Shown: positions 1 to 64,000, counted from the stretch's first letter. The stretch: 64,000 nt of DNA from an uncultured delta proteobacterium (GCA_963785235.1 CAWAUM010000010.1:1-64000); one strand, 5' to 3'. Translations and numbers: made by a program. Notes: generated by a model not told the origin, from the letters alone.

Positions 1-184
1 GGAGCACACCCTGAACAGTTCCTCTGTTATCCTCGGCAATAAGATAAAATGCTCGGTGCCCATAAGCGGTCTCAACAGCTTCTTTCCAGGCAAAGAAATG
101 GTATGGCCCTGCATCAGCCTGGGATATTACAAAATCATCCCATCTTTTTTTATCAGGAGAGTCAGCTAATTTAATCGTGGTCAT
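1..184 (-). CDS. FemAB-like (GNAT) protein, PEP-CTERM/EPS-associated, 5' part only (runs off the window)
   Basis: Not in the ORF track. Manual translation from ATG at 184 gives MTTIKLADSPDKKRWDDFVISQADAGPYHFFAWKEAVETAYGHRAFYLIAEDNRGTVQGVL, matching the WDxFV...W...AYGH..YL.AE...GVL N-terminus of FemAB-related proteins. Confidence 0.7.
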   Translation of the reverse strand, partial: MTTIKLADSPDKKRWDDFVISQADAGPYHFFAWKEAVETAYGHRAFYLIAEDNRGTVQGVL

Positions 185-448
185 TTTTTAAAAAGACGAG
201 CTTACATGATTTTTTGTTCAGAGCTCCGCCATTTCGGGTGAGGTGCTGCCTGCTAATCAGTTGAATGTGTCTCATAGAAGCATTTAAAGCTCTACACCAA
301 AATATATAGTGGATGTTCGTCACAATTCAATGCAAACTTGATGGAAAAATACATGGTGTTCTGCATTTAACACAAGAATATCTAATAATATTTAAGCATA
401 TGTTGGTTGTCCTTGCACATTGATCATACCATACAGTAAAGCTCTGTT

Positions 449-1399
449 ATGAAGCGATTAAAATCACCTCAAATTATTTTTATCATCCTCTTTCTCATGG
501 CAGGGGTATCGTTCCTGCTCTTCACTGATTTTGGCAAGTCCCATTCCCGCATCATTGATGAAATTCTCGACTATGGCCACCTTCCCCTCTTCGGCGTTGT
601 TTCCCTGGTAATCCTGTGGATTCTTAATCATGGCAAATGGCCATGCACTATAACGAAGCGGTACCTGCAGGCAGGGATCATAACGGTCTTTCTCGCAGTC
701 CTTACGGAATGCATTCAGGTGCTCATGCCGAACAGGTACTTTCAGTTTGGGGATATTCTGAATGACACGATCGGTGCTGCAGTCTTTCTCTGGCTTGCCC
801 ATTCTTTTTTGAACAAACTCCCTGGCTTGACCAAAGCACTGAGCAGATGGGCAGTGATTCTGCTCATGATGCTTCCGGCAATCCCGATTTTTGTGGCAGC
901 AATTGACACCTGGAACATGGAAAGGGATTTTCCGATCCTGGGCTCATTCGAGTCTTTCCTTGAGATGTCACGGTGGACACAGAAAGAAAGCATGATTCGC
1001 AGGTCCACACTTCATGCATCTGAAGGGGGATACTCCCTGGAAGCAGCCCTGCTCCCTGGCAGTTATCCCGGCATCTCCATGGATTATCTGGCAAATGACT
1101 GGAGAGGCTATGAGGGTATGTCCTTTGATGTATTCCTCGAAGGGCCTTCACCCTTGAGCATTACGGTGAGGATCAATGACCAGGCACACAACAATGAGTT
1201 TGCCGACAGGTTCAACAAGAGGTACCAGATCTCTCCAGGATGGAATCATATATCGATCAAACTTGATGATGTAAGATCAGCACCGAAAGGGCGTGAGATG
1301 AATATGGCGGAGATTACGAACATTTGTATCTTTGCTTACAGGCTTAAAGAGCACAGAACAGTCTATTTTGATAATTTCAGGCTGCAGAATCGCGGCTGA
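449..1399 (+). CDS. VanZ-family membrane protein with C-terminal carbohydrate-binding-like beta-sandwich
   Basis: N-terminal TM helices with H..LF and E.IQ...P.R...GDI.ND (VanZ). C-terminal DW.GY...FDV...GWNH.SI...YFDNFRL pattern. The stop codon lies inside a REP element. Confidence 0.7.
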   Translation: MKRLKSPQIIFIILFLMAGVSFLLFTDFGKSHSRIIDEILDYGHLPLFGVVSLVILWILNHGKWPCTITKRYLQAGIITVFLAVLTECIQVLMPNRYFQFGDILNDTIGAAVFLWLAHSFLNKLPGLTKALSRWAVILLMMLPAIPIFVAAIDTWNMERDFPILGSFESFLEMSRWTQKESMIRRSTLHASEGGYSLEAALLPGSYPGISMDYLANDWRGYEGMSFDVFLEGPSPLSITVRINDQAHNNEFADRFNKRYQISPGWNHISIKLDDVRSAPKGREMNMAEITNICIFAYRLKEHRTVYFDNFRLQNRG

Positions 1400-1434
1400 A
1401 GCCGCTCCTACATCATGATAGGCAAATGCAACGT

Positions 1435-2337
1435 TCACAGCCCCAGGGATGCCGGCCTTGTCCTTTCTCAGGTATGCCCCCATGTCAAGATTCTCGGTGA
1501 CAGTCATGCTGGAAAAAATCCTCCTGCCCTCGGGAACCTGTACAACACCTAGAGCAAATATCTTGTCAGGGCTCATATTGTGGATGGGCTGGCCCATGAA
1601 ATGGATCTCGCCATAGCGGCCAGGCACGACCCCGCAGACAGACATGAGCGTGGTGGATTTGCCCGCACCGTTGGCACCGATCAGCGTCACTATCTCGCCC
1701 TGGGCAAGGTCCAGGGAGACACTCTTCAACGCGTGGATGCCGCCGTAATAGGTATGGAGGCTCTTTACCTTAAGCATCAAAGGCCTCACCGAGATATGCC
1801 TTGATGACATTGGGGTTCTCGACTATCTCTTTCGGTGTCCCCTGGGCGATCATCTGGCCATAGTCAAGGACATAGATGCGCTCGGATATGCTCATGACAA
1901 GCTTCATGTCGTGCTCGATAAGGAGGATGGAGATCCCCTCTTCATCACGAATCCGGGTAATGAGCTCGTCCAGCTCTCCGGTCTCCTTGGGGTTCATGCC
2001 GGCTGCCGGTTCGTCCAGAAGGAGCAGGAAGGGCTCTGTGGCCATGGCCCGGGCAATCTCGAGCCTTCGCTGAGCCCCGTAAGGAAGCTCCTGGGCCAGC
2101 TCATTCACATATTGGGCAAGACCCATCTTTTCGAGCATCCGGTAGGAAAAATCCACCATGTCCCGCTCTTCCGCACGTGTCTTCTTATCCCTGAAGATGG
2201 CCCCTGCTATGCCCGAGCGTGTCCTGCAGTGCCTTGCCACCATGACGTTTTCCAGCACGGTCATCTTCTGGAAAAGCCGTATGTTCTGGAAGGTGCGCGC
2301 CAAGTCCGTTCTTCGTAACGATATTTGATTTGAGTCT
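1435..2337 (-). pseudogene. Partial duplicate of livG 3' part plus livF with an internal 365-bp deletion
   Basis: 1387-1447 matches 4154-4214, and 1448-2302 matches 4580-5434 (offset 3132). Bases equivalent to 4215-4579 are missing. More diverged homology continues to about 2337. Confidence 0.9.
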
Positions 2338-2356
2338 GTAGAGCCTGTGCGAGGCT

Positions 2357-2413
2357 CTTAAAGAGCCGAGGATTCTGTATTTCTATAATTTCAGGCAGAA
2401 GAATCACAGATGA
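2357..2413 (+). pseudogene. Diverged 57-bp remnant of the 3' end of the VanZ-family gene
   Basis: Translates LKEPRILYFYNFRQKNHR* versus LKEHRTVYFDNFRLQNRG* at 1343-1399. Also ends inside a REP. Confidence 0.8.
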
Positions 2414-2610
2414 AGCCGCTCCTACGGGGGCGGTTGGTATTTCGAGTGGGGAAATCGCGGATAAATCCGCTCCTACGGAGATTGGATTGTGTTCGCAGGA
2501 GAATTTTTAATCGCGATGATATCTTGATGATATCTTACGGTTGGTAGCCATTTTATAACAATGATTGACATTTACTGTTATCGTGTATATTCATAATCAG
2601 GAGCTGAAAT

Positions 2611-2877
2611 ATGAATATATCACTAACCCATCATCTTGAGGAATTGGTTAAAAGTAAAGTTAACAGTGGCCTCTATAGCTCTGCGAGCGAGGTCATGCGG
2701 GATGCGTTGCGCCTACTCGATGAGCGCGACCGGTTACGAGCCTTGCGCTTAGAAGAGTTGAGATCGGAAATCAAAAGGGGCTTAGACAGCGGCGAGTCAA
2801 CTCCTTTGGATATTGGAGCTGTCAAGGCTCGTGGTCGCAAACGTCTTGCAGCTGAACGGGGAGGAACAAAATCCTGA
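2611..2877 (+). CDS. parD: ParD-family antitoxin (CC2985-like RHH)
   Basis: MNISLT...V.SG.Y.SASEV.RDALRLL...GLDSG. Overlaps the toxin start. Confidence 0.9.
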   Translation: MNISLTHHLEELVKSKVNSGLYSSASEVMRDALRLLDERDRLRALRLEELRSEIKRGLDSGESTPLDIGAVKARGRKRLAAERGGTKS

Positions 2878-3164
2878 TGCCGCAGGTCCTTAGACGTCCT
2901 CTGGCTGAAGCTGACCTTGATGATATCTGGTGGTACATAGCCCAGGATAATCTGGATGCCGCCGACTTATTCCTCGATAAAATTGAGGAAATATTACATA
3001 CACTCGCTCAATTTCCAAACATGGGCATAAACCGAGATGAGCTTATGCCCTCTTTGCGAAGTCTACCCATTGGCAATTACGTGATTTTCTATCTGCCGCT
3101 TGACGACGGCATTGATGTCGTCAGGATTTTGTCTGGAATGCGAGAGATCGACCCTCTCTTTTAA
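2877..3164 (+). CDS. parE: ParE/RelE-family toxin
   Basis: AEADLDDIW.YIA.DN..AA...L..FP.MG..R.EL...LRS...NYVIFY...V.RIL. Confidence 0.9.
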   Translation: MPQVLRRPLAEADLDDIWWYIAQDNLDAADLFLDKIEEILHTLAQFPNMGINRDELMPSLRSLPIGNYVIFYLPLDDGIDVVRILSGMREIDPLF

Positions 3165-3373
3165 TAAGGGGTTATAGTCTCGGATGAATCGCGGTTGAAG
3201 TCGCTCCTACATCATGTTGGATAAATACAACGCTTGTAGGAGCGCCTTCAGGCACGATCAATGCATCGATATGATATCAATAAATCGCGTTTGAATGCAT
3301 CATGGCAGCAAAATCCAACTTAAGTAGAAGCGCCTTCAGGCGCCACAAAGACGCACTGTCAGCTTTGATTGAA

Positions 3374-3769
3374 TTACCAGATGGCTCTGACATGAGGATA
3401 ATTGCGTATCTTTTCATCTTTTGTGACCACGGTCGCCCCCAATGACATAGCTGTAGCAATTATGATTCTATCTGCAGGATCATCGTGCAGGGGTGCAGGG
3501 AGATTGACCGACCGAAGAGCAATAGAATTCGTCACCGGAACAAACTTCATGAAAGGCAGCAGCTCCGACTTATGAATCCAGTCACCCACCTGCATGGTCA
3601 ATTTCAAACGGTTTCTCATCACCAGGAGAGCAACCTCCCACACACTTATGGATGAAATATAAATCACTTTTTTTTGAACAGAAGCCTCCACCGCTTTTTT
3701 CGCTTTTGCAGATAAAAGCTCCGGGTTCGAGACAAACCAGATCCATGCATGGGTGTCCAGGACGATCAT
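3374..3769 (-). CDS. vapC: VapC-family PIN-domain toxin
   Basis: IVLDTHAWIW, SSISVWE, H.DPADRIIIATA, VTKD. Confidence 0.9.
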   Translation of the reverse strand: MIVLDTHAWIWFVSNPELLSAKAKKAVEASVQKKVIYISSISVWEVALLVMRNRLKLTMQVGDWIHKSELLPFMKFVPVTNSIALRSVNLPAPLHDDPADRIIIATAMSLGATVVTKDEKIRNYPHVRAIW

Positions 3770-3999
3770 TTCAGCAACTCCCAGTCTTCCATCCCTACAG
3801 GTTTGGTGGGATTTTCATAGGCAATAACGGAGTTGCGAAGTTCGAGCAGAGACTGCACGGAATCTTCCGTGTAGGGGATTACCTTCAGCACCGGCTTTCC
3901 CCGGTCGGTTATGATCAATTCCTGGCGTGTCTCTTCGATCTTCCGGAAGAATTCCAGGGCATGGGGTTTAAACTGAGATTTTGATACCATATTTTTCAT
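3766..3999 (-). CDS. Phd/YefM-family antitoxin
   Basis: VSKSQFK...FRKIE.T..ELIITDRGKPV. ATGA overlap with vapC. Confidence 0.85.
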   Translation of the reverse strand: MKNMVSKSQFKPHALEFFRKIEETRQELIITDRGKPVLKVIPYTEDSVQSLLELRNSVIAYENPTKPVGMEDWELLK

Positions 4000-4014
4000 G
4001 ACAGCACCTCACTC

Positions 4015-4064
4015 TCCATGGATATGACATGGTCATATAACCATGGTCATTTAATGTCGTCAAG
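4015..4064 (-). promoter_or_regulatory. Sigma70-like promoter overlapped by tandem palindromic TA operators
   Basis: Minus strand TTGACG-N17-TTATAT. Palindromes ATGACATGGTCAT and ATAACCATGGTCAT. Confidence 0.5.
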
Positions 4065-4201
4065 GGGAATTTCATCGGCTGGATCCAGGCACTGCTTTGC
4101 AATAAAGCAGTGCCCTCCTTTTTGCATGAAAGGATTATTCGTTTGCCTTAAGAGAATCGCGGCTGAAGCCGCTCCTACATCATGATAGGCAAATGCAACG
4201 T

Positions 4202-4909
4202 TCACAGCCCCAGGTATGCCGTCTTGATCTTCTCGCTCTTCAAAAGGTTCGATGCGGTATCCTCCATGGCAATGGCCCCGCTCTCCATCACATAGCCCCG
4301 GTGCGCGATGCGAAGCGCCATGTTGGCGTTCTGCTCCACGAGGAATATGGTGGTGCCGTTCTCGCGGTTGATCTTGCTGATGGTCTCGAAGATGAGCTGC
4401 ACGAGCACCGGCGCCAAGCCCAGCGACGGCTCGTCCAGCAGCAGGAGCTTGGGCCTGCTCATGAGCCCGCGGGATATGGCGAGCATCTGCTGCTCGCCGC
4501 CGGACAGCGTGCCTCCGGACTGGTGGCGCCGTTCTGCCAGGCGGGGGAAGAGGTCAAAGATATAATCCAGGTCTTCTTTGATGCCGGCCTTGTCCTTTCT
4601 CAGGTATGCCCCCATGTCAAGATTCTCGGTGACGGTCATGTTGGAGAAAATTCTCCTGCCCTCGGGAACCTGTACGACACCTAAGGCAAATATCCTGTCA
4701 GGACTCATGTTGTGGATGGGCTGGCCCATGAAATGGATCTCGCCATAGCGGGCAGGCACGACTCCGCAGACAGACATGAGCGTGGTGGATTTGCCCGCAC
4801 CGTTGGCACCGATCAGCGTCACTATCTCGCCCTGGGCAAGCTCCAGGGAGACACTCTTCAATGCATGGATGCCGCCGTAATAGGTATGGAGGTTCTTTAC
4901 CTTAAGCAT
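4202..4909 (-). CDS. livF: Branched-chain amino acid ABC transporter ATPase
   Basis: GANGAGKST, VPEGRRIF, LSGGEQQML, LLLDEPSLGLAP. Start adjusted to MLKVK. Confidence 0.95.
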   Translation of the reverse strand: MLKVKNLHTYYGGIHALKSVSLELAQGEIVTLIGANGAGKSTTLMSVCGVVPARYGEIHFMGQPIHNMSPDRIFALGVVQVPEGRRIFSNMTVTENLDMGAYLRKDKAGIKEDLDYIFDLFPRLAERRHQSGGTLSGGEQQMLAISRGLMSRPKLLLLDEPSLGLAPVLVQLIFETISKINRENGTTIFLVEQNANMALRIAHRGYVMESGAIAMEDTASNLLKSEKIKTAYLGL

Positions 4910-5699
4910 CAAAGGCCTCACCGAGATATGCCTTGATGACATTGGGGTTCTCGACTATCTCTTTCGGTGTCCCCTGGGCGATCATCTGGCCATAGTCAAG
5001 GACATAGATGCGCTCGGATATGCTCATGACAAGCTTCATGTCGTGCTCGATAAGGAGGATGGAGATCCCCTCTTCATCACGAATCCGGGTAATGAGCTCG
5101 TCCAGCTCTCCGGTCTCCTTGGGATTCATGCCGGCTGCCGGTTCGTCCAGAAGGAGCAGGAAGGGCTCTGTGGCCATGGCCCGGGCAATCTCGAGCCTTC
5201 GCTGCGCCCCGTAAGGAAGCTCCTGGGCCAGCTCATTCACATATTGGGCAAGACCCATCTTTTCGAGCATCCGGTAGGAAAAATCCACCATGTCCCGCTC
5301 TTCCGCACGTGTCTTCTTATCCCTGAAGATAGCCCCTGCTATGCCCGAGCGTGTCCTGCAGTGCCTTGCCACCATGACGTTTTCCAGCACGGTCATCTTC
5401 TGGAAAAGCCGTATGTTCTGGAAGGTGCGCGCCAGGCCGTGTTTCGTGACAATATTGGGCTTGAGTTTATTTATCCTGCGCGAGGCCTTGCCGGGCGGAT
5501 TGATGATCATGTCGCCTCTGGTGGGCTCGTAGATGCCGGTGATGCAGTTGAAGAACGTGGTCTTGCCGGCGCCGTTGGGGCCTATCAAGGCAACGATCTC
5601 CCCCGGGTTCACCTGGATGCTGATGGTATCGATGGCCCGCAGACCCCCGAAGTCCATGGTGAGCCCCCTGATGTCGAGCACGGGCATGGCGGCTGTCAT
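4902..5699 (-). CDS. livG: Branched-chain amino acid ABC transporter ATPase
   Basis: FGGL.A, GPNGAGKTT, ARTFQNIRLF, LPYG.QRRLEIARA, EHDM, AYLG. Confidence 0.95.
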   Translation of the reverse strand: MTAAMPVLDIRGLTMDFGGLRAIDTISIQVNPGEIVALIGPNGAGKTTFFNCITGIYEPTRGDMIINPPGKASRRINKLKPNIVTKHGLARTFQNIRLFQKMTVLENVMVARHCRTRSGIAGAIFRDKKTRAEERDMVDFSYRMLEKMGLAQYVNELAQELPYGAQRRLEIARAMATEPFLLLLDEPAAGMNPKETGELDELITRIRDEEGISILLIEHDMKLVMSISERIYVLDYGQMIAQGTPKEIVENPNVIKAYLGEAFDA

Positions 5700-6952
5700 T
5701 TCTGAGCCACCTCGTTATTTTCCTTATGGAATTCGTAGTGCTGCTTGATGCCGCTGATAATGCCCTGCGGCCTGAAGACCATGATGAGAACCATGCTTGC
5801 ACCAAAGGCAAGCATGCGGTACTCGGAAAAGGCCCTCAGATATTCGGGGAGCAGGATGAGGATAAAGGCGCCCACCATCACACCCACTATGGATCCCATG
5901 CCTCCCAGCACCACGATGGACAGGATCATGGCCGATTCCATAAAGGTAAAGCTCGCCGGGTTGATGAAGGTGGTCTTGGCTGCCAGGATGCAGCCCACAA
6001 AGCCGGCCCATGTAGCGCCAAGGGCAAAGGCCATGAGCTTGGTGCCGGTCTTGTCGATGCCCATGGCCTGGCAGGCTATCTCGTCTTCGCGAAGCGCTAT
6101 CCATGCCCTTCCGATCCGTGAGTGCCTGAGCCTGCCCACCACGAGCATGGTAAAAATAACCAGCATGATCATGATGTAGTAGAGGTAGACCATGTGCTGC
6201 TGGAGGGTGAGCTGAATACCGAAGGTTGAAGGCCTGGATATCCCGGCAATACCGCTGGGGCCGAAAGACAACGCGTTCCAGTTCTCCAGGATGAGCCTGA
6301 TGATCTCGCCAAACCCCAAGGTGACAATAGCCAGGTAGTCACCCCGCAAGCGGAGCACCGGGAAGCCGAGCAGGATACCGAATGTGGCCGCCAAGGCCCC
6401 GGAGAGCGGCAGGGCCACCCAGAAGCCGAGCCCGAAATGATGATTCATGAGGGCATAGAAATAGGCGCCTACCGCATAGAATGCCACGTATCCCAGGTCG
6501 AGCAGCCCTGCCAGTCCCACCACGATATTGAGCCCCAGACCCAGCATTACATACATGAGCGCCGTGATCATGATGGAGGTCTGGTAGCTGGAGAATAAAA
6601 AGGGGAAAACGGCGGCAACGAGAGCCAGGAACGCCATGCAAGGTATATATACGCGCTTATCCGAACGGATACGTTTGCCTGCCCTCTTCTGCCAGGTATC
6701 GGCATCATCCCCATCACCGGACGCCCCTGTTTCCTTGCGCGCGAGGAGGTAGCGCCAGATAAAAGAGAGAAAAAATGCCCCGATACCCACATAAAGCATG
6801 TTCATCCAGCGCCACTGAATTGTACTGTCTAAGGGATTTACCTTCATGACCATGAGGGGAAAGGTGAGGAACATGAACCACAATGCAGCTATGCCTGATT
6901 GAGCGATCTCGCCTAAGGCCCGCTGCATGAGGGAATCTGTATCTGAATTCAT
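5696..6952 (-). CDS. livM: Branched-chain amino acid ABC transporter permease
   Basis: GLNIVVGLAGLLDLGYVAFYAVGAY, LRLRGDYLAIVTLGFGEI. Start adjusted to MNSDTD. Confidence 0.95.
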   Translation of the reverse strand: MNSDTDSLMQRALGEIAQSGIAALWFMFLTFPLMVMKVNPLDSTIQWRWMNMLYVGIGAFFLSFIWRYLLARKETGASGDGDDADTWQKRAGKRIRSDKRVYIPCMAFLALVAAVFPFLFSSYQTSIMITALMYVMLGLGLNIVVGLAGLLDLGYVAFYAVGAYFYALMNHHFGLGFWVALPLSGALAATFGILLGFPVLRLRGDYLAIVTLGFGEIIRLILENWNALSFGPSGIAGISRPSTFGIQLTLQQHMVYLYYIMIMLVIFTMLVVGRLRHSRIGRAWIALREDEIACQAMGIDKTGTKLMAFALGATWAGFVGCILAAKTTFINPASFTFMESAMILSIVVLGGMGSIVGVMVGAFILILLPEYLRAFSEYRMLAFGASMVLIMVFRPQGIISGIKQHYEFHKENNEVAQK

Positions 6953-6962
6953 GGTCAACTCT

Positions 6963-7862
6963 TTACACCTTTTCCGAGCTCGTCTTCCCGAGGATACCTG
7001 CGGGTCGGAAAATGAGGATGAACACGAGCAGCGCGAAGGCAAACACGTCTTCGTAGTCGCTCGATACATAGCCTGTGGCAAAGCTCTCGGTCCACCCCAG
7101 TATCATTCCGCCGAGAACGGCGCCCGGGATGCTGCCGATGCCGCCCAGGACAGCCGCGGTGAAGGCCTTGATCCCTGCGATGAAGCCGATATAGAAATTG
7201 ATCTGCCCGATATGGGATGATATGAGCACACCGCCGACAGCTGCCAGCGCGCTCCCGATGATGAAGGTCACCGAGATGACCCGGTTCACATTCACGCCGA
7301 GCAGCATGGCCATGGTCTTGTCCTGGGCCACGGCCCGCATGGCCTTGCCTATGCGCGTGAACTTGATGAAGAGTGTAAGCAGGGTGGTGGCCACTATGGT
7401 GGTTATGAAGATCACCAGTTCCGAGGAACGCATGATGGTTACATTCTCCATGAAAGAGAATTCATCGATGAGCGCAGGGAAAGAGACGAAGTCGGATGTC
7501 TGGGCAAGCAGCACATAGTTCTGCAGGAAAATGGACATGCCGATGGCGCTGATAAGCGGCGAGAGCCTCTGGGCGTTGCGCAGAGGCTTGTAGGCGATCT
7601 TCTCCAGGGTAAACCCGTAGGCCGCAGAATATATCATGGCCACAATCCCGGCCAGAACAAGGAGAGACCAGCCGCTCATGCCCATGAGAGCCAGCGCGCT
7701 CGCCACGATCAGGGCCGTAAAGGCGCCGATCATATAGATCTCGCCGTGGGCGAAATTGATGAGCTCGATAATCCCGTAGACCATGGTATAGCCAAGGGCA
7801 ATCAGGGCATAGATACTGCCCCTGGTGAGCCCGCCGAAGAAGAGTTCCAGGAAGTATTCCAT
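6963..7862 (-). CDS. livH: Branched-chain amino acid ABC transporter permease
   Basis: GSIYALIALGYTMVYGII..INFAHGE, KAFTAAVLGGIGSIPGA. Confidence 0.95.
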   Translation of the reverse strand: MEYFLELFFGGLTRGSIYALIALGYTMVYGIIELINFAHGEIYMIGAFTALIVASALALMGMSGWSLLVLAGIVAMIYSAAYGFTLEKIAYKPLRNAQRLSPLISAIGMSIFLQNYVLLAQTSDFVSFPALIDEFSFMENVTIMRSSELVIFITTIVATTLLTLFIKFTRIGKAMRAVAQDKTMAMLLGVNVNRVISVTFIIGSALAAVGGVLISSHIGQINFYIGFIAGIKAFTAAVLGGIGSIPGAVLGGMILGWTESFATGYVSSDYEDVFAFALLVFILIFRPAGILGKTSSEKV

Positions 7863-7891
7863 ATCCGCTCAGCTATCCTAAATCTGAATAC

Positions 7892-7921
7892 AAAAAAGGG
7901 AGCAGATTATCTGCTCCCTTT
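7892..7921 (-). terminator. Intrinsic terminator or stabilising hairpin after livK
   Basis: AAAGGGAGCAGA/TCTGCTCCCTTT stem followed by a T-run on the minus strand. Confidence 0.7.
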
Positions 7922-7937
7922 CTTTAGATTCTTATCC

Positions 7938-9047
7938 TTATTTTATTTCTACGTACTTGCCGTCTTTGACCTGGTACATGGAAAAGCCGATGCCCTTTGC
8001 ATCGCCTCTCTCATCGAAGCTGATCTTTCCGAGCGGCGTCTCGAACCAGTTTGTCCGCAGAGCCTTGGATATTGCATCGTAATTGGTTGAACCGGCCTTT
8101 TCAATGGCCTGAAGCAGGCACAGGGATGCAGCGTATGCATTCAGGTAGAATGCCCCCGGATCAGAGCCGAATGCCTTTTTATGCTGCTCTATGGCTGCAA
8201 CTGCCATGGGGTTCTTGGATGTGTCCATGGGGCCGGTGGCATAGACGCCCTCTGCAAACTTGCCGGCTACCTTGATGAAGGTGTCGTCTTTCACGCCATC
8301 ATCAGAGATAAAGAAGGTCTTCATCTTCTTTTTCTTCATGGCGCTGACGATCTTGGCTGCTTCAGGATGGTATCCACCATAGATTACCGCATCCGCCTTG
8401 GAGTTCTTGATCTTCTGCACAATAGCAGAGTAGTCCACTGCGCCTGGGGTGATACCCTCAAACAGCACCGGGGTGATGCCCAGCTTCTCCAAGTCAGCCT
8501 TGGCGAATTCGGCAAGGCCCTTGCCGTAGTCTCCCTTGTCATGGATGACGGCAATCTTTTTCACCTTGAGCTTTTTCAGTGCGAACTCCACCTCGAGTTT
8601 TGCCTGGGCATCATCCGGGGAGATGGTCCGGAAGAAGTTCGGGTAGTCGCCGCTCTTGGTGAGGTCTACATTCGTGGCGGATGGTGACATGGTGACGATC
8701 TTTGCTTCCTTGTAGGTATTGAGTGCAGCCTTGGTTGCGCCGCTGCAGATATGGCCAAGAACGACATCGGCCTTGTCGGAAACGAGCTTGCTGGCAACAT
8801 TGGCACCTACCTCAGGCTTGCAGACATCGTCGGCAGGGAGGATCTCCACCTTCTTGCCCAGAACTCCGCCCTTGGCGTTCACGTCACCTACCACGAGTTT
8901 TGCTGCATTCAATGTCGGAAGACCGTAGGAAGCAAGGTCACCGCTGTGCGCCCCTGCAACACCAAGCTTGATCGTATCAGCCGCAAAGACCGAACCGGCA
9001 AACACCATGAATGCGATTGCCAACAAGAAAATCAGTGCTCTCTTCAT
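7938..9047 (-). CDS. livK: Branched-chain amino acid ABC transporter substrate-binding protein
   Basis: Signal peptide MKRALIF...VFA, then DD.C.P, GHICSG, YGKGLA. Start adjusted using the GGAGG RBS. Confidence 0.92.
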   Translation of the reverse strand: MKRALIFLLAIAFMVFAGSVFAADTIKLGVAGAHSGDLASYGLPTLNAAKLVVGDVNAKGGVLGKKVEILPADDVCKPEVGANVASKLVSDKADVVLGHICSGATKAALNTYKEAKIVTMSPSATNVDLTKSGDYPNFFRTISPDDAQAKLEVEFALKKLKVKKIAVIHDKGDYGKGLAEFAKADLEKLGITPVLFEGITPGAVDYSAIVQKIKNSKADAVIYGGYHPEAAKIVSAMKKKKMKTFFISDDGVKDDTFIKVAGKFAEGVYATGPMDTSKNPMAVAAIEQHKKAFGSDPGAFYLNAYAASLCLLQAIEKAGSTNYDAISKALRTNWFETPLGKISFDERGDAKGIGFSMYQVKDGKYVEIK

Positions 9048-9232
9048 TCCTTCCTCCCCTTTGCTTTGATATTCTTGATTATTTCCGTAACTCTCTCTCA
9101 TGAATCTTATAACAACTAACACTATAGGGCCAATTCTGTCAAACCCCAATACCTTTATGCACTTCTGGGCGAAATCTCCATCCCCGGTCTTTACAAGGTG
9201 CATTTCAGCATGATAGTGCCTCAAATGTGGGT

Positions 9233-10003
9233 ATGACCTTAACGACCAGGCACGGTACAACCATTGAAGTCATCAACTGCGGCAACTTCCTGCTGGATGG
9301 CGGCGGCATGTTCGGGCGGGTGCCCAAGGTTATGTGGGAGAGGTGGTTTCCCGCTGATGAGCAGAACCGGATAGTCATGGCCACCAATATCCTGCGCATC
9401 AACAAACAGGGAAAGACCTATCTCGTGGATACCGGTCTCGGATCACACTACACCAAAAAGGATTGGGACATCCTCGGCACCGGCATCGAACAGGTATGTC
9501 TCATGAAAGAACCGGTGGACTTTCTCATATGTACGCATCTCCACTTCGACCACTGCGGCGGCATACACGATATGACCGTGCGTTCCGAGGTGATCATCTC
9601 ACGCCTGGAGTGGGAAGACGCACACGGCAAGAGCCCCTTGAGCAAAGGGAGCTACCGTAAGGCCGATCTTGAACTTCTCGAAAAAAAGCTGCACCTGGTA
9701 GATCCACCCTGCTTAATAGCAGATGGCATAGAGGTTCTGGCAACCCCGGGACATACCCGCGGGCATGTGAGCGTGCTCATCGACGATGAAATTCTCTATC
9801 CGGGCGACCTCATCCCCACTGCCGCCCACGTGCATCTGCCCTGCATTATGGCCTATGACCTCTACCCCCTGGAGATACTCGAAACCAAGAAGAAGATCCT
9901 TCATGAGGCCATCCGGAAGGGATGGCAGCTTGTCTACGAGCACGACCCCTACCGGCCGGTCAGTCACATCGGTCTATCCAACAACAAATTCAAAGCACTG
10001 TAG
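9233..10003 (+). CDS. MBL-fold metallohydrolase (YtnP/lactonase-like)
   Basis: LDGG.MFG.VPK..W, THLHFDHCGG, TPGHT.GH, GDL.P, HDP. Confidence 0.85.
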   Translation: MTLTTRHGTTIEVINCGNFLLDGGGMFGRVPKVMWERWFPADEQNRIVMATNILRINKQGKTYLVDTGLGSHYTKKDWDILGTGIEQVCLMKEPVDFLICTHLHFDHCGGIHDMTVRSEVIISRLEWEDAHGKSPLSKGSYRKADLELLEKKLHLVDPPCLIADGIEVLATPGHTRGHVSVLIDDEILYPGDLIPTAAHVHLPCIMAYDLYPLEILETKKKILHEAIRKGWQLVYEHDPYRPVSHIGLSNNKFKAL

Positions 10004-10082
10004 CCTTATTCCCATCATCAAACACCATAAAAATATCCCTTGACAGGAGGGGGCATTTATCATAATAGACCGCGTTGAATTT

Positions 10083-10098
10083 GTTTACTACAATAAAC
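10083..10098. promoter_or_regulatory. Putative operator for the XRE-cupin regulator
   Basis: Near-palindrome GTTTACTACAATAAAC between a TTGACA box (10040) and the regulator start. Confidence 0.45.
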
Positions 10099-10131
10099 TC
10101 CAAGATACACTTAAAGCGATTCGAGAAAGAA

Positions 10132-10670
10132 ATGAATGTTGGTGAAAAGATAAAAAACCTGAGGCTGGCCCAAGGTCTTACCCAGGAAGATCTTGCCAAC
10201 AGGGCTGACCTTACCAAAGGTTTCATTTCGCTTTTGGAGCGCGACCTCCAGTCTCCATCCCTGGACACCATGGAGCTTATCCTGAATGCACTTGATACCA
10301 ATGCCGGAGAGTTTTTCGCAGAGGAAGGCCGGGATGTAGTGGTGTTCAGCCGCAAACAGCGTGTCACCATTGAAGAGGAAGACGGCAGTGAAGCGGGAGG
10401 TGCTCATCGCCGCAGCCCAGGACCGGGAAGTGGACATGCTCCTGGTGACCATTGCCCCGGGTGCAGGCACCGAACCCGAGAGGGCCCACTACGGTGACGA
10501 ATGCGGGATAGTGCTCATGGGCAAGATCATCATAAACCTTGGCAAAGAGGCCTACAGTCGCCCAGGCAGGCGATGCATTCTATTACACGGCAAACAAGAA
10601 ACACTCTCTTGAGAACAAATCAGACAAAACGGCAAAGATCCTGTGGATCTCTGCCCCACCGAGCTTCTAA
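10132..10670 (+). CDS. XRE HTH-cupin transcriptional regulator (PuuR-like), split by two +1 indels
   Basis: HTH GEKIKNLR...LTQEDLA.RADLTKGFIS.LER, cupin H.GDECG.V..G, C-terminus KILWISAPPSF*. Frameshifts near 10387 and 10556. Confidence 0.8.
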
Positions 10671-10695
10671 GAAAGGGGGGTGGCTTTAACGTACT

Positions 10696-11547
10696 ATGAG
10701 CACCTTTATGGCTTCAAAGCCCGACGGGGCCATCTGTCTCTTCGGCGCGCCTTTTGATTCCACTTCAAGCTTCCGTCCAGGGTCCCGTTTCGGGCCCGGT
10801 GCCATCCGTGAGGCCTCCTATGGTCTGGAGACCTTCTCGCCCATCCAGATCGCTGACCTGGAAGACTGTTCCTTCATGGACAAGGGCGACCTGGAGCTCC
10901 CCTTCGGCGACCCGAACCCTGCGCTTGCGCTCATTGAAGAAACCACACAACATATCTTATCCGACAGAAAGACCCCTTTCCTCCTGGGCGGAGAGCACCT
11001 GGTGAGTCTGGGCGCCATCCGTGCCGCTGCAAAGGTGTACCCCGAGCTGAAGGTCATCCACCTGGACGCCCATGCAGACCTGCGGGAAGAATACCTGGGC
11101 CAGAGGCTGTCGCATGCCACGGTCATGCGCCGGGTTCTGGACCTCCTGGGCCCTGAGAGCGTACGGCAGATTGGCATCCGCTCATGCACAAGGCAGGAGC
11201 ATGTCCTTGTGTGCGATATGATCTCCCTGCCCGAGCAGATTGCCTTGAGAACAGGGACCAAGCCCTGTTACCTCACCTGCGACCTGGACATTCTGGATCC
11301 GTCGGTCTTTCCCGGCACAGGCACCCCGGAGCCCGGCGGACTCATGTTTCATGAACTGATCACCATCCTGATCTCGATCATAACCAGACTTCACATTGTG
11401 GGCATCGATGTTGTTGAACTCGCCCCACAGCTTGACCCAACAGGGGTCTCTGCAATTGTGGCCGCCAAGGTTGTGAGGGAGTGCCTTATAGCGCTTGGAC
11501 GCACGGAAACTTGCCATAAATGCATCAAGATAGGAGACATGTCATGA
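10696..11547 (+). CDS. speB: Agmatinase
   Basis: GAPFD...RPGSRFGP, GGEH, DAHAD, DLD.LDP...PGTGTPEPGG. Confidence 0.92.
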   Translation: MSTFMASKPDGAICLFGAPFDSTSSFRPGSRFGPGAIREASYGLETFSPIQIADLEDCSFMDKGDLELPFGDPNPALALIEETTQHILSDRKTPFLLGGEHLVSLGAIRAAAKVYPELKVIHLDAHADLREEYLGQRLSHATVMRRVLDLLGPESVRQIGIRSCTRQEHVLVCDMISLPEQIALRTGTKPCYLTCDLDILDPSVFPGTGTPEPGGLMFHELITILISIITRLHIVGIDVVELAPQLDPTGVSAIVAAKVVRECLIALGRTETCHKCIKIGDMS

Positions 11548-12753
11548 ATAACATCCTCATCATCGGAGCCGGATCGGCAGGATCCGTGGTGGCCAAGAAA
11601 TGTGCCATGAACCGCGATGTCTTCAAGAAGATTCACCTGGCGTCAAGAACGCTGGAAAAGTGCCTCAAGGTCCAGAAGGAATGCAAATCCGATATCACCA
11701 TATCACAGCTTGGATGCAGACGATACAGCGCAGGTTATCCGTTTGATTGAAGAACAAAAACCGGATCTCGTTGTGAACATGGCGCTGCCATATCAGGACC
11801 TGCCTGTCATGGATGCCTGCCTCGCCACAGGTGTTCACTACCTGGACACGGCCAATTATGAGCCCAAGGACGAGGCCAAGTTCAGCTATACATGGCAGTG
11901 GGCCTATCAGGACCGCTTCCGCGACAAAGGCATCATGGCCGTGCTCGGCTGCGGCTTTGACCCGGGCGTGATCAGCATATACTGCGCCTATGCCCAGAAG
12001 AACCTGTTCGATGAAATCAGCACCATCGACATCATTGACTGCAATGACGGCAGCCACGGCAAGGCCTTTGCCACCAATTTCAACCCGGAGATCAATATCC
12101 GAGAGGTCACCCAGCGCGGCAAGTATTGGAAAAACGGGAAATGGATCGAGATCGACCCCTTAAGCATTTCCTGCATGATCGATTACCCGTAGGTGGGTCC
12201 GCGCAAATCCTATCTGATCTATCATGAGGAAGAGGAATCGCTGGTTCAGAATATCCACGGCCTCAAGCAGATCCGTTTCTGGATGACCTTTTCGGACAAC
12301 TACATCAAGCACCTGGAGGTCCTGCAGAACGTCGGCATGACGAGGATCGACCCGGTCATGTACAACGGTGTTGAAATTATCCCGCTGCAGTTCCTCAAGC
12401 ACCTCCTCCCGGAGCCTTCTTCCCTGGCCGAGAACTACACCGGAAAGACCTCCATCGGGTGCATCCTGCGGGGCGTGAAAGACGGCAAGCCGGTGGAGTA
12501 CATCATCTACAATGTGTGCGATCATGCCGAATGCAACCGCGAACTGGGCGCCCAGGCCGTGTCATATACCACAGGCGTTCCTGCCATGACAGGGGCCATG
12601 ATGATGATGAAAGGTATCTGGAGCGGCAAGGGCGTGTTCAATGTCGAGCAGCTTGATCCGGAGCCTTTCCTCGAAGAGGTTGCACGCCAGGGCCTGCCCT
12701 GGCATGTCCTGAAGCTCGACGCCCAGGCATACAAGGAACTTGCTGCGATATGA
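11544..12753 (+). CDS. Carboxy(nor)spermidine dehydrogenase (saccharopine dehydrogenase family); frameshift near 11712 and in-frame TAG at 12190-12192
   Basis: IIGAG, YLDTANYE, GCGFDPG, FATNFNPEINIRE, HEE.ESL, QAVSYTTGVPA, spread over three track ORFs. Confidence 0.88.
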
Positions 12754-13918
12754 ACGCGGCCTTGCCGCAGCTCCTCCATGCGGTACTCTCACAGATAACC
12801 ACACCTGCCTACGTGGCTGATATGGCCGTTCTGAAAAAGAACATGGCAACGGCGGCCCATATCCGTGCTGCAGCCGGATGCCGTATTCTTCTGGCAATGA
12901 AGGCCTTTGCAATGCCTGCCGTATTCCCCCTGATGCGCCAGTCGCTGGACGGCACGACGGCCAGCGGCCTCTATGAAGCGCGCCTCGGCAAAGAGGAATT
13001 CGGCAAGGAAGTACATGTCTATTCCCCGGCCTATACGGAAAGCACCCTGGGCGAGCTGTTGCAGATTGCCGATCATATCTATTTCAATTCCGTCACGCAG
13101 ATTCAACGTTTTCTCCCTTCCGTGAAGGCCGCAGGGCCGGACAAGAAGGTCGGCATCCGCATCAATCCCGGTTATTCAAATGCAACCCTGGGCGGCCATC
13201 TCTACGATCCCTGCTCACCGGGCTGCCGCTTCGGCGTTGTCCGCGCCGAGCTCGATAAGCTTGACTGGGACAAAATCGATATCCTTCATGTCCATGCCTT
13301 GTGCGAATCCCTGCATGATGGTTCCGTGGGCCTCATCAACCATGTTGCCAGAGAATTCGCCCCGTACATCAAGCGAGTGAAGGCTGTCAACTTCGGCGGC
13401 GGGCATTTCATCAATAAATCAGGGTATGATGTAGAGGCCCTTATCAACGCCATCAAAGATTTCCGCGCCGCCTTCCCTGTCGAGGTGATACTGGAACCCG
13501 GGAGCGGCCTCGTCGTCGATGCCGGCTATCTGGTGGCGACGGTGCTGGATATCGTTCACAACGAAAAGGCAATCGCCATCCTGGATGCCTCTGCCTCCTG
13601 CCACATGCCCGATGTCCTGGAAGTGCCGTACACACCGCCGCTCTACGGCGCTGCGGCTGTGGGCGTTCACCCCTACACCTACACCCTTGCCGGCAACACC
13701 TGCATGGCAGGCGATGTCATCGGCGAATATTCATTTAAGGAGCCCCTGAAAGCTGGAGACAAGCTCGTCTTCGGCGATATGCTCCAGTACAGCTTCGTGA
13801 AGAACAATACCTTCAACGGCACGCCCCTGCCCGATCTCGCCCTGCTGCATGAAGACGGCAGCCTACGAAGATCGTGCGCCGGTTCGGGTATGATGATTTC
13901 AAAAGGAGACTGGGATAA
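12750..13918 (+). CDS. nspC: Carboxynorspermidine decarboxylase
   Basis: TPAYV, LA.KAF, YDPC.PG.RFG, N.GGGH, LEPG, HMPDVLE, VKNNTFNG.PLP. The expected C-terminus IVRRFGYDDFKRRLG* (TAA 13916-13918) is in another frame after indels at about 13862-13869. Confidence 0.88.
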
Positions 13919-13919
13919 T

Positions 13920-15839
13920 ATGAAACAGAAACATACCATGGAACGATGGACAGTGGAAGATTCCGCTGACCTGTACCAGATACGGGAATGGGGAGCCGGA
14001 TACTTCAGTATTTCCGAAAAAGGGGATGTGGTGGTCACACCGCGCAGAGACAAAAAAGATGTATCCGTCAATCTTCCTGAAATCATATCCGGGATCATGG
14101 CACGTGGTTATGACATGCCCATGCTTCTTCGTTTCGAAGACATCCTGGAATCCCAGATCATCCAGATGCACGAGAGTTTCCGCACGGCAATAGCCAAGTT
14201 CGATTACAAGGGGGAATTCAAAGGGGTCTACCCCATCAAGGTGAACCAGCAGAAACAGGTGATCGAAACCATCACCCGCATCGGTAAATTCTATCATCAC
14301 GGACTCGAAGCCGGCAGCAAGGCCGAACTGATCGCGGCCCTGTCCTTTCTGGATGACAAGGAAGCCTGCCTGGTCTGCAACGGCTACAAGGACCGGGAAT
14401 TCATCGATCTCGGACTGTATGCGTGCAAGATGGGATTCAAGTGTTTCTTCGTGCTGGAAATGCCCGGCGAGCTGGACCTGATCCTGGAACGGTCAAAGGC
14501 ACTGGGAATCAAGCCCCTTCTGGGTGTCCGCCTGAAGCTTTCCACCCAGGCCGGAGGGCACTGGACCGAATCCGGCGGCGACCGGAGTATTTTCGGCCTG
14601 ACCATCTCCCAGATCATCGAAGCCATCGAGAAACTCAAAAAAGTCAACATGCTGGACTGCCTCCAGCTTCTCCATTATCATCTGGGTTCCCAGATTCCCA
14701 ATATCCGGGATATCCGGGCCTCCATCCAGGAAGCCTGCCGGGTGTATGCCGGCCTTGTGCTCGAAGGCGCCCCCATGGGCTATTTCGATCTGGGCGGCGG
14801 CCTTGCCGTGGATTATGACGGCTCCCACACCAATTACATGAACTCACGCAACTACACCCTGGATGAATACTGCGCCGACGTGATCGAAGCCATCATGGAA
14901 ATCCTGAATGAACACGACATCGCCCACCCCACCATCATCACCGAATCGGGCCGGGCAACAGTGGCTTATTACTCGGTTCTGCTGTTCAATATCTTCGACA
15001 CCAGTTCCATCGACACGGATTCCGTGCCCAAGGAATTGCCCGAGGATACCCCGGACATCATCCTGAACATGCTGGAGGTGCTCAAATCACTGACTGTCCG
15101 GAATCTCCAGGAATGCTACAACGACGCGCTGTATTACCGGGATGAGATCCGCCAGATGTTCAAAATCGGAGACCTGACCATGAGGCAGCGCGCCCTGGGC
15201 GATAAGATATTCTGGAACATTATCCAGGCCGTGACCGACAACATCAAAGACCTGAAATTCGTGCCCAAGGATCTGATCGATATCGACACCGCCCTGTGCG
15301 ACACCTATTACGCCAATTTCAGTGTATTCCAGTCCCTGCCCGATTCCTGGGCCATCGGCTATCTTTTTCCGGTGATGCCGGTGCACCGTCTGGATGAGAT
15401 GCCGGAGAGAAACGCCATCCTTGCTGATATCACCTGCGACTCGGATGGAAAAATCGATCGTTTCATCGACAAACAGGGTTTCCGCAGTGCCTTGTCGCTC
15501 CATACAATCAGGGAAAATGAGGACTATTACCTGGGCGTCTTTCTGGTGGGGGCTTATCAGGAAACCCTGGGAGACCTCCACAACCTTATGGGCGACACCA
15601 ATGTGGTGAGCATCCGTGTGCATGAAGATGGAAGCTACAGTTTTGTCAAGGAAATCGAAGGGGATTCGGTGGCCGATGTCCTGTCATACGTGGAATACGA
15701 ACCGAAAACCATGACCAAACAGTTCAGGGCCACGGCGGAGCAGGCCATCCAGGAAAACCTGATCACACCCCAGGAACGCCGGGAAATAATGAAGATGTAT
15801 GAAGAGGGCTTAAGGGGCTATCCCTATTTTGAACAATAG
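13920..15839 (+). CDS. speA: Biosynthetic arginine decarboxylase
   Basis: LY.I..WG.GYF, VYPIKVNQ, GLEAGSKAEL, HLGSQI, DLGGGLAVDYDG, TCDSDG, GAYQE.LGDLHNL. Confidence 0.93.
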   Translation: MKQKHTMERWTVEDSADLYQIREWGAGYFSISEKGDVVVTPRRDKKDVSVNLPEIISGIMARGYDMPMLLRFEDILESQIIQMHESFRTAIAKFDYKGEFKGVYPIKVNQQKQVIETITRIGKFYHHGLEAGSKAELIAALSFLDDKEACLVCNGYKDREFIDLGLYACKMGFKCFFVLEMPGELDLILERSKALGIKPLLGVRLKLSTQAGGHWTESGGDRSIFGLTISQIIEAIEKLKKVNMLDCLQLLHYHLGSQIPNIRDIRASIQEACRVYAGLVLEGAPMGYFDLGGGLAVDYDGSHTNYMNSRNYTLDEYCADVIEAIMEILNEHDIAHPTIITESGRATVAYYSVLLFNIFDTSSIDTDSVPKELPEDTPDIILNMLEVLKSLTVRNLQECYNDALYYRDEIRQMFKIGDLTMRQRALGDKIFWNIIQAVTDNIKDLKFVPKDLIDIDTALCDTYYANFSVFQSLPDSWAIGYLFPVMPVHRLDEMPERNAILADITCDSDGKIDRFIDKQGFRSALSLHTIRENEDYYLGVFLVGAYQETLGDLHNLMGDTNVVSIRVHEDGSYSFVKEIEGDSVADVLSYVEYEPKTMTKQFRATAEQAIQENLITPQERREIMKMYEEGLRGYPYFEQ

Positions 15840-15871
15840 GGACAAACACACATAAGGAACCATGCAATGGT

Positions 15872-16540
15872 ATGGTTATGATAAACGGTATGACCAGTAT
15901 GGGCACCCGGAACAAACTTTACCGGACCGCCAATACCCTGGCTTTGATCACGATCTTCTATAATATCCTGGAAGGGCTGTTCTCAGTCGGGTTCGGCATG
16001 GCGGATGAGGCCTTTACGCTTTTCGGCTTCGGGCTGGATTCATTTGTGGAAGTCATTTCGGGTATCGGGGTCTGGCACATGATCAGGCGCATCCAGAGGG
16101 CCGGAGATGGCAGCCCGGATGCCTTCGAACAACGGGCATTGAAAATTACCGGCACTGCCTTTTATATCCTGGCAATCGGGCTCATCATTACGGGCCTGCT
16201 GAATCTGATCCTGGGACACAAACCCGAAACCACCTTCTGGGGCATCGTCATTGCCCTGGTATCGATCGCCTCCATGTGGCTCTTAATCCATTACAAGGTC
16301 AAAGTAGGCAGCGAGCTTCAATCTCAAGCCATCCTGGCCGATGCAGCGTGCACCCGAACATGCCTGTATCTCTCGGTCGTTCTGCTGCTTGCCAGCGCGG
16401 GCTTTGAACTGACAGGCATCGGTGGCCTGGATGCCGCAGGCGCCGTCGTGATCGCCGGCTTTGCGTTGCGTGAAGGACGCGAGGCCTTCGAAAAGGCCAG
16501 AGGCGGGGTCTGCACATGTTCAGGGTGTCATAAGGATTAG
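15872..16540 (+). CDS. Cation diffusion facilitator-like transporter (TM domain only)
   Basis: YN..EG, L.GFGLDS..E, AILADA..T..C.YLS, C-terminal CxC. Confidence 0.75.
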   Translation: MVMINGMTSMGTRNKLYRTANTLALITIFYNILEGLFSVGFGMADEAFTLFGFGLDSFVEVISGIGVWHMIRRIQRAGDGSPDAFEQRALKITGTAFYILAIGLIITGLLNLILGHKPETTFWGIVIALVSIASMWLLIHYKVKVGSELQSQAILADAACTRTCLYLSVVLLLASAGFELTGIGGLDAAGAVVIAGFALREGREAFEKARGGVCTCSGCHKD

Positions 16541-16635
16541 CCGTTACTGACAAAGGCAGAGATTTCTACTATTTCATCTCAGTTTTAGTAAGAAAGCGAT
16601 CATCTCTTACAGTTATGGGGCCAATGAAAACCCGG

Positions 16636-16974
16636 CTACATTCCCATTGGCCCTTCAAGTAGGCGCCGTAGCAACAAAGACTGCATATCTCGACGCCCAT
16701 CTACGATCAAGAGGACATAGACGTTTTTCCCCATAACCCGGTAAATTATGCGGTAAGGTTTAAATAAAATCTCACGATACTCACGAATACCCAGTGCCAT
16801 CAGGTCCTTGGGATATGCTCCGCGCTCTGGGTTTTCGGACAGGCTGGTGATGGCTTTTTCAATCTTCCCTAGAACATGATCTGCTTTACCCGTCACATCA
16901 TGCAGCTCGATGTAGCCATAGAGTTCGTCCAGGTCAAGTGCTGCATCATCGGTTAGAAAAACCGAGAACGGCAT
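16636..16974 (-). CDS. ParE/RelE-family toxin
   Basis: A..DLDEL..YI, L.E.PERG, YRE...KPYRIIYRV, DGRRD. Confidence 0.85.
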   Translation of the reverse strand: MPFSVFLTDDAALDLDELYGYIELHDVTGKADHVLGKIEKAITSLSENPERGAYPKDLMALGIREYREILFKPYRIIYRVMGKNVYVLLIVDGRRDMQSLLLRRLLEGPMGM

Positions 16975-17249
16975 TAACGAGACTTCCTACGCTCGCGTAG
17001 CTGTTTCATGACATCAGCGGCGGGCTGAACCTTGCCTTCTTCAATCCGGCGGTTGCCCAGTGCCAAGATTTTCAGCAGTGCCATGGTCTCCAGAGTTTTT
17101 TCATAACTTTCTATGTCCTGGATGACCACCTTGGCTTCGCCGTTCTGGGTGATGATCAACGGCTCTCGCTGACTGCCCATATTACGCACGATTTCGGCAG
17201 CATGAGCCTTCATGTAACTGATCGGTTTGATCTGACGGGACAGCTTCAT
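16974..17249 (-). CDS. Phd/YefM-family antitoxin
   Basis: IKPISY.KAHAAE...PLIITQNGEAK.V.QDI.SYE. Confidence 0.88.
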   Translation of the reverse strand: MKLSRQIKPISYMKAHAAEIVRNMGSQREPLIITQNGEAKVVIQDIESYEKTLETMALLKILALGNRRIEEGKVQPAADVMKQLRERRKSR

Positions 17250-17269
17250 GGTTCACCTCTTTTCCATGC

Positions 17270-17306
17270 ATGACTAAATATAGTCCTTTAATAGGTCGAT
17301 TGTCAA
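17270..17306 (-). promoter_or_regulatory. TA promoter/operator
   Basis: Minus strand TTGACA-N18-TATATT overlapping the palindrome GACTATATTTAGTC. Confidence 0.5.
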
Positions 17307-17345
17307 TGAAGATGGATTGGTGCTGAAATCAAAACATTACCCATA

Positions 17346-17593
17346 GGACCAATTGCAAATTGCGCGGAATGTCATCCCCTCGGTATCTTCGAACCCAGTC
17401 TTTTCAAGAACTTCTGGACCCCCGCTTTCGCGGCTTTCGCAAAAGGATGTTTTTTTGTCGTCCCCGCGAAAGCGGGACCAGGGATCCTAATAAATACTGG
17501 ATTCGAAGCTTTCGCGGGAATGACAGATAATAACATATGCGACAGCCTCTTTCGCGTGGGTGAAACCTTTTTTTGAGTTTTGCAATTTGATCC
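17346..17593. mobile_element. Composite, degenerate MITE with dRS3-like CCCGCGAAAGCGGG palindromes
   Basis: Imperfect terminal IRs GGACCAATTGCAAA / TTTGCAATTTGATCC. Internal 17395-17433 is a near-exact reverse complement of part of the 22-kb element. Confidence 0.65.
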
Positions 17594-17734
17594 ATAGAAT
17601 GATTACTTTAAAACTGTACAATTTCCCTAAACTAGACCAGCTGCTGATCTCTGAAATTTATCTATCATAAATTCCCTTCACAGATCCTTGACAATCTTGT
17701 CCTTACAATGCAATAGATTTTTCTGGAGGTTTTC

Positions 17735-17908
17735 ATGCCTATTGACAAAGAATTACTTGATATCCTGGTCTGCCCCAAGTGCAAGGGCGAGCTCATTTTA
17801 GAAAAGGATGAGAGCGGGCTCATCTGCAATGCCTGCAAGCTGAAATACCGCATAGAGGACGAGATCCCGATCATGCTCATCGATGAGGCCATAGCACTGG
17901 ACAAATAA
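17735..17908 (+). CDS. Trm112/YcaR-family small protein
   Basis: Below the track cutoff. MPIDKELLDILVCPKCKGEL...LICNAC.L.Y.IEDEIPIML.DEA, with a GGAGG RBS. Confidence 0.9.
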   Translation: MPIDKELLDILVCPKCKGELILEKDESGLICNACKLKYRIEDEIPIMLIDEAIALDK

Positions 17909-18712
17909 ATGGACAAAGAAACCATTGCGGCCGAGGCACTTCAGGCCTTTGAAGGTGCACAGGCAGCCGTCATCCTCGGCACAGGACTCGGCGTCATGGA
18001 ACGGGAAATTGCTGTCAGCAGTTCCATCCCCTACTCCGAGATCCCTGGTTTTCCTCAATCCACGGTCACCAGTCATGCAGGCGCTCTGCTGAAGGGCTCC
18101 CTGGGCGGCAAAGATATCGTGGTCATGAGCGGCCGCTTTCACCTCTATGAAGGGTACTCGGCTGAAGAGATAACGTTGCCTATCCGGGTCTTCAAACTCC
18201 TGGGCATCAAGAACCTGCTCATCTCAAACGCTGCAGGCGGGCTCAGGAAGGCCCTTTTGCCCGGCAGCGCCATGCTCATCACAGACCACATGAACCTCAC
18301 GGGCCGCAATCCCCTGGTGGGCGCCAACAAAGACCGGTTCGGCCCGCGCTTCCCTGATATGACACAGCCCTACTCCAAACGGCTGAATAACCTGGCGAGA
18401 AAGTGTGCCAAGGAAAAATCCATCCGATTACACGAAGGCGTGTATGTCCAGGTCATGGGCCCGTCCATGGAAACCGCTGCCGAGACCTGGATGCTGCAGA
18501 GAATCGGTGCAGACGCTGTGGGCATGTCCACGGTCATGGAGGTGATCCAGGCAGTGCACTGCGGCATGGAGGTGCTTGCCATATCGGCCATTACCAACAA
18601 CAACGACCCTGAGTGCTATCTGAGCGTACCAATCGAGACGGTCATTGCCATGGCTGAAAAGGCAGGGCCGAATATCGCGGACATCTTCAAAGGGGTGCTT
18701 TCCTCACTGTGA
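17909..18712 (+). CDS. punA: Purine-nucleoside phosphorylase (family 2)
   Basis: ILGTGLG, Y.EIP.FP.STV..HAG, GRFH.YEGY, NAAGG, GPRFPDM, GPS.ET.AE, GADAVGMST. Confidence 0.9.
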   Translation: MDKETIAAEALQAFEGAQAAVILGTGLGVMEREIAVSSSIPYSEIPGFPQSTVTSHAGALLKGSLGGKDIVVMSGRFHLYEGYSAEEITLPIRVFKLLGIKNLLISNAAGGLRKALLPGSAMLITDHMNLTGRNPLVGANKDRFGPRFPDMTQPYSKRLNNLARKCAKEKSIRLHEGVYVQVMGPSMETAAETWMLQRIGADAVGMSTVMEVIQAVHCGMEVLAISAITNNNDPECYLSVPIETVIAMAEKAGPNIADIFKGVLSSL

Positions 18713-18777
18713 CATCGACAGTTCAGCAGTAACCATGCAGTTGCATCTTTATCCAGCTCATCATGCTAAAACATTGA

Positions 18778-18828
18778 ACCGTACAGATCTGTTGAGTTCC
18801 TCGGAGGAACTCAACAGATCTGTACGGT
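18778..18828. repeat. Perfect 51-bp palindrome (25-bp arms, 1-nt centre) between convergent genes
   Basis: ACCGTACAGATCTGTTGAGTTCCTC-G-GAGGAACTCAACAGATCTGTACGGT. Confidence 0.9.
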
Positions 18829-18871
18829 CTAAGAAAAACACCTCTTTAACGCTTTAACGCAAAATCCGGGT

Positions 18872-20071
18872 TTATTTCTTCGTCGCCTTTGCAAACGCCC
18901 TTTCCAGGTCCCCGATAATGTCTTTCACATCTTCCAGGCCTACGGCGAGCCGGAACAGGGTGTCGGTGATGCCCAGTTCGTAGCGCTTCTCGCGGGTATA
19001 GTCGTAATAGGTAACCGTAGCAGGATGGGTAATGAGCGTCTCTGCACCGCCGAAGCTCGGGCCGATGTAGATCATCTCCAGAGAATCCATAAAACGGTTG
19101 GCATCTTCAATTTCGCCCTTCATGATAAAGGTTACCACGCACCCCCCGCCCTTCATCTGCTCTTTGGCAATTGAGTAGTGCTGGTGGCTTTCCAGGAACG
19201 GGTAGTATGCCTTTTCTACAGCCGGGTGGCCTTCAAGGAATTTTGCCACTTCCAGGGCTGTTGCGTTCTGCCGCTCCACCCTCATGGGGAAGGTCTTGAT
19301 TCCCCTGAGCAGCAGGTAGCAGCAGTGCGCGTCAATGAGGCCGCCCATGGATTTGTGCAGGCTCCTGATGGGGGTGATGAGCTCAGTGCTGCCCAGCACC
19401 ACACCTGCCAGGATGTCGTTGTGGCCCGAGAGGTACTTGGTGCCGCTGTGGGTGACCAGGTCGATGCCGTATTCCAAAGGCCTCTGGTTGATGGAGGTCG
19501 CGATGGTGCTGTCGATGAGGGTGAGCACGTGGTGCTTGTCCGCGATCTTCTTCAATAGCACGAGGTCGAAGACGTTCAGGTACGGGTTCGTGGGAGACTC
19601 GGAGAAGATGAACCTCGTGTTCTCCTTGATGGCCCGGTCAAGGGCATCATAGTCCCCGAAGGGCACGATGGTGCAATCAACACCGAACCTCTGCAGGTAG
19701 ATCTTACAGAACTCGAGAGTCTTTTTGTAGCTGTCATCCGTGATGACAATATGGTCTCCCGTACGGACCAGCGAGAGGATGGTGGTGGTAATGGCCATCA
19801 TGCCCGAGGAGAAGACCAGGCAGTCTTCGGCGCCTTCCAGATCTGCAATGCGCCGTTGGGCAATGACCTCGGTGGGGTTGCCGTATCTTCCATACTCGAA
19901 GCGTTCTTTCTTTTCCTTGGTATATTCCCTGATGTCCTTGCTGTTTTTAAAGGTGAATGTAGAGGTCTGGAATATGGGTGTAGTAAGGGAATCGGCGTAC
20001 TTGTCACGGGGTTCACCTGCATGGATAGCTCGTGATGCCATACCGAATCTCTTTTCATCATTCTCGCTCAT
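18872..20071 (-). CDS. metB: Cys/Met-metabolism PLP enzyme (cystathionine gamma-synthase-like)
   Basis: PIFQTSTF, YGRYGNPT, FSSGM.AI, ESPTNP, HSGTKYLSGHND, FRLAVGLED. Confidence 0.8.
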   Translation of the reverse strand: MSENDEKRFGMASRAIHAGEPRDKYADSLTTPIFQTSTFTFKNSKDIREYTKEKKERFEYGRYGNPTEVIAQRRIADLEGAEDCLVFSSGMMAITTTILSLVRTGDHIVITDDSYKKTLEFCKIYLQRFGVDCTIVPFGDYDALDRAIKENTRFIFSESPTNPYLNVFDLVLLKKIADKHHVLTLIDSTIATSINQRPLEYGIDLVTHSGTKYLSGHNDILAGVVLGSTELITPIRSLHKSMGGLIDAHCCYLLLRGIKTFPMRVERQNATALEVAKFLEGHPAVEKAYYPFLESHQHYSIAKEQMKGGGCVVTFIMKGEIEDANRFMDSLEMIYIGPSFGGAETLITHPATVTYYDYTREKRYELGITDTLFRLAVGLEDVKDIIGDLERAFAKATKK

Positions 20072-20216
20072 ACCTTCTCCTTTCATACGCAAACCCAAAG
20101 ATAATTAGTGCTTATCGCTAATATATGCCCCCTGGGCTGTCAAGGCAAAATCCTTGGGCCTCCTGGAGGCGGATTCCCTTGTCACCATTGGAACGCATAT
20201 GGTATCAGCCCTGTCT

Positions 20217-20858
20217 ATGAACTCCATCATTGATGCTGTCATCAGCTATGCGCGGGATCATTTTGAAAACGCAAAGTACTCTCATGACTGGGAGCATACC
20301 GTCAGGGTGTATAAACTCTGCATGCACATCGGGGCCATTGAGGGGGCGGACCTTGATATCCTGACCATATCTGCATACCTTCACGATATCGGCAGGACCT
20401 TTCAGGATAGATCAAAAGGTGATATCTGCCATGCCGAAAAGGGCGCCGAGATGGCGAGAGAGCACTTAGATAAATACCCTATCCCTGACGAAAAGAAAGA
20501 GGACATCCTCCATTGCATTCTTACACACCGGTACCGCAACTCTCATGTGCCCCAAACCATCGAGGCCAAGGTCCTCTTCGATGCGGACAAGCTGGATGCC
20601 ATCGGGGCGGTGGGTATTGCACGGGCATACCTGTTTGCCGGAGAGGTGGGTGCGCTGCTGCACAACCCTCACGCCGACCCTGAGCATACAAAACCCTACA
20701 GCAGGGATGACACAGGCTACCGGGAATACCGGGTAAAGCTGAGCAAGATCAAGGACAAGATGCTCACTGCCGAAGGCTCCCGCATGGCCCGGGAACGCCA
20801 TGACTTCATGGAGGCCTTCTTCGATCGCTTCCACAAGGAGCATGAGGGTCTGCTGTAA
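20217..20858 (+). CDS. HD-domain phosphohydrolase
   Basis: HDWEH..RV, LHDIGR, DADKLDAIGA.GIAR. Confidence 0.85.
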   Translation: MNSIIDAVISYARDHFENAKYSHDWEHTVRVYKLCMHIGAIEGADLDILTISAYLHDIGRTFQDRSKGDICHAEKGAEMAREHLDKYPIPDEKKEDILHCILTHRYRNSHVPQTIEAKVLFDADKLDAIGAVGIARAYLFAGEVGALLHNPHADPEHTKPYSRDDTGYREYRVKLSKIKDKMLTAEGSRMARERHDFMEAFFDRFHKEHEGLL

Positions 20859-20875
20859 CAGAAGGGAGAAAAGCA

Positions 20876-21226
20876 ATGCACGAACTGCCTGTCATGCAGA
20901 GTATACTATCAATTGTACTCAAGCACGCGGCCATGCACCATGTGCAGAAGGTCCATGCCATTGGCCTGTCCGTCGGCACCTTGAGCGACCTGGAAGAGGA
21001 GTGGATGCAGAAATACTTTGACCACCTGAGCGCGGGCACGAAGGCCGAGGGTGCCAGGCTGAAGATCGAATGGGTGCCGGCAGTGCTCTCGTGCGAAGGG
21101 TGCGGGAAAAACTTTGAGATAGACAAGACAAAACTCGACGGCATCACCTGCCCTGCATGCGGGCAAAAAAAGTTTTCACTGGTATCCGGCAAGGAATACC
21201 ACATCAAGGACATGGAGGCGCAGTGA
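20876..21226 (+). CDS. hypA: Nickel metallochaperone HypA
   Basis: MHE N-terminus and two CxxC motifs. Confidence 0.93.
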   Translation: MHELPVMQSILSIVLKHAAMHHVQKVHAIGLSVGTLSDLEEEWMQKYFDHLSAGTKAEGARLKIEWVPAVLSCEGCGKNFEIDKTKLDGITCPACGQKKFSLVSGKEYHIKDMEAQ

Positions 21227-21894
21227 TGAGTGAGATCAGGCTGATAGAGATCAAAGAGGAGATCCTCTCGGACAACAAGAAAGATGCCGATGACCTCAGG
21301 AAAAGACTTAAAGGACAGAAGACCTTTCTCCTCAACCTCATGAGCTCACCCGGAGCAGGCAAGACGACGCTGATCCTCAAGACCATCGAGCACCTCAAGG
21401 ACAAATTCCGCATCGGTGTACTGGAGGCGGACATCGACTCCATGGTGGATGCCGAGAAGATCGCTGATGCGGGCATTCCTGCGGTCCAGATCAGGACAGG
21501 GGGGTTCTGCCACCTGGATGCCGGTATGGTGATAAAGGGACTCGATGCCTTGGACCTGGCAAACCTTGACCTCGTCATCATAGAAAATGTGGGCAACCTG
21601 GTGTGCCCGGCTGAATTCGACACCGGAGCCATGAAGAACGCCATGATCCTGAGTGTTCCCGAGGGTGATGACAAGCCGCTCAAGTACCCCCTCATGTTCA
21701 GCATCTGTGATGTTTTGCTGGTGAACAAGGTCGACTATCTGGCCATGTCCGATTTCGACATGAAGAAACTCTATGAGCGGGTCCGCACCCTGAACCCCGG
21801 CATTACCATACTTGAGACCTCCGGCAAGACCGGTGCCGGGATTGATGCATGGGCTGGGTGGCTTGCCAAGGAAGTGCAGGCGTTCATCGGGTGA
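21226..21894 (+). CDS. hypB: Nickel-incorporation GTPase HypB
   Basis: SSPGAGKT, CHLDA, ENVGNLVCPA, EGDDKPLKYP, NKVD. Confidence 0.95.
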   Translation: MSEIRLIEIKEEILSDNKKDADDLRKRLKGQKTFLLNLMSSPGAGKTTLILKTIEHLKDKFRIGVLEADIDSMVDAEKIADAGIPAVQIRTGGFCHLDAGMVIKGLDALDLANLDLVIIENVGNLVCPAEFDTGAMKNAMILSVPEGDDKPLKYPLMFSICDVLLVNKVDYLAMSDFDMKKLYERVRTLNPGITILETSGKTGAGIDAWAGWLAKEVQAFIG

Positions 21895-21998
21895 GACCGA
21901 TCACGGGAACGACAACAGAAACGATTTCCACACAATAAAGGCTAAAGCCATCCTTACATTCTGCTTGATCTTGAACCACGCTGTATGAATATATAATG

Positions 21999-22123
21999 CT
22001 GAGGTAATTGCATAACTCAAAAAACCTGTCACCCCCGCGAAAGCGGGGGTCCAGAAGTCCTTAAAAAGACTGGATTCCCGCTTTCGCGGGAATGACAACC
22101 AGAGGATTTTGCAACTAGCTCAG
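21999..22123. mobile_element. 125-bp MITE-like element upstream of dapL
   Basis: Terminal IRs CTGAGGTAATTGCA / TGCAACTAGCTCAG. Internal GTCACCCCCGCGAAAGCGGGGGTCCAG...CTGGATTCCCGCTTTCGCGGGAATGAC. Confidence 0.75.
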
Positions 22124-22148
22124 CTTAATAAAAAATGAAGGTGTATAA

Positions 22149-23372
22149 ATGATCAGAATTAATGAAAACTATTTAAAGCTGAAGCCATCATACCTTTTTT
22201 CAGAGATCAGCAAGCGCGTGGCTGCCTTCCAGAAGTCTAACCCCGCAAAAGAGATCATCCGCCTGGGTATCGGTGATGTTACAAGGGCATTACCCAAGGC
22301 CTGCATTGATGCCTTCCATAAGGCAGTGGACGAAATGGCACAGGACAGCACATTCATGGGCTATGGCCCTGAGCAGGGTTACGCCTTCCTGAGGGAAAAG
22401 ATCGCCCTTTCTGATTACCAGTCCCGCGGCGCAGATATTCGCTCAGATGAGATCTTCGTCAGCGACGGGGCCAAGAGCGACACGGCAAACATCCAGGAGA
22501 TCTTTTCATCCGATATCCGCATCGCCATTCCCGACCCGGTCTACCCCGTTTACCTGGATACCAATATCATGGCGGGTCGCGCAGGAAACCAAGATGGTGG
22601 GAGATATGATGCAATCGTATACCTTGACAGCACTGATAAAAACAACTTCATCCCGGACCTCCCCAAGGAGAGTGTGGACCTCATCTACCTGTGCTTCCCC
22701 AACAATCCCACAGGTGCAACAATCACAACAGCCCAGCTGAAGCCCTGGGTGGATTATGCCAGGCAGAACAAGGCCCTTATCCTCTATGATGCCGCGTATG
22801 AGGCCTTCATAAACGATGAGAGTCTGCCCCGGTCCATCTATGAAATTGATGGCGCCAGGGAGGTGGCCATTGAATTCAGGAGCTTCTCCAAAACCGCCGG
22901 GTTCACCGGTACAAGGTGTGCCTTCACCGTGGTGCCCAAAGACTGCAGGGCATATGACAGGGCAGGAAACAAACACCTGCTTCATGCCTTCTGGAACAGG
23001 CGTCAGACCACCAAGTTCAACGGCGTCTCCTACCCTGTGCAAAAGGCTGCCGAGGCAATATACTCAGATGCCGGCAAGATCCAGGTAAAGGAGTTGATCC
23101 ACTACTATATGGACAATGCCTCCCTTATCAGAAAAAGTATGCAGTCTCTTGGATACGCGTGCACCGGAGGTGAAAACTCCCCCTATATCTGGGTAAAGAC
23201 CGGGTTGGATTCATGGGAATTCTTTGATATGCTCCTGAACAAGGCCGGGGTCGTGTGCACCCCCGGCGCCGGATTCGGCCGGTGCGGCCAGGGCTATATC
23301 CGCATCAGCGCCTTCAACAGCCATGAGAATGTAAAATCAGCGCTTGAGCGTATAATGCTTACATTACGCTGA
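22149..23372 (+). CDS. dapL: LL-diaminopimelate aminotransferase
   Basis: [49 protein letters not shown]. Confidence 0.95.
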
Positions 23373-24923
23373 CAAATCATCTGTTACCTTAAAGCGCTCA
23401 ACAATGTCGTTAAGCTGTTCGGCTTCAGTGCTGAGGAGGCCTGCGGCGGCGGCAAGCTCTTCAACCGTCGAGGCATTCTGCTGGGTGGTTGTATCGATCT
23501 GGCTGATAGCCCTGTTCACCTCATCAACACCCACAGCCTGTTCATTTGAAGACGAGGAGATCTCATCCATGGTCTGAGAGAGCATATCGATATTTCCGAT
23601 GATATCTTTCAGAGAAATAACCGCTTTCTTCACAATATCATCGCCGGCATTCACTTTGTTCACGGTATCCTGGATCATTTCCTTGATCTGCTTGGCTGCT
23701 TCGGCCGAACGCTGTGCCAGAGCCCTCACCTCCTGGGCGACAACGGCAAAACCCTTACCGTGCTCACCGGCCCGTGCCGCCTCTACTGCGGCATTCAAGG
23801 CCAGAAGATTGGTCTGAAAGGCGACCTCATTGACTGTAATAATAATATCCCCGATCTTCTTGGAAGACATGGAGATCTCATCCATGGCCTTCATAAGGTC
23901 TTTGGTTGATTCGCGGGTGACAGTGGTCTGCTGCACCAGGTTACTTGTCATGTCACGGCCCTTATCTGCATGAGATGCATTCTGCTTGATGCTCGAGGTC
24001 ATCTGTTCGATCGTAGCCGCCACCTGTTCTACGGCCGATGCCTGTTCCTGGGTTATCTGTGATAATCCCTGGGAACCGGCTGCAACCTCTTGTGTAGTAG
24101 TGTTTACCTGAGAAGATGTTTCCTTGACCTTTGCAATGATATTCTCAAAATTTGATAGAAAGGCATTGATCCCCTGACAAAGCTTCCCGATCTCATCGTT
24201 TCCTTTTGCCTCTACTCGCTTTGTAAGATCGCCCTCTCCTTCGACAATATCCTTGATGCGCATGATGACATAGTTCATGGGCTTGGTGATCATGCTATGT
24301 ACAACCCAGTACCATAACAGTGCCGTACCGGCGGTAACGATGAGGGTCAACAGAAGGATATGAGTAATAAGGGTATTAAACGCTGAGTAGTATTCACTTT
24401 TCTTTATACCTGTGTAGAGCACGCCGATTATTTCACCCTTGCCGTTCTTGATGGGATCATAGGCAGTAAAGTAGGTGGTGCCGAGGATTTCTGTTTCCCC
24501 CCGGTACTGTTTCTGATCCTTGAAAATGGCATCGTACGCAGGGCCCTTCAGTTTTGTTCCAATGGCACGTGTTCCATCGGGCTTCATGACATTTGTCGAT
24601 ATTCTCTCATCGCGCATGAATATGGTTGCTGTGCCGCCGCACAGCTTTTTCATTTTATCCGGGAGTTCAAAATTATCATTGATGACATATTCTCCGACCT
24701 TGAGCTTGTTATCAACGATATCCATGTCACTGCCCTTGCTTTCAAGAAGATGCCAGAACATGCGAAGGCGAGACTCCTGGTCTGCCGTGGCAAGCCTTTT
24801 CAACTCAGAATCGAAATTAATATAGTAGACCAGAGAAAGGATACAGACAAAAGAAAGGATCCCGCAGATAGCCAGGCCTACCATCTTCACCTTGATAGTC
24901 AGGTTACTTAAATGATTGAACAT
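23364..24923 (-). CDS. Methyl-accepting chemotaxis protein (Cache sensor, HAMP)
   Basis: Two TMs, RISTNV...G.RAIGT.L (Cache), DLT.R...DEIG (HAMP), [31 protein letters not shown]. Confidence 0.93.
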
Positions 24924-24997
24924 ATGTTGATTCCTCCATGCTGTTTTCTTCTTCACCTGTTTTAAAAGGCCCTGCCTGCCTCGCTTAATACTATGCC

Positions 24998-25025
24998 TTA
25001 ACGGATATCCGGGTAATATTCTTTA
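24998..25025 (-). promoter_or_regulatory. Possible sigma28 (FliA) promoter of the MCP gene
   Basis: Minus strand TAAA-N16-TCCGTTAA, versus consensus TAAA-N15-GCCGATAA. Confidence 0.35.
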
Positions 25026-25135
25026 TCCCATAATATATTGTGCGGCCATTGAGTTTTTCTCTTCCCTTATTTCCGCCTCCCTTTATGGCTTAACGCTTGA
25101 CATAGGTAGCCCATCATGGCTTATTTCAATATGGC

Positions 25136-25864
25136 ATGATCACCTTCAAAAAGGTCAACAAGTGGTTCGGCGATCTCCATGTCCTCAATGACGTGGACTT
25201 CCATGTTGATTCGGGCGAAGTCGTCGTGATCTGCGGACCTTCCGGGTCGGGAAAAAGCACCCTTATCCGGTGCATCAACAAGCTCGAGCCCATCAACAAT
25301 GGTGAGATACATGTGGACGGCATGCCTATCCACGACCCTAAGATCAATCTGCGCAGGCTCAGGGAGGAGATCGGGTTCGTGTTCCAGCAGTTCAACCTCT
25401 ACCCCCATATGACCGCGCTCCAGAACATCACCCTGGCGCCCATATATGTGCGTAAACAGAAGCGGGAAGAGGCTGAGGCGTATGCACATGAACTGCTCAA
25501 AAAAGTTGGCATTTCCGAGAAGGCCAACGCTTACCCGGATCAGCTCTCAGGCGGACAGCAGCAACGGGTGGCCATCGCGCGAGGCCTGGCCATGCGGCCG
25601 AAGATCATGCTCTTTGACGAGCCAACTTCCGCCCTGGACCCGGAGATGATAAACGAGGTGCTCGATGTCATGAAGACATTGGCCCGGGAGGGCATGACCA
25701 TGATCGTAGTCACCCACGAGATGGGTTTTGCCCGTGAGGTGGCGCACAGGGTTGTCTTTATGGATGAAGGCCAACTCATCGAAAGTGCACCGCCGGATAA
25801 ATTCTTCAACGAGGCCAGGCATGAGCGCACAAAACTATTCTTAAGCAAGATCTTGACCCACTAG
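25136..25864 (+). CDS. Polar amino-acid ABC transporter ATPase (GlnQ family)
   Basis: [48 protein letters not shown]. Confidence 0.93.
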
Positions 25865-25913
25865 GGTTCTTGGAGCATTTATATAAAGAGACATCCTAAC
25901 AAAGGAGGAGGTT

Positions 25914-26765
25914 ATGAAAAGACTGTTTACCGGAATACTCGTAGCATTGGTTCTCATGGTCTTTGCAGGTCCCACCCTTAGCTATGCCGGCGCCACCTAT
26001 GACAAGGTCAACAAAGACGGTGTGGTCCGCGTGGGGATGATGTACAACAGCATCCCTGCCGCATACTTCAACGACAAGAACGAGTGGGTTGGTTTTGATG
26101 TGGACACGGCCGAGGAAGTCGTCAAGAGGATTGGGGCTTCCATGGGCAAGCAGCTCAAGGTTGAGCGGGTCAAGGTGAACAACATATCGAGGATCTCCAT
26201 GCTCACCTCGGGCATGATCGACGTGTCTGTTGCCAACATGACGCACAAGCGCGAGCGCGACAAGACCATAGACTTCTCCATCACCTACTTCTTCGACGGG
26301 CAGAAGATCCTTGCCAAAAAAGGCAAATTCAAGGGCCTCAAGGATTTCAAGGGCAAGAAACTCGCATCCCAGCAGGGGACAACAAGCGAAAAGAATGCAA
26401 TGGAACTGCTGAAGAAGCTCGGCGACCCCAATTATCAGAAGAACGTCATCAGCTTCCAGGATGAGCCTTCCTGCTTCCTGGCTCTCCAGCAGGGCAAGGT
26501 GGCCGGATGGACTACGGACAGCACCATCCTTTTGGGCTACGCGGCAAAAGACCCGGGTAAGTATGAGCTTGTGGGAGATTTCTTCAGCTCGGAGCCCTAC
26601 GGCATGGGACTTCCGCAGGATGACAGCGCCTGGCGCGATGCCGTCAACTTCGCACTCCAGGATATGTGGGCCGACGGGACATACAAGAAAATCTACGACA
26701 AGTGGTATGGCCCCAGCACACCCTACTACTTCCCACTGACCGAGAAGATCGAGATGTGGCCGTGA
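25914..26765 (+). CDS. Polar amino-acid ABC transporter substrate-binding protein (family 3)
   Basis: Signal peptide, GFDVD, T...ER...IDFS..YF.DGQ, EPYG. Confidence 0.9.
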   Translation: MKRLFTGILVALVLMVFAGPTLSYAGATYDKVNKDGVVRVGMMYNSIPAAYFNDKNEWVGFDVDTAEEVVKRIGASMGKQLKVERVKVNNISRISMLTSGMIDVSVANMTHKRERDKTIDFSITYFFDGQKILAKKGKFKGLKDFKGKKLASQQGTTSEKNAMELLKKLGDPNYQKNVISFQDEPSCFLALQQGKVAGWTTDSTILLGYAAKDPGKYELVGDFFSSEPYGMGLPQDDSAWRDAVNFALQDMWADGTYKKIYDKWYGPSTPYYFPLTEKIEMWP

Positions 26766-26794
26766 TGGGAAGCATCTGAAAAAGGTATGATCTC

Positions 26795-26829
26795 ATCTGC
26801 GGTCCAGCCTGCTGGGCCGCAGATTTTTT
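26795..26829 (+). terminator. Hairpin plus T-run between the binding-protein and permease genes
   Basis: ATCTGCGGTCCAG-CCTG-CTGGGCCGCAGAT-TTTTT. Confidence 0.65.
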
Positions 26830-26877
26830 ACCGAACAAGGATGATGCGTAATCCTTTACGGAGATGACAAGGCCCTT

Positions 26878-28680
26878 ATGAAACCATCCATCAAGACCTC
26901 GCTGCAGCAGACAGGTGTAGTTGGAGCCATCATATTCGGCATCTTTCTCCTCTTCAAGCATGCCCACTTCGGCTATGACTTTTACTGGCCTGTCCTGTGG
27001 GAGGTCAACCCCACATACAAGGAGATATTCGGCGTCTGGCTCCTCAAGGGCCTGCTGCTCACCCTCAAAATATCACTGATCAGTACCGGCATCGCCCTGA
27101 TCATGGGAACCATATTCGGCATTGCCAGACTCTCACGTTTCACCCCTACCTATGCCTTTGCCACGGCTTATGTGGAGTTCTTCCGGAATACCCCGCTACT
27201 CGTCCAGCTCTTCTTCTGGTACTTTGCCTTTCCCATGATCCTGCCCGAGGACATGCGCACCTTCCTCAACGAGCACAATTACGAATTCTGGGCCGCCACC
27301 TTCGGACTTGGCATCTATACAGGCGCCTTTGTCGCCGAGGTCGTGCGGGCGGGCATCCAGGCCATACCGCACGGACACATCGAAGCGGCCGTCTCATCAG
27401 GCCTCACCGGTGCACAGATGCTGCGCCATGTAATCCTTCCCCAGGCATTCCGCATCATCATCCCGCCACTGGGCAGCGAGTTCCTCAACAACATGAAGAA
27501 CTCATCCCTTGCCATGACCATCGGAGTCGCCGAACTGTGCTGGAATTCCCAGCAGATACAGTCCTTCACCTTCCGGGGTTTCGAAGCCACCTCAGCCGCA
27601 TCGCTTATCTATCTGGGTGTTTCACTGAGCATATCGCTCATCATGAACAGCATAAACCACCACCTGGCCATTGGACCCTCAAAACAACTCAATACAATAG
27701 ACCGCATCTTTGCCCTTATCTTCAAGCCCTGGCTGCTGCTCGCCCGGACCATTGCCTCCATCTTCACTGCATTAAAACGCATATTCAAGCTCGGGGAGTT
27801 TGCACCTGTTCGGGAAGAAGCGCTCTACGCTTCCCTCTGGGAACGTTTCGCAAAAAAATTATGGCAGGTATCAGTTTTCGCCACAAAGTTACTATTCATC
27901 GGCCTGTTCATCGGTCTCATCTTACTGATAGGTACTATGGTCTATAGATACAACTGGCAGGTGATCGCCTCGATCATGAAATCGCTTCTCATCTGGACTT
28001 TCCCTCATGGCGGACCAGGCGAGATCTTTCATGGTCTCGGAGGGCTTACCCTGAGCATCATCCTTGCCTTTATCGCCCTGGTAGTGAGTTTCTTCATAGG
28101 CCTTTTCATAGGCATCGGGAGGCTCTCCAAAAATACATTTGTATCCACACCGAGCGTTCTTTACATTGAAATCATACGGGGAAACCCCCTTATCATGGTC
28201 ATCTTCTGGGTGTACTTCTTCTCCCATTTTGTCACAGGGGTGCAGATGGACGTATTCTGGAGCGCCACTATCGCCTTTACCATTTTCTCCGGGGCCTATC
28301 TTGCCGAGATCGTGCGTGCAGGCGTAAGCGCCATACCCAGAGGTCAAATAGAGGCAGCCACGGCCTCGGGCCTTTCCTATTTCCGGACAATGCGGCACGT
28401 GGTGCTTCCCCAGGCGCTCAAAATCATGATACCCGCCTTTGTGGGGCAATTCATCTCCTTGTTCAAAGACACCTCTCTTGCCTATATCGTCGGTGTCTTC
28501 GAGCTCACTACGGTTGCCCAGACACTGAACAACCGTCTCATGATCTATCCCTTTGAAATATACACCACCATTGCCGTGCTCTATTTCATGTGCTGTTACA
28601 GCATGTCACGCGTCGCCCGCAGACTTGAGATCAGATACACGCCTTCGAGAAAGAGTTACCGCTCCATGAGCATGGCCTGA
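26878..28680 (+). CDS. Polar amino-acid ABC permease with two permease domains in one polypeptide
   Basis: Two sets of R(N/G)(T/N)PL...AE.VRAG...AIP.G..EAA..SGL...V.LPQA motifs. Confidence 0.9.
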   Translation: MKPSIKTSLQQTGVVGAIIFGIFLLFKHAHFGYDFYWPVLWEVNPTYKEIFGVWLLKGLLLTLKISLISTGIALIMGTIFGIARLSRFTPTYAFATAYVEFFRNTPLLVQLFFWYFAFPMILPEDMRTFLNEHNYEFWAATFGLGIYTGAFVAEVVRAGIQAIPHGHIEAAVSSGLTGAQMLRHVILPQAFRIIIPPLGSEFLNNMKNSSLAMTIGVAELCWNSQQIQSFTFRGFEATSAASLIYLGVSLSISLIMNSINHHLAIGPSKQLNTIDRIFALIFKPWLLLARTIASIFTALKRIFKLGEFAPVREEALYASLWERFAKKLWQVSVFATKLLFIGLFIGLILLIGTMVYRYNWQVIASIMKSLLIWTFPHGGPGEIFHGLGGLTLSIILAFIALVVSFFIGLFIGIGRLSKNTFVSTPSVLYIEIIRGNPLIMVIFWVYFFSHFVTGVQMDVFWSATIAFTIFSGAYLAEIVRAGVSAIPRGQIEAATASGLSYFRTMRHVVLPQALKIMIPAFVGQFISLFKDTSLAYIVGVFELTTVAQTLNNRLMIYPFEIYTTIAVLYFMCCYSMSRVARRLEIRYTPSRKSYRSMSMA

Positions 28681-28734
28681 TCTTCCTATTTGATTTAATC
28701 CGGAATGAGCATACTAAGATGAGTAAAAACCTGA

Positions 28735-28820
28735 TCCGATAAAATCTGTCATCTTGCAGCCTTTCAGGGCCGGGAAAATTAGCATTCTCCTAAGGCTGCA
28801 AGATGACAGATTTTATCGGA
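28735..28820. repeat. 86-bp element with perfect 29-bp inverted arms (MITE or IS-end remnant)
   Basis: TCCGATAAAATCTGTCATCTTGCAGCCTT-N28-AAGGCTGCAAGATGACAGATTTTATCGGA. Confidence 0.85.
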
Positions 28821-28948
28821 CCTATTTTTAAAAGCAATTCCATGGTCTCTGTAAGTGCTATGTGCAAAACAACCCGTAGGTGCATAGCGTATTTATGGGT
28901 ACATTCAATAGCAAATCCCGGATTAAGCACTATTGCTGCTGTGCCCCT

Positions 28949-29121
28949 TGCCACATTGTCATCCCGGCAAGGGGATTTTCAATCTTTTTGTCAAATTGTC
29001 ACAGAAATGAACAAGCAAACACACCTCCTTGTCAATCTGGCATTTAAACCTACCGCTCCCAGTATATTACCTTATATATTTCAGTTAGTTATAAAATCGA
29101 CTCCCCTGGCATGAACATTGC
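28949..29121 (+). promoter_or_regulatory. Sigma54 promoter with an IHF-like site and repeated upstream activator-like boxes
   Basis: TGGCATGAACATTGC (29107-29121, canonical -24/-12 spacing). TTTCAGTTAGTTA (29079-29091). TGYCA-N3-YGKCA at 28949, 28957, 28989 and 29030. Confidence 0.7.
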
Positions 29122-29161
29122 CTTCTCATTCATCAGAGAAACAAACCAAAGGAGAATGAAA

Positions 29162-29338
29162 ATGATAGCACTCTGGGTCGTAATTGGTTGCATGTTCATG
29201 ACGGGCATCGGCATCAGGTTCACCTATCGCGTATTAGGGCTCACCCCGGTTGAAGCAACTGCCGTGTTTGCACTCATTGTTGCGCTCGTCGGCGTCAATT
29301 CAGGTCCGGTGCGACAGATGATCGCGCAGCTCTTCTAG
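29162..29338 (+). CDS. Small two-TM membrane protein of unknown function
   Basis: AAGGAG RBS; 58 aa with two hydrophobic helices. Confidence 0.7.
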   Translation: MIALWVVIGCMFMTGIGIRFTYRVLGLTPVEATAVFALIVALVGVNSGPVRQMIAQLF

Positions 29339-29364
29339 GAAAGGCAAACTCAGGAGAACATGTC

Positions 29365-29604
29365 GTGAAACGGCTCGTAAAAAACAGGTTATCGAGGAAG
29401 CTGACAAGCAGGATTGCCCGGATCAGCGCACTGAGCTTCGTGCTGGTCATTATGACATTCCTCGGCCTTTATGCCGGTATGTATGTGGATCAGATAACCC
29501 GCATGGCACCAAATTTTACGATGCTCGGACTGATAATTGGAATAGCTATTGGCTTTAAAGGTTTTATCGAAGAGGTATTGGTGGAAAGGAGAAAAGAATC
29601 ATGA
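29365..29604 (+). CDS. AtpZ/AtpI (ATPase gene 1)-like small membrane protein
   Basis: G...GMY.D......P.F.MLGLIIG...GF pattern; AGGAG RBS. Confidence 0.6.
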   Translation: MKRLVKNRLSRKLTSRIARISALSFVLVIMTFLGLYAGMYVDQITRMAPNFTMLGLIIGIAIGFKGFIEEVLVERRKES

Positions 29605-29708
29605 CATTCATATTCATAGGTATCGGCGCTGTTTCTTTCATTGCCATAGCTGCCCGCTTTGCATCAAAAGTGAGCGTAAAACAGCCTGAAGCTTCCCGCG
29701 TGAAGTAG
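29601..29708 (+). CDS. 35-aa single-TM microprotein
   Basis: Not in the track. ATGA overlap with the previous gene, AGGAG RBS, MTFIFIGIGAVSFIAIAARFASKVSVKQPEASRVK*. Confidence 0.55.
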   Translation: MTFIFIGIGAVSFIAIAARFASKVSVKQPEASRVK

Positions 29709-29747
29709 TACCCCTTTTCCCCATCCTGGAGCTTTCTTCCGAACTCC

Positions 29748-29790
29748 AAGGGGGGAGGCCTCTTTTGAGACCTCCCCCCTTATGTGTTTT
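29748..29790 (+). terminator. Intrinsic terminator closing the small-protein operon
   Basis: AAGGGGGGAGGCCTC-TTTT-GAGACCTCCCCCCTT then ATGTGTTTT. Confidence 0.6.
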
Positions 29791-29885
29791 CAAGAAATAA
29801 TTTTCTGCAACACAAATGAATTTCATTTGACGCAGCAACCCTGCTTCGCTTAGTCTCGATCGAAAGTATCTTCTCAGGGGGTGTC

Positions 29886-30461
29886 ATGATATCTCGTGTT
29901 GATCATGTAGCCATTGCAGTAAAGGATTACGACAAGGCTTTAAGCTTCTTTGCCAAGGTCTTAGGTGCCGTACCCGGATCATCCGGGAAGGACCCTGGTA
30001 TGAAGTACTACTGGGAGAACCTCTGCCTGGGGGACCTCAGCAGGCTCGAACTTATCACCCCTACTGGGACCGGCAGTTTCCTGGACAGCTTTCTGAAGGA
30101 TAAACAAGGTGGCGTACACCATGTAACCCTGCAGACTCAGAGCATCCAGAGGGCAAAAGAGGCCCTTGAGAAAAACAACATACCCTACTTTGGATTCAAT
30201 GATTATGGTTCTGTATGGAAAGAACTCTTCATCCACCCACGATATGCCTTTGGCGTCCTTCTCCAGATCGCCGAATTCAATGCAGACGACTGGCTTGCGC
30301 CATCGGTCAGAATGCCCGGCAACACACCCTTGAAGCTTGATAAGACAGAAAAAGGTATTGCACTCAAATTCGCCCATCCCGGCGGGGGAACGGTTAACAT
30401 ATCTTTAGACAGGGATGAGGCCAGGCATCTCCTCGATGAATTGAAACAGACGCTTGAATAA
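29886..30461 (+). CDS. VOC-family protein (methylmalonyl-CoA epimerase-like) with a C-terminal extension
   Basis: DHVAIAV, RLELI.P, FL....GGVHHV, F.HP....GVLLQ. Confidence 0.75.
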   Translation: MISRVDHVAIAVKDYDKALSFFAKVLGAVPGSSGKDPGMKYYWENLCLGDLSRLELITPTGTGSFLDSFLKDKQGGVHHVTLQTQSIQRAKEALEKNNIPYFGFNDYGSVWKELFIHPRYAFGVLLQIAEFNADDWLAPSVRMPGNTPLKLDKTEKGIALKFAHPGGGTVNISLDRDEARHLLDELKQTLE

Positions 30462-30471
30462 GGCCCTGCAC

Positions 30472-31863
30472 ATGAACGTTCTGATCCATATGGACAATGC
30501 CATCAGGATCTTTGAGGCAGACCTGCCAGAGCAGGCCGTGCAGGCCATAGAGGCTGATCTGACACTGCCCAATCCCAAATGGGAGCAGGTGGAAACCTAC
30601 AGCCGCAGCCGCAGGAGAAACTTCCAACCCGAATTCATCAGGTTTTTTAAAAGAAAGAGCGGTGTGCTCATCATGCCCAGGGGTTACATCCACACACTCC
30701 GCCTCCGGTTGAAAGAAGTCGCCTACACCATCGTGGACAAGACCCGCTTGTTGCCCCCTGTTTCTTTCACATTCAAACCAACACTGCACCCCTACCAGGT
30801 CTCGGCGGTAAAAGACGTCATGGGCAGGAGGTTCGGGGTTCTGGAGGCGCCACCCGGTGCAGGCAAGACCGTTATGGCCCTTGCCGTTATTGCCCAGCGC
30901 CGTCAGAGGGCCCTGGTGATCGTACACACCAAAGAGCTCATGTACCAGTGGCACAAACGCTCATGCGAATTCCTTGATATTCCGGAAGACTCCATAGGCC
31001 TCATGGGCGATGGAAACAACCGTATGGGCGACAAGCTCACCATTGCCATCATCAACTCGCTCTATAAGGTGATTGATGACGTCAAGCCTGCAATCGGCCA
31101 CCTTGTGGTGGACGAGTGCCACCACACACCGTCACGCACCTTTACCGAAGCGGTGAGCGTATTCGACAGCGCCTTCATGCTGGGGCTTTCGGCCACGCCC
31201 TACCGAAGGGACAAACTGACCAAGATCATCTACTTCTACCTGGGTGACCGGGCACACCAGATCAATTCCCATGAGCTCCAGGCCCTTGACAAGATCATGA
31301 GGGCCAAGCTCATTGTCCGCCACACCAATTGCGCCTACTTCTTCGATGCGGACGAATACCAGTACATGATCTCGGCCCTGGTCAACGATGCAAAAAGGAA
31401 CAAGCTCATCGTGGAAGATGTGGTAAAGCGGGCCTGCACACCGGAAAGCGGGATTGCCCTTGTCATCTCGGACCGCGTCTCTCACTGCAAAGAGCTCTTC
31501 AATGCCATCTCCCACCGAGGCGTCAAGGCATGCCTGCTCACCGGTTCGGTGCATGCCAGGGAACGTGCCAGGATTGTGGAGGAGCTCAACTGCAACCAGG
31601 CAAAGGTCCTGGTGGCTACGGCGCAGCTCATCGGTGAAGGGTTCGACCTCAAACAGCTCTCATCTATCTTCATGGCCACGCCGGTCAAATTCACCGGCAG
31701 GGTCAAGCAGTACATCGGCCGCATCCTGCGCGTGACCAAAGGCAAACAGGATGCACTGATCTTCGATTATCTCGATACGAACGGCATGCTCAAAAACAGT
31801 TTTCAGTCCCGCATGTCAGCATACTATGACCTGGGCGTGAAGCTGGATTCCGTAAAAGACTAA
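30472..31863 (+). CDS. SF2 DExH helicase (ResIII/Rad25-like)
   Basis: L.PYQ, APPGAGKT, VVDECHH, GLSATPYRRD, EGFD, QYIGRILR. Confidence 0.9.
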   Translation: MNVLIHMDNAIRIFEADLPEQAVQAIEADLTLPNPKWEQVETYSRSRRRNFQPEFIRFFKRKSGVLIMPRGYIHTLRLRLKEVAYTIVDKTRLLPPVSFTFKPTLHPYQVSAVKDVMGRRFGVLEAPPGAGKTVMALAVIAQRRQRALVIVHTKELMYQWHKRSCEFLDIPEDSIGLMGDGNNRMGDKLTIAIINSLYKVIDDVKPAIGHLVVDECHHTPSRTFTEAVSVFDSAFMLGLSATPYRRDKLTKIIYFYLGDRAHQINSHELQALDKIMRAKLIVRHTNCAYFFDADEYQYMISALVNDAKRNKLIVEDVVKRACTPESGIALVISDRVSHCKELFNAISHRGVKACLLTGSVHARERARIVEELNCNQAKVLVATAQLIGEGFDLKQLSSIFMATPVKFTGRVKQYIGRILRVTKGKQDALIFDYLDTNGMLKNSFQSRMSAYYDLGVKLDSVKD

Positions 31864-31869
31864 AGAATG

Positions 31870-32430
31870 TTATCCCCCGAATGATCTCTCGAACAATTCA
31901 GTGATTGCCTTCTTGCCGTTCTCTTCGAGAAAGCGTGTCCCCGTGCCTGTGAAATGGATGTGGCTGATGACCGGCTCGTATCCTTTCTCAAGTTCAACCC
32001 AGTCCACCTGGTTCCAGTAAAACCATGAATTGCGTTTCTGATCGAACACGAATAAAGGCTTGTTGCAGAGCTTGGCAAGCTCCGCGCCCCATCCTGTGCC
32101 GCCCTTTACGGTCTTGTCATCCAGGATCTCTCCGATCACATAAATCTCCTGTCCGCTGTTCACCTGATACCAGATGCTCTGCAAGACCTTTCGGATAGTC
32201 TGGTTTGTCGTGAACCTGCGATTCATCAATCGCGAGATATATTCCAGGCTCACATCGCCATTTTTCATCTCTTCATGATTCAGGACGCGCAGTCCCCTGC
32301 CGCGGACTATGCTGTGTCCTTCAAAGGTGAAGTTCACTTCTTCTATTCCATAACGCTCTGCGTTGGCACCAAACTCTGCCTCGGCGCCTTTGATCCCGCC
32401 GCTGAAAAGTATTGTCTCTTCTTTCTTCAT
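31870..32430 (-). CDS. Conserved hypothetical protein, possibly SLOG-like fold
   Basis: LFSGG..GAE..FG, KGGTGW..E.A.....PLFVFD, F.G.GTR. Fold assignment is by motif resemblance only. Confidence 0.6.
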   Translation of the reverse strand: MKKEETILFSGGIKGAEAEFGANAERYGIEEVNFTFEGHSIVRGRGLRVLNHEEMKNGDVSLEYISRLMNRRFTTNQTIRKVLQSIWYQVNSGQEIYVIGEILDDKTVKGGTGWGAELAKLCNKPLFVFDQKRNSWFYWNQVDWVELEKGYEPVISHIHFTGTGTRFLEENGKKAITELFERSFGG

Positions 32431-32630
32431 ATTCATTCCTTTCTTCAGGCCCTGTATGTTTTTACCCTGGATGAAGCCCAGGTATAGCTTCAGGCAGGTT
32501 TTACGAAGAACTGTTGCCTCTAGCATGCCCATCCATGTTTTAGAAGTATTATTTTCTTAATAGAAGTAATGACCTTTCATTAAATTGCAAGAATTGATAT
32601 AAGGGAACGATTGCAATTGAAAGGGCATCC

Positions 32631-34975
32631 ATGAAAAAGATCGTCCATTTCTGTATTGATCACCCATATTGGGTCCTGGGGATACTAGCGGTCATCACCC
32701 TCTTCTTTGCCCTCCAGATACCGAAGATCAAGATGGATTCGCGCGTCGAGGTCATGCTCAGGCATAATCACCCCGCAGTCAAGGTGTTCATCGAGAACAA
32801 GGAATCCTTTGACCAGTATTCGAATATCGTTGTGGGCATGCTGCACACCGATATCTATAATCCAAGCTCCCTGGAAAAGCTCCACAAGGTGACCCAGGAG
32901 ATAAGGCAGATAAAGGGTATAAAGAAGGTCACGTGCCTCTTGAATGCGAAGTACATCCAGGGCAGCGAATCGGGCCTGAATGTGTCACCCCTTGTCAAGG
33001 AAGGCTCTGTTCCCCAAACACCTGAAGAGATTGCCGCGTTGAAGGCCAAGGTCGACTCGTGGGACGTATACAAGGGTGCGCTCGTTACAAAGGACAACAA
33101 AGGGACAGCCATATCCATCGTGCTCGACAACAACATCGAGACGATCCAGATCATCCCCATGTACTTTACCATGGCAGGTATCCTGAAAAAATACGAAGGC
33201 CCGGAGAAATTCTTCATATCGGGCACCAAGGTCCTGGAGGCGCTCCAGAGCCACTACATGATCAAGGACCTCATCTTCCTGCCCCCCCTGGTGACCGTAG
33301 TCCTCCTCATATGCCTCTTCTTCTTTTTCAGGAATTTCAGCGGCATGCTCCTGCCCCTGCTCTCGGTGGGTATCGCCTGCCTGTGGACCTTCGGCATGAT
33401 GGCCCTGGCGAAGATCCCGCTGACCATGATCTCCACTGCCATGCCCGTGGCGCTCATGGCAGTGGGTGTGGGGTATGGAGTCCATGTGGTGGAGAATGTC
33501 TTTGCCGACTCGTCCGCAGGGAAAAAGGGCAAGTCCGAGATGAAGATCACCCTCATGAGGATAGCCATCCCGGTCGTCATCGCCGGCCTCACCGAGCTCA
33601 CCAGCTTCCTGTCCCTGTGCTCGTGGTGGGTTGTACCCCTGACCCAGTTCGGCATGTCATCCGCCTTCGGGTTCACCTGCGCCATGGTGCTCGTGCTCAC
33701 CTTTATCCCCGCTGATCCTGTCGCTGACCGACCGCGAAGACAAGATATATACCGCCCACCACCACACCAGGACCGACATTGTTGGCCCGATCCTGAAGCG
33801 TCTCTCCTACATAAGCCTCCACAAGAAGGGGTGGGTCTTCGCGATCTCCCTGGTGGTCTTCATTGCATCCTTCATGATGGGCAGGCACGTGAGGAGCGAC
33901 ATGAACCTGGCGGAAAACTTCAAGGAACGCAGCCCCATCAGATACGCGGACAAGATCCTGAACGACAATTTCGGGGGCACATCTCAGTACAACGTGGTCT
34001 TCAAGGGGAAGCAGGCAGACGATATCAAGGACCCTGCGGTGCTGAGGGCCATGGACAAACTCCAGAACGAGCTGAAGGGGATCGACGGGGTCGGCAAGGT
34101 TGTATCCGTTGTGGATTTCATCAAGCGGATGAACCAGTCCATGAATGGCGGCGACCCTGCCTTTTATACCATACCCGACTCCAAGGACCTTGTGGCCCAG
34201 TACCTGCTCCTCTATTCCTTTTCCGGCGGCGGCGATGAACTGGACACCTTTGTCACCTACGATTTCAAGGATGGGCAGATCCTGCTCCAGATGAAGTCCC
34301 AGAGCAGCTATCTGACACAGGATGTAGTTGATACGGTCAAGAGATTCGAAGACAAGGAGCAAGGGGATCCCCCAGGTGTCAGGGATCATTACTACAGGCC
34401 TTGCAATGCTCGCAAAAGAGTTCAACAAGGTTGTTGTTACGAGCCAGATCCAGAGCTTCATCTTCTCCTTCACCCTGTGCTTCTTCGTAACCGTGGGGAT
34501 CTTCCGCTCATTCAGGCTGGGTATCTACAGCATGGTGCCGCTCCTCATCCCCATTACCCTTGATTTCGGGCTCATGGGGTCTACAGGCATAAAGCTCAAT
34601 GCCGCAACCGCGACGGTAGCGAGCATCGATATCGGCCTGGGGATCGACTACTGCATCCATTTCCTTTCCAGATACCGTCATGAGATAAAGCTCGGCCGGT
34701 CAGTGGATGAGGCCATAGATTTCACCATGAACAGTGCAGGCAGGGCCATCATTTACAATGCCCTGGCCATCTCTGCAGGGTTCCTGGTCCTGGTGCCTTC
34801 TCAATTTTCGGTCATCTCCCAGATGGGCATCCTCGTGGCCGTGGATATGCTGACCATCGCCCTGTCTGCCCTTACCTTCCTGCCTGCCTGCATCAAGCTC
34901 TTTCCCCCGAAGATCCTCAAAGACACCTCGGATAAATACGTGGCCATAGACCCCTTGATGGAAGAACCCGGATAG
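32631..34975 (+). CDS. MMPL/RND-family transporter, split by indels near 33713 and 34363
   Basis: Two repeats of periplasmic loop plus TM bundle; G.G..Y..H and GLGIDYCIHF motifs. Confidence 0.85.
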
Positions 34976-35023
34976 GCTATCAAGGTAAGTATGACTTTAA
35001 CGAGATGGATGGAGGCATGAACC

Positions 35024-36395
35024 GTGAACCTAGATCCGTTAATCCTCTCCCGCATCCAATTCGCCTTTACCGTCTCCTTTCATATAATCTTTCCTTCCAT
35101 AACCATCGGATTATCCATATGGCTGGCGCTGCTTGAAGGGCTGCATCTGTCGACCGGCAACTCTCTCTACCAGAGGCTCTTCGATTTCTGGCTGAAGATC
35201 TTTGCGATCCTGTTCGCCATGGGTGTTGTCACCGGCATAGTCATGGCATTCCAGTTCGGCACCAACTGGAGCGTGATGTCGTCAAAGGCAGGATCCGTCA
35301 TGGGGCCCCTGCTCGGGTATGAGACCTTCACGGCATTCTTGCTCGAGGCGACTTTCCTCGGTGTTGTCCTCTACGGCCGCAACCGCGTGGCGCCGTGGTT
35401 CTATTTCTTTTCGTGCTGCATGCTGGCCTTTGGGGCAGTCCTGTCGTCCTTCTGGATACTGTGCAACAACAGCTGGATGCAGGTGCCGGTAGGTTATGAA
35501 ATCATTGACAGGCAAAATCGTGCCCACCGACTGGAAGGCAATCGTCTTTGGGCCCACCTTCATTGCCCGCTGGATTCACATGCTCCTGGCCTCATTGCTG
35601 ACCACCACCATGTGCATCATCGCTGCCGGGGCGTTCTACCTTCTCCGGGGTGTTCACCGCCAGGAGGCCCGGTTCATGATGAAATGGGGACTGGCTGTTA
35701 CCGCCATCCTCATCGTCACCCAGATCATCATCGGAGACATCAACGGCAAGCACATGTACACCTACCAGCCGGCCAAATTCGCGGCCGTTGAGGCCCGCTG
35801 GCAGCCGGAACACCCGGGCAGGCAACTGTGGTTCGCCATCCCTGACGAAAAGAACGAAAGGAACCTCTTCGAGATCACCACACCTTACCTCGGAAGCTGG
35901 TTCGCCACAGGAAGCTGGAGCGCACCTGTATCCGGGCTCAGCGATTTTCCCAAGCAGGACCACCCCCCGGTGCTCATCGTGTTTTTTGCCTTCCGTGCCA
36001 TGGTGGGCATCGGCCTTTTCATGCTTGGCATCAGCCTGTTGGGCCTGTTCCTGCTCGCCAGGGGGGGGCTTGAAACCTCGCGCTGGTTCCTCTGGGCCTC
36101 GTGCCTGGCCTTCCCGTCCGGATTTCTGGCCGTTCTCCTGGGCTGGTTCACCACAGAAATAGGGCGCCAGCCCTGGGTGGTATACGGCCTTCTGCGCACA
36201 TCCGACACGCTGACCCCGACACTGACCGGGGCAAACGTTCTCACCACCCTCATTGGCTATGCGATTGTATACTCCATGATCTTTTTCCCTGGGGCCTTCT
36301 CTGTTTATGGCCTGCTTCTCCAAGGACCAACTGGAGCTGAAGCTCATATCACGGCTGACGCAGTAACAGCCGGCACCACTAAGGCAAAGGAGTAA
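35024..36395 (+). CDS. cydA: Cytochrome bd quinol oxidase subunit I, short Q-loop (CIO-like); frameshift near 35510
   Basis: LSRIQFAFT..FHI.FP, GVVTG..M.FQFGTNW, QPAK.AA.E, FRAMVG, GW.TTE.GRQPW. Confidence 0.93.
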
Positions 36396-36396
36396 T

Positions 36397-37380
36397 GTGA
36401 TGGGCGCAACCTGGCTTCCTGTCTTCTGGGCATCTCTGATTGCCTTTGCCATGCTCTTTTATGTCATTCTTGACGGTTATGACCTTGGAATCGGCATCCT
36501 GTCGGGCACTACCCGGGATGAGGATTTCAAGGATACCATGATGAGCGCCATCGCCCCATTCTGGAACGGAAACGAAGTCTGGTTAGTCCTCATCGGGGCC
36601 GGTCTCTTTGCAGTCTTTCCCATGGTCTATGCAATTTTTCTTCCCGCCTTCTACCTGCCCATGGCCCTTATGCTTATTGGGCTGATCTTCCGAGGTATCT
36701 CATTCGAATTCCGTTATCATGCAGGGCGCTACAGACGTTTCTGGGACTGGGGGTTCTGTTTCGGCTCCTTCATGGTAAGCCTTGTTCAAGGGATAGCCAT
36801 GGGAAGGATGGTCCAGGGGATCAGCGTTGTTAACGGGCAATATGCAGGGGGTGCATTCGACTGGCTGACTCCATTTTCTTTGTTCTGCGGTGTGGGTCTG
36901 GTAATCGGATATACGCTACTTGGTGCGGCCTGGCTGGTCTTCAAGACACAAGGCGATATACGCGATTGGGCCTATGACCAGTTGGGTTGGCTTCTTGCAG
37001 GGGTCCTTCTGGTTCTTGTGGTCGTCTTTGCCTACACCCTTGCCATCCATCCTCGTGTGCGGGATCGCTTTTTTGAAGACATGTGGCTTATGATATTCCC
37101 GCTGATCATAGTCCTTTCATCCATCAGCCTGTGGACAGGGGTAAAGAGAAGGCTTGATTGGGTCCCATACGGGATGGCCGTTGTCATCTTCTTTGCCGCA
37201 TTCCTGGCCCTGGAGGCCAGCTTCTGGCCTTATCTGATTCCATTCACCGTTACGATTGAAACGGCAGCGGCCCCTATAGAGTCGCTTCGATTCCTCTTCT
37301 ATGGGGCAGGGATAGTGCTCTTCCCTGTTATCTTATTCTACACCGGCATGGTTTACTGGATAATGCGGGGAAAGGTTTAA
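36397..37380 (+). CDS. cydB: Cytochrome bd quinol oxidase subunit II
   Basis: Y.ILDGYDLG.GIL, PFWNGNEVWL, LIFRG.SFEFR, Y...RGKV. Confidence 0.93.
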   Translation: MMGATWLPVFWASLIAFAMLFYVILDGYDLGIGILSGTTRDEDFKDTMMSAIAPFWNGNEVWLVLIGAGLFAVFPMVYAIFLPAFYLPMALMLIGLIFRGISFEFRYHAGRYRRFWDWGFCFGSFMVSLVQGIAMGRMVQGISVVNGQYAGGAFDWLTPFSLFCGVGLVIGYTLLGAAWLVFKTQGDIRDWAYDQLGWLLAGVLLVLVVVFAYTLAIHPRVRDRFFEDMWLMIFPLIIVLSSISLWTGVKRRLDWVPYGMAVVIFFAAFLALEASFWPYLIPFTVTIETAAAPIESLRFLFYGAGIVLFPVILFYTGMVYWIMRGKV

Positions 37381-37381
37381 C

Positions 37382-38527
37382 TTGCAAGCGAACCCGCCTC
37401 TTCTTCTTATAGCCGGGGCCGGAGGTGCTACAGGCTCTACCGTTGCCGCCGCCATTGCAGCAATGAAGGAAGACCCTGATAAAATGCTGCCCTGGCTGAC
37501 TACGAGCCACTGGTTTAAGGACCGGGACCTCCTGAGAGGCATGGAACTTGCCGGATGGGATGTAACCCCTCGAACCCTTGGGCAGGCAATCGAGTACCAT
37601 GGGGTTCTCCCCCCTGAGAAATATCTTTCCTGCCTGGAACATCTTGGCAAGTTTCCCATACGCCGCGCACCGGGCAATGATTTACCTCTTCATAAACAGG
37701 TGGAGCACCTCATAAGGGATATCCAAGATTTCAAGGGCCTCTTCCCGGATACCCACCCTGTTCTTGTCAATCTGCTTCCGGCAAGCAGCGTAATGGACCT
37801 TCAGGAATTCAAAGCCATCGATGAAATCTATTCTCAGGCCGATGTGCTGAACTTCCCTGATCTGGCCTATGTCCTTGCTGCCATATCTACAGGCACGCCT
37901 GTCGTGAACTTCACATCAAATTGCATCGAGTTGCCACTGATTGCCCAGGAGGCTCTTAATGCAGGGGTTCCCTTGTGCGGCCGCGACGGGAAGACCGGCC
38001 AGACCTATCTGAAGGTGGTGCTCGCCTCGGCACTGAAGGCACGTGGCCTGCAGGTGGATGGATGGTACAGTCTGAATATCCTTGGTAATGAAGACGGCAG
38101 GAACCTTGCTGACCCCGATAAGGCGGCAGGCAAGATCTCCAATAAAACAGAGCTGCTCGAAGATATTCTGGGATACCGGGTTGGTCATCAATATGGTGCG
38201 CCCTCCCATAAGGTTACAATCGATTATTATCCCCCCCGTGGGGACTGCAAAGAGGCCTGGGATGTCATTGACTTTACCGGGCTGTTCGGCATGCCCATGA
38301 GCCTCAGGTTGAATCTGCAGGCCCGCGACTCTATTCTGGCAGGGCCCATGATCATTGACCTGGCATGGTGGATGGTGGTCGTGCATATGGCCAAACGGCC
38401 CGGCCTGGTGCCGGAGCTGGGATTCTATTTCAAGAAACCCACAGGTGCTAATCCGCCAGTTACCTTTCAGGATCAGCTCGCTGCGCTTCAGAGCCTGGAA
38501 AATGATTGCCGGGAGATAATCCATTGA
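37382..38527 (+). CDS. ino1: Inositol-3-phosphate synthase (MIPS/Ino1) family
   Basis: Rossmann AGAGGATG, G.DGKTGQT..K, YSLNILGN.DG, SNK, IDYYPPRGD.KEAWD, RDSILA.P...DL, FYFKKP. Confidence 0.85.
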   Translation: MQANPPLLLIAGAGGATGSTVAAAIAAMKEDPDKMLPWLTTSHWFKDRDLLRGMELAGWDVTPRTLGQAIEYHGVLPPEKYLSCLEHLGKFPIRRAPGNDLPLHKQVEHLIRDIQDFKGLFPDTHPVLVNLLPASSVMDLQEFKAIDEIYSQADVLNFPDLAYVLAAISTGTPVVNFTSNCIELPLIAQEALNAGVPLCGRDGKTGQTYLKVVLASALKARGLQVDGWYSLNILGNEDGRNLADPDKAAGKISNKTELLEDILGYRVGHQYGAPSHKVTIDYYPPRGDCKEAWDVIDFTGLFGMPMSLRLNLQARDSILAGPMIIDLAWWMVVVHMAKRPGLVPELGFYFKKPTGANPPVTFQDQLAALQSLENDCREIIH

Positions 38528-39396
38528 AACTCGGATACAGCACGAACGCATTCATAAATTATTCATTATTCGATGCAATCGACATGATCGCCAAGCTGGG
38601 TTTCGGCGGGGTAGAAATCATGGCGGACCGCCCCCATCTCTACCCCCAGGACTGGGAGCCGGAAGGCCTCAAACGGCTCAAAAATCTGATTCATGAAAAA
38701 AGACTCCGGATTACCAACCTGAACAGCTTCACCCTGTTCGCCGTGGGCGACACCTACCTTCCCTCCTGGATAGAGCCCATGAAAGAGAGAAGGGAGATCA
38801 GGATCCAACACACCCTTGAATGCCTGAAGCTGGCATCTTATCTGGGGTGCAGCAATATCTCCGTTCCTCCAGGAGGCCCTTTGACCGGCATGTCCCGCAA
38901 GGAGGCCATGACCCTTTTCCATGACGGCATGGAAAGGGTTATACCCCTGGCAGAACAGCTTCAGGTAAAGATCCTTGTGGAACCGGAGCCTGACCTGCTT
39001 CTGGAAAATACCCGGCAGTTCAAGGAATTCATTCAGGAAACAGCATCGAAGTATCTCGGGCTCAATTTCGATATCGGTCATTTCTTCTGCGCCGGTGAAG
39101 ACGTATGCCGGGCCTTTCACGAACTTTTGCCCTGGACGGGGCATGTCCATATTGAAGATATTGCCCATAACCGCCGTCATTACCACCTTATCCCGGGCCT
39201 CGGGGCCATTGATTTTCACAACATCCTCAAGGTCATCCTCAAATCAGGCTATAAGGGTGATATCAGCCTGGAACTCTACACCTATGCGGACATGCCAGTG
39301 GAGGCCGGCCAGGAGAGCCTGAGCTTTCTCCTTCCCCTCTTTCAGGAAGCGGGGTTTGACCTTATGGCCATGCGCAGAGAAAGGCATCAAACATGA
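38524..39396 (+). CDS. Xylose-isomerase-like TIM-barrel enzyme (IolE/AP2Ec superfamily)
   Basis: LGYSTN, GF.GVE, ILVEPEP, NFDIGH, HVHIED, H.IPG.G.IDF, SLELY. TTG start overlaps the ino1 stop. Confidence 0.85.
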   Translation: MKLGYSTNAFINYSLFDAIDMIAKLGFGGVEIMADRPHLYPQDWEPEGLKRLKNLIHEKRLRITNLNSFTLFAVGDTYLPSWIEPMKERREIRIQHTLECLKLASYLGCSNISVPPGGPLTGMSRKEAMTLFHDGMERVIPLAEQLQVKILVEPEPDLLLENTRQFKEFIQETASKYLGLNFDIGHFFCAGEDVCRAFHELLPWTGHVHIEDIAHNRRHYHLIPGLGAIDFHNILKVILKSGYKGDISLELYTYADMPVEAGQESLSFLLPLFQEAGFDLMAMRRERHQT

Positions 39397-40216
39397 AGAA
39401 CAGGAGAATCGTAGCCTTGAAAATTTCAAACCCTCTCAACAATGATTCAAAACTATCTGGAAATGAACCTGATAAAAGAACGGCCTGTTCCGGTTCGCGC
39501 ACGGTTACCTCTCCAGGATAAGGCCCGATACGTTCTCAGGCACTTCACCACCATAGCCAACAAGTATGATTTCATGAATACCATCCTCAGCCTCGGACTC
39601 CACTACCTCTGGAAACGGCTATCCGTAAAGGCCTTGGGGTTGAAAACCGGCGACCGGGTAATCGACGTGTGCGGGGGTACAGGGGATCTTTCGATACTGG
39701 CGGCAAAGGCCATTGGTCCTCATGGACGGGTGACTCTCTATGACATCAACCGCGCCATGATGGAAGGCGGCAAGCCAAAGGTAGCAAAGGCATCGCTTAC
39801 AGAGCGAATCCACTTTGTCCAGGGAGATGCTGAGTTCATGTCTTTCCCCGAAGGTTCTTTTGATGCAGCCATGGTGGGCTTTGGTGTTCGAAACCTCACA
39901 GACATGGACAAAGGCCTTCAAGAGATGTACCGGGTCCTCAAGCCGGGGGGGAAGATGATGTGCCTGGAATTCTCCATACCCACCTCTTTGTGGTTCCGGT
40001 TCCTCTATGATTTCTATTCTTTTCAACTCATGCCCCTGGCGGGCAAACTCCTGGCGGGAAACAGCGAGGCCTATCTCTATCTTCCCGAGTCCATACGGAA
40101 GTTCCCTGCACCGGATGCTTTCGCAGCCAAGATGACGGATACCGGGTTTTACCCGGGTGACCTTCCGAAGGCTTACCAATGGTATTGCGGTTATCTATAT
40201 CGGGGTTAAACAATGA
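39393..40216 (+). CDS. ubiE: UbiE/MenG-family quinone C-methyltransferase; indels near 39513 and 40150
   Basis: F..IA.KYD.MN..LS.GLH..WK, DVCGGTGD, DIN..M, GDAE, FGVRN, RVLKPGG...CLEFS, Y.YL.ESI..FP. Correcting both indels gives ATGA overlaps at both ends. Confidence 0.85.
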
Positions 40217-40806
40217 AACTCAACTGGGCGGAGCGCATGGCGGTGAACAACCCCCTTCGACCACTGCAGCAGCGCCTGGAGCTCACGCTGCTGAAAAGGC
40301 ACATACCGCTGAAGCCCGGTTTGCGCATTCTGGAAATCGGGTGCGGAAGAGGGGCCGGTGCGCGTCTCATAAGAAACATATTCCATCCATCCCACATCCA
40401 TGCCACAGACCTGGATGTGGAGATGATCCGGATGGCACATACCTACCTTAGCCCTGAAGACCGCACCGGCATCGACTTCTGTGTTGCCGATGCCGCCATG
40501 CTCCCCTTCCCTGAGCGCTCCATGGACGCGGTGTTCGGTTTCGGGGTTCTGCACCATGTCCCTGACTGGCAGTCTGCACTCAGTGAGGTGGTCAGGGTCC
40601 TGAAGCCGGGCGGCATATACTTTTTCGAAGAGCTCTTTCCAACGCTCTACCAGAACTTCATAACAAAGCACATCCTCCTACACCCAAAGGAGAACCGTTT
40701 CAAGAGCCATGAGCTGAAGAAGACGATGAAACGATCAGGTCTTGTGCTTGGAAAATATTTTGAGATACGGCTTATAGAGATATTCGGAGTAGCTCAGAAA
40801 AACTAG
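40213..40806 (+). CDS. Class I SAM-dependent methyltransferase
   Basis: ILEIGCGRG, D.D..M, DA..LPF...S.DAV, LHHVPDW, RVLKPGG. Confidence 0.9.
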   Translation: MKLNWAERMAVNNPLRPLQQRLELTLLKRHIPLKPGLRILEIGCGRGAGARLIRNIFHPSHIHATDLDVEMIRMAHTYLSPEDRTGIDFCVADAAMLPFPERSMDAVFGFGVLHHVPDWQSALSEVVRVLKPGGIYFFEELFPTLYQNFITKHILLHPKENRFKSHELKKTMKRSGLVLGKYFEIRLIEIFGVAQKN

Positions 40807-40907
40807 CTCTTTTCTGCTTTGTTCATGTTTATCATTGAATATTATCGAAGAGATCAATAGTATTAGAAAATCGAGCCCTGTGATAAGATACCGTTTAAGG
40901 AGGGCAT

Positions 40908-42518
40908 ATGTCCTCGAACAGGGTGCCGCTTGATGAGATCCTTTCTCCCGATGAATGCCGGATTATTGATGCCTACGCATCCGGTAATCAAGGTGAGGAT
41001 GTCTTACCCGGCATAGTTGAATTCCTCAGGATGAACTTTTCAATGAGGATCGATGTCGACCCTGACATCATTGACAGCTACAAGACCGACAGTTCCAACC
41101 TGACCGGGAATGCTTCAGCCCTCGCAAGGCCATCTGATGAACGTGAATGCGCTATTATCCTTCGCATGTGCCAGTCGTCCCGAATGCCAGTCACTCTATC
41201 CGCCGGCCGCTCGAACCTCACGGGTAGCGCCACCCCACCAGATGGGATGATTGTCTCCCTCTCAGAGATGAAAACTCCTGGAATACAGGTCAACAATATC
41301 GCAAAATCGGTTGTCAGCCCTGTAGGAATTATTTTCGAAGACATGAGGAAGTCCGTGCTTGAACAAAGTGAAGGGAAACTCTTCTTTCCCATAGACCCGA
41401 CGAGCCGTTGTGATGCCATGGTCGGTGGCGCCATTGCATGCAATGCCTCCGGGTTCACACCGGGAGAGACCGGTGCCATGCGTTCCTGGGTTCGATCTCT
41501 CCGGATCCTCCTTATGAACGGCATGGGCATTACCGCCAGGCGCGGTCAATATGTCTCCGAGGATGGGATGTTTCTATTCACTCATGGATCACAGGAGCTT
41601 GCTGTTCCCGTTCCCAGGTACTCAAGGCCATCGATAAAAAATGCAAGCGGTCCGTATTCCAACTCGAACGGCAGTGTCGACCTTGTCGATCTGATAATTG
41701 GCAGCGAAGGGATATTTGCACTGGTGACCGAATGCACTCTGGCATTGTCCGATCATCCGCGTGAATATCTCGATCTGTTCCTCTCTCTGCCCGATGAGTC
41801 TGATGCCCTGAATCTTCTGGTTTATCTCTCCGGAAGGCTGCCGGAGGAGTTTTCATTGCTCAGTGCTTTTGAATATTTCGGTCCGAATTGCAGGAGATAT
41901 ATGGACCACGAACACCGGCTTTTTAGGACCGACCATGCTGTTGGTGTCTATATACAGGTCCCCTTGCACAATGAGCCACTGGAGCAATCAGCGGCGAAAT
42001 GGCTTGGGATCCTCCAGGATGCCCCATGCCGGATCCAGGAGGATGCCATCATGATTCTTCTGACGGATCGTGACAGGGCGATCTTTTTCGAAGCCCGCCA
42101 CTCCTTGCCGGCACGTTCGCTTGAAGTAGTAACAAGGCGCGGCACCCATACTATCATGACCGATACGGTTGTCCCGTTGGCGGGGTTTGCAGAGTTCCTT
42201 GAATACACCCATGCCCTCATCCTTTCGGAAGGGTTCGATTACCTCGTCTTCGGTCACCTGGGCGACTGTCATCTCCATTTCATGATCCTCCCGGAAAAAG
42301 ACCAGCTACGCCGTGGGGTGGATGTGTACGACAGAATCATAGAAAAGTCCTCAACCCTGGGAGGTGTCTACTCGGGCGAGCACGGCACGGGTAAGAGGAA
42401 ACGAGGCGATTTCCTGAAATGTTATGGTGCCCAGGCAGCAGAACAGGTCCTGGCAACAAAATGTGTATTCGACCCCCTGCTTCTCCTCAACCGTGGCAAT
42501 GTCATAGCATCTCCTTAA
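40908..42518 (+). CDS. FAD-binding oxidoreductase (VAO/GlcD/D-lactate dehydrogenase family)
   Basis: PIDPTS...A.VGG.IA.NASG, GSEGI, GH.GD.HLH, SGEHG.G, FDP...LN.G. Confidence 0.85.
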   Translation: MSSNRVPLDEILSPDECRIIDAYASGNQGEDVLPGIVEFLRMNFSMRIDVDPDIIDSYKTDSSNLTGNASALARPSDERECAIILRMCQSSRMPVTLSAGRSNLTGSATPPDGMIVSLSEMKTPGIQVNNIAKSVVSPVGIIFEDMRKSVLEQSEGKLFFPIDPTSRCDAMVGGAIACNASGFTPGETGAMRSWVRSLRILLMNGMGITARRGQYVSEDGMFLFTHGSQELAVPVPRYSRPSIKNASGPYSNSNGSVDLVDLIIGSEGIFALVTECTLALSDHPREYLDLFLSLPDESDALNLLVYLSGRLPEEFSLLSAFEYFGPNCRRYMDHEHRLFRTDHAVGVYIQVPLHNEPLEQSAAKWLGILQDAPCRIQEDAIMILLTDRDRAIFFEARHSLPARSLEVVTRRGTHTIMTDTVVPLAGFAEFLEYTHALILSEGFDYLVFGHLGDCHLHFMILPEKDQLRRGVDVYDRIIEKSSTLGGVYSGEHGTGKRKRGDFLKCYGAQAAEQVLATKCVFDPLLLLNRGNVIASP

Positions 42519-42812
42519 GGCACAATACTTCTTAGATCCTCACGTCATTTAACCGCTTTTCACTGGCACAGTCCATCAGATGTCATTATACAAAACCGAT
42601 GATCTCAAATATAATCTATGATGAATCAGGCCAGATCTGAGTATAACACATAGCACGAACTCATCAGTTTCTCCGCACTTGTGGAACCGTTGAGTATGGA
42701 CAGCAATTTATCGGAATAAGCTACTCTTTGACGTAGCAAGGTTAAAAAAATACATTGTCTTATCGAGTAAATAATGAGTTTCAGCCTATCAAAGACTACC
42801 GCCCTTCAAAAC

Positions 42813-44765
42813 TTATTTATCATCGTCAAGCCGGTACCGTTTCTCTCTATAGGAAATAGTCGGCCAGATGGCCTGTGCCAAGGCGTCCCTGATGAGTTCC
42901 GGATCCTTTTCGACCGGCTCCAGCTTGCCTTGCCGGAGAATATACGCGGTTGCAGGCTTATTGGGGGTATGGATTACCACCTGGTCTCCCACCATGTAGG
43001 CCTGGTTGTTGTGGAACTGCATAACAGCCCGGCCAGGATAATTTTTAGGCGTTTGCAAAAGGTCATGACCTTGCATGGGATGACTCGATTCGATCCCCAT
43101 GATAGACAGAAGAGTCGGTGCTAGATCAATCTGGCTGGCCACTTTGTCGTAGCGGCCTGGCTTGACATCAGCCCCTATAATCAGTGCCGGAATATGAAAA
43201 CTCTTGACGGGTACCAGTTCGTCGCCGAAAACCTTTTCTTCATGGTCAGCCACAACCAAGAACAGCGTATTATCCCAGTAAGGGGCCTTTTGAGCACGCT
43301 CAAAGAACTTTCCAAGGGCATAATCAGAGTATTTTACAGCGTTATTGCAGGTATTTTTGGGCTTCTCATAGAGTTCTATGCGCCCATCGGGGTATTTGAA
43401 GGGAGCGTGGTTGGATACGGTGAATACAAAGGTGAAAAAAGACTTATTCCCATGGGCTAGAAGCTTTTGGTGGGTAAGGTTGAAAATATCCTCGTCGGAG
43501 ACCCCCCAGGTGCCATGAAAAACCGATTCGGTAAAGTACTTTTCATCGACCACACGATCGAAACCGTTTCCAAGGAGAAAGCCCTGCATGTTGTCGAATT
43601 TGCTGTCCCCTCCATAGAAAAACTCGGTGGTGTACCCCTGCTTTTTCAAGAGGCGGCCGATGGTAAAAAAGTTATGCTGTGACAGACCCAGTTTAACGAT
43701 ACTGCGCAACGGTGTCGGGGGAAAGCCTGTCACAACAGCCTCGACCCCTCCGGACGAACGTGTCCCAGTGGCATACAGCTGGCTGAACCATAGACCTTTC
43801 TGCGAAAGCTTTTCCAGCTCCGGAGTCAGAGGAAGACCGCCCAAGGATTGAACAAACATACCACCCAGGCTTTCCTCGAGAATAATGACAAGATTGAGTG
43901 GCCGGTCCCGTTTCTGCTTCGGAATTTGCCTGTGTAGCGTCGGGATATCCGGGTTGGTGAATGCAGCCTCGGGAAAGCCCATCGCCTTGTGCACGCGCCG
44001 GATGACCTCATCAGTGTCCATTTTACCGTAAGATCGCATCGAATACGACTCATTATAAATTCCGTAAATTGCATAGCAAAGAGAATAGGCGGAACTGACC
44101 CCCAACTGGTTGACCAGGGGATCGTTGCAAAAAGCTGCCGTATTCAGGTTGGCGGGGCGGCTGCTGAAACTGGATCGGGCGCCGGCAAAAAGAAGAAGCA
44201 GAACCAAGGGCAGAACAACCAGTCTCCGCTTTACCCCCCATGGCTGAGATGCAAGGGTCAGCCTATGAATCAATTTCCAGCTCCCCAAGACCGTCAGGAC
44301 AATCAGGACCCCAGCCAGGATCAGGGGGACTTTGTAAGCGGACCATAAGGTTGAAAAGACCTCCTGTGGATGATCGAGATATTCGAAGAAGAGACGGTTC
44401 GGACGGATGTCGAACTGGTCTATAAATGATGGCGTTGCCACCTCCATAAATACAATAAACACGGCATACCCTGTCAGCCATACTTGCAAAACGCGATGCC
44501 AGATGCGGTGAATCTTGTTACTGGAGGGGAGAAGAAGGCTTATGAGGGTAGGCAGGGCAACGGCGATCGATAACAACAAAACATCCATGCGGATGCCATA
44601 CCCTAAGACTGGCCACAGTCCTTCGATGGCTGTGACCCTGTCCCATTTCCAAGCAATGAAGCATAGTCGGGCCAAGCCCAGAAAAACAAGTGTCACAAGA
44701 AAAAAGCCGAATATCGGTAATAACGGGCCTAAATATTTAGCTAACCAACTTTTTACAGTCATCAT
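42813..44765 (-). CDS. LTA synthase/MdoB-like phosphoglycerol transferase (sulfatase superfamily)
   Basis: About five N-terminal TMs, NLVIILEES, WGV.DE, T.SNH.P, Y.D..LG.F, ADH, SQIDLAPT. Confidence 0.85.
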   Translation of the reverse strand: MMTVKSWLAKYLGPLLPIFGFFLVTLVFLGLARLCFIAWKWDRVTAIEGLWPVLGYGIRMDVLLLSIAVALPTLISLLLPSSNKIHRIWHRVLQVWLTGYAVFIVFMEVATPSFIDQFDIRPNRLFFEYLDHPQEVFSTLWSAYKVPLILAGVLIVLTVLGSWKLIHRLTLASQPWGVKRRLVVLPLVLLLLFAGARSSFSSRPANLNTAAFCNDPLVNQLGVSSAYSLCYAIYGIYNESYSMRSYGKMDTDEVIRRVHKAMGFPEAAFTNPDIPTLHRQIPKQKRDRPLNLVIILEESLGGMFVQSLGGLPLTPELEKLSQKGLWFSQLYATGTRSSGGVEAVVTGFPPTPLRSIVKLGLSQHNFFTIGRLLKKQGYTTEFFYGGDSKFDNMQGFLLGNGFDRVVDEKYFTESVFHGTWGVSDEDIFNLTHQKLLAHGNKSFFTFVFTVSNHAPFKYPDGRIELYEKPKNTCNNAVKYSDYALGKFFERAQKAPYWDNTLFLVVADHEEKVFGDELVPVKSFHIPALIIGADVKPGRYDKVASQIDLAPTLLSIMGIESSHPMQGHDLLQTPKNYPGRAVMQFHNNQAYMVGDQVVIHTPNKPATAYILRQGKLEPVEKDPELIRDALAQAIWPTISYREKRYRLDDDK

Positions 44766-44943
44766 CAGAGTGATCCTTCCAGTGAATAGGGGAAGTTCGT
44801 CATAGGAGGGAGAGGTTTACAGAGAAAATATATACAACTATCAAAGTATTATATCCCTCTATTCATGAACATCCAACTTACTGAATTTAGTCAAATACTC
44901 AGTTTAAATTAATTACAAATAAATGCAGATTGGTGTTATCATA

Positions 44944-45654
44944 TTACTCCTTCTCCATGGGAAAGGTCAGCCCCGCCCCGAACCAGCCGATGACGCTCAC
45001 CATGGGCACGAGGGATATGACCAGCAGGAGATAGATAAGCCCCTCCGTGCCGAGCGAGGTGAACACGTCCGGAAACATGGCCCGCCAGAGAAACGTGATC
45101 AGTGCCACACAGAAAAGGATAAGAGACAGGTATATCTTGATCCTGATGGGCGTCATGGGCCGGGCTCCGTAGTTGAGCCACCAGGTGAAGAAGCCGCTCA
45201 GGATGGCCGGGACCGAAAAGAGGATGCCTGCGCCCAGGCAGTGGAACGCGGTTGTCTCAAAGGATTTCACATCCGTGATGAGGAACAGGATGCAGAACAG
45301 GGCCGGGGTGATGGAAAAGGCGATGGGGAAGTGTACGAGCATGGGGTGCGGGTGGCGCCGGAAAAACGGGAAGCGCTTCAGCAGCATCTCGAGCGGGTTG
45401 GGCAGTGAGCCTGCATCTCCCTTTTTCTTCAACACGCCCACTTGGGGATATTTATCCAGGACCTCGGGTCCGTGCGGGGCCGCACCGATATCGGTGGTGA
45501 GGTCCTGGCCTGCTGGGTGACGCTTCATGTGGAGCCCGGTCTTCCACAGCCTGCTTTCGCTTAGGTCAAACACCCTGCCCTTGTGGGCCACATATGCGGG
45601 TTTTCCATCCTTTCCGCTGAATTCCGCCAGAGATTCCGGATCGAATTCCTTCAT
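44944..45654 (-). CDS. Cytochrome b5-like heme/steroid-binding domain fused to a DUF2231-like four-TM domain
   Basis: L.EF.GKDG.PAYVA..G.VFD...W..G.H...H.AGQDLT.....APHG; then HPMLVHFPIA...G..GA.L.F. Confidence 0.85.
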   Translation of the reverse strand: MKEFDPESLAEFSGKDGKPAYVAHKGRVFDLSESRLWKTGLHMKRHPAGQDLTTDIGAAPHGPEVLDKYPQVGVLKKKGDAGSLPNPLEMLLKRFPFFRRHPHPMLVHFPIAFSITPALFCILFLITDVKSFETTAFHCLGAGILFSVPAILSGFFTWWLNYGARPMTPIRIKIYLSLILFCVALITFLWRAMFPDVFTSLGTEGLIYLLLVISLVPMVSVIGWFGAGLTFPMEKE

Positions 45655-45696
45655 AGTGTCCTTCCTTGATAGGGCACAGGATAACCCATAATACTA

Positions 45697-46638
45697 TTAA
45701 AAAAACGTCAAGCTCAACACTGTTGTCAGGAGCATGAACAAAGGATAGTAGCTGCACCTGTTAAACAGTTGAAATGCCTCCGCGGCCCCCCTGGTCTTAT
45801 ACAAATGGTAAGCAGGTATCAGGATAAAATACAATCCCGAAAACATCGCCCCCAGGAGATAGACAGGGCTTATGTGGTTTGGCACTATCCAGAACATGGC
45901 CACACTCATGGCAACGGCAAAGGCCAGCGAAGCATAGATGATCTTTATAGACACCTGTGCACCGAAGCGTACAGGGATTGTCCGGGCCTTTATCTGCTGA
46001 TCGGTATCCAGATCGGACAGATCGTTCGGGACATTCTGCCCTCCGATCTCCCAGAAGAAGAGCCAGAGAAAGAGTATTATCAAGAATGGCATGGAAGGTT
46101 GAGGCGTTACTGCAAATACAGCCGCAATGGGGCCCGAGGTTTTGACTATCCCGCTGATGATACTGCGGAGGTGGGTGATCTTTAAGAGATAGCAGTAGAT
46201 GACTTCAAACATACAGGCACCAAGGAAAATGACAATGCATATGGGATTGAGAAAAAAGGCCCCTGTCAGCGCCAGAACCGCCCAGGCAGAGGCCCACAAC
46301 AGGGCATCCCTGTATCTCAACATCCCCTGCGCAAGGGGGTGGCGTACTAATACGCTGTCCAGGTCCGGTTTCGATTCATGGGCTTTGTTTGAGTGAATGA
46401 GTTCCTTGTCAACACGGTAATCTATGATATCGTTCAGTGCATAAACAGCCGTATAACCCGAGAAGGCGGTGATCAGACCCAGGACAATGACACTTGCAGG
46501 GGGAAAGGCACCCAAACAAAGCAGGGCCGCCAACCCGGGGGTTGCCAGATCCAATAGTAAATGGGGCGTGCGGGAAAGTGCGAGAAAAAGGTTCAGTCTC
46601 GTAATTCCTGCCTGCACTGGAAATGATGTGGTCTTCAA
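45697..46638 (-). CDS. UbiA-family prenyltransferase
   Basis: Multi-TM. First Asp-rich motif NDIIDYRVD plus RHPL..G; second NDLSDLDTD...RTIPVRFG. Confidence 0.88.
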   Translation of the reverse strand: MKTTSFPVQAGITRLNLFLALSRTPHLLLDLATPGLAALLCLGAFPPASVIVLGLITAFSGYTAVYALNDIIDYRVDKELIHSNKAHESKPDLDSVLVRHPLAQGMLRYRDALLWASAWAVLALTGAFFLNPICIVIFLGACMFEVIYCYLLKITHLRSIISGIVKTSGPIAAVFAVTPQPSMPFLIILFLWLFFWEIGGQNVPNDLSDLDTDQQIKARTIPVRFGAQVSIKIIYASLAFAVAMSVAMFWIVPNHISPVYLLGAMFSGLYFILIPAYHLYKTRGAAEAFQLFNRCSYYPLFMLLTTVLSLTFF

Positions 46639-46667
46639 TCAGTTTCCTCTTTTATTATAAAGTAGAG

Positions 46668-49259
46668 TTATTTCTTCTTCTTTTTAAATAACCCCTCCAT
46701 CATATTATCAAGGGATTTGCGGGTTCCATCCGTACCGGACGGCAGCGTGCCTTTGTCCTGGAGCTTCTTCAGGCCCTGATCCAAGGCCTTGTTGGCGTAG
46801 TACCTGGTGAAGGCACTGCTCAAAGATTTTACCTCCACCATGGGAAGAGGCTTCTTGACCGAGCCGGTAATGGTGATGGGCAGCACGAGCCGTTTCTGGT
46901 CGTTCATGATGGCCGAAAATGCGTCGGCCCTGGCGCCCATGCGCTGGGAGAACCGCTTGGGCAGCACTACGTTTCCCTTGAGATGCACCTCATTGGTCTC
47001 CATGCTGATGGTGCCCTTCAGGTTGGACTCGGTATCCACATCCTTGCCGCTCGAAATATTCAGGAGCTTCATGGAGTCGACATTGATGACCTTCTTGGCA
47101 AGGTCGATACTCGTATTCAGCGATTCAAAGCGGGTTGCATTGTATTTCTGTACCTCTGCCGGGGCAAAGCCGAAGATCTCCGATGCCCCGGGCACTCCCA
47201 GAATGGAGCTCAGGGCTGTGCCTGCCAGGTCGAAATTCTTCCACTCACCCTTGCTGATGGTCAGATTACCCTTGGCGCCAAGGTTGTTCAGTGCAGGTGA
47301 ACCGGCCACACCGGTGGCCTTGAGGTCGCCCGAGATGGCCCCGGTAAACACCCCCTTGAAATTCGTGAGCACGTCCAGGATACTGCCTGCCTGCACATTG
47401 TTGAACACAGGGGCTGCAGCCCATGCCTTGGTCTTGAGGTTGTACGATGCAGATCCCCTGATGGAACCCTTGAGCGCGTTCAGGTCGAATGAGCTCACCT
47501 TGAACTGGTCATTTTCCAAGGTAAAGGTGCTGACAAGGGTTGAATATGGCACTTCCATGAAAACGCCTCCCTGGGACTTCATGGAACCCCTGGCCGTGAG
47601 CGCCTTATCCTTTTTCAGGGCATCCACCGCAAAGGTAACGGCATTCATATCGGCCTTCATGGGGCCTGCCAGGACCTTGGCCTTGGGCTGCTCACCTTCC
47701 TTGGGCTTGGTGAGTACAAGGCCCATGCGCTCGGATGCGGCCTGTACATTAATGGCCATGGGTCTGCCGGTCCCACCGCTCAGAATGGTCTTCACCACTA
47801 CATTCCCTGTAGGCTTGAATGCCTGCAGCATGGGGATGATAGCCTGGGCAGCCTGCAGCGAGACAGGTCTGGTCTGTATGCTGATCTGGTAGCTTGATTT
47901 GCCGGAAGCCTTTCGTGCCTCGCCTGAACCTTGTGCTGTTATGGCCCCGAGGTTGAGATCAAGGACGTTGATCTGGGTTATCTCGGGTTTCAAGGTTAAC
48001 CTGCTGGAAAAAGTCATGGGGCTGCCTGCAGGCTTGCTTAAGATCTTGCCAAAGGTGATTGCCATGGGTTTCATGTCAACAGCCGTATTCACCTGGAACG
48101 CCTCTTTGGTGCCCGTGGTGATCAGGCTGAATCCGGCAGGTCCGGCAAGGGTTATCTTGGCGGGTATGAGCCCGGCAAACATGGGCAGCTGTTCAAGAAT
48201 GGGACCCGGGGTTAGGCGATCCGACTTGAAGGACATGTTCCAGGCCGGAGCTGTCCTGAAATTTTGGAGTGCTCCCTGGAAAGAACCGCGGTCCTGCCCC
48301 AGTGTAAAGGTGCCGTTGCTGATCATGAGCTGCTGCTTGTCAAACTCCAGGATGAGATCGTTGGTAATTTTGCATGAAATGCCCTTGAGACCTTTTGCAG
48401 GTTGTTTGATGTCAGCGCTGCGCAATACAAGCCCTTCCAGGTCCAGGGCCACCTTGGAGGCGATCTTGTCTTTCAGGATCCCTTTCGCGGTGATGTCGAT
48501 CTTCATGGCACCTGCCTGAATGGGCATCTTCACCGGGAGTGCGGTAAGGGGCAGCGAATCCAGAACAAGATGCACGTCTACCGGCATCCCTGTAAAACCG
48601 CCCGTTTCCGGCATCGGCCCTACCGTGCCTGCCAGGGCAAAATTCTGTCCTTCAGGGCTCATTACCGATGCAGACAGAGAGAATGAAACGGGTTTGAACA
48701 TGGAGATGTCCTGAGATTCCAGTTCGATATCGCTGATGGCAAAGGGCTTGGCCTCAGGCCCCAGTTTTTCATCCCTGTAGGTTATCATACCCTGCTTTAT
48801 CACCACGTTGCTCACCAGCAATGAGGCAAAAGCCCCGGGCTTTGGTTTCTTCGGTTTCTCACCCGGCTTAGGCGTGACCAGGGTTGCGAAGTTGAACACG
48901 CCTTGAGCATTCTTCACAATATGAATCTGCGGCTCCTTGAGTACAACTGTGTTGATCTTTATCTGCCTTGCCAGCAGGGGCAGAATGGCAACCCTGACCT
49001 TTGCCGCCTTGAGGGTAAGGAAGTCGTCCTTTGAGAATGCCGCGTCATCAAAGATGCGCAGGTCTTTTATCTCAGCACCCAGACCAGTCAGGATCGTGAG
49101 CTTGATTTCCCTGAAATCCACCTGCCTGTTCGTGTAGGTCTTGATCTGGGCAAGGATAGTGTCCTTGTGCTTGTTCAGGTCTATGGCAAAAGGCAATATG
49201 GCAAGGATTACAACAATCAATCCAACAACAGCAGCAACGCCGATTGCAAACTTTTTCAT
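46668..49259 (-). CDS. AsmA-family protein
   Basis: N-terminal anchor, DLN..K..I, V.ILPLL.RQ, G.FNF..L; C-terminal LPI.ITG....P. Confidence 0.8.
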   Translation of the reverse strand: MKKFAIGVAAVVGLIVVILAILPFAIDLNKHKDTILAQIKTYTNRQVDFREIKLTILTGLGAEIKDLRIFDDAAFSKDDFLTLKAAKVRVAILPLLARQIKINTVVLKEPQIHIVKNAQGVFNFATLVTPKPGEKPKKPKPGAFASLLVSNVVIKQGMITYRDEKLGPEAKPFAISDIELESQDISMFKPVSFSLSASVMSPEGQNFALAGTVGPMPETGGFTGMPVDVHLVLDSLPLTALPVKMPIQAGAMKIDITAKGILKDKIASKVALDLEGLVLRSADIKQPAKGLKGISCKITNDLILEFDKQQLMISNGTFTLGQDRGSFQGALQNFRTAPAWNMSFKSDRLTPGPILEQLPMFAGLIPAKITLAGPAGFSLITTGTKEAFQVNTAVDMKPMAITFGKILSKPAGSPMTFSSRLTLKPEITQINVLDLNLGAITAQGSGEARKASGKSSYQISIQTRPVSLQAAQAIIPMLQAFKPTGNVVVKTILSGGTGRPMAINVQAASERMGLVLTKPKEGEQPKAKVLAGPMKADMNAVTFAVDALKKDKALTARGSMKSQGGVFMEVPYSTLVSTFTLENDQFKVSSFDLNALKGSIRGSASYNLKTKAWAAAPVFNNVQAGSILDVLTNFKGVFTGAISGDLKATGVAGSPALNNLGAKGNLTISKGEWKNFDLAGTALSSILGVPGASEIFGFAPAEVQKYNATRFESLNTSIDLAKKVINVDSMKLLNISSGKDVDTESNLKGTISMETNEVHLKGNVVLPKRFSQRMGARADAFSAIMNDQKRLVLPITITGSVKKPLPMVEVKSLSSAFTRYYANKALDQGLKKLQDKGTLPSGTDGTRKSLDNMMEGLFKKKKK

Positions 49260-49435
49260 GTAAAAAACCTCCTTTGTGAGAACAACTGCGAACATCCCCA
49301 CACCTGGAGGTTATATAACATGCACTAGCTGGACAGACAACGGGTGACTCCGAATAACCGGGGGACGGATTCCTGTTCACATTTTAATCCCAGGCACCAA
49401 TCGCTATTCACTATTTCTGATCACTGATCACAATG

Positions 49436-49473
49436 AAAAGAGCCCTTCGCTTTATGAACGAAAGGGCTCTTTT
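49436..49473. terminator. Intrinsic terminator (symmetric) after the asparagine synthetase gene
   Basis: AAAAGAGCCCTTCG-loop-CGAAAGGGCTCTTTT. Confidence 0.75.
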
Positions 49474-49494
49474 ATTAGAAATCTTACTATGACT

Positions 49495-50718
49495 CTAGAA
49501 AAGGAATATGGGGTACGTGTCAGGGTTCTTTCCGAAGCAGGTGATGTCGTCGATCTTTTCGATGTTGGCGCCCTTGAGCATCGCATAGAGCGACCTTTCC
49601 ACACCTATGCCTGCACCCATGGTATCAGGGAAATACGGCTGACCCTTTTTATTGAGCATATGGACTGCGGTGAGGAAGGGTCCATACCCGTCAAGGACAG
49701 CAATATTCCTCAGCACCCCGTCTTCAAAAACCGGCTCTTCAGGGATAATCCGGTTATCGAGAAGCCTCTTGATAATCGGCTCATACAGCCATTCTCTGAT
49801 GGCGCCTGAGAGTATTTCCAGTGCCGGCGTGGTCTTATTGGTCTTTCTGATGATGGACTTTGCGCAGATATCGTAGTTGTAGATCATGTCCGATGTAAAA
49901 GAAGACAGCGGTGACTTGCTCCCATCTGAGAGCAGATACGGATAGATAAGATCATAGTTTTCCCTCATGAGCCCGGTAACCCAGAAGAACTGGCCTTTGA
50001 TATCCTCGCCTGCCTTTGCATCGAGATCCACCTTTCCATGCTTCTTTAACGCATGGTCGTGTCTGACCCTGGGGAATGGCTGCTTGGGCACTTCAAGGGC
50101 AACTCCCAAGGCCTTGAGGTTGTCTTCATTCTTGTCTACAATGGCGGATATGGCGGTAATGATCATCCTCTCGAAGAAATCCATGATCCTTTCCATATCT
50201 TCCTTCAGGATCTTCTTCACCTTTTCGGGCTGGTTTTTGTACTGGTCGAAATCAATACCCCTGTTTCTCCTGAGCTCTATATCAATCTGGGAGAAGTCGA
50301 TGAGATATTTCCCCCTCTGTTTTCTCTGAGGGCTTTCGATCTCCAGGCGGATGTTGGGCGAGTCGATAAATATGCCTTTCAGCTTCGGGTTGAAGCATGC
50401 AAGGAACTTCATATAGATCATGGAGTGTGTGACCACATAGGGCATACCCTTGTAATGTATGGTCGGGACGTGCTCCACGTCATGGGCCAACGGGTCAGTC
50501 ACAGGGCTCATCTCCACACGCTCAAGATTAAGAAGGCCTTCATTCACGAGAAAATTATTGATGGCGGTCACAAAGGTGGTGCGGATGCTCATAGCGTTGA
50601 AGATGTCATCGTTCACCCACTTATTTACATAGTTCTCACGAACGAAATCTTCAAAAGTGGATCCTGATTCATTGAGCATAGCCTGAAAATGAAATAGATC
50701 TTCACCAATAAACGCCAT
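49495..50718 (-). CDS. Class II aaRS catalytic-core paralog, archaeal-type asparagine synthetase A-like
   Basis: SPVTDPL, THSMI..K, SPNIRLE (motif 2), FSQIDIE, NYD, EILSGA.RE, GAGIGVER (motif 3); no anticodon-binding domain. Confidence 0.75.
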   Translation of the reverse strand: MAFIGEDLFHFQAMLNESGSTFEDFVRENYVNKWVNDDIFNAMSIRTTFVTAINNFLVNEGLLNLERVEMSPVTDPLAHDVEHVPTIHYKGMPYVVTHSMIYMKFLACFNPKLKGIFIDSPNIRLEIESPQRKQRGKYLIDFSQIDIELRRNRGIDFDQYKNQPEKVKKILKEDMERIMDFFERMIITAISAIVDKNEDNLKALGVALEVPKQPFPRVRHDHALKKHGKVDLDAKAGEDIKGQFFWVTGLMRENYDLIYPYLLSDGSKSPLSSFTSDMIYNYDICAKSIIRKTNKTTPALEILSGAIREWLYEPIIKRLLDNRIIPEEPVFEDGVLRNIAVLDGYGPFLTAVHMLNKKGQPYFPDTMGAGIGVERSLYAMLKGANIEKIDDITCFGKNPDTYPIFLF

Positions 50719-50778
50719 CTTATAATCCTCCTTGTAGATATATATTGGCCCTAAAGGGCCTCTTGTGAATTAACACCT

Positions 50779-52182
50779 TTAAAAACAGAATTTATCAAAC
50801 TCATCTGGTATGGGCGTGGGATAACTTCCGTCAAAGCAGGCGGTACAGTAATGAGAACTGCATTCCACAGCACTGAGCATGCCTGGGATAGAAAGATAGG
50901 CGAGAGAGTCGGCCTCGAGATAGCACCTGATCTGCTCTATGGTCTTTTCACTGGCAATGAGCTCGGAATGCCTCGATATATCAATGCCGTAATAGCAAGG
51001 GTTCATTATGGGAGGCGAACTGATCCTCACATGTATTTCTTTTGCGCCTTTGTCCCGGAGCATCCTCACGATCTGGCGCATGGTGGTTCCCCTCACGATG
51101 GAATCATCCACCAATACGACGCGTCTGTCCTTGAGAACACCCGTGACCGGGTTGAGCTTGACCTTTACATCGAGGTTCCGCTTGTCCTGGTGCGGTGCTA
51201 TAAAGGTCCTTCCAACATAGTGGTTCCTGATGAGGCCGATCTCATAGCGAAGCCCCGATACCCGTGCATAGCCCAAGGCAGCGGTGTTTCCCGAGTCAGG
51301 TACGGCGATCACGATATCCGCATCAGCCGGGGCCTCTTGTGCCAGTCTTTTTCCCAGGCTCCTGCGGATCTTGTCCACCTTCTCACCGAAGATAAGACTG
51401 TCCGGGCGCGCAAAATAGATATGCTCAAATATGCAGTAGCTTCTGCGAGGCGCCTCAGGCAAACGGCTGCACCTGATACCGGCATTATCAATAACCACTA
51501 TTTCACCCGGCTCCAGGGACCTGATATACTCGGCGCCTACGATGTCAAAGGCACAGGTCTCTGAAGCCACCATATATACCCCATTAATCGTTCCCAGGCT
51601 CAAGGGCCTGAAGCCATACGGGTCCCGCGCGGCAATCAGTTTATCCGGCGTCAGAAATACAAAGCAGTAGGCGCCTATAAGATTTTTCAAGGCATCTGTT
51701 ATTGCATCGACAATATCGGTTTGACTGGATCGGGCTATGAGATGCAGCACAATCTCACTGTCGGATGTGGTCTGAAAAATAGATCCGCTTTCCTGCATGC
51801 CTTTGCGCAGCTGTGAAGCATTGGTGATTGTGCCGTTGTGCCCCACTGCAATCCGGCCTGATTTGCACTCAATTACAATGGGCTGGGCATTAATGATGTT
51901 TGTGGTACCTCTGGTGGAATAACGGTTGTGGCCGATTGCCGCATGTCCTGTAAGCTTGGGCATTGCAGCAGGGTCGGAGAACACCGCCCACACAAGTCCC
52001 AATCCCTTGTGAAGGGCTATGTCGCAGCCATCGGTTGATGCGATGCCTGCACTCTCCTGTCCTCGATGTTGCAGTGCGTAGAGGCCGAGATATATCTTCT
52101 CTGCGGCCTTTTCATCACCATAGATCCCTGCTATGCCGCATTCTTCGTGCCAGTGATCGTCAAGCTGATTCATATCGTTCAT
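50779..52182 (-). CDS. purF: Amidophosphoribosyltransferase (propeptide, Fe-S type)
   Basis: EECGI.G, LQHRGQESAG, GHNRYST, HNG, CIFEHIYFARPDS, VDDSIVRGTT, PCYYG, CTAC. Confidence 0.93.
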   Translation of the reverse strand: MNDMNQLDDHWHEECGIAGIYGDEKAAEKIYLGLYALQHRGQESAGIASTDGCDIALHKGLGLVWAVFSDPAAMPKLTGHAAIGHNRYSTRGTTNIINAQPIVIECKSGRIAVGHNGTITNASQLRKGMQESGSIFQTTSDSEIVLHLIARSSQTDIVDAITDALKNLIGAYCFVFLTPDKLIAARDPYGFRPLSLGTINGVYMVASETCAFDIVGAEYIRSLEPGEIVVIDNAGIRCSRLPEAPRRSYCIFEHIYFARPDSLIFGEKVDKIRRSLGKRLAQEAPADADIVIAVPDSGNTAALGYARVSGLRYEIGLIRNHYVGRTFIAPHQDKRNLDVKVKLNPVTGVLKDRRVVLVDDSIVRGTTMRQIVRMLRDKGAKEIHVRISSPPIMNPCYYGIDISRHSELIASEKTIEQIRCYLEADSLAYLSIPGMLSAVECSSHYCTACFDGSYPTPIPDEFDKFCF

Positions 52183-52323
52183 GTATTTCCAGCCTTGCAG
52201 TACCAATGCCTGTTGTAATATGCCTTCAACCACAGTTACCTTCAGAGGATGGCTGGTTCTTATCATCCATCTTTCAGGAGAACAAGGGCAACCAGAAATA
52301 TTGCTCTACGGTCTTATCCTTTT

Positions 52324-52338
52324 GCAAGCACGGAGCCA
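52324..52338 (-). promoter_or_regulatory. Putative sigma54 promoter upstream of purF
   Basis: Minus strand TGGCTCCGTGCTTGC(A), canonical GG-N10-GC spacing. Confidence 0.5.
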
Positions 52339-52473
52339 AATTATTTATATGCCTCCAATTACCAGTAAAAGTGCACCTGTGCATGCGCAGCGTTCATTGA
52401 AGATTGTTTGGCAAATAACACAATTTCGTTTAAATTTTTTTCGATAGTGCTTTTTTGTGTAAAATTAATTGTT

Positions 52474-55023
52474 TTACTTGGCAACAATGCCCTTCACACC
52501 CCCGGATGTAAGGGTGGCGATATTGGTAAGAACCACAGGAAGGGACAAGGTCGTGGGAGAGGCCAGGTAACGTGGCCGCCACTGGGGCTGGAATTTTTCC
52601 TTGTACTGACGAAGACCCTGGAAATTGTAAAAATTCTCCACATGCTTGAAGAGAAACCCGCCAATGCGGTTCCACAGGGATGCAAGCGACTTGTCGGAAA
52701 GACCTGCCAGTGGGGCCATGCCGAAATTAAACCAATGATACCCATTGGCTTTGCCCCACAGCATGAGATGTATGAACAGGTAATCCATAGTTCCACTTGG
52801 TGCATCAGGGGTATATCTCATAAGATCAACCGACATCTCTTCCACCCTTCCCGAAGACCAGATATTTGCAAAGGCCAGGATTTCATCCCCTTTGCGAATC
52901 AGCCCAATGGGGAATTGTGCAATGTAGTCCTCCCTGAAATACCCGAGAGAAAAGCCCTTCTCCCTGGTATTCTTTTCTTCTAGCCAGGCATCCGATATCC
53001 TTCGAAGGTCACCCATGATCTGAGATACGCCGCCACGCTGAACCACCTCAAAGGTATATCCCTCTTTGCTCAGCTTGTTGTATGTATGCCTCAGCTCTTT
53101 TCTGGGGCCTCCTTCCAGGCTGAAGGATTCCAGTTCAACCCTGCCTTCTTCCCCAAGCTTAACCAGTGTCATACCGAGGTCGATATACACATGAAGGTTT
53201 TCTGATCCAACCTCATAGAAAACAGGCCAGCCGCCGAAACGGTCACATAGTTCACAAAATTGCCAGGCCAGTTCCTGCCACTGGGATTTCGGACCTATGG
53301 GATCACCCATGGCAATCCAGCTTCTGCCGCTGACCGTGTACATAATGAAGGCCTTGCCGTTTTCGCTGAACAGAAGAGTCTTGTCATTAAGCAGTGCAAG
53401 ATTTGCATGAGAATCAAGTGATTCCCTTATTATCGGCAAGGCCCTTTCAAGATCGTTTCCGGTTCCTGCTATGGGTGGCCTGGAGTAAGGATGAAGGATC
53501 TTTGCAAATGCATACGTAAGGGCTGCAACAAGCGCACCTACAGCTGCCCTTAAAGACCGTGGCGCATCGGCCTGGAACGCAAACACCCACCACAGATCCG
53601 TTGAATATTCCACATGCTTGTAGGAAAAATAGGTGAGCCATGCAGTTGAGATAAACACGATCCCCATAACAAAAAGCCAACCCGCGGTGAACCTTCCGCC
53701 CAGAAGGGAACCTTTCCTGTAGAAACTGGGTCTTGATGGTATCAGGATCAGGAGCAAGATGAGCAGGACAGATGCCTGCTCATATTCAAGCCCCCTCAAA
53801 AGGGAGAGGACAATGCCGCCGATAACAAGTGCAACGCTCAGGTAATAAGCAGTATCGAGTCTTCTCTGAAGTCCCCGGGCAAGGATAAGAAGCCCTACAC
53901 CGAAAATGCTTCCGAGAAAGTGTGAAACCTCGATCACGGGCAGAGGCACATATGAACTCATTTGAGCAAGCCTGTCGCTGATATCCGGGGTAGCGCCGGA
54001 GAAGAGCAGGATAACACCGCCCAGGAAGGCAATAACGGTAAGGACCGGAGGGACCATATAAGGAAGCCACCGCGTAATTGCCTGTGCGCCCCACTGCAGG
54101 ATCTGCTTGCGCTGAAAAACTTCTTCTATCCCAAGGATTATGGCGGCAAACAGCAACGGAAAGATATAATAGGTCAGCCGGTAAATAACCAGTGAGCCGA
54201 TGATCGAAGAAGCAGGCATAATAGGTGAGAGAAAAACCAGGATTACAGCCTCGAATATCCCCAGCCCGCCGGGGATCTGACTAACCAACCCTGCGAACTG
54301 CCCGATCAGGTATATTCCGATAAAGCTCGGCAATGGAAGACCTGGGGGTAAAAGTACATACAGGATACTACCGGCCAGAGCCCAATCGAGCGTTGCTATT
54401 GCTACCTGGGGGAGGAACAGTCTGGCCGGCGGGATAGCGATCTCAATCTCACGGAATCTGAGCGCCCTCTTCTTTGTCATAACCATTGCGGCATAAATGA
54501 GTATTGGGAAAAGAAAGAGAAATCCCAGCGGTCGATCGGTTGCGAAGGGCATATGGAGTGCCTTGGGTATAACGAGAGGCTCTGTCAGGAATACCCCTGC
54601 ACCAAGGGTTAAAAAACCCATCCAGATACTTATGGTGTTAAAAAAGATAACCTTGGTGATCTCGAGGGCTGACAGACCCCAGGAGGAATAGAGCCGGTAT
54701 CTTATGGAGGCCCCGGCAACCATGGAAAAGCCGATATTGTTACTGAAGGCATACCCGATAAAGGAGGCAGTGGCTATCTTTCTGAAACCCAGCGGCTTGT
54801 TTATAAACCGTAAAGCAAGAAAATCATAGCCGGTCATGATCAGATAACTGAATATGGTAAGTGTAACGGCTATCAAGACCTGCTTGGAGGGTATCCCGTG
54901 GAGGTATTGGAGGATTTCGTGAAGCCGGTATCTTTCAAGCTCCTTATGAAGGACCCATAAGGCTGCACCGAAGAGAATGAGCCCGATGGATGCCCCTAAG
55001 GCCTTCAGTATACGTCCCCTCAA
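52474..55023 (-). CDS. mprF: Bifunctional aminoacyl-phosphatidylglycerol flippase/synthase
   Basis: RYRLYS.WG, PGGLG.FE, SHF..S..G..L..LARGL.RR, GDP.G, KLGEE, EKGFSLG, DLMR, YNFQGLR.YKEKF.P.W.PRYLA. Confidence 0.93.
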   Translation of the reverse strand: MRGRILKALGASIGLILFGAALWVLHKELERYRLHEILQYLHGIPSKQVLIAVTLTIFSYLIMTGYDFLALRFINKPLGFRKIATASFIGYAFSNNIGFSMVAGASIRYRLYSSWGLSALEITKVIFFNTISIWMGFLTLGAGVFLTEPLVIPKALHMPFATDRPLGFLFLFPILIYAAMVMTKKRALRFREIEIAIPPARLFLPQVAIATLDWALAGSILYVLLPPGLPLPSFIGIYLIGQFAGLVSQIPGGLGIFEAVILVFLSPIMPASSIIGSLVIYRLTYYIFPLLFAAIILGIEEVFQRKQILQWGAQAITRWLPYMVPPVLTVIAFLGGVILLFSGATPDISDRLAQMSSYVPLPVIEVSHFLGSIFGVGLLILARGLQRRLDTAYYLSVALVIGGIVLSLLRGLEYEQASVLLILLLILIPSRPSFYRKGSLLGGRFTAGWLFVMGIVFISTAWLTYFSYKHVEYSTDLWWVFAFQADAPRSLRAAVGALVAALTYAFAKILHPYSRPPIAGTGNDLERALPIIRESLDSHANLALLNDKTLLFSENGKAFIMYTVSGRSWIAMGDPIGPKSQWQELAWQFCELCDRFGGWPVFYEVGSENLHVYIDLGMTLVKLGEEGRVELESFSLEGGPRKELRHTYNKLSKEGYTFEVVQRGGVSQIMGDLRRISDAWLEEKNTREKGFSLGYFREDYIAQFPIGLIRKGDEILAFANIWSSGRVEEMSVDLMRYTPDAPSGTMDYLFIHLMLWGKANGYHWFNFGMAPLAGLSDKSLASLWNRIGGFLFKHVENFYNFQGLRQYKEKFQPQWRPRYLASPTTLSLPVVLTNIATLTSGGVKGIVAK

Positions 55024-55100
55024 GGCATGCCCCCGTAAGCCTCACTCATAAAGAAAAATACCTATCATTATATATGATCACACGATCATCTAATAACTCG

Positions 55101-55397
55101 TCACTCCAAGAATAACTCAGGCACCCTGCACGGTTTAACATCGACAGTCTGCCAGACCTTACCGGTTATATACGGCTCTGTTGCAAGGTAATGTTCCAGC
55201 TCATCCTGGGATTCAAAATTCATGATAAGCATGGAACCCTTCATGATACCATTATCATCAATGAGCGCGGCGCCATACAGCGCCTTTCCCTCTTCCTTGA
55301 GCTTCGTGATGGATCCGAGATGCCGCTCACGGGCAGCAAGTCTTCGTTCCAGAGCTTTCTCATCAGATCCGTCATATGCGATGATGAGATAGTGCAT
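55101..55397 (-). CDS. YciI-family protein
   Basis: A.D......R...R..H, G...GS, EPY...VW. Confidence 0.85.
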   Translation of the reverse strand: MHYLIIAYDGSDEKALERRLAARERHLGSITKLKEEGKALYGAALIDDNGIMKGSMLIMNFESQDELEHYLATEPYITGKVWQTVDVKPCRVPELFLE

Positions 55398-55480
55398 AAT
55401 CATTCCCCCCAGTCCTGGAGTGAACCTTAAAACATACCACCGGATCTTCAGAATGAACAGCGGCATTATCAGGTTATGCC

Positions 55481-56392
55481 TTATGTCTCTGCCCCCCGCG
55501 ATAAAAACTTTTGAGCTTCATGGCAGATTGCTGCAGCAGCCGGATTCATGACCCGCCTTTCTACTGTTACGGCATAGAAGCGTTGTCTCACATCCGGAAG
55601 TCGGCCTACAGTCTCCACCATGAACTGGCGTTTTACCTCCTCCACAATAATGGAAGGCGCAGGGAAAAGCCCGATTCCCATCTGACCAAAGGCATTTAAA
55701 AGGGCATTGTCATCGAACTCACCCATGATCTGCGGACGGATGTCATTTTCTTCAAACCAGTGATCGAGTGCCCTCCTGAGAGCTGTGTTTTCACTTGGCA
55801 GGAGCATGGGAGCACCATTCAATGAAGATGGGAACTTACTGTGATACCTTGAGACGAATTTCTTTTTGGCAAGAAAGGAGATATCGCTTTCGCCAAGCAG
55901 GTGGTTGAATGCCTTCACCTTTATATGAGAACTTGCCGGGGCATCCATCAGGATCACATCAAGCTCATGCAAGGCCAATTCAGCAAGAAGTCGCTCAGGT
56001 TTGTCCTCCCTGCAGACTAACTGCACGGAGCCGGAAAGACGAAGTGCGGGTTCAAGCAGTTCCCGGGCAATGAGTTTGGGTATGATATCCGCCACACCGA
56101 CAGTCACCCTCAAGGGCCTTCCTATGGGTCTGTCATTCAGTGTGTCCTGGAGCTCTTTCCCTAACCTGAAGATTTCATCAGCATAGCGATAGACCATGCG
56201 TCCTGTCTCGGAGAGCATGAGCCTTCTCCCGCTTTTTACAAACAGCTTTTCCCCAAGCGAGTTTTCAAGAACCCTGATCTGTCCGCTGATTGCCGATGGA
56301 GACAGGCTCAGTTCCGTACTGGCTCGCGCAAGGCTTCCTTCACGGGCAACGGTCCAGAAATAAAGGAGATGATGGTAGTTCAGCCATTCCAT
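55481..56392 (-). CDS. nhaR: LysR-family activator, NhaR-like
   Basis: LNYHHL.YFW.VAREGS, YADEIF.LG.EL, VGVAD..PK, CRE, EFDD.AL...FG. Confidence 0.88.
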   Translation of the reverse strand: MEWLNYHHLLYFWTVAREGSLARASTELSLSPSAISGQIRVLENSLGEKLFVKSGRRLMLSETGRMVYRYADEIFRLGKELQDTLNDRPIGRPLRVTVGVADIIPKLIARELLEPALRLSGSVQLVCREDKPERLLAELALHELDVILMDAPASSHIKVKAFNHLLGESDISFLAKKKFVSRYHSKFPSSLNGAPMLLPSENTALRRALDHWFEENDIRPQIMGEFDDNALLNAFGQMGIGLFPAPSIIVEEVKRQFMVETVGRLPDVRQRFYAVTVERRVMNPAAAAICHEAQKFLSRGAET

Positions 56393-56406
56393 AAACTTAT
56401 TGTTAC

Positions 56407-56547
56407 TTCGTTTTATTGGAACTATCAATACCGAATTACATTATTGTGGAAACATGCTTTATTGGATACACTCTTTTGTTAGGGAAAGAGACCGGACAAT
56501 ACTCTCAACCCTCCCCCACTCCGGGCATCACTCGCTGATGCCCGGAG
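56407..56547 (+). promoter_or_regulatory. LysR box and structured leader upstream of the His-rich operon
   Basis: TTCGTTTTATTGGAA (T-N11-A) at 56407-56421; 12-bp hairpin CTCCGGGCATCA-CTCGC-TGATGCCCGGAG at 56519-56547. Confidence 0.5.
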
Positions 56548-56570
56548 AATTAAATAAAAAAGGAGTCCAC

Positions 56571-56870
56571 ATGATTTGCCCACGATGCAACAAACCAACT
56601 CTGGAAGAAAAGGACCGCGATGGTATCACCATAGATGTTTGCCAGGTGTGCCGAGGGATCTGGCTCGACCGCGGAGAGCTTGAAAGGCTCATGGCCAGGG
56701 TCGATCAGGAGCAGGAAATAAATACTATGGGATATGGCAGGGAGAAGGAAAACATTGGTCACCATGAACGCCACGATAGCCACCATAGAGATTATTCACA
56801 TGGCGATAAGCATGGGCACGAAGGCGGCCATCACAGGAAAAAACATTGGCTGTCTGAAATATTTGATTAA
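56571..56870 (+). CDS. zf-TFIIB zinc-ribbon protein with a His-rich tail
   Basis: MICPRC...IDVC..C.GIWLDRGELE.L ... KK.WLSEIFD; AGGAG RBS. Confidence 0.88.
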   Translation: MICPRCNKPTLEEKDRDGITIDVCQVCRGIWLDRGELERLMARVDQEQEINTMGYGREKENIGHHERHDSHHRDYSHGDKHGHEGGHHRKKHWLSEIFD

Positions 56871-56912
56871 TTAACCGTGTCTCTTGACCGAGAATAGTAC
56901 AAGCAGAACAAC

Positions 56913-57836
56913 ATGCAATTGAACACCATGGAGATGACAAAAACCCAGGCAACCACTGAGAAAAAAAGGGTGGCCCTGACATCCGTCTTGGCAGCGGTTT
57001 TATTGACCGGGTCCAAGCTGATCGTCGGCATACTCAGTGGTAGCCTTGGTATTCTCTCCGAGGCGGCCCATTCCGGCCTGGACCTTTTGGCTGCCGGCAT
57101 GACATATCTATCTGTGAGGGTATCTGGCAAGGAGGCTGACCGCAAGCACACCTATGGCCACGGGAAGATCGAAAATCTTTCAGCCTTTTTTGAAACCCTG
57201 CTTCTGCTTGTGACCTGCGCTTGGATATTTTATGAGGCAGGAGAAAGGATTCTTGGATCCAAGCAGATCCATGTAGATGCAACCATCTGGACATTCCTGG
57301 TCATGATTCTCTCCATCATTGTAGATTTCGGGCGTTCTCGTGCGCTTATGCGTGCAGCAAAGAAACATAACAGCCAGGCCCTTGAAGCAGATGCCGTGCA
57401 TTTTTCAACCGACATCTGGTCTTCTTGTGTAGTTCTGTTGGGGCTTGGATGTGTGTGGCTGTCCTACAAACTGGGTTTGCCCTGGCTTGAAAAAGCGGAT
57501 TCCATTGCTGCCCTGGGTGTCGCTGTTATCGTAGTCGGGGTTTGCTTCAGGCTGGGCATGAAATCCATTAATGTCCTCCTTGACGGCGTAACCCCGGGCT
57601 TACAAGAGAAGATCGAATCAGCCACATTGAATATACCAGGAATCCTTGCGGTAAAAAGGGTGCGGGTGAGAAGCAGTGGCCCGGAACTCTTTGCTGACAT
57701 TACCGTAACCATGGAGAAAAATATAAGCATTGAGGAAAGTCATAAAACTGCTGATGAAGTTGAACTTCAGATTAAGTCTGAATTCCCTAATATGGATATC
57801 GTAGTGCATGTGGAACCTGAGGCAGGAACAGCATGA
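56913..57836 (+). CDS. Cation diffusion facilitator (FieF-like)
   Basis: EAAHSGLD, H.YGHGKIE, LEADAVHF.TD, VHVEP. Confidence 0.9.
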   Translation: MQLNTMEMTKTQATTEKKRVALTSVLAAVLLTGSKLIVGILSGSLGILSEAAHSGLDLLAAGMTYLSVRVSGKEADRKHTYGHGKIENLSAFFETLLLLVTCAWIFYEAGERILGSKQIHVDATIWTFLVMILSIIVDFGRSRALMRAAKKHNSQALEADAVHFSTDIWSSCVVLLGLGCVWLSYKLGLPWLEKADSIAALGVAVIVVGVCFRLGMKSINVLLDGVTPGLQEKIESATLNIPGILAVKRVRVRSSGPELFADITVTMEKNISIEESHKTADEVELQIKSEFPNMDIVVHVEPEAGTA

Positions 57837-57935
57837 CGCGCATTAGTGATAAAATGAATCGGTCAAAGGCACTTATGTACCCAGCTTCATCAATCTCTAG
57901 GCATACAGGAGATATTTTAAATACAGGAGGTTCAC

Positions 57936-58315
57936 ATGGGTTTAGATGACCTTATCAAGCAAAAATATCACCGCAAGTCTTCTCACCACGATCATGATGA
58001 AAACCACTATGAAGGCCATCATGACCGCTATGATCATCACGATGATCATAGCGGTATTATCATGGAGGACATCATAAAGGTCATCACAAACTAGAGCTAA
58101 TCCGCTCGATTTTAAACTCTCTCCCGCATAAAAAGGCACTGTTGGCAGGAGCTCTCATTATTGGTATCATAATGATTATCGCAGGGATCGCCCTGCTCTG
58201 GGCTTTATTCCCACTTATAATCCAGGCAGTCGGGTATGTGGAGGCAAACGGTATCAAGAGTATTGTAGATAGTGTATTGCCGTATGCAGAAAAACTCTGG
58301 AAAGGTAATGGATAG
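57936..58315 (+). CDS. His-rich single-TM membrane protein (frameshift near 58053)
   Basis: Not in the track. GGAGG RBS; MGLDDLIKQKYHRKSSHHDHDENHYEGHHDRYDHHDDHS, continuing in another frame as YYHGGHHKGHHKLEL...TM...EKLWKGNG*. Confidence 0.7.
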
Positions 58316-58412
58316 ATCCTCTCATGGGGAATCATCTTTTTGTCTTGTCTTGAACAATGCCCAATACTACAGAGTAGGTAAGAAATTCATTTTGAAGAGA
58401 TGGAATAGGTAA

Positions 58413-59027
58413 ATGGAAGAGATAATCCTTTGGCTTGTAAAGGTAATCGGGGACATGGGATATGTGGGCATTCTCCTGCTCATGGCCATGGAAAGCTCCC
58501 TGTTCCCGGTGCCGAGTGAGTTAGTCGTCCCTCCTGCAGGATATCTTGCTTCACAGGGACAGATGAATATCTGGCTGGTCATCTTCTTTTCTACACTCGG
58601 CAGCCTTATTGGCGCCCTGTTCAATTATGCCATTGCCTATTATCTCGGCAGGCCGTGGATACTCAGGTATGGCAAATACTTCCTGATCCCTGCCGAGAAA
58701 TTTGCCAAGGTGGAAACATTCTTCCTGAAGCATGGCGAGATAAGCACCTTCACCGGCAGGCTCATCATTGTTGTACGTCACCTCATTTCGTTGCCTGCAG
58801 GCCTTTCAAGAATGGACCTCAAACGTTTTATCATTTTCACCCTTGTGGGGTCCTTTATCTGGGTTTCCATACTTGCCTATATTGGTTACATCGTGGGCAA
58901 CAACATGGACCTGGTGAAATCGTACTATAAGCAGGCTGTCATGGGTCTTGTTGTTATAATGGCGATTGTATTGGCAGTGTACATAGTCTGGCAAAAGAAA
59001 AGGGTAAGAATAAAAGCGGAAGATTAA
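58413..59027 (+). CDS. DedA-family membrane protein
   Basis: ESS..PVPSE.V...AG, F..HG...F.GRL...VRH.ISLPAG..RM. Confidence 0.92.
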   Translation: MEEIILWLVKVIGDMGYVGILLLMAMESSLFPVPSELVVPPAGYLASQGQMNIWLVIFFSTLGSLIGALFNYAIAYYLGRPWILRYGKYFLIPAEKFAKVETFFLKHGEISTFTGRLIIVVRHLISLPAGLSRMDLKRFIIFTLVGSFIWVSILAYIGYIVGNNMDLVKSYYKQAVMGLVVIMAIVLAVYIVWQKKRVRIKAED

Positions 59028-59044
59028 TATACAAGGAGCAGAAA

Positions 59045-59908
59045 ATGACCAAAAGAATTTTACTCTTCATTATGACGAATGTCCTCGTAATGGTAACCGT
59101 CTCGCTGATCATCAACGTGCTGGGCTTGGGTCATTACCTGACACCCTATGGAATAAACTGGGTGGCCCTTGCTGCCTTCTGCGGCATCTGGGGCATGACT
59201 GGGGCCTTTATATCATTGGCATTGTCTCGGTTTATTGCAAAAAAGGCCATGGGCGTTCAGATAATCGATTCAAACCCCAACCATCCGCTCGTGATGATGG
59301 TTGATCTTTTACGCCAGAGGGCAGGACTCCCAATGCCTGAGGTCGGGATCTATGACTCGCCCGAAATGAATGCATTCGCCACCGGACCAACGAAAAAGAG
59401 AAGCCTCATAGCCGTTTCATCAGGCCTGCTCAACAAAATGAGCAAAAACGAGATTGAAGGCGTACTTGCCCATGAAATAAGCCACATTGCCAATGGAGAC
59501 ATGATCACCATGACGTTGATTGCCGGCGTGGTCAACTCCTTTGCCATGTTCCTGTCAAGGATCGTCAGTTACTTCGTCAGTCTGAGTGTCAAGGAGGATA
59601 TGGCATACATCGTGAGGTTCGCCCTGACAATTGCACTGGATATTCTCTTCAGCATCCTTGGGTCTATTGTCGTTGCCTTCTTCTCCAGATCAAGGGAATT
59701 CAAGGCGGATATGGGCGCTGCCACGATTGCAGGCAAGGATAAGATGATTGCAGCGCTTGAAAACCTTCAGCGGAACTTTGAGCCTATCGACAGGAGGGCC
59801 GCTTCTCTGGATACTCTCAAGATTTCAGGCAAAAGCGGATTTCTTGCATTGTTTTCAACACATCCGCCCCTTGAAAAGCGAATCGAGGTGTTAAGAAATT
59901 CACATTAA
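59045..59908 (+). CDS. htpX: Membrane zinc protease HtpX
   Basis: NAFATG, AVS.GLL, HEISHIANGDM, FSR.RE..AD, THPPLE.RI. Confidence 0.93.
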   Translation: MTKRILLFIMTNVLVMVTVSLIINVLGLGHYLTPYGINWVALAAFCGIWGMTGAFISLALSRFIAKKAMGVQIIDSNPNHPLVMMVDLLRQRAGLPMPEVGIYDSPEMNAFATGPTKKRSLIAVSSGLLNKMSKNEIEGVLAHEISHIANGDMITMTLIAGVVNSFAMFLSRIVSYFVSLSVKEDMAYIVRFALTIALDILFSILGSIVVAFFSRSREFKADMGAATIAGKDKMIAALENLQRNFEPIDRRAASLDTLKISGKSGFLALFSTHPPLEKRIEVLRNSH

Positions 59909-59962
59909 TCCGGATTTTGCGTTTAAGCCCAGATTCTATATGTAAGAGGTGTAAAACAACTT

Positions 59963-60658
59963 TTAGGGATAATCAGACAAATGCTGGCTGAGATATCCCT
60001 TGATATAGCGTTCCACCCGCTCTTTTGGTTTGTAGATGCCGAAATGGCCCTCACAGAGTATGTCGGCCCTGAGTTCTAAAAGCTTATTCATGGATTCCCT
60101 CCATTGGCTGATGTCCGACTTGAATTCCCGTGTGAAGGGGCCGTGGATATCCTGCCCGAAGAGTACTCTGCTTCCCTGTCTGTCCATGTAAACCGATATG
60201 GACCCCGGTGTATGCCCCGGGGTGTGAATGCAGTGGAGAACATCTGCTCCGCAGGCAATGATCTCCTGATCCCCCTTTAACCGCCTATCCACTGATGTCT
60301 TTGGCAGCCTGGTGTTGTACCAGTGAGCAGCCGTGAGCATGGGGTCGCCCGACTCAATGGCATCCGCATCAAGCTCATGGGCAACAACAGTACAGTTATA
60401 TTTTTCCTTGAAATATGACACGGAACCGATATGGTCCACATGACAGTGGGTCAGAACCAGCGTGGTAATCCTTTGGGGGTCAAGGCCCGCATCTACGATA
60501 TTCTCAACTATGGCATCAGGGTCCTTGCCTGCACCGCAGTCTATCATCACAAGGTCCTGCCCGCAGGTAATGACAAACACGGAAGCATCATAGGGGTCGG
60601 AGAGATCTGAACCGCCTACCTGATAGATGCCCTCTACAATGACTTCATATTCACCCAT
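59963..60658 (-). CDS. MBL-fold metallohydrolase
   Basis: THCHVDHIG, HTPGHTPGS, LFGQD, LCEGH. Confidence 0.85.
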   Translation of the reverse strand: MGEYEVIVEGIYQVGGSDLSDPYDASVFVITCGQDLVMIDCGAGKDPDAIVENIVDAGLDPQRITTLVLTHCHVDHIGSVSYFKEKYNCTVVAHELDADAIESGDPMLTAAHWYNTRLPKTSVDRRLKGDQEIIACGADVLHCIHTPGHTPGSISVYMDRQGSRVLFGQDIHGPFTREFKSDISQWRESMNKLLELRADILCEGHFGIYKPKERVERYIKGYLSQHLSDYP

Positions 60659-60694
60659 ATCTTACCTCCCTAATAAGGGGTAACATAGAGTTTA

Positions 60695-62075
60695 CTACCT
60701 TGATTTTAACCTGCGGTCGAGAAGGACTTTAAGGGTGAAGATGGCTCCCGGATCGGCCTGGCGCACCACATCGATCTCGCCATGGATCTTCACCATGGCT
60801 ATACGGGCCTCGGTCAGGCCAAGTCCGGTCTTCATGGGGTCTGTTGAATAGAAAGGGGCATAGATGGTCTGAACCTTGTCTTTGATACCCGGGCCAAAAT
60901 CACGTATTGAGATCATTGCGTAATTTATATCACGTGATATATCGATTATTACCTCGGGAGTGCCGGTCTCGATGGCGTTCTCCAATATCCTGTTGAAGGC
61001 CACTCGCACATGTTCGGGGTCACAGAAGGCATTGATGTTCTTCGGGGCATTCACCCGTACAGGGATAAGCGGCTCAAACATGGACACACATTGGCGAATG
61101 AGCCCGCATACCTCTACCTGGGAGCATGAAGGCTCCATCTTCATGAGCATCTCATAGCGCTCAATGCGGGTAATCATGTCTTCTATTCGTTTAATGGAAG
61201 AATAGATGCCTGACAGCGCCTGTTCCCACTTTCTAGTCTTTTCACCCTTTTCGCGTTCCAATCTCCTGATATAGGCACCGATGATGGTAAGAGGATTTCG
61301 CAGTTCATGGGACAGCCCGTTGATCATCTGGCTCAGATCATTGGCCTGGATGGTAAGCCTTCGCTGCATGGCCCTGATATCGGTGATATCCCTGCCGATG
61401 ATGGAAAGTGAATAGATGCGGCCTTCTTCTTCCAGGGGCGTGCTCAAGAGCGAAAAGATGCCGATCCTCCCGCCCAGGAGGGACATTCTCACCTCAGCTC
61501 GAATAGGCACCCCTTTGTTAAATCCCTTGTCAAGCATGGCATCAAGGTTTGAGCGATCCTCCTCAACAACGAATTCAACAAATGATCTGCCAAGGATAGA
61601 AGTTTCCTTTTCTTCAAGGTAATTCTTGAACGTATCATTGCAGAACATGATCTTGCCGGAAGGACCTAGGATAAAGATGAGATCATTGGCGTTCTTGATG
61701 ATGGCTTTGTGCCGTCTGCTGTCGCGCAGGATCACCCTCTGCTTTTCCTTTATGGTAAGATCCTTTTCGCCCAATGACCTGATGAGCATGTCTCCTACCT
61801 CGAAAGATTCCCTCATCTCGTTGTACAGCATGGCCATGGCATTAATAACCGCCCCATCCTTCGGGATAACCCCCATGACTGAAGAAGGCGTCCTTTTAGG
61901 GGCCATGCCTTCATGCACCAGGTAGATGCGGCGGGAGCCCGATGTCTCTCCCCTTCAATGCCTTTGGGTTATCGATAAAAAGAAGACAACTGTCCTCGGT
62001 CTCTTCGAGGGAATGAACATGCTTGAGAACGACCCCCTTTGGTGGATTTATTGTACCCATCCAGTATACATCCAT
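60695..62075 (-). CDS. PAS-domain sensor histidine kinase (frameshift near 61938)
   Basis: PAS domain, SHELRNPL, NAIE, DFGPG, PFYST, GLGL. The N-terminus MDVYWMG... is in another frame. Confidence 0.85.
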
Positions 62076-62161
62076 AGGCACTCATTCGGGAAAATGACCT
62101 GATTTCTTTACTAATTATAGGGAATATTGCTTATACCACTAGTTTCGGGTACAAAAACTCC

Positions 62162-63265
62162 ATGGCATCAAAAAGACCCCATGTAGGTATTGCTCTCGAT
62201 AGTGGCGGGGCCATGGGTGGGGCCCATATCGGAGTGCTGGAAGTGCTTGCCGAGAACTCAATCCCGCTTGATATTATCGTCGGCTCCAGCGCAGGGGCGG
62301 CAGTAGGCGCCTTTTTCGCTGCAGGAAAGCTTCAGGATTTTAAAAAACTCATAACAGACCTCTCCTTCGTCCACTCCTTGAGTTACTACGTTGATCCGGT
62401 TTTTCCTACATCCGGCCTGCTCGCAGGCATCCGGGCACATAACTTCATCCGATCCCTGGTGGGCGATGTGCTTATTGAGGACCTCTCAATCACCTTTATC
62501 GCAGTGGCTACAGACCTGCTTACCGGAGAGACGGTTGCCATAGATAAGGGCCCTTTGGCGGATGCGGTAATGGCCAGCATGGCCATACCCGGGATATTCA
62601 GACCCGTGGTCCATATGGGCCGTCTGCTCGCCGATGGCGGTGTTTCAGACCCATTGCCGCTGGATATCCTTATGACTCACAACCCGGATATAACAATTGC
62701 CTGCAATCTCCATCCGCGTATGCCCAGGCGATTCTCATCGAGCAAGAGGCAGGATATCATCAAGGCTGAGCAAAAGGCATCAGCCAGGGAAGAAGACCTT
62801 GCATCAGGTATAATCGAACGGGTCGCCGGACTTATGAGTTCCCAGGCGATGTTTGAAAGTTTAAAACCTATGGCTGCCTCCATACTTAAAAAAATGAGCG
62901 AATCTCGATCGAAAAAGTTCCCTGAAATAGATCTTGGTCAGACGATTAAAGACCATCTCATTGCAAGCAGGCAGAAGCTCTATGAAATTATATCAAGGCC
63001 GTTTTCGGCTATGGGAGCTCAGCAGAGGCTTAACATCATCGAAATACTGTTGAGCGCCACCAATATTCAGCAGTACCAGAAAAACCGGCTTATGCTCAGG
63101 TATGAACCCCCTGACATCCTTATCGAACCGGATGTAATAGACATTGGTGCCTTGGAGTTCACCAAGGGAGAATCGGCCATAGGGGAAGGGAGAATTAAGG
63201 CTGAGAATGCAATCCCTGAACTTCGCAGGATGATCGATGCTAAAAGAAAGTCTACTTCACGATAA
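62162..63265 (+). CDS. Patatin-like phospholipase (RssA-like)
   Basis: SGGAMG.AHIGVL, GSSAG, DGG. Confidence 0.9.
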   Translation: MASKRPHVGIALDSGGAMGGAHIGVLEVLAENSIPLDIIVGSSAGAAVGAFFAAGKLQDFKKLITDLSFVHSLSYYVDPVFPTSGLLAGIRAHNFIRSLVGDVLIEDLSITFIAVATDLLTGETVAIDKGPLADAVMASMAIPGIFRPVVHMGRLLADGGVSDPLPLDILMTHNPDITIACNLHPRMPRRFSSSKRQDIIKAEQKASAREEDLASGIIERVAGLMSSQAMFESLKPMAASILKKMSESRSKKFPEIDLGQTIKDHLIASRQKLYEIISRPFSAMGAQQRLNIIEILLSATNIQQYQKNRLMLRYEPPDILIEPDVIDIGALEFTKGESAIGEGRIKAENAIPELRRMIDAKRKSTSR

Positions 63266-63983
63266 GCAAGTTAGCTTGTTTGAGTCTTTGGGCCAGCGCG
63301 GTTATGATCTTGTTGGCCACATCAGGGTTATCATTGATGATGCGTTCCAGCCCGCCTTCCTGGACAGGGATGACTTCGACTACGCTCTTGCCTATTGATC
63401 TGATGGTGGCACTTCTGGGCTCATTAAGGATGAAGCTCATCTCCCCGAAATATTCACCAGGCTTGGTAATCACACCTATACGGACATCCTTCTTCAGCAC
63501 CTCGAGCCCGCTTTCAGTCTGCAACAGCTTGTAGATCTCGGTGCCATCCGTACCCTCTTCGATGATTATCTGGCCGTCATTGTATTCCTTCAGATCAAGA
63601 TTTATGGTTTCGCTATAAGGAATATTCGCCTCTGCAATGGAGGTGGTCTGTTCAAGCTGCAGGAAAGCCGACCGCATAACCATGGTGGCCAGCGCCGGTT
63701 TGGAGTAAGCGATCTCATCAATAAGCTCCGCTTCGTATGTGGCAATCCGGGATGTCTTGGTGGCCTTGGCAGTAGTGGTGTATGGGATGCCCCTGTAGAA
63801 ATTTTCCAGACCGAAGACGTCTCTTTCTGTCAAGATGCGGATAGGTTTATCGAGCTGGTAGATCTGAACCTCTCCTTGCAGGATGGCATAGAAATACCGG
63901 CATGGATCGCCTTCGCGCACCACGCTCTCGCCCGGCCTGTATTCCCGGACCTCAACAGATTCAATGGGACTTGAATCCAGCAT
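63252..63983 (-). CDS. Protein with tandem cyclic-nucleotide-binding domains
   Basis: Two domains: EGD...VFG.E, and EG...YFGEMS....PRSAT. Confidence 0.85.
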   Translation of the reverse strand: MLDSSPIESVEVREYRPGESVVREGDPCRYFYAILQGEVQIYQLDKPIRILTERDVFGLENFYRGIPYTTTAKATKTSRIATYEAELIDEIAYSKPALATMVMRSAFLQLEQTTSIAEANIPYSETINLDLKEYNDGQIIIEEGTDGTEIYKLLQTESGLEVLKKDVRIGVITKPGEYFGEMSFILNEPRSATIRSIGKSVVEVIPVQEGGLERIINDNPDVANKIITALAQRLKQANLLIVK

Positions 63984-64000
63984 ATGAGCCCTTTCGGTAT

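Follow-up and report, generated by a model that had tools for sequence, protein, structure and literature searches.

The question raised by this locus is whether a respiratory quinone can be built on a ring that is derived from sugar. It lies in a stretch of 64,000 nucleotides (the window) from an uncultured delta proteobacterium, whose genome belongs to the Desulfomonilia and is 93% complete. An earlier note had proposed that a cytochrome bd operon in the window encodes a route from inositol to a ubiquinone-like compound.

Genes of the locus and reading frames

A family scan (ORF calls, Pfam and NCBIfam) covered the ORFs from about 26.9 to 52.3 kb of the window, and every gene named in the earlier note was recovered in its place. 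The genes are as follows.

32631-34975, + strand: MMPL/RND-type lipid transporter, in two ORFs in the assembly (32631-34238 and 34328-34975), with Pfam MMPL and sterol-sensing domains
35024-36395, + strand: cydA, cytochrome bd oxidase subunit I, spread over two ORFs that overlap (PF01654 profile 1-158 and 157-413)
36397-37380, + strand: cydB, cytochrome bd oxidase subunit II (PF02322, 278 bits; TIGR00203, 141.9 bits, cut-off 117.3)
37382-38527, + strand: Ino1L, MIPS-family sugar-phosphate cyclase (PF01658, 1e-30; PF07994, 2e-14)
38506 or 38524-39396, + strand: AP_endonuc_2 (xylose-isomerase-like) TIM barrel (PF01261, 130.8 bits)
39442-40209, + strand: UbiE/MenG-family quinol C-methyltransferase (TIGR01934, 230.6 bits, cut-off 158)
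40213-40806, + strand: MT2, second SAM methyltransferase (Methyltransf_11, 85 bits)
40908-42518, + strand: FAD-linked oxidase, GlcD-like (PF01565, PF02913)
42813-44765, - strand: membrane-anchored sulfatase-family protein of 650 aa (PF00884, 171 bits)
44944-45654, - strand: cytochrome b5 plus DUF2231 membrane protein (PF00173, PF09990)
45697-46638, - strand: UbiA-superfamily prenyltransferase (PF01040, 106.8 bits)

The UbiA and cytochrome b5-DUF2231 genes converge on the run from cydA to MT2. The sulfatase-family gene, which the earlier note did not mention, sits between the FAD-linked oxidase and cytochrome b5-DUF2231 genes. It is absent from locus L002 and from the other loci of the Ino1L clade, and is a non-conserved gene outside the module. 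The split transporter upstream of cydA had not been mentioned either; it is a single ORF of 792 aa in locus L004 and lies upstream in L008 too. It is a neighbour of the module in its own family, and its part in the module is uncertain.

In the assembly, cydA and ubiE are frameshifted by single extra bases near 35508 and 40147, respectively, as compared with the closest relative (L002); cydA is intact in relatives. Short-read contigs of related populations carried one base fewer at 35508/35510 in all three covering runs (X1, X3 and X5) and at 40147 in the sole covering run (X5), and the indel correction assumed earlier was justified by both comparisons. The extra base near 40147 shifts the C-terminus of UbiE, and its 21 N-terminal residues are uncertain. 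The genes had been described as separated by 1-bp gaps or 4-bp overlaps throughout. This was observed at cydA/cydB and cydB/Ino1L (spacers of 1 nt), at Ino1L/TIM (a TTGA overlap with the Ino1L stop, if TTG at 38524 is the TIM start) and at ubiE/MT2, where the 3 nt of the assembly become an ATGA overlap once one inserted base is removed, but not at TIM/ubiE, which are 45 nt apart as assembled.

Conservation and members of the gene set

Databases label Ino1L an inositol-3-phosphate synthase. Among solved structures, the MIPS 7nwr is its best relative and the motifs of the catalytic region are conserved, but it belongs to a distinct clade (at least 51% identity, versus at most 47% for canonical MIPS). 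This clade was found in 11 of the 301 Desulfobacterota genomes used for the phyletic profile, while the other 40 matching genomes reached at most 44%. The window's own genome has this single MIPS-family match and no canonical MIPS besides. The TIM barrel adjoins or follows Ino1L in 30 of the 34 clade loci, and the four exceptions have 270 nt or less left downstream. Among 63 control loci with canonical MIPS, a TIM barrel was found in one, at 27% identity and 5 kb off. The pairing of the two genes is invariant and peculiar to this MIPS clade. When the TIM barrel was compared with NCBIfam equivalogs, all scores were far under the cut-offs (IolO 63, IolE 43 and EboE 31 bits), and epimerases and isomerases, rather than dehydratases, make up its closest named families. 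Its sequence neighbours in the PDB are MJ1311, a 3-keto-glucoside 4-epimerase, and AsbF.

Downstream of the pair there are usually genes for UbiE and a methyltransferase, and UbiA is near. The gene order of the window recurs in five Desulfomonilia MAG loci and, in part, in other families, far beyond what chance would give, and the order Ino1L-TIM-UbiE-MT is repeated in five or more GTDB-type families (f1, f26, f33, f73 and f93). UbiE was present in 16 of the 21 clade loci with at least 2.5 kb downstream, and ubiE, ubiA and oxidase genes were found in none of the 63 control loci. The UbiA clade occurs in 34/301 genomes of the phylum, namely in 15 of the 19 carriers of the core TIM clade (at least 50% identity) versus 19 of the 282 other genomes, so that the two clades co-occur across genomes. 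The four core carriers without it are G147, G165, G169 and G236, and the contig of G165 stops where UbiA would lie. The Ino1L-TIM and UbiE/UbiA modules are nevertheless separable: the pair stands without UbiE and UbiA in five of the 21 long loci (L009, L024, L028, L031 and L032), and 19 genomes with the UbiA clade are devoid of the core TIM clade. The FAD-linked oxidase, which had been suggested as a possible member of the pathway, was present only in the window, one of 34 clade loci, and is therefore left out of it.

In these relatives of sulfate reducers, the module is linked to two unrelated O2 reductases. The cydAB genes lie immediately upstream on the same strand in six loci of the own family, the only family with this linkage; other lineages have cbb3 oxidase operons in that place. 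Genes for ccoN/FixO/cytochrome c/CcoI-type ATPase are immediately upstream on the same strand in L012, L028 and L034, whereas L014 has only the ATPase gene there. Both oxidase types surround the L113 cluster, and an Fe/Mn SOD gene follows the TIM barrel in L028.

The UbiE of the window also scored 260 bits with MpqE and 239 bits with UbiE models, and is encoded by the sole UbiE-family gene of the genome. Four futalosine-positive carriers (G024, G065, G101 and G145) have no UbiE/MenG other than that of the cluster, so menaquinone alone could account for the conservation of this UbiE. MT2 was evaluated as a UbiG and rejected (39.5 bits, cut-off 103); it is proposed to be an O-methyltransferase. 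The translation of UbiA shows the NDxxDxxxD motif, and its best NCBIfam score was with ubiA_other (86 bits, cut-off 181), against 39-52 bits with 4-HB prenyltransferases, 49 with MqnP and 47 with DGGGPS. The sole solved match of its clade is AfUbiA (E 9e-4). Judged by sequence, no characterised prenyltransferase is close to this clade, so the acceptor of this UbiA may be non-aromatic; we propose that it prenylates the ring. The cytochrome b5-DUF2231 protein, a fusion of a b5 domain with a DUF2231 membrane domain of four helices, has invariant His42/His46/His61 and an RRHPHPxxxHxP motif. In its AF2 model (pLDDT 76.9) the N-terminal domain is 50-53% identical to cytochrome b5 domains of prokaryotes (6nzx/6vz6), and no PDB match was found for the membrane part. 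No other neighbour of the UbiA clade is as common as this protein, which adjoins UbiA in 11/20 further loci; it may pass electrons to the quinone or take them from it, or carry out a tailoring step.

Proposed pathway and rival explanations

Sister clusters bear on the chemistry. A true UbiG (244-261 bits, cut-off 103) takes the place of MT2 in three of them: its gene is flanked by TIM and UbiE in L014 and L021, and is a neighbour of UbiA in L113. In L113, the TIM barrel and a cyclase adjoin UbiG, UbiA and UbiB (UbiB/ABC1, 401 bits, next to UbiA). Each of the genomes G206 and G264 has, besides an AroB-like copy, a DHQS-like sugar-phosphate cyclase (NF004852, 552 bits) encoded behind the TIM barrel (55-57% identity). 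This is a non-orthologous displacement of Ino1L beside the same TIM family, in two genomes. In G264, the TIM-cyclase pair is 1.7 Mb away from UbiA-UbiG-UbiE.

From the observed gene families, their order, conservation and co-occurrence, we infer the chemical steps and the product. The best reading, with a probability of about 0.5, is that glucose-6-phosphate is converted through a cyclitol into a polyhydroxybenzene, which prenylation and O- and C-methylation would turn into a demethoxyubiquinol-like quinol for the O2 reductases. Ring carbons and oxygens of this prenylated, methylated benzoquinol would come from hexose phosphate, not from chorismate. Ino1L, the proposed ring-forming enzyme, would cyclise glucose-6-phosphate to inositol or inosose phosphate. 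The TIM barrel is proposed to eliminate phosphate and water and to aromatise the ring. The most parsimonious and probable product would be 1,2,4-trihydroxybenzene, because a DHQS-like cyclase, which would give deoxy-inosose directly, can replace Ino1L and because inositol phosphate minus phosphate has the same oxidation level. A polyprenyl chain would be added by the divergent UbiA, and MT2 (UbiG in sister clusters) would O-methylate a catechol-type hydroxyl, leading to 2-methoxy-6-polyprenyl-1,4-benzoquinol, the textbook substrate of UbiE. C-methylation by UbiE would then yield the demethoxyubiquinol-like quinol; ubiquinol itself has one oxygen more. Such a route would need neither a decarboxylase nor a ring hydroxylase.

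The earlier proposal had led from inosose through 1,2,3,4-tetrahydroxybenzene to ubiquinol. This is not favoured, since the interchange of MIPS and DHQS-like enzymes points to a redox-neutral conversion of deoxy-inosose to trihydroxybenzene and a demethoxyubiquinol-like product. Its core idea, a cyclase and an IolE-fold TIM barrel supplying the ring for a UbiA/UbiE/methyltransferase quinone route tied to an O2 reductase, gains strong comparative support from the pair, the co-occurrence, UbiG and UbiB and the cyclase swap, but loses the FAD enzyme and, outside the own family, cydAB.

Known quinone routes were also evaluated. In the own genome, MqnA/D, UbiD and MenB gave no match above cut-off; UbiD was not found in G000, G209, G236 and G179, and no UbiC, UbiD, UbiX or hydroxylase gene occurs within the cluster. 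The absence of hydroxylases claimed earlier holds for the cluster, but U32-family homologues (possible O2-independent hydroxylases) are encoded elsewhere in G000, G209, G145 and G236. MqnA/D was found in 15/41 carriers; next to it, G145 and G147, which are futalosine-positive, encode a separate UbiA-family protein. Known quinone markers are absent in 26/41 carriers, yet also in about 97/260 non-carriers, and such absence is no rarity in the phylum sample.

It is possible, though rather doubtful, that two independent O2-response modules adjoin only through co-regulation with O2 reductases. Ino1L and TIM would then make a soluble cyclitol-derived protectant, reductant or cofactor precursor, and UbiE, methyltransferase, UbiA and cytochrome b5-DUF2231 would be a late-step module for menaquinone or another quinone, with a ring from elsewhere. 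The solitary Ino1L-TIM pairs (in L028 beside cbb3 genes and SOD), the distance in G264, the UbiA-clade genomes devoid of the core TIM clade and UbiE as sole MenG candidate in futalosine-positive carriers are consistent with this, but the enrichment of the UbiA clade in core TIM carriers, the position of UbiG and UbiE right after TIM in L014 and L021, and the composition of L113 argue for one pathway. UbiG plays, to our knowledge, no part in menaquinone synthesis, and the genomes concerned are without the context of a canonical ubiquinone pathway; in G000, G209, G236 and G179, UbiD was not found.

A prenylated cyclitol (ether-type lipid) or a meroterpenoid secondary metabolite, with methyltransferases that only decorate, is an unlikely product. 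The logic of cyclase, TIM barrel and UbiA is that of ebo (10.64898/2026.05.21.724671; PMC5133447), and the UbiA clade scores about equally with DGGGPS and 4-HB prenyltransferases. A weak match of the TIM barrel to EboE points the same way, but is far below the cut-off of 250 bits, and no EboA, EboB or EboF-type genes were found in the scanned window ORFs or the sister loci examined. Moreover, the module lies repeatedly inside terminal-oxidase operons and includes UbiE (above the subfamily cut-off), UbiG (above the equivalog cut-off) and UbiB, which are hallmarks of respiratory benzoquinone synthesis. Ordinary inositol-phosphate synthesis for lipids or solutes, functionally unlinked to neighbouring menaquinone late-step genes and cydAB, would agree with the database name and the intact motifs of Ino1L. 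It is very improbable given the separate clade, the TIM barrel tied to that clade only, the order recurring across families and the absence of a CDP-alcohol transferase or phosphatase beside Ino1L.

Relation to known systems

In the ebo/thallusin system, as described in a preprint, EboD (DHQS-like) or Ino1 acts with EboE, a xylose-isomerase-like TIM barrel, to give a cyclitol-derived aromatic ring that is prenylated by the UbiA-family EboC; an Actinomycetota variant has Ino1 and two isomerase/dehydratase genes (10.64898/2026.05.21.724671). In the biosynthesis of BE-40644 in Actinoplanes, a sugar-phosphate cyclase makes a cyclitol, which undergoes dehydration and, by a UbiA-superfamily enzyme, prenylation (PMC5133447). 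Both may serve as precedents for the proposed sequence of cyclitol, aromatic ring and UbiA prenylation, and the module has this logic in common with them. It differs from ebo in its TIM barrel, in the missing Ebo genes, in having UbiE, UbiG or MT2, and UbiB, and in its place in terminal-oxidase operons. No aspartate-derived quinoline is implied for it; this comparison is with the preprint's text, and gene-family overlap with its 'ino' genes may exist. BE-40644 is a secondary metabolite whose C7 cyclitol is made by EEVS from sedoheptulose-7-P, and UbiE, UbiG, UbiB and an oxidase context do not appear in the available parts of that source.

Canonical ubiquinone synthesis resembles the module in a UbiA-family prenyltransferase, UbiE, UbiG (sister clusters), UbiB (L113) and the predicted intermediate, which is the substrate of UbiE. 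In contrast, its ring comes from chorismate/4-hydroxybenzoate, that of the module is proposed to come from hexose phosphate, the UbiA of the module is not of the 4-HB type (TIGR01474, 38.8 bits, cut-off 275), and UbiC, UbiD, UbiX and hydroxylase genes are missing from the cluster. An O2-independent UbiT/U/V ubiquinone route is described for class GWC2-55-46 of the same phylum (PMC13386864). Menaquinone synthesis (Men, futalosine) has the UbiE/MenG methyltransferase in common with the module; its head group is a naphthoquinone from chorismate, and the own genome is without MqnA/D and MenB.

Acid-catalysed dehydration of myo-2-inosose gives 1,2,3,4-tetrahydroxybenzene, and dehydration of 2-deoxy-scyllo-inosose gives 1,2,4-trihydroxybenzene. 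The laboratories of Frost and Kakinuma reportedly went chemically from glucose through inosose or deoxy-inosose to polyhydroxybenzenes. The dehydration is that proposed for the TIM barrel, but is non-enzymatic in these synthetic routes, and we know of no natural quinone pathway described in that work.

The region carries the form that a conserved Desulfobacterota gene module takes in one lineage. Beside O2 reductases, this conserved set looks like an undescribed route to a ubiquinone-like carrier, a quinol that would serve or protect the adjoining enzymes, cytochrome bd here and cbb3 oxidase elsewhere.

Genes and reading frames of the cluster

The cluster lies on contig C10 of a 3.9 Mb genome (13 contigs, 93% complete), and the nearest public relatives of the window are Desulfomonilia MAGs. 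The open reading frames and families that the earlier note had named at 35.0-46.6 kb were recovered as described with Pfam and NCBIfam.

Features of the cluster (window coordinates, strand, description)
35024-36395, +, cydA, two overlapping ORFs matching PF01654 positions 1-158 and 157-413
36397-37380, +, cydB, PF02322
37382-38527, +, Ino1L, divergent MIPS-family gene
end at 39396, +, TIM, AP_endonuc_2 TIM barrel, PF01261
39442-40209, +, UbiE/MenG-family methyltransferase, TIGR01934 230.6 bits (cut-off 158.35)
40213-40806, +, MT2, second methyltransferase, small Methyltransf_11 protein
40908-42518, +, FAD oxidase, GlcD-like
42813-44765, -, sulfatase-family membrane protein, absent from the earlier note
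44944-45654, -, b5-DUF2231, cytochrome b5 + DUF2231 fusion
45697-46638, -, divergent UbiA

Membership of cytochrome bd is given by PF01654 and PF02322 in adjacent genes, cydA being intact in relatives. The top single model for the window UbiE was MpqE (260 bits). An 877-aa AsmA/DUF748-family protein is encoded directly after UbiA on the same strand (46668-49301, -) and is syntenic in three of the compared loci (L004, L006 and L008). Proteins of the AsmA type have been linked to the transport of lipids to the outer membrane.

The run from cydA to MT2 had been read as joined by 1-bp gaps or 4-bp overlaps. This was observed for cydA/cydB and cydB/Ino1L, both with 1-nt spacers, but not for TIM/ubiE, where 45 nt separate the genes as assembled. 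The stop of Ino1L overlaps a TTG at 38524 (TTGA), and the TIM proteins of relatives start aligning there. The ubiE/MT2 junction measures 3 nt as assembled, and is an ATGA overlap in the frame yielding a normal UbiE C-terminus. Compared with L002, its closest relative, the window contains a single additional base in each of cydA and ubiE. The base at 35508 or 35510 was missing in all three covering short-read runs of related populations (X1, X3 and X5, one contig each), and that at 40147 in the sole covering run (X5). The upstream MMPL gene (32631-34975), which L004 has as one ORF, is also split in the window, and a U32 gene of contig C2 (G000:C2:268093-268762) is likewise broken. This suggests that the splits of MMPL, cydA, ubiE and U32 are indel errors of an error-prone long-read assembly and not pseudogenes, although strain-specific decay could also cause such frameshifts. 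The indel correction made in the earlier note was reasonable, since the short-read contigs and L002 are free of the extra bases.

Ino1L, its TIM-barrel partner and their neighbours

Both MIPS Pfam domains were detected in Ino1L (PF07994, 54.4 bits, cut-off 25; PF01658, 106.2 bits, cut-off 27). In alignments with two MIPS of solved structure, 7nwr and 1u1i, the protein was found to keep the catalytic-region motifs GxDGKTGxT...K, NILGNxDG, DxKEAWD and DSxLAxP, whose residues are invariant in 12 clade members. The curated inositol-3-phosphate synthase equivalog was not reached (TIGR03450, 32.2 bits vs a cut-off of 638). The product of Ino1L cannot be assumed, because the solved MIPS family includes 6k96, a five-membered-cyclitol-phosphate synthase.

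In a phylum sample of 301 evenly drawn Desulfobacterota genomes, 51 matched Ino1L at E ≤ 1e-20, with bimodal scores. Eleven genomes, the window's own included, matched over the full length (51-100% identity, E ≤ 4e-116) and are distributed over the GTDB-type families f1, f26, f33, f73, f74 and f93, while the other 40 showed at most 44% identity (E ≥ 1e-50). A metagenome scan yielded 18 further loci of the clade (53-58% identity) and 62 canonical MIPS loci (at most 47%). Judged by identity, Ino1L is a separate clade, with at least 51% inside it and at most 47% to other MIPS. A search with Ino1L revealed no second MIPS in the own genome. The Pyrinomonadaceae locus L007 was set aside as a canonical MIPS with unrelated neighbours.

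Of the 34 clade loci, 30 have the TIM gene next after Ino1L; in the four without it, at most 270 nt remained after Ino1L. Among 63 canonical-MIPS loci taken as control, only one contained a TIM barrel (27% identical, 5 kb off) and none had ubiE, ubiA or oxidase genes. The TIM protein meets the fold family PF01261 only and scored below all curated equivalogs (IolO, 63 bits), among them the dehydratases IolE (TIGR04379, 43.4 vs 290 bits) and QuiC (23 vs 1200), as well as EboE (NF035939, 30.9 bits vs a cut-off of 250). Its closest solved sequences are MJ1311, a 3-keto-glucoside 4-epimerase and the 3-dehydroshikimate dehydratase AsbF, whose structure 3dx5 was matched only at E 1e-7. A protein cluster search returned only the proteins' own clusters.

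In 21 clade loci the downstream sequence measured 2.5 kb or more, and UbiE was found directly after TIM in 16 of them; the five without it were L009, L024, L028, L031 and L032. In L009 (genome G147) a DUF169 protein takes this position (L009:8345-9148), and UbiE is located on contig C282. In the ten Ino1L loci of the phylum sample, MT2 came next in 6, UbiA was convergent in 4 and b5-DUF2231 was present in 2. Five Desulfomonilia MAG loci showed the same order as the window, except that L004 is devoid of cydAB and L002 has neither the FAD oxidase nor the sulfatase-family gene. These last two genes are window-only among the 34 clade loci and were rejected as pathway members.

The UbiA clade of the window (at least 44% identity) was detected in 34 of the 301 genomes, one split gene counted, and the TIM clade at 50% identity or more in 19. 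The former was present in 15 of these 19 genomes vs 19 of the 282 others; at 41% TIM identity or more (27 genomes) the overlap was 20 vs about 3 expected by chance, figures that are descriptive and not test statistics, as related genomes are not independent. As to the co-occurrence asked for in the earlier note, Ino1L-TIM is commonly followed by UbiE in other genomes, where the TIM and UbiA clades also tend to occur together. In the UbiA-clade neighbourhoods of 20 additional genomes, the majority lacking Ino1L, b5-DUF2231 was found in 11, MT2 or a UbiG-like methyltransferase in 11, UbiE in 6, TIM in 2, cydAB in 2 and cco genes, coding for cbb3 oxidase, in 1. The window UbiA is not of the 4-hydroxybenzoate type (TIGR01474, 38.8 vs 275 bits; other models, 38-52 vs 364-392 bits).

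The b5 domain of b5-DUF2231 was confirmed by fold, being the only part of the model matched in the fold search. The membrane domain carries three invariant histidines and had no solved counterpart. A second DUF2231 protein, in which a cbb3-type cytochrome c domain replaces b5, is encoded divergently upstream of Ino1L in L011 (8805-9521), and a homologue (64% identity) adjoins UbiA in L104. From these sequences, DUF2231 appears to come with interchangeable haem domains.

cydAB was found upstream of Ino1L in six loci, all of them of the window's own family; other lineages have cbb3 genes there. In L012 (G145, f73), L028 and L034 these directly adjoin Ino1L on the same strand and comprise ccoN (COX1), FixO/cytochrome c, cytochrome c and a CcoI-type P-type ATPase; in L014 a CcoI-type ATPase stands at the contig end. 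The fact that terminal oxidases of two unrelated kinds adjoin the module in different lineages suggests that it has a role in O2 reduction or O2 defence. In L028 a Fe/Mn superoxide dismutase gene (10009-10722) directly follows Ino1L-TIM, downstream of the cbb3 oxidase operon.

Sister clusters and other quinone routes

The window MT2 is not UbiG (39.5 bits vs a cut-off of 102.95). In two loci a true UbiG was observed between TIM and UbiE (TIGR01983, same cut-off; L014 of G236, 243.8 bits; L021, 249.7 bits). L113, a locus of the 6-Mb, three-contig genome G206, contains divergent cydBA, TIM (55% identity; 31.4 bits with the EboE model), a DHQS-like protein (NF004852, 552 bits), UbiG (261.4 bits), UbiA (45% identity), a 96-aa ORF, UbiB/ABC1 (401 bits, below the cut-off of 488), a CcoI-type ATPase and ccoOP/ccoN, in this order. 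The same TIM + DHQS-like pair was found in G264 (51% identity), and each of the two genomes also has another, AroB-like copy (35% identity). Two unrelated sugar-phosphate cyclases are therefore paired with one TIM family, and this swap is the strongest argument that the cyclase-TIM pair would make a carbocyclic C6 product. UbiG and UbiB, in turn, argue for a methoxylated benzoquinone and not a naphthoquinone as the probable end product.

A third arrangement was observed in L118-L121 and L123 (G081:C79, G295:C95, G222:C5, G220:C22 and G212:C213, respectively), where a MIPS of 29-37% identity comes with two TIM paralogs. These stand in tandem in L118-L120; in L121 and L123 they are close by. Within about 7 kb, genes for UbiE, UbiA and oxidases were all absent, and the set possibly belongs to a different pathway. 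It resembles the 'ino1-ino2-ino3' set put forward for the Actinomycetota ebo variant, which is proposed to use Ino1 and two isomerase/dehydratases (10.64898/2026.05.21.724671). In G081 and G295, and also in the other f2 genomes G148 and G179, a trio of UbiA, b5-DUF2231 and MT2 occurs elsewhere in the genome; G220, G222 and G212 gave no match to the UbiA clade.

In the own genome no MqnA/D, no UbiD and no MenB above cut-off were found, the only UbiE is that of the cluster, and a UbiB-like gene is present. UbiD (PF01977) was likewise not found in G209, G236 and G179; in most carriers its family counts are uninformative due to many paralogs. A MenA-like prenyltransferase (G000:C1:239642-240532, L001:9643-10533; TIGR00751, 119 bits vs a cut-off of 102) appears to be an orphan late step of the kind expected in a scavenger of naphthoquinone. 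1,4-Naphthoquinone is added as a supplement to cultures of Desulfomonile (PMC7773648). The window had been described as free of ubiC/D/X/B and hydroxylase genes. No UbiC, UbiD/X or hydroxylase was seen in the cluster (none of UbiI/H/F, Coq7 and UbiU/V among the window ORFs scanned). Three U32-family matches occur elsewhere in the genome, but this family also matches in controls making no ubiquinone.

Across the 301 genomes, MqnA/D were detected in 151 and MenB above cut-off in 12. Weaker MenB matches (283-341 bits), which co-occur with MqnA/D in several genomes and may be BadI-like, were not counted. Strong UbiG matches numbered 21, with 15 in small genomes of families without MqnA/D; these are probably members of the class for which PMC13386864 describes the canonical, O2-independent route to ubiquinone. 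A large share of the Desulfobacterota genomes (about 123 of 301) is without a recognised quinone head-group pathway, as judged by MqnA/D, MenB above cut-off and strong UbiG.

Carriers were defined as the 41 genomes with TIM (at least 41% identity) or the UbiA clade. Of these, 15 have MqnA/D and none MenB above cut-off, leaving 26 with neither, or 21 if the weaker MenB-like matches are counted. The enrichment is modest and not specific, because about 97 of the 260 non-carriers are also without all three markers. In the futalosine-positive carriers G024, G065, G101 and G145 the cluster's UbiE is the only one, and a UbiA-family gene lies outside the cluster; such a gene stands beside MqnA/D in G145 and G147. 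The UbiE of E. coli serves menaquinone too. As the sole UbiE of these four carriers must also do so, it is weaker as evidence for a benzoquinone.

Proposed route and its significance

To our knowledge, the ring of every respiratory quinone has either chorismate or an aromatic amino acid as its precursor. Benzoquinones additionally need a decarboxylation and up to three hydroxylations. Our tentative reading, to which we give a probability of roughly 0.4, is that many Desulfobacterota make a methoxy-methyl-polyprenyl (ubiquinone-type) benzoquinol by a third kind of pathway, independent of chorismate and O2, in which a hexose phosphate, converted to a cyclitol, supplies the intact ring together with all its oxygens. 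Either Ino1L or the DHQS-like protein would be the cyclase and act with a dedicated aromatising TIM barrel. Inositol-3-phosphate is an isomer of glucose-6-phosphate; by losing phosphate it would become a deoxy-inosose (C6H10O5), and two dehydrations would lead to a trihydroxybenzene (C6H6O3) with no net redox change. Prenylation of 1,2,4-trihydroxybenzene and O-methylation at the catechol-type hydroxyl would then generate 2-methoxy-6-polyprenyl-1,4-benzoquinol. This compound is the UbiE substrate named by NCBIfam, at which the proposed pathway would join the classical route, C-methylation by UbiE giving demethoxyubiquinol. The cluster encodes a prenyltransferase, a candidate O-methyltransferase and UbiE but neither a decarboxylase nor a hydroxylase, and this content would be exactly what such a route needs.

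In the variant put forward in the earlier note, inosose is converted to 1,2,3,4-tetrahydroxybenzene and finally to ubiquinol. Such a conversion could occur if inosose phosphate is what Ino1L releases, but it requires a net oxidation and a double O-methylation, and is a poorer fit to the substitution by a DHQS-like cyclase. The trihydroxybenzene route shares its late steps with the canonical ubiquinone pathway, of which the cluster lacks UbiC, UbiD/X and the hydroxylases. With ebo/thallusin and BE-40644 it has in common the logic of cyclitol, aromatic ring and prenylation by UbiA (10.64898/2026.05.21.724671; PMC5133447). However, no eboA/B/F-type genes (e.g. TatD, phosphodiesterase-type) were found among the neighbours scanned, and no EboC-named family among the 21 NCBIfam matches of the window UbiA.

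In a 2026 survey of 26,264 genomes, ubiquinone outside Pseudomonadota is given only for one Desulfobacterota class, with canonical genes, and further quinones are considered probably still undiscovered (PMC13386864). Full-text searches of a literature library returned no description of a route like the one proposed here. Judged by comparative genomics, what would be new is the joining of quinone biosynthesis with cyclitol-derived meroterpenoid logic, both being of known kinds.

The short gene set (cyclase, TIM barrel, UbiA, O-methyltransferase and UbiE) is directly testable in E. coli. An unusual quinoid was reportedly found in Desulfomonile tiedjei by Louie and Mohn in 1999, and might be accounted for if the proposal is true, as might some of the genomes that recent surveys list as 'quinone-less'; genome-based quinone prediction would change. 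A pre-oxygenated sugar ring would be a new answer to the origin and function of quinones without O2. Ubiquinone-like quinones would be extended into anaerobic sulfate-reducer lineages, and strict anaerobes would gain a quinone of higher potential reserved for their O2 reductases of the bd and cbb3 types. Such a pathway would explain why operons for high-affinity O2 reductases of two unrelated kinds contain the module.
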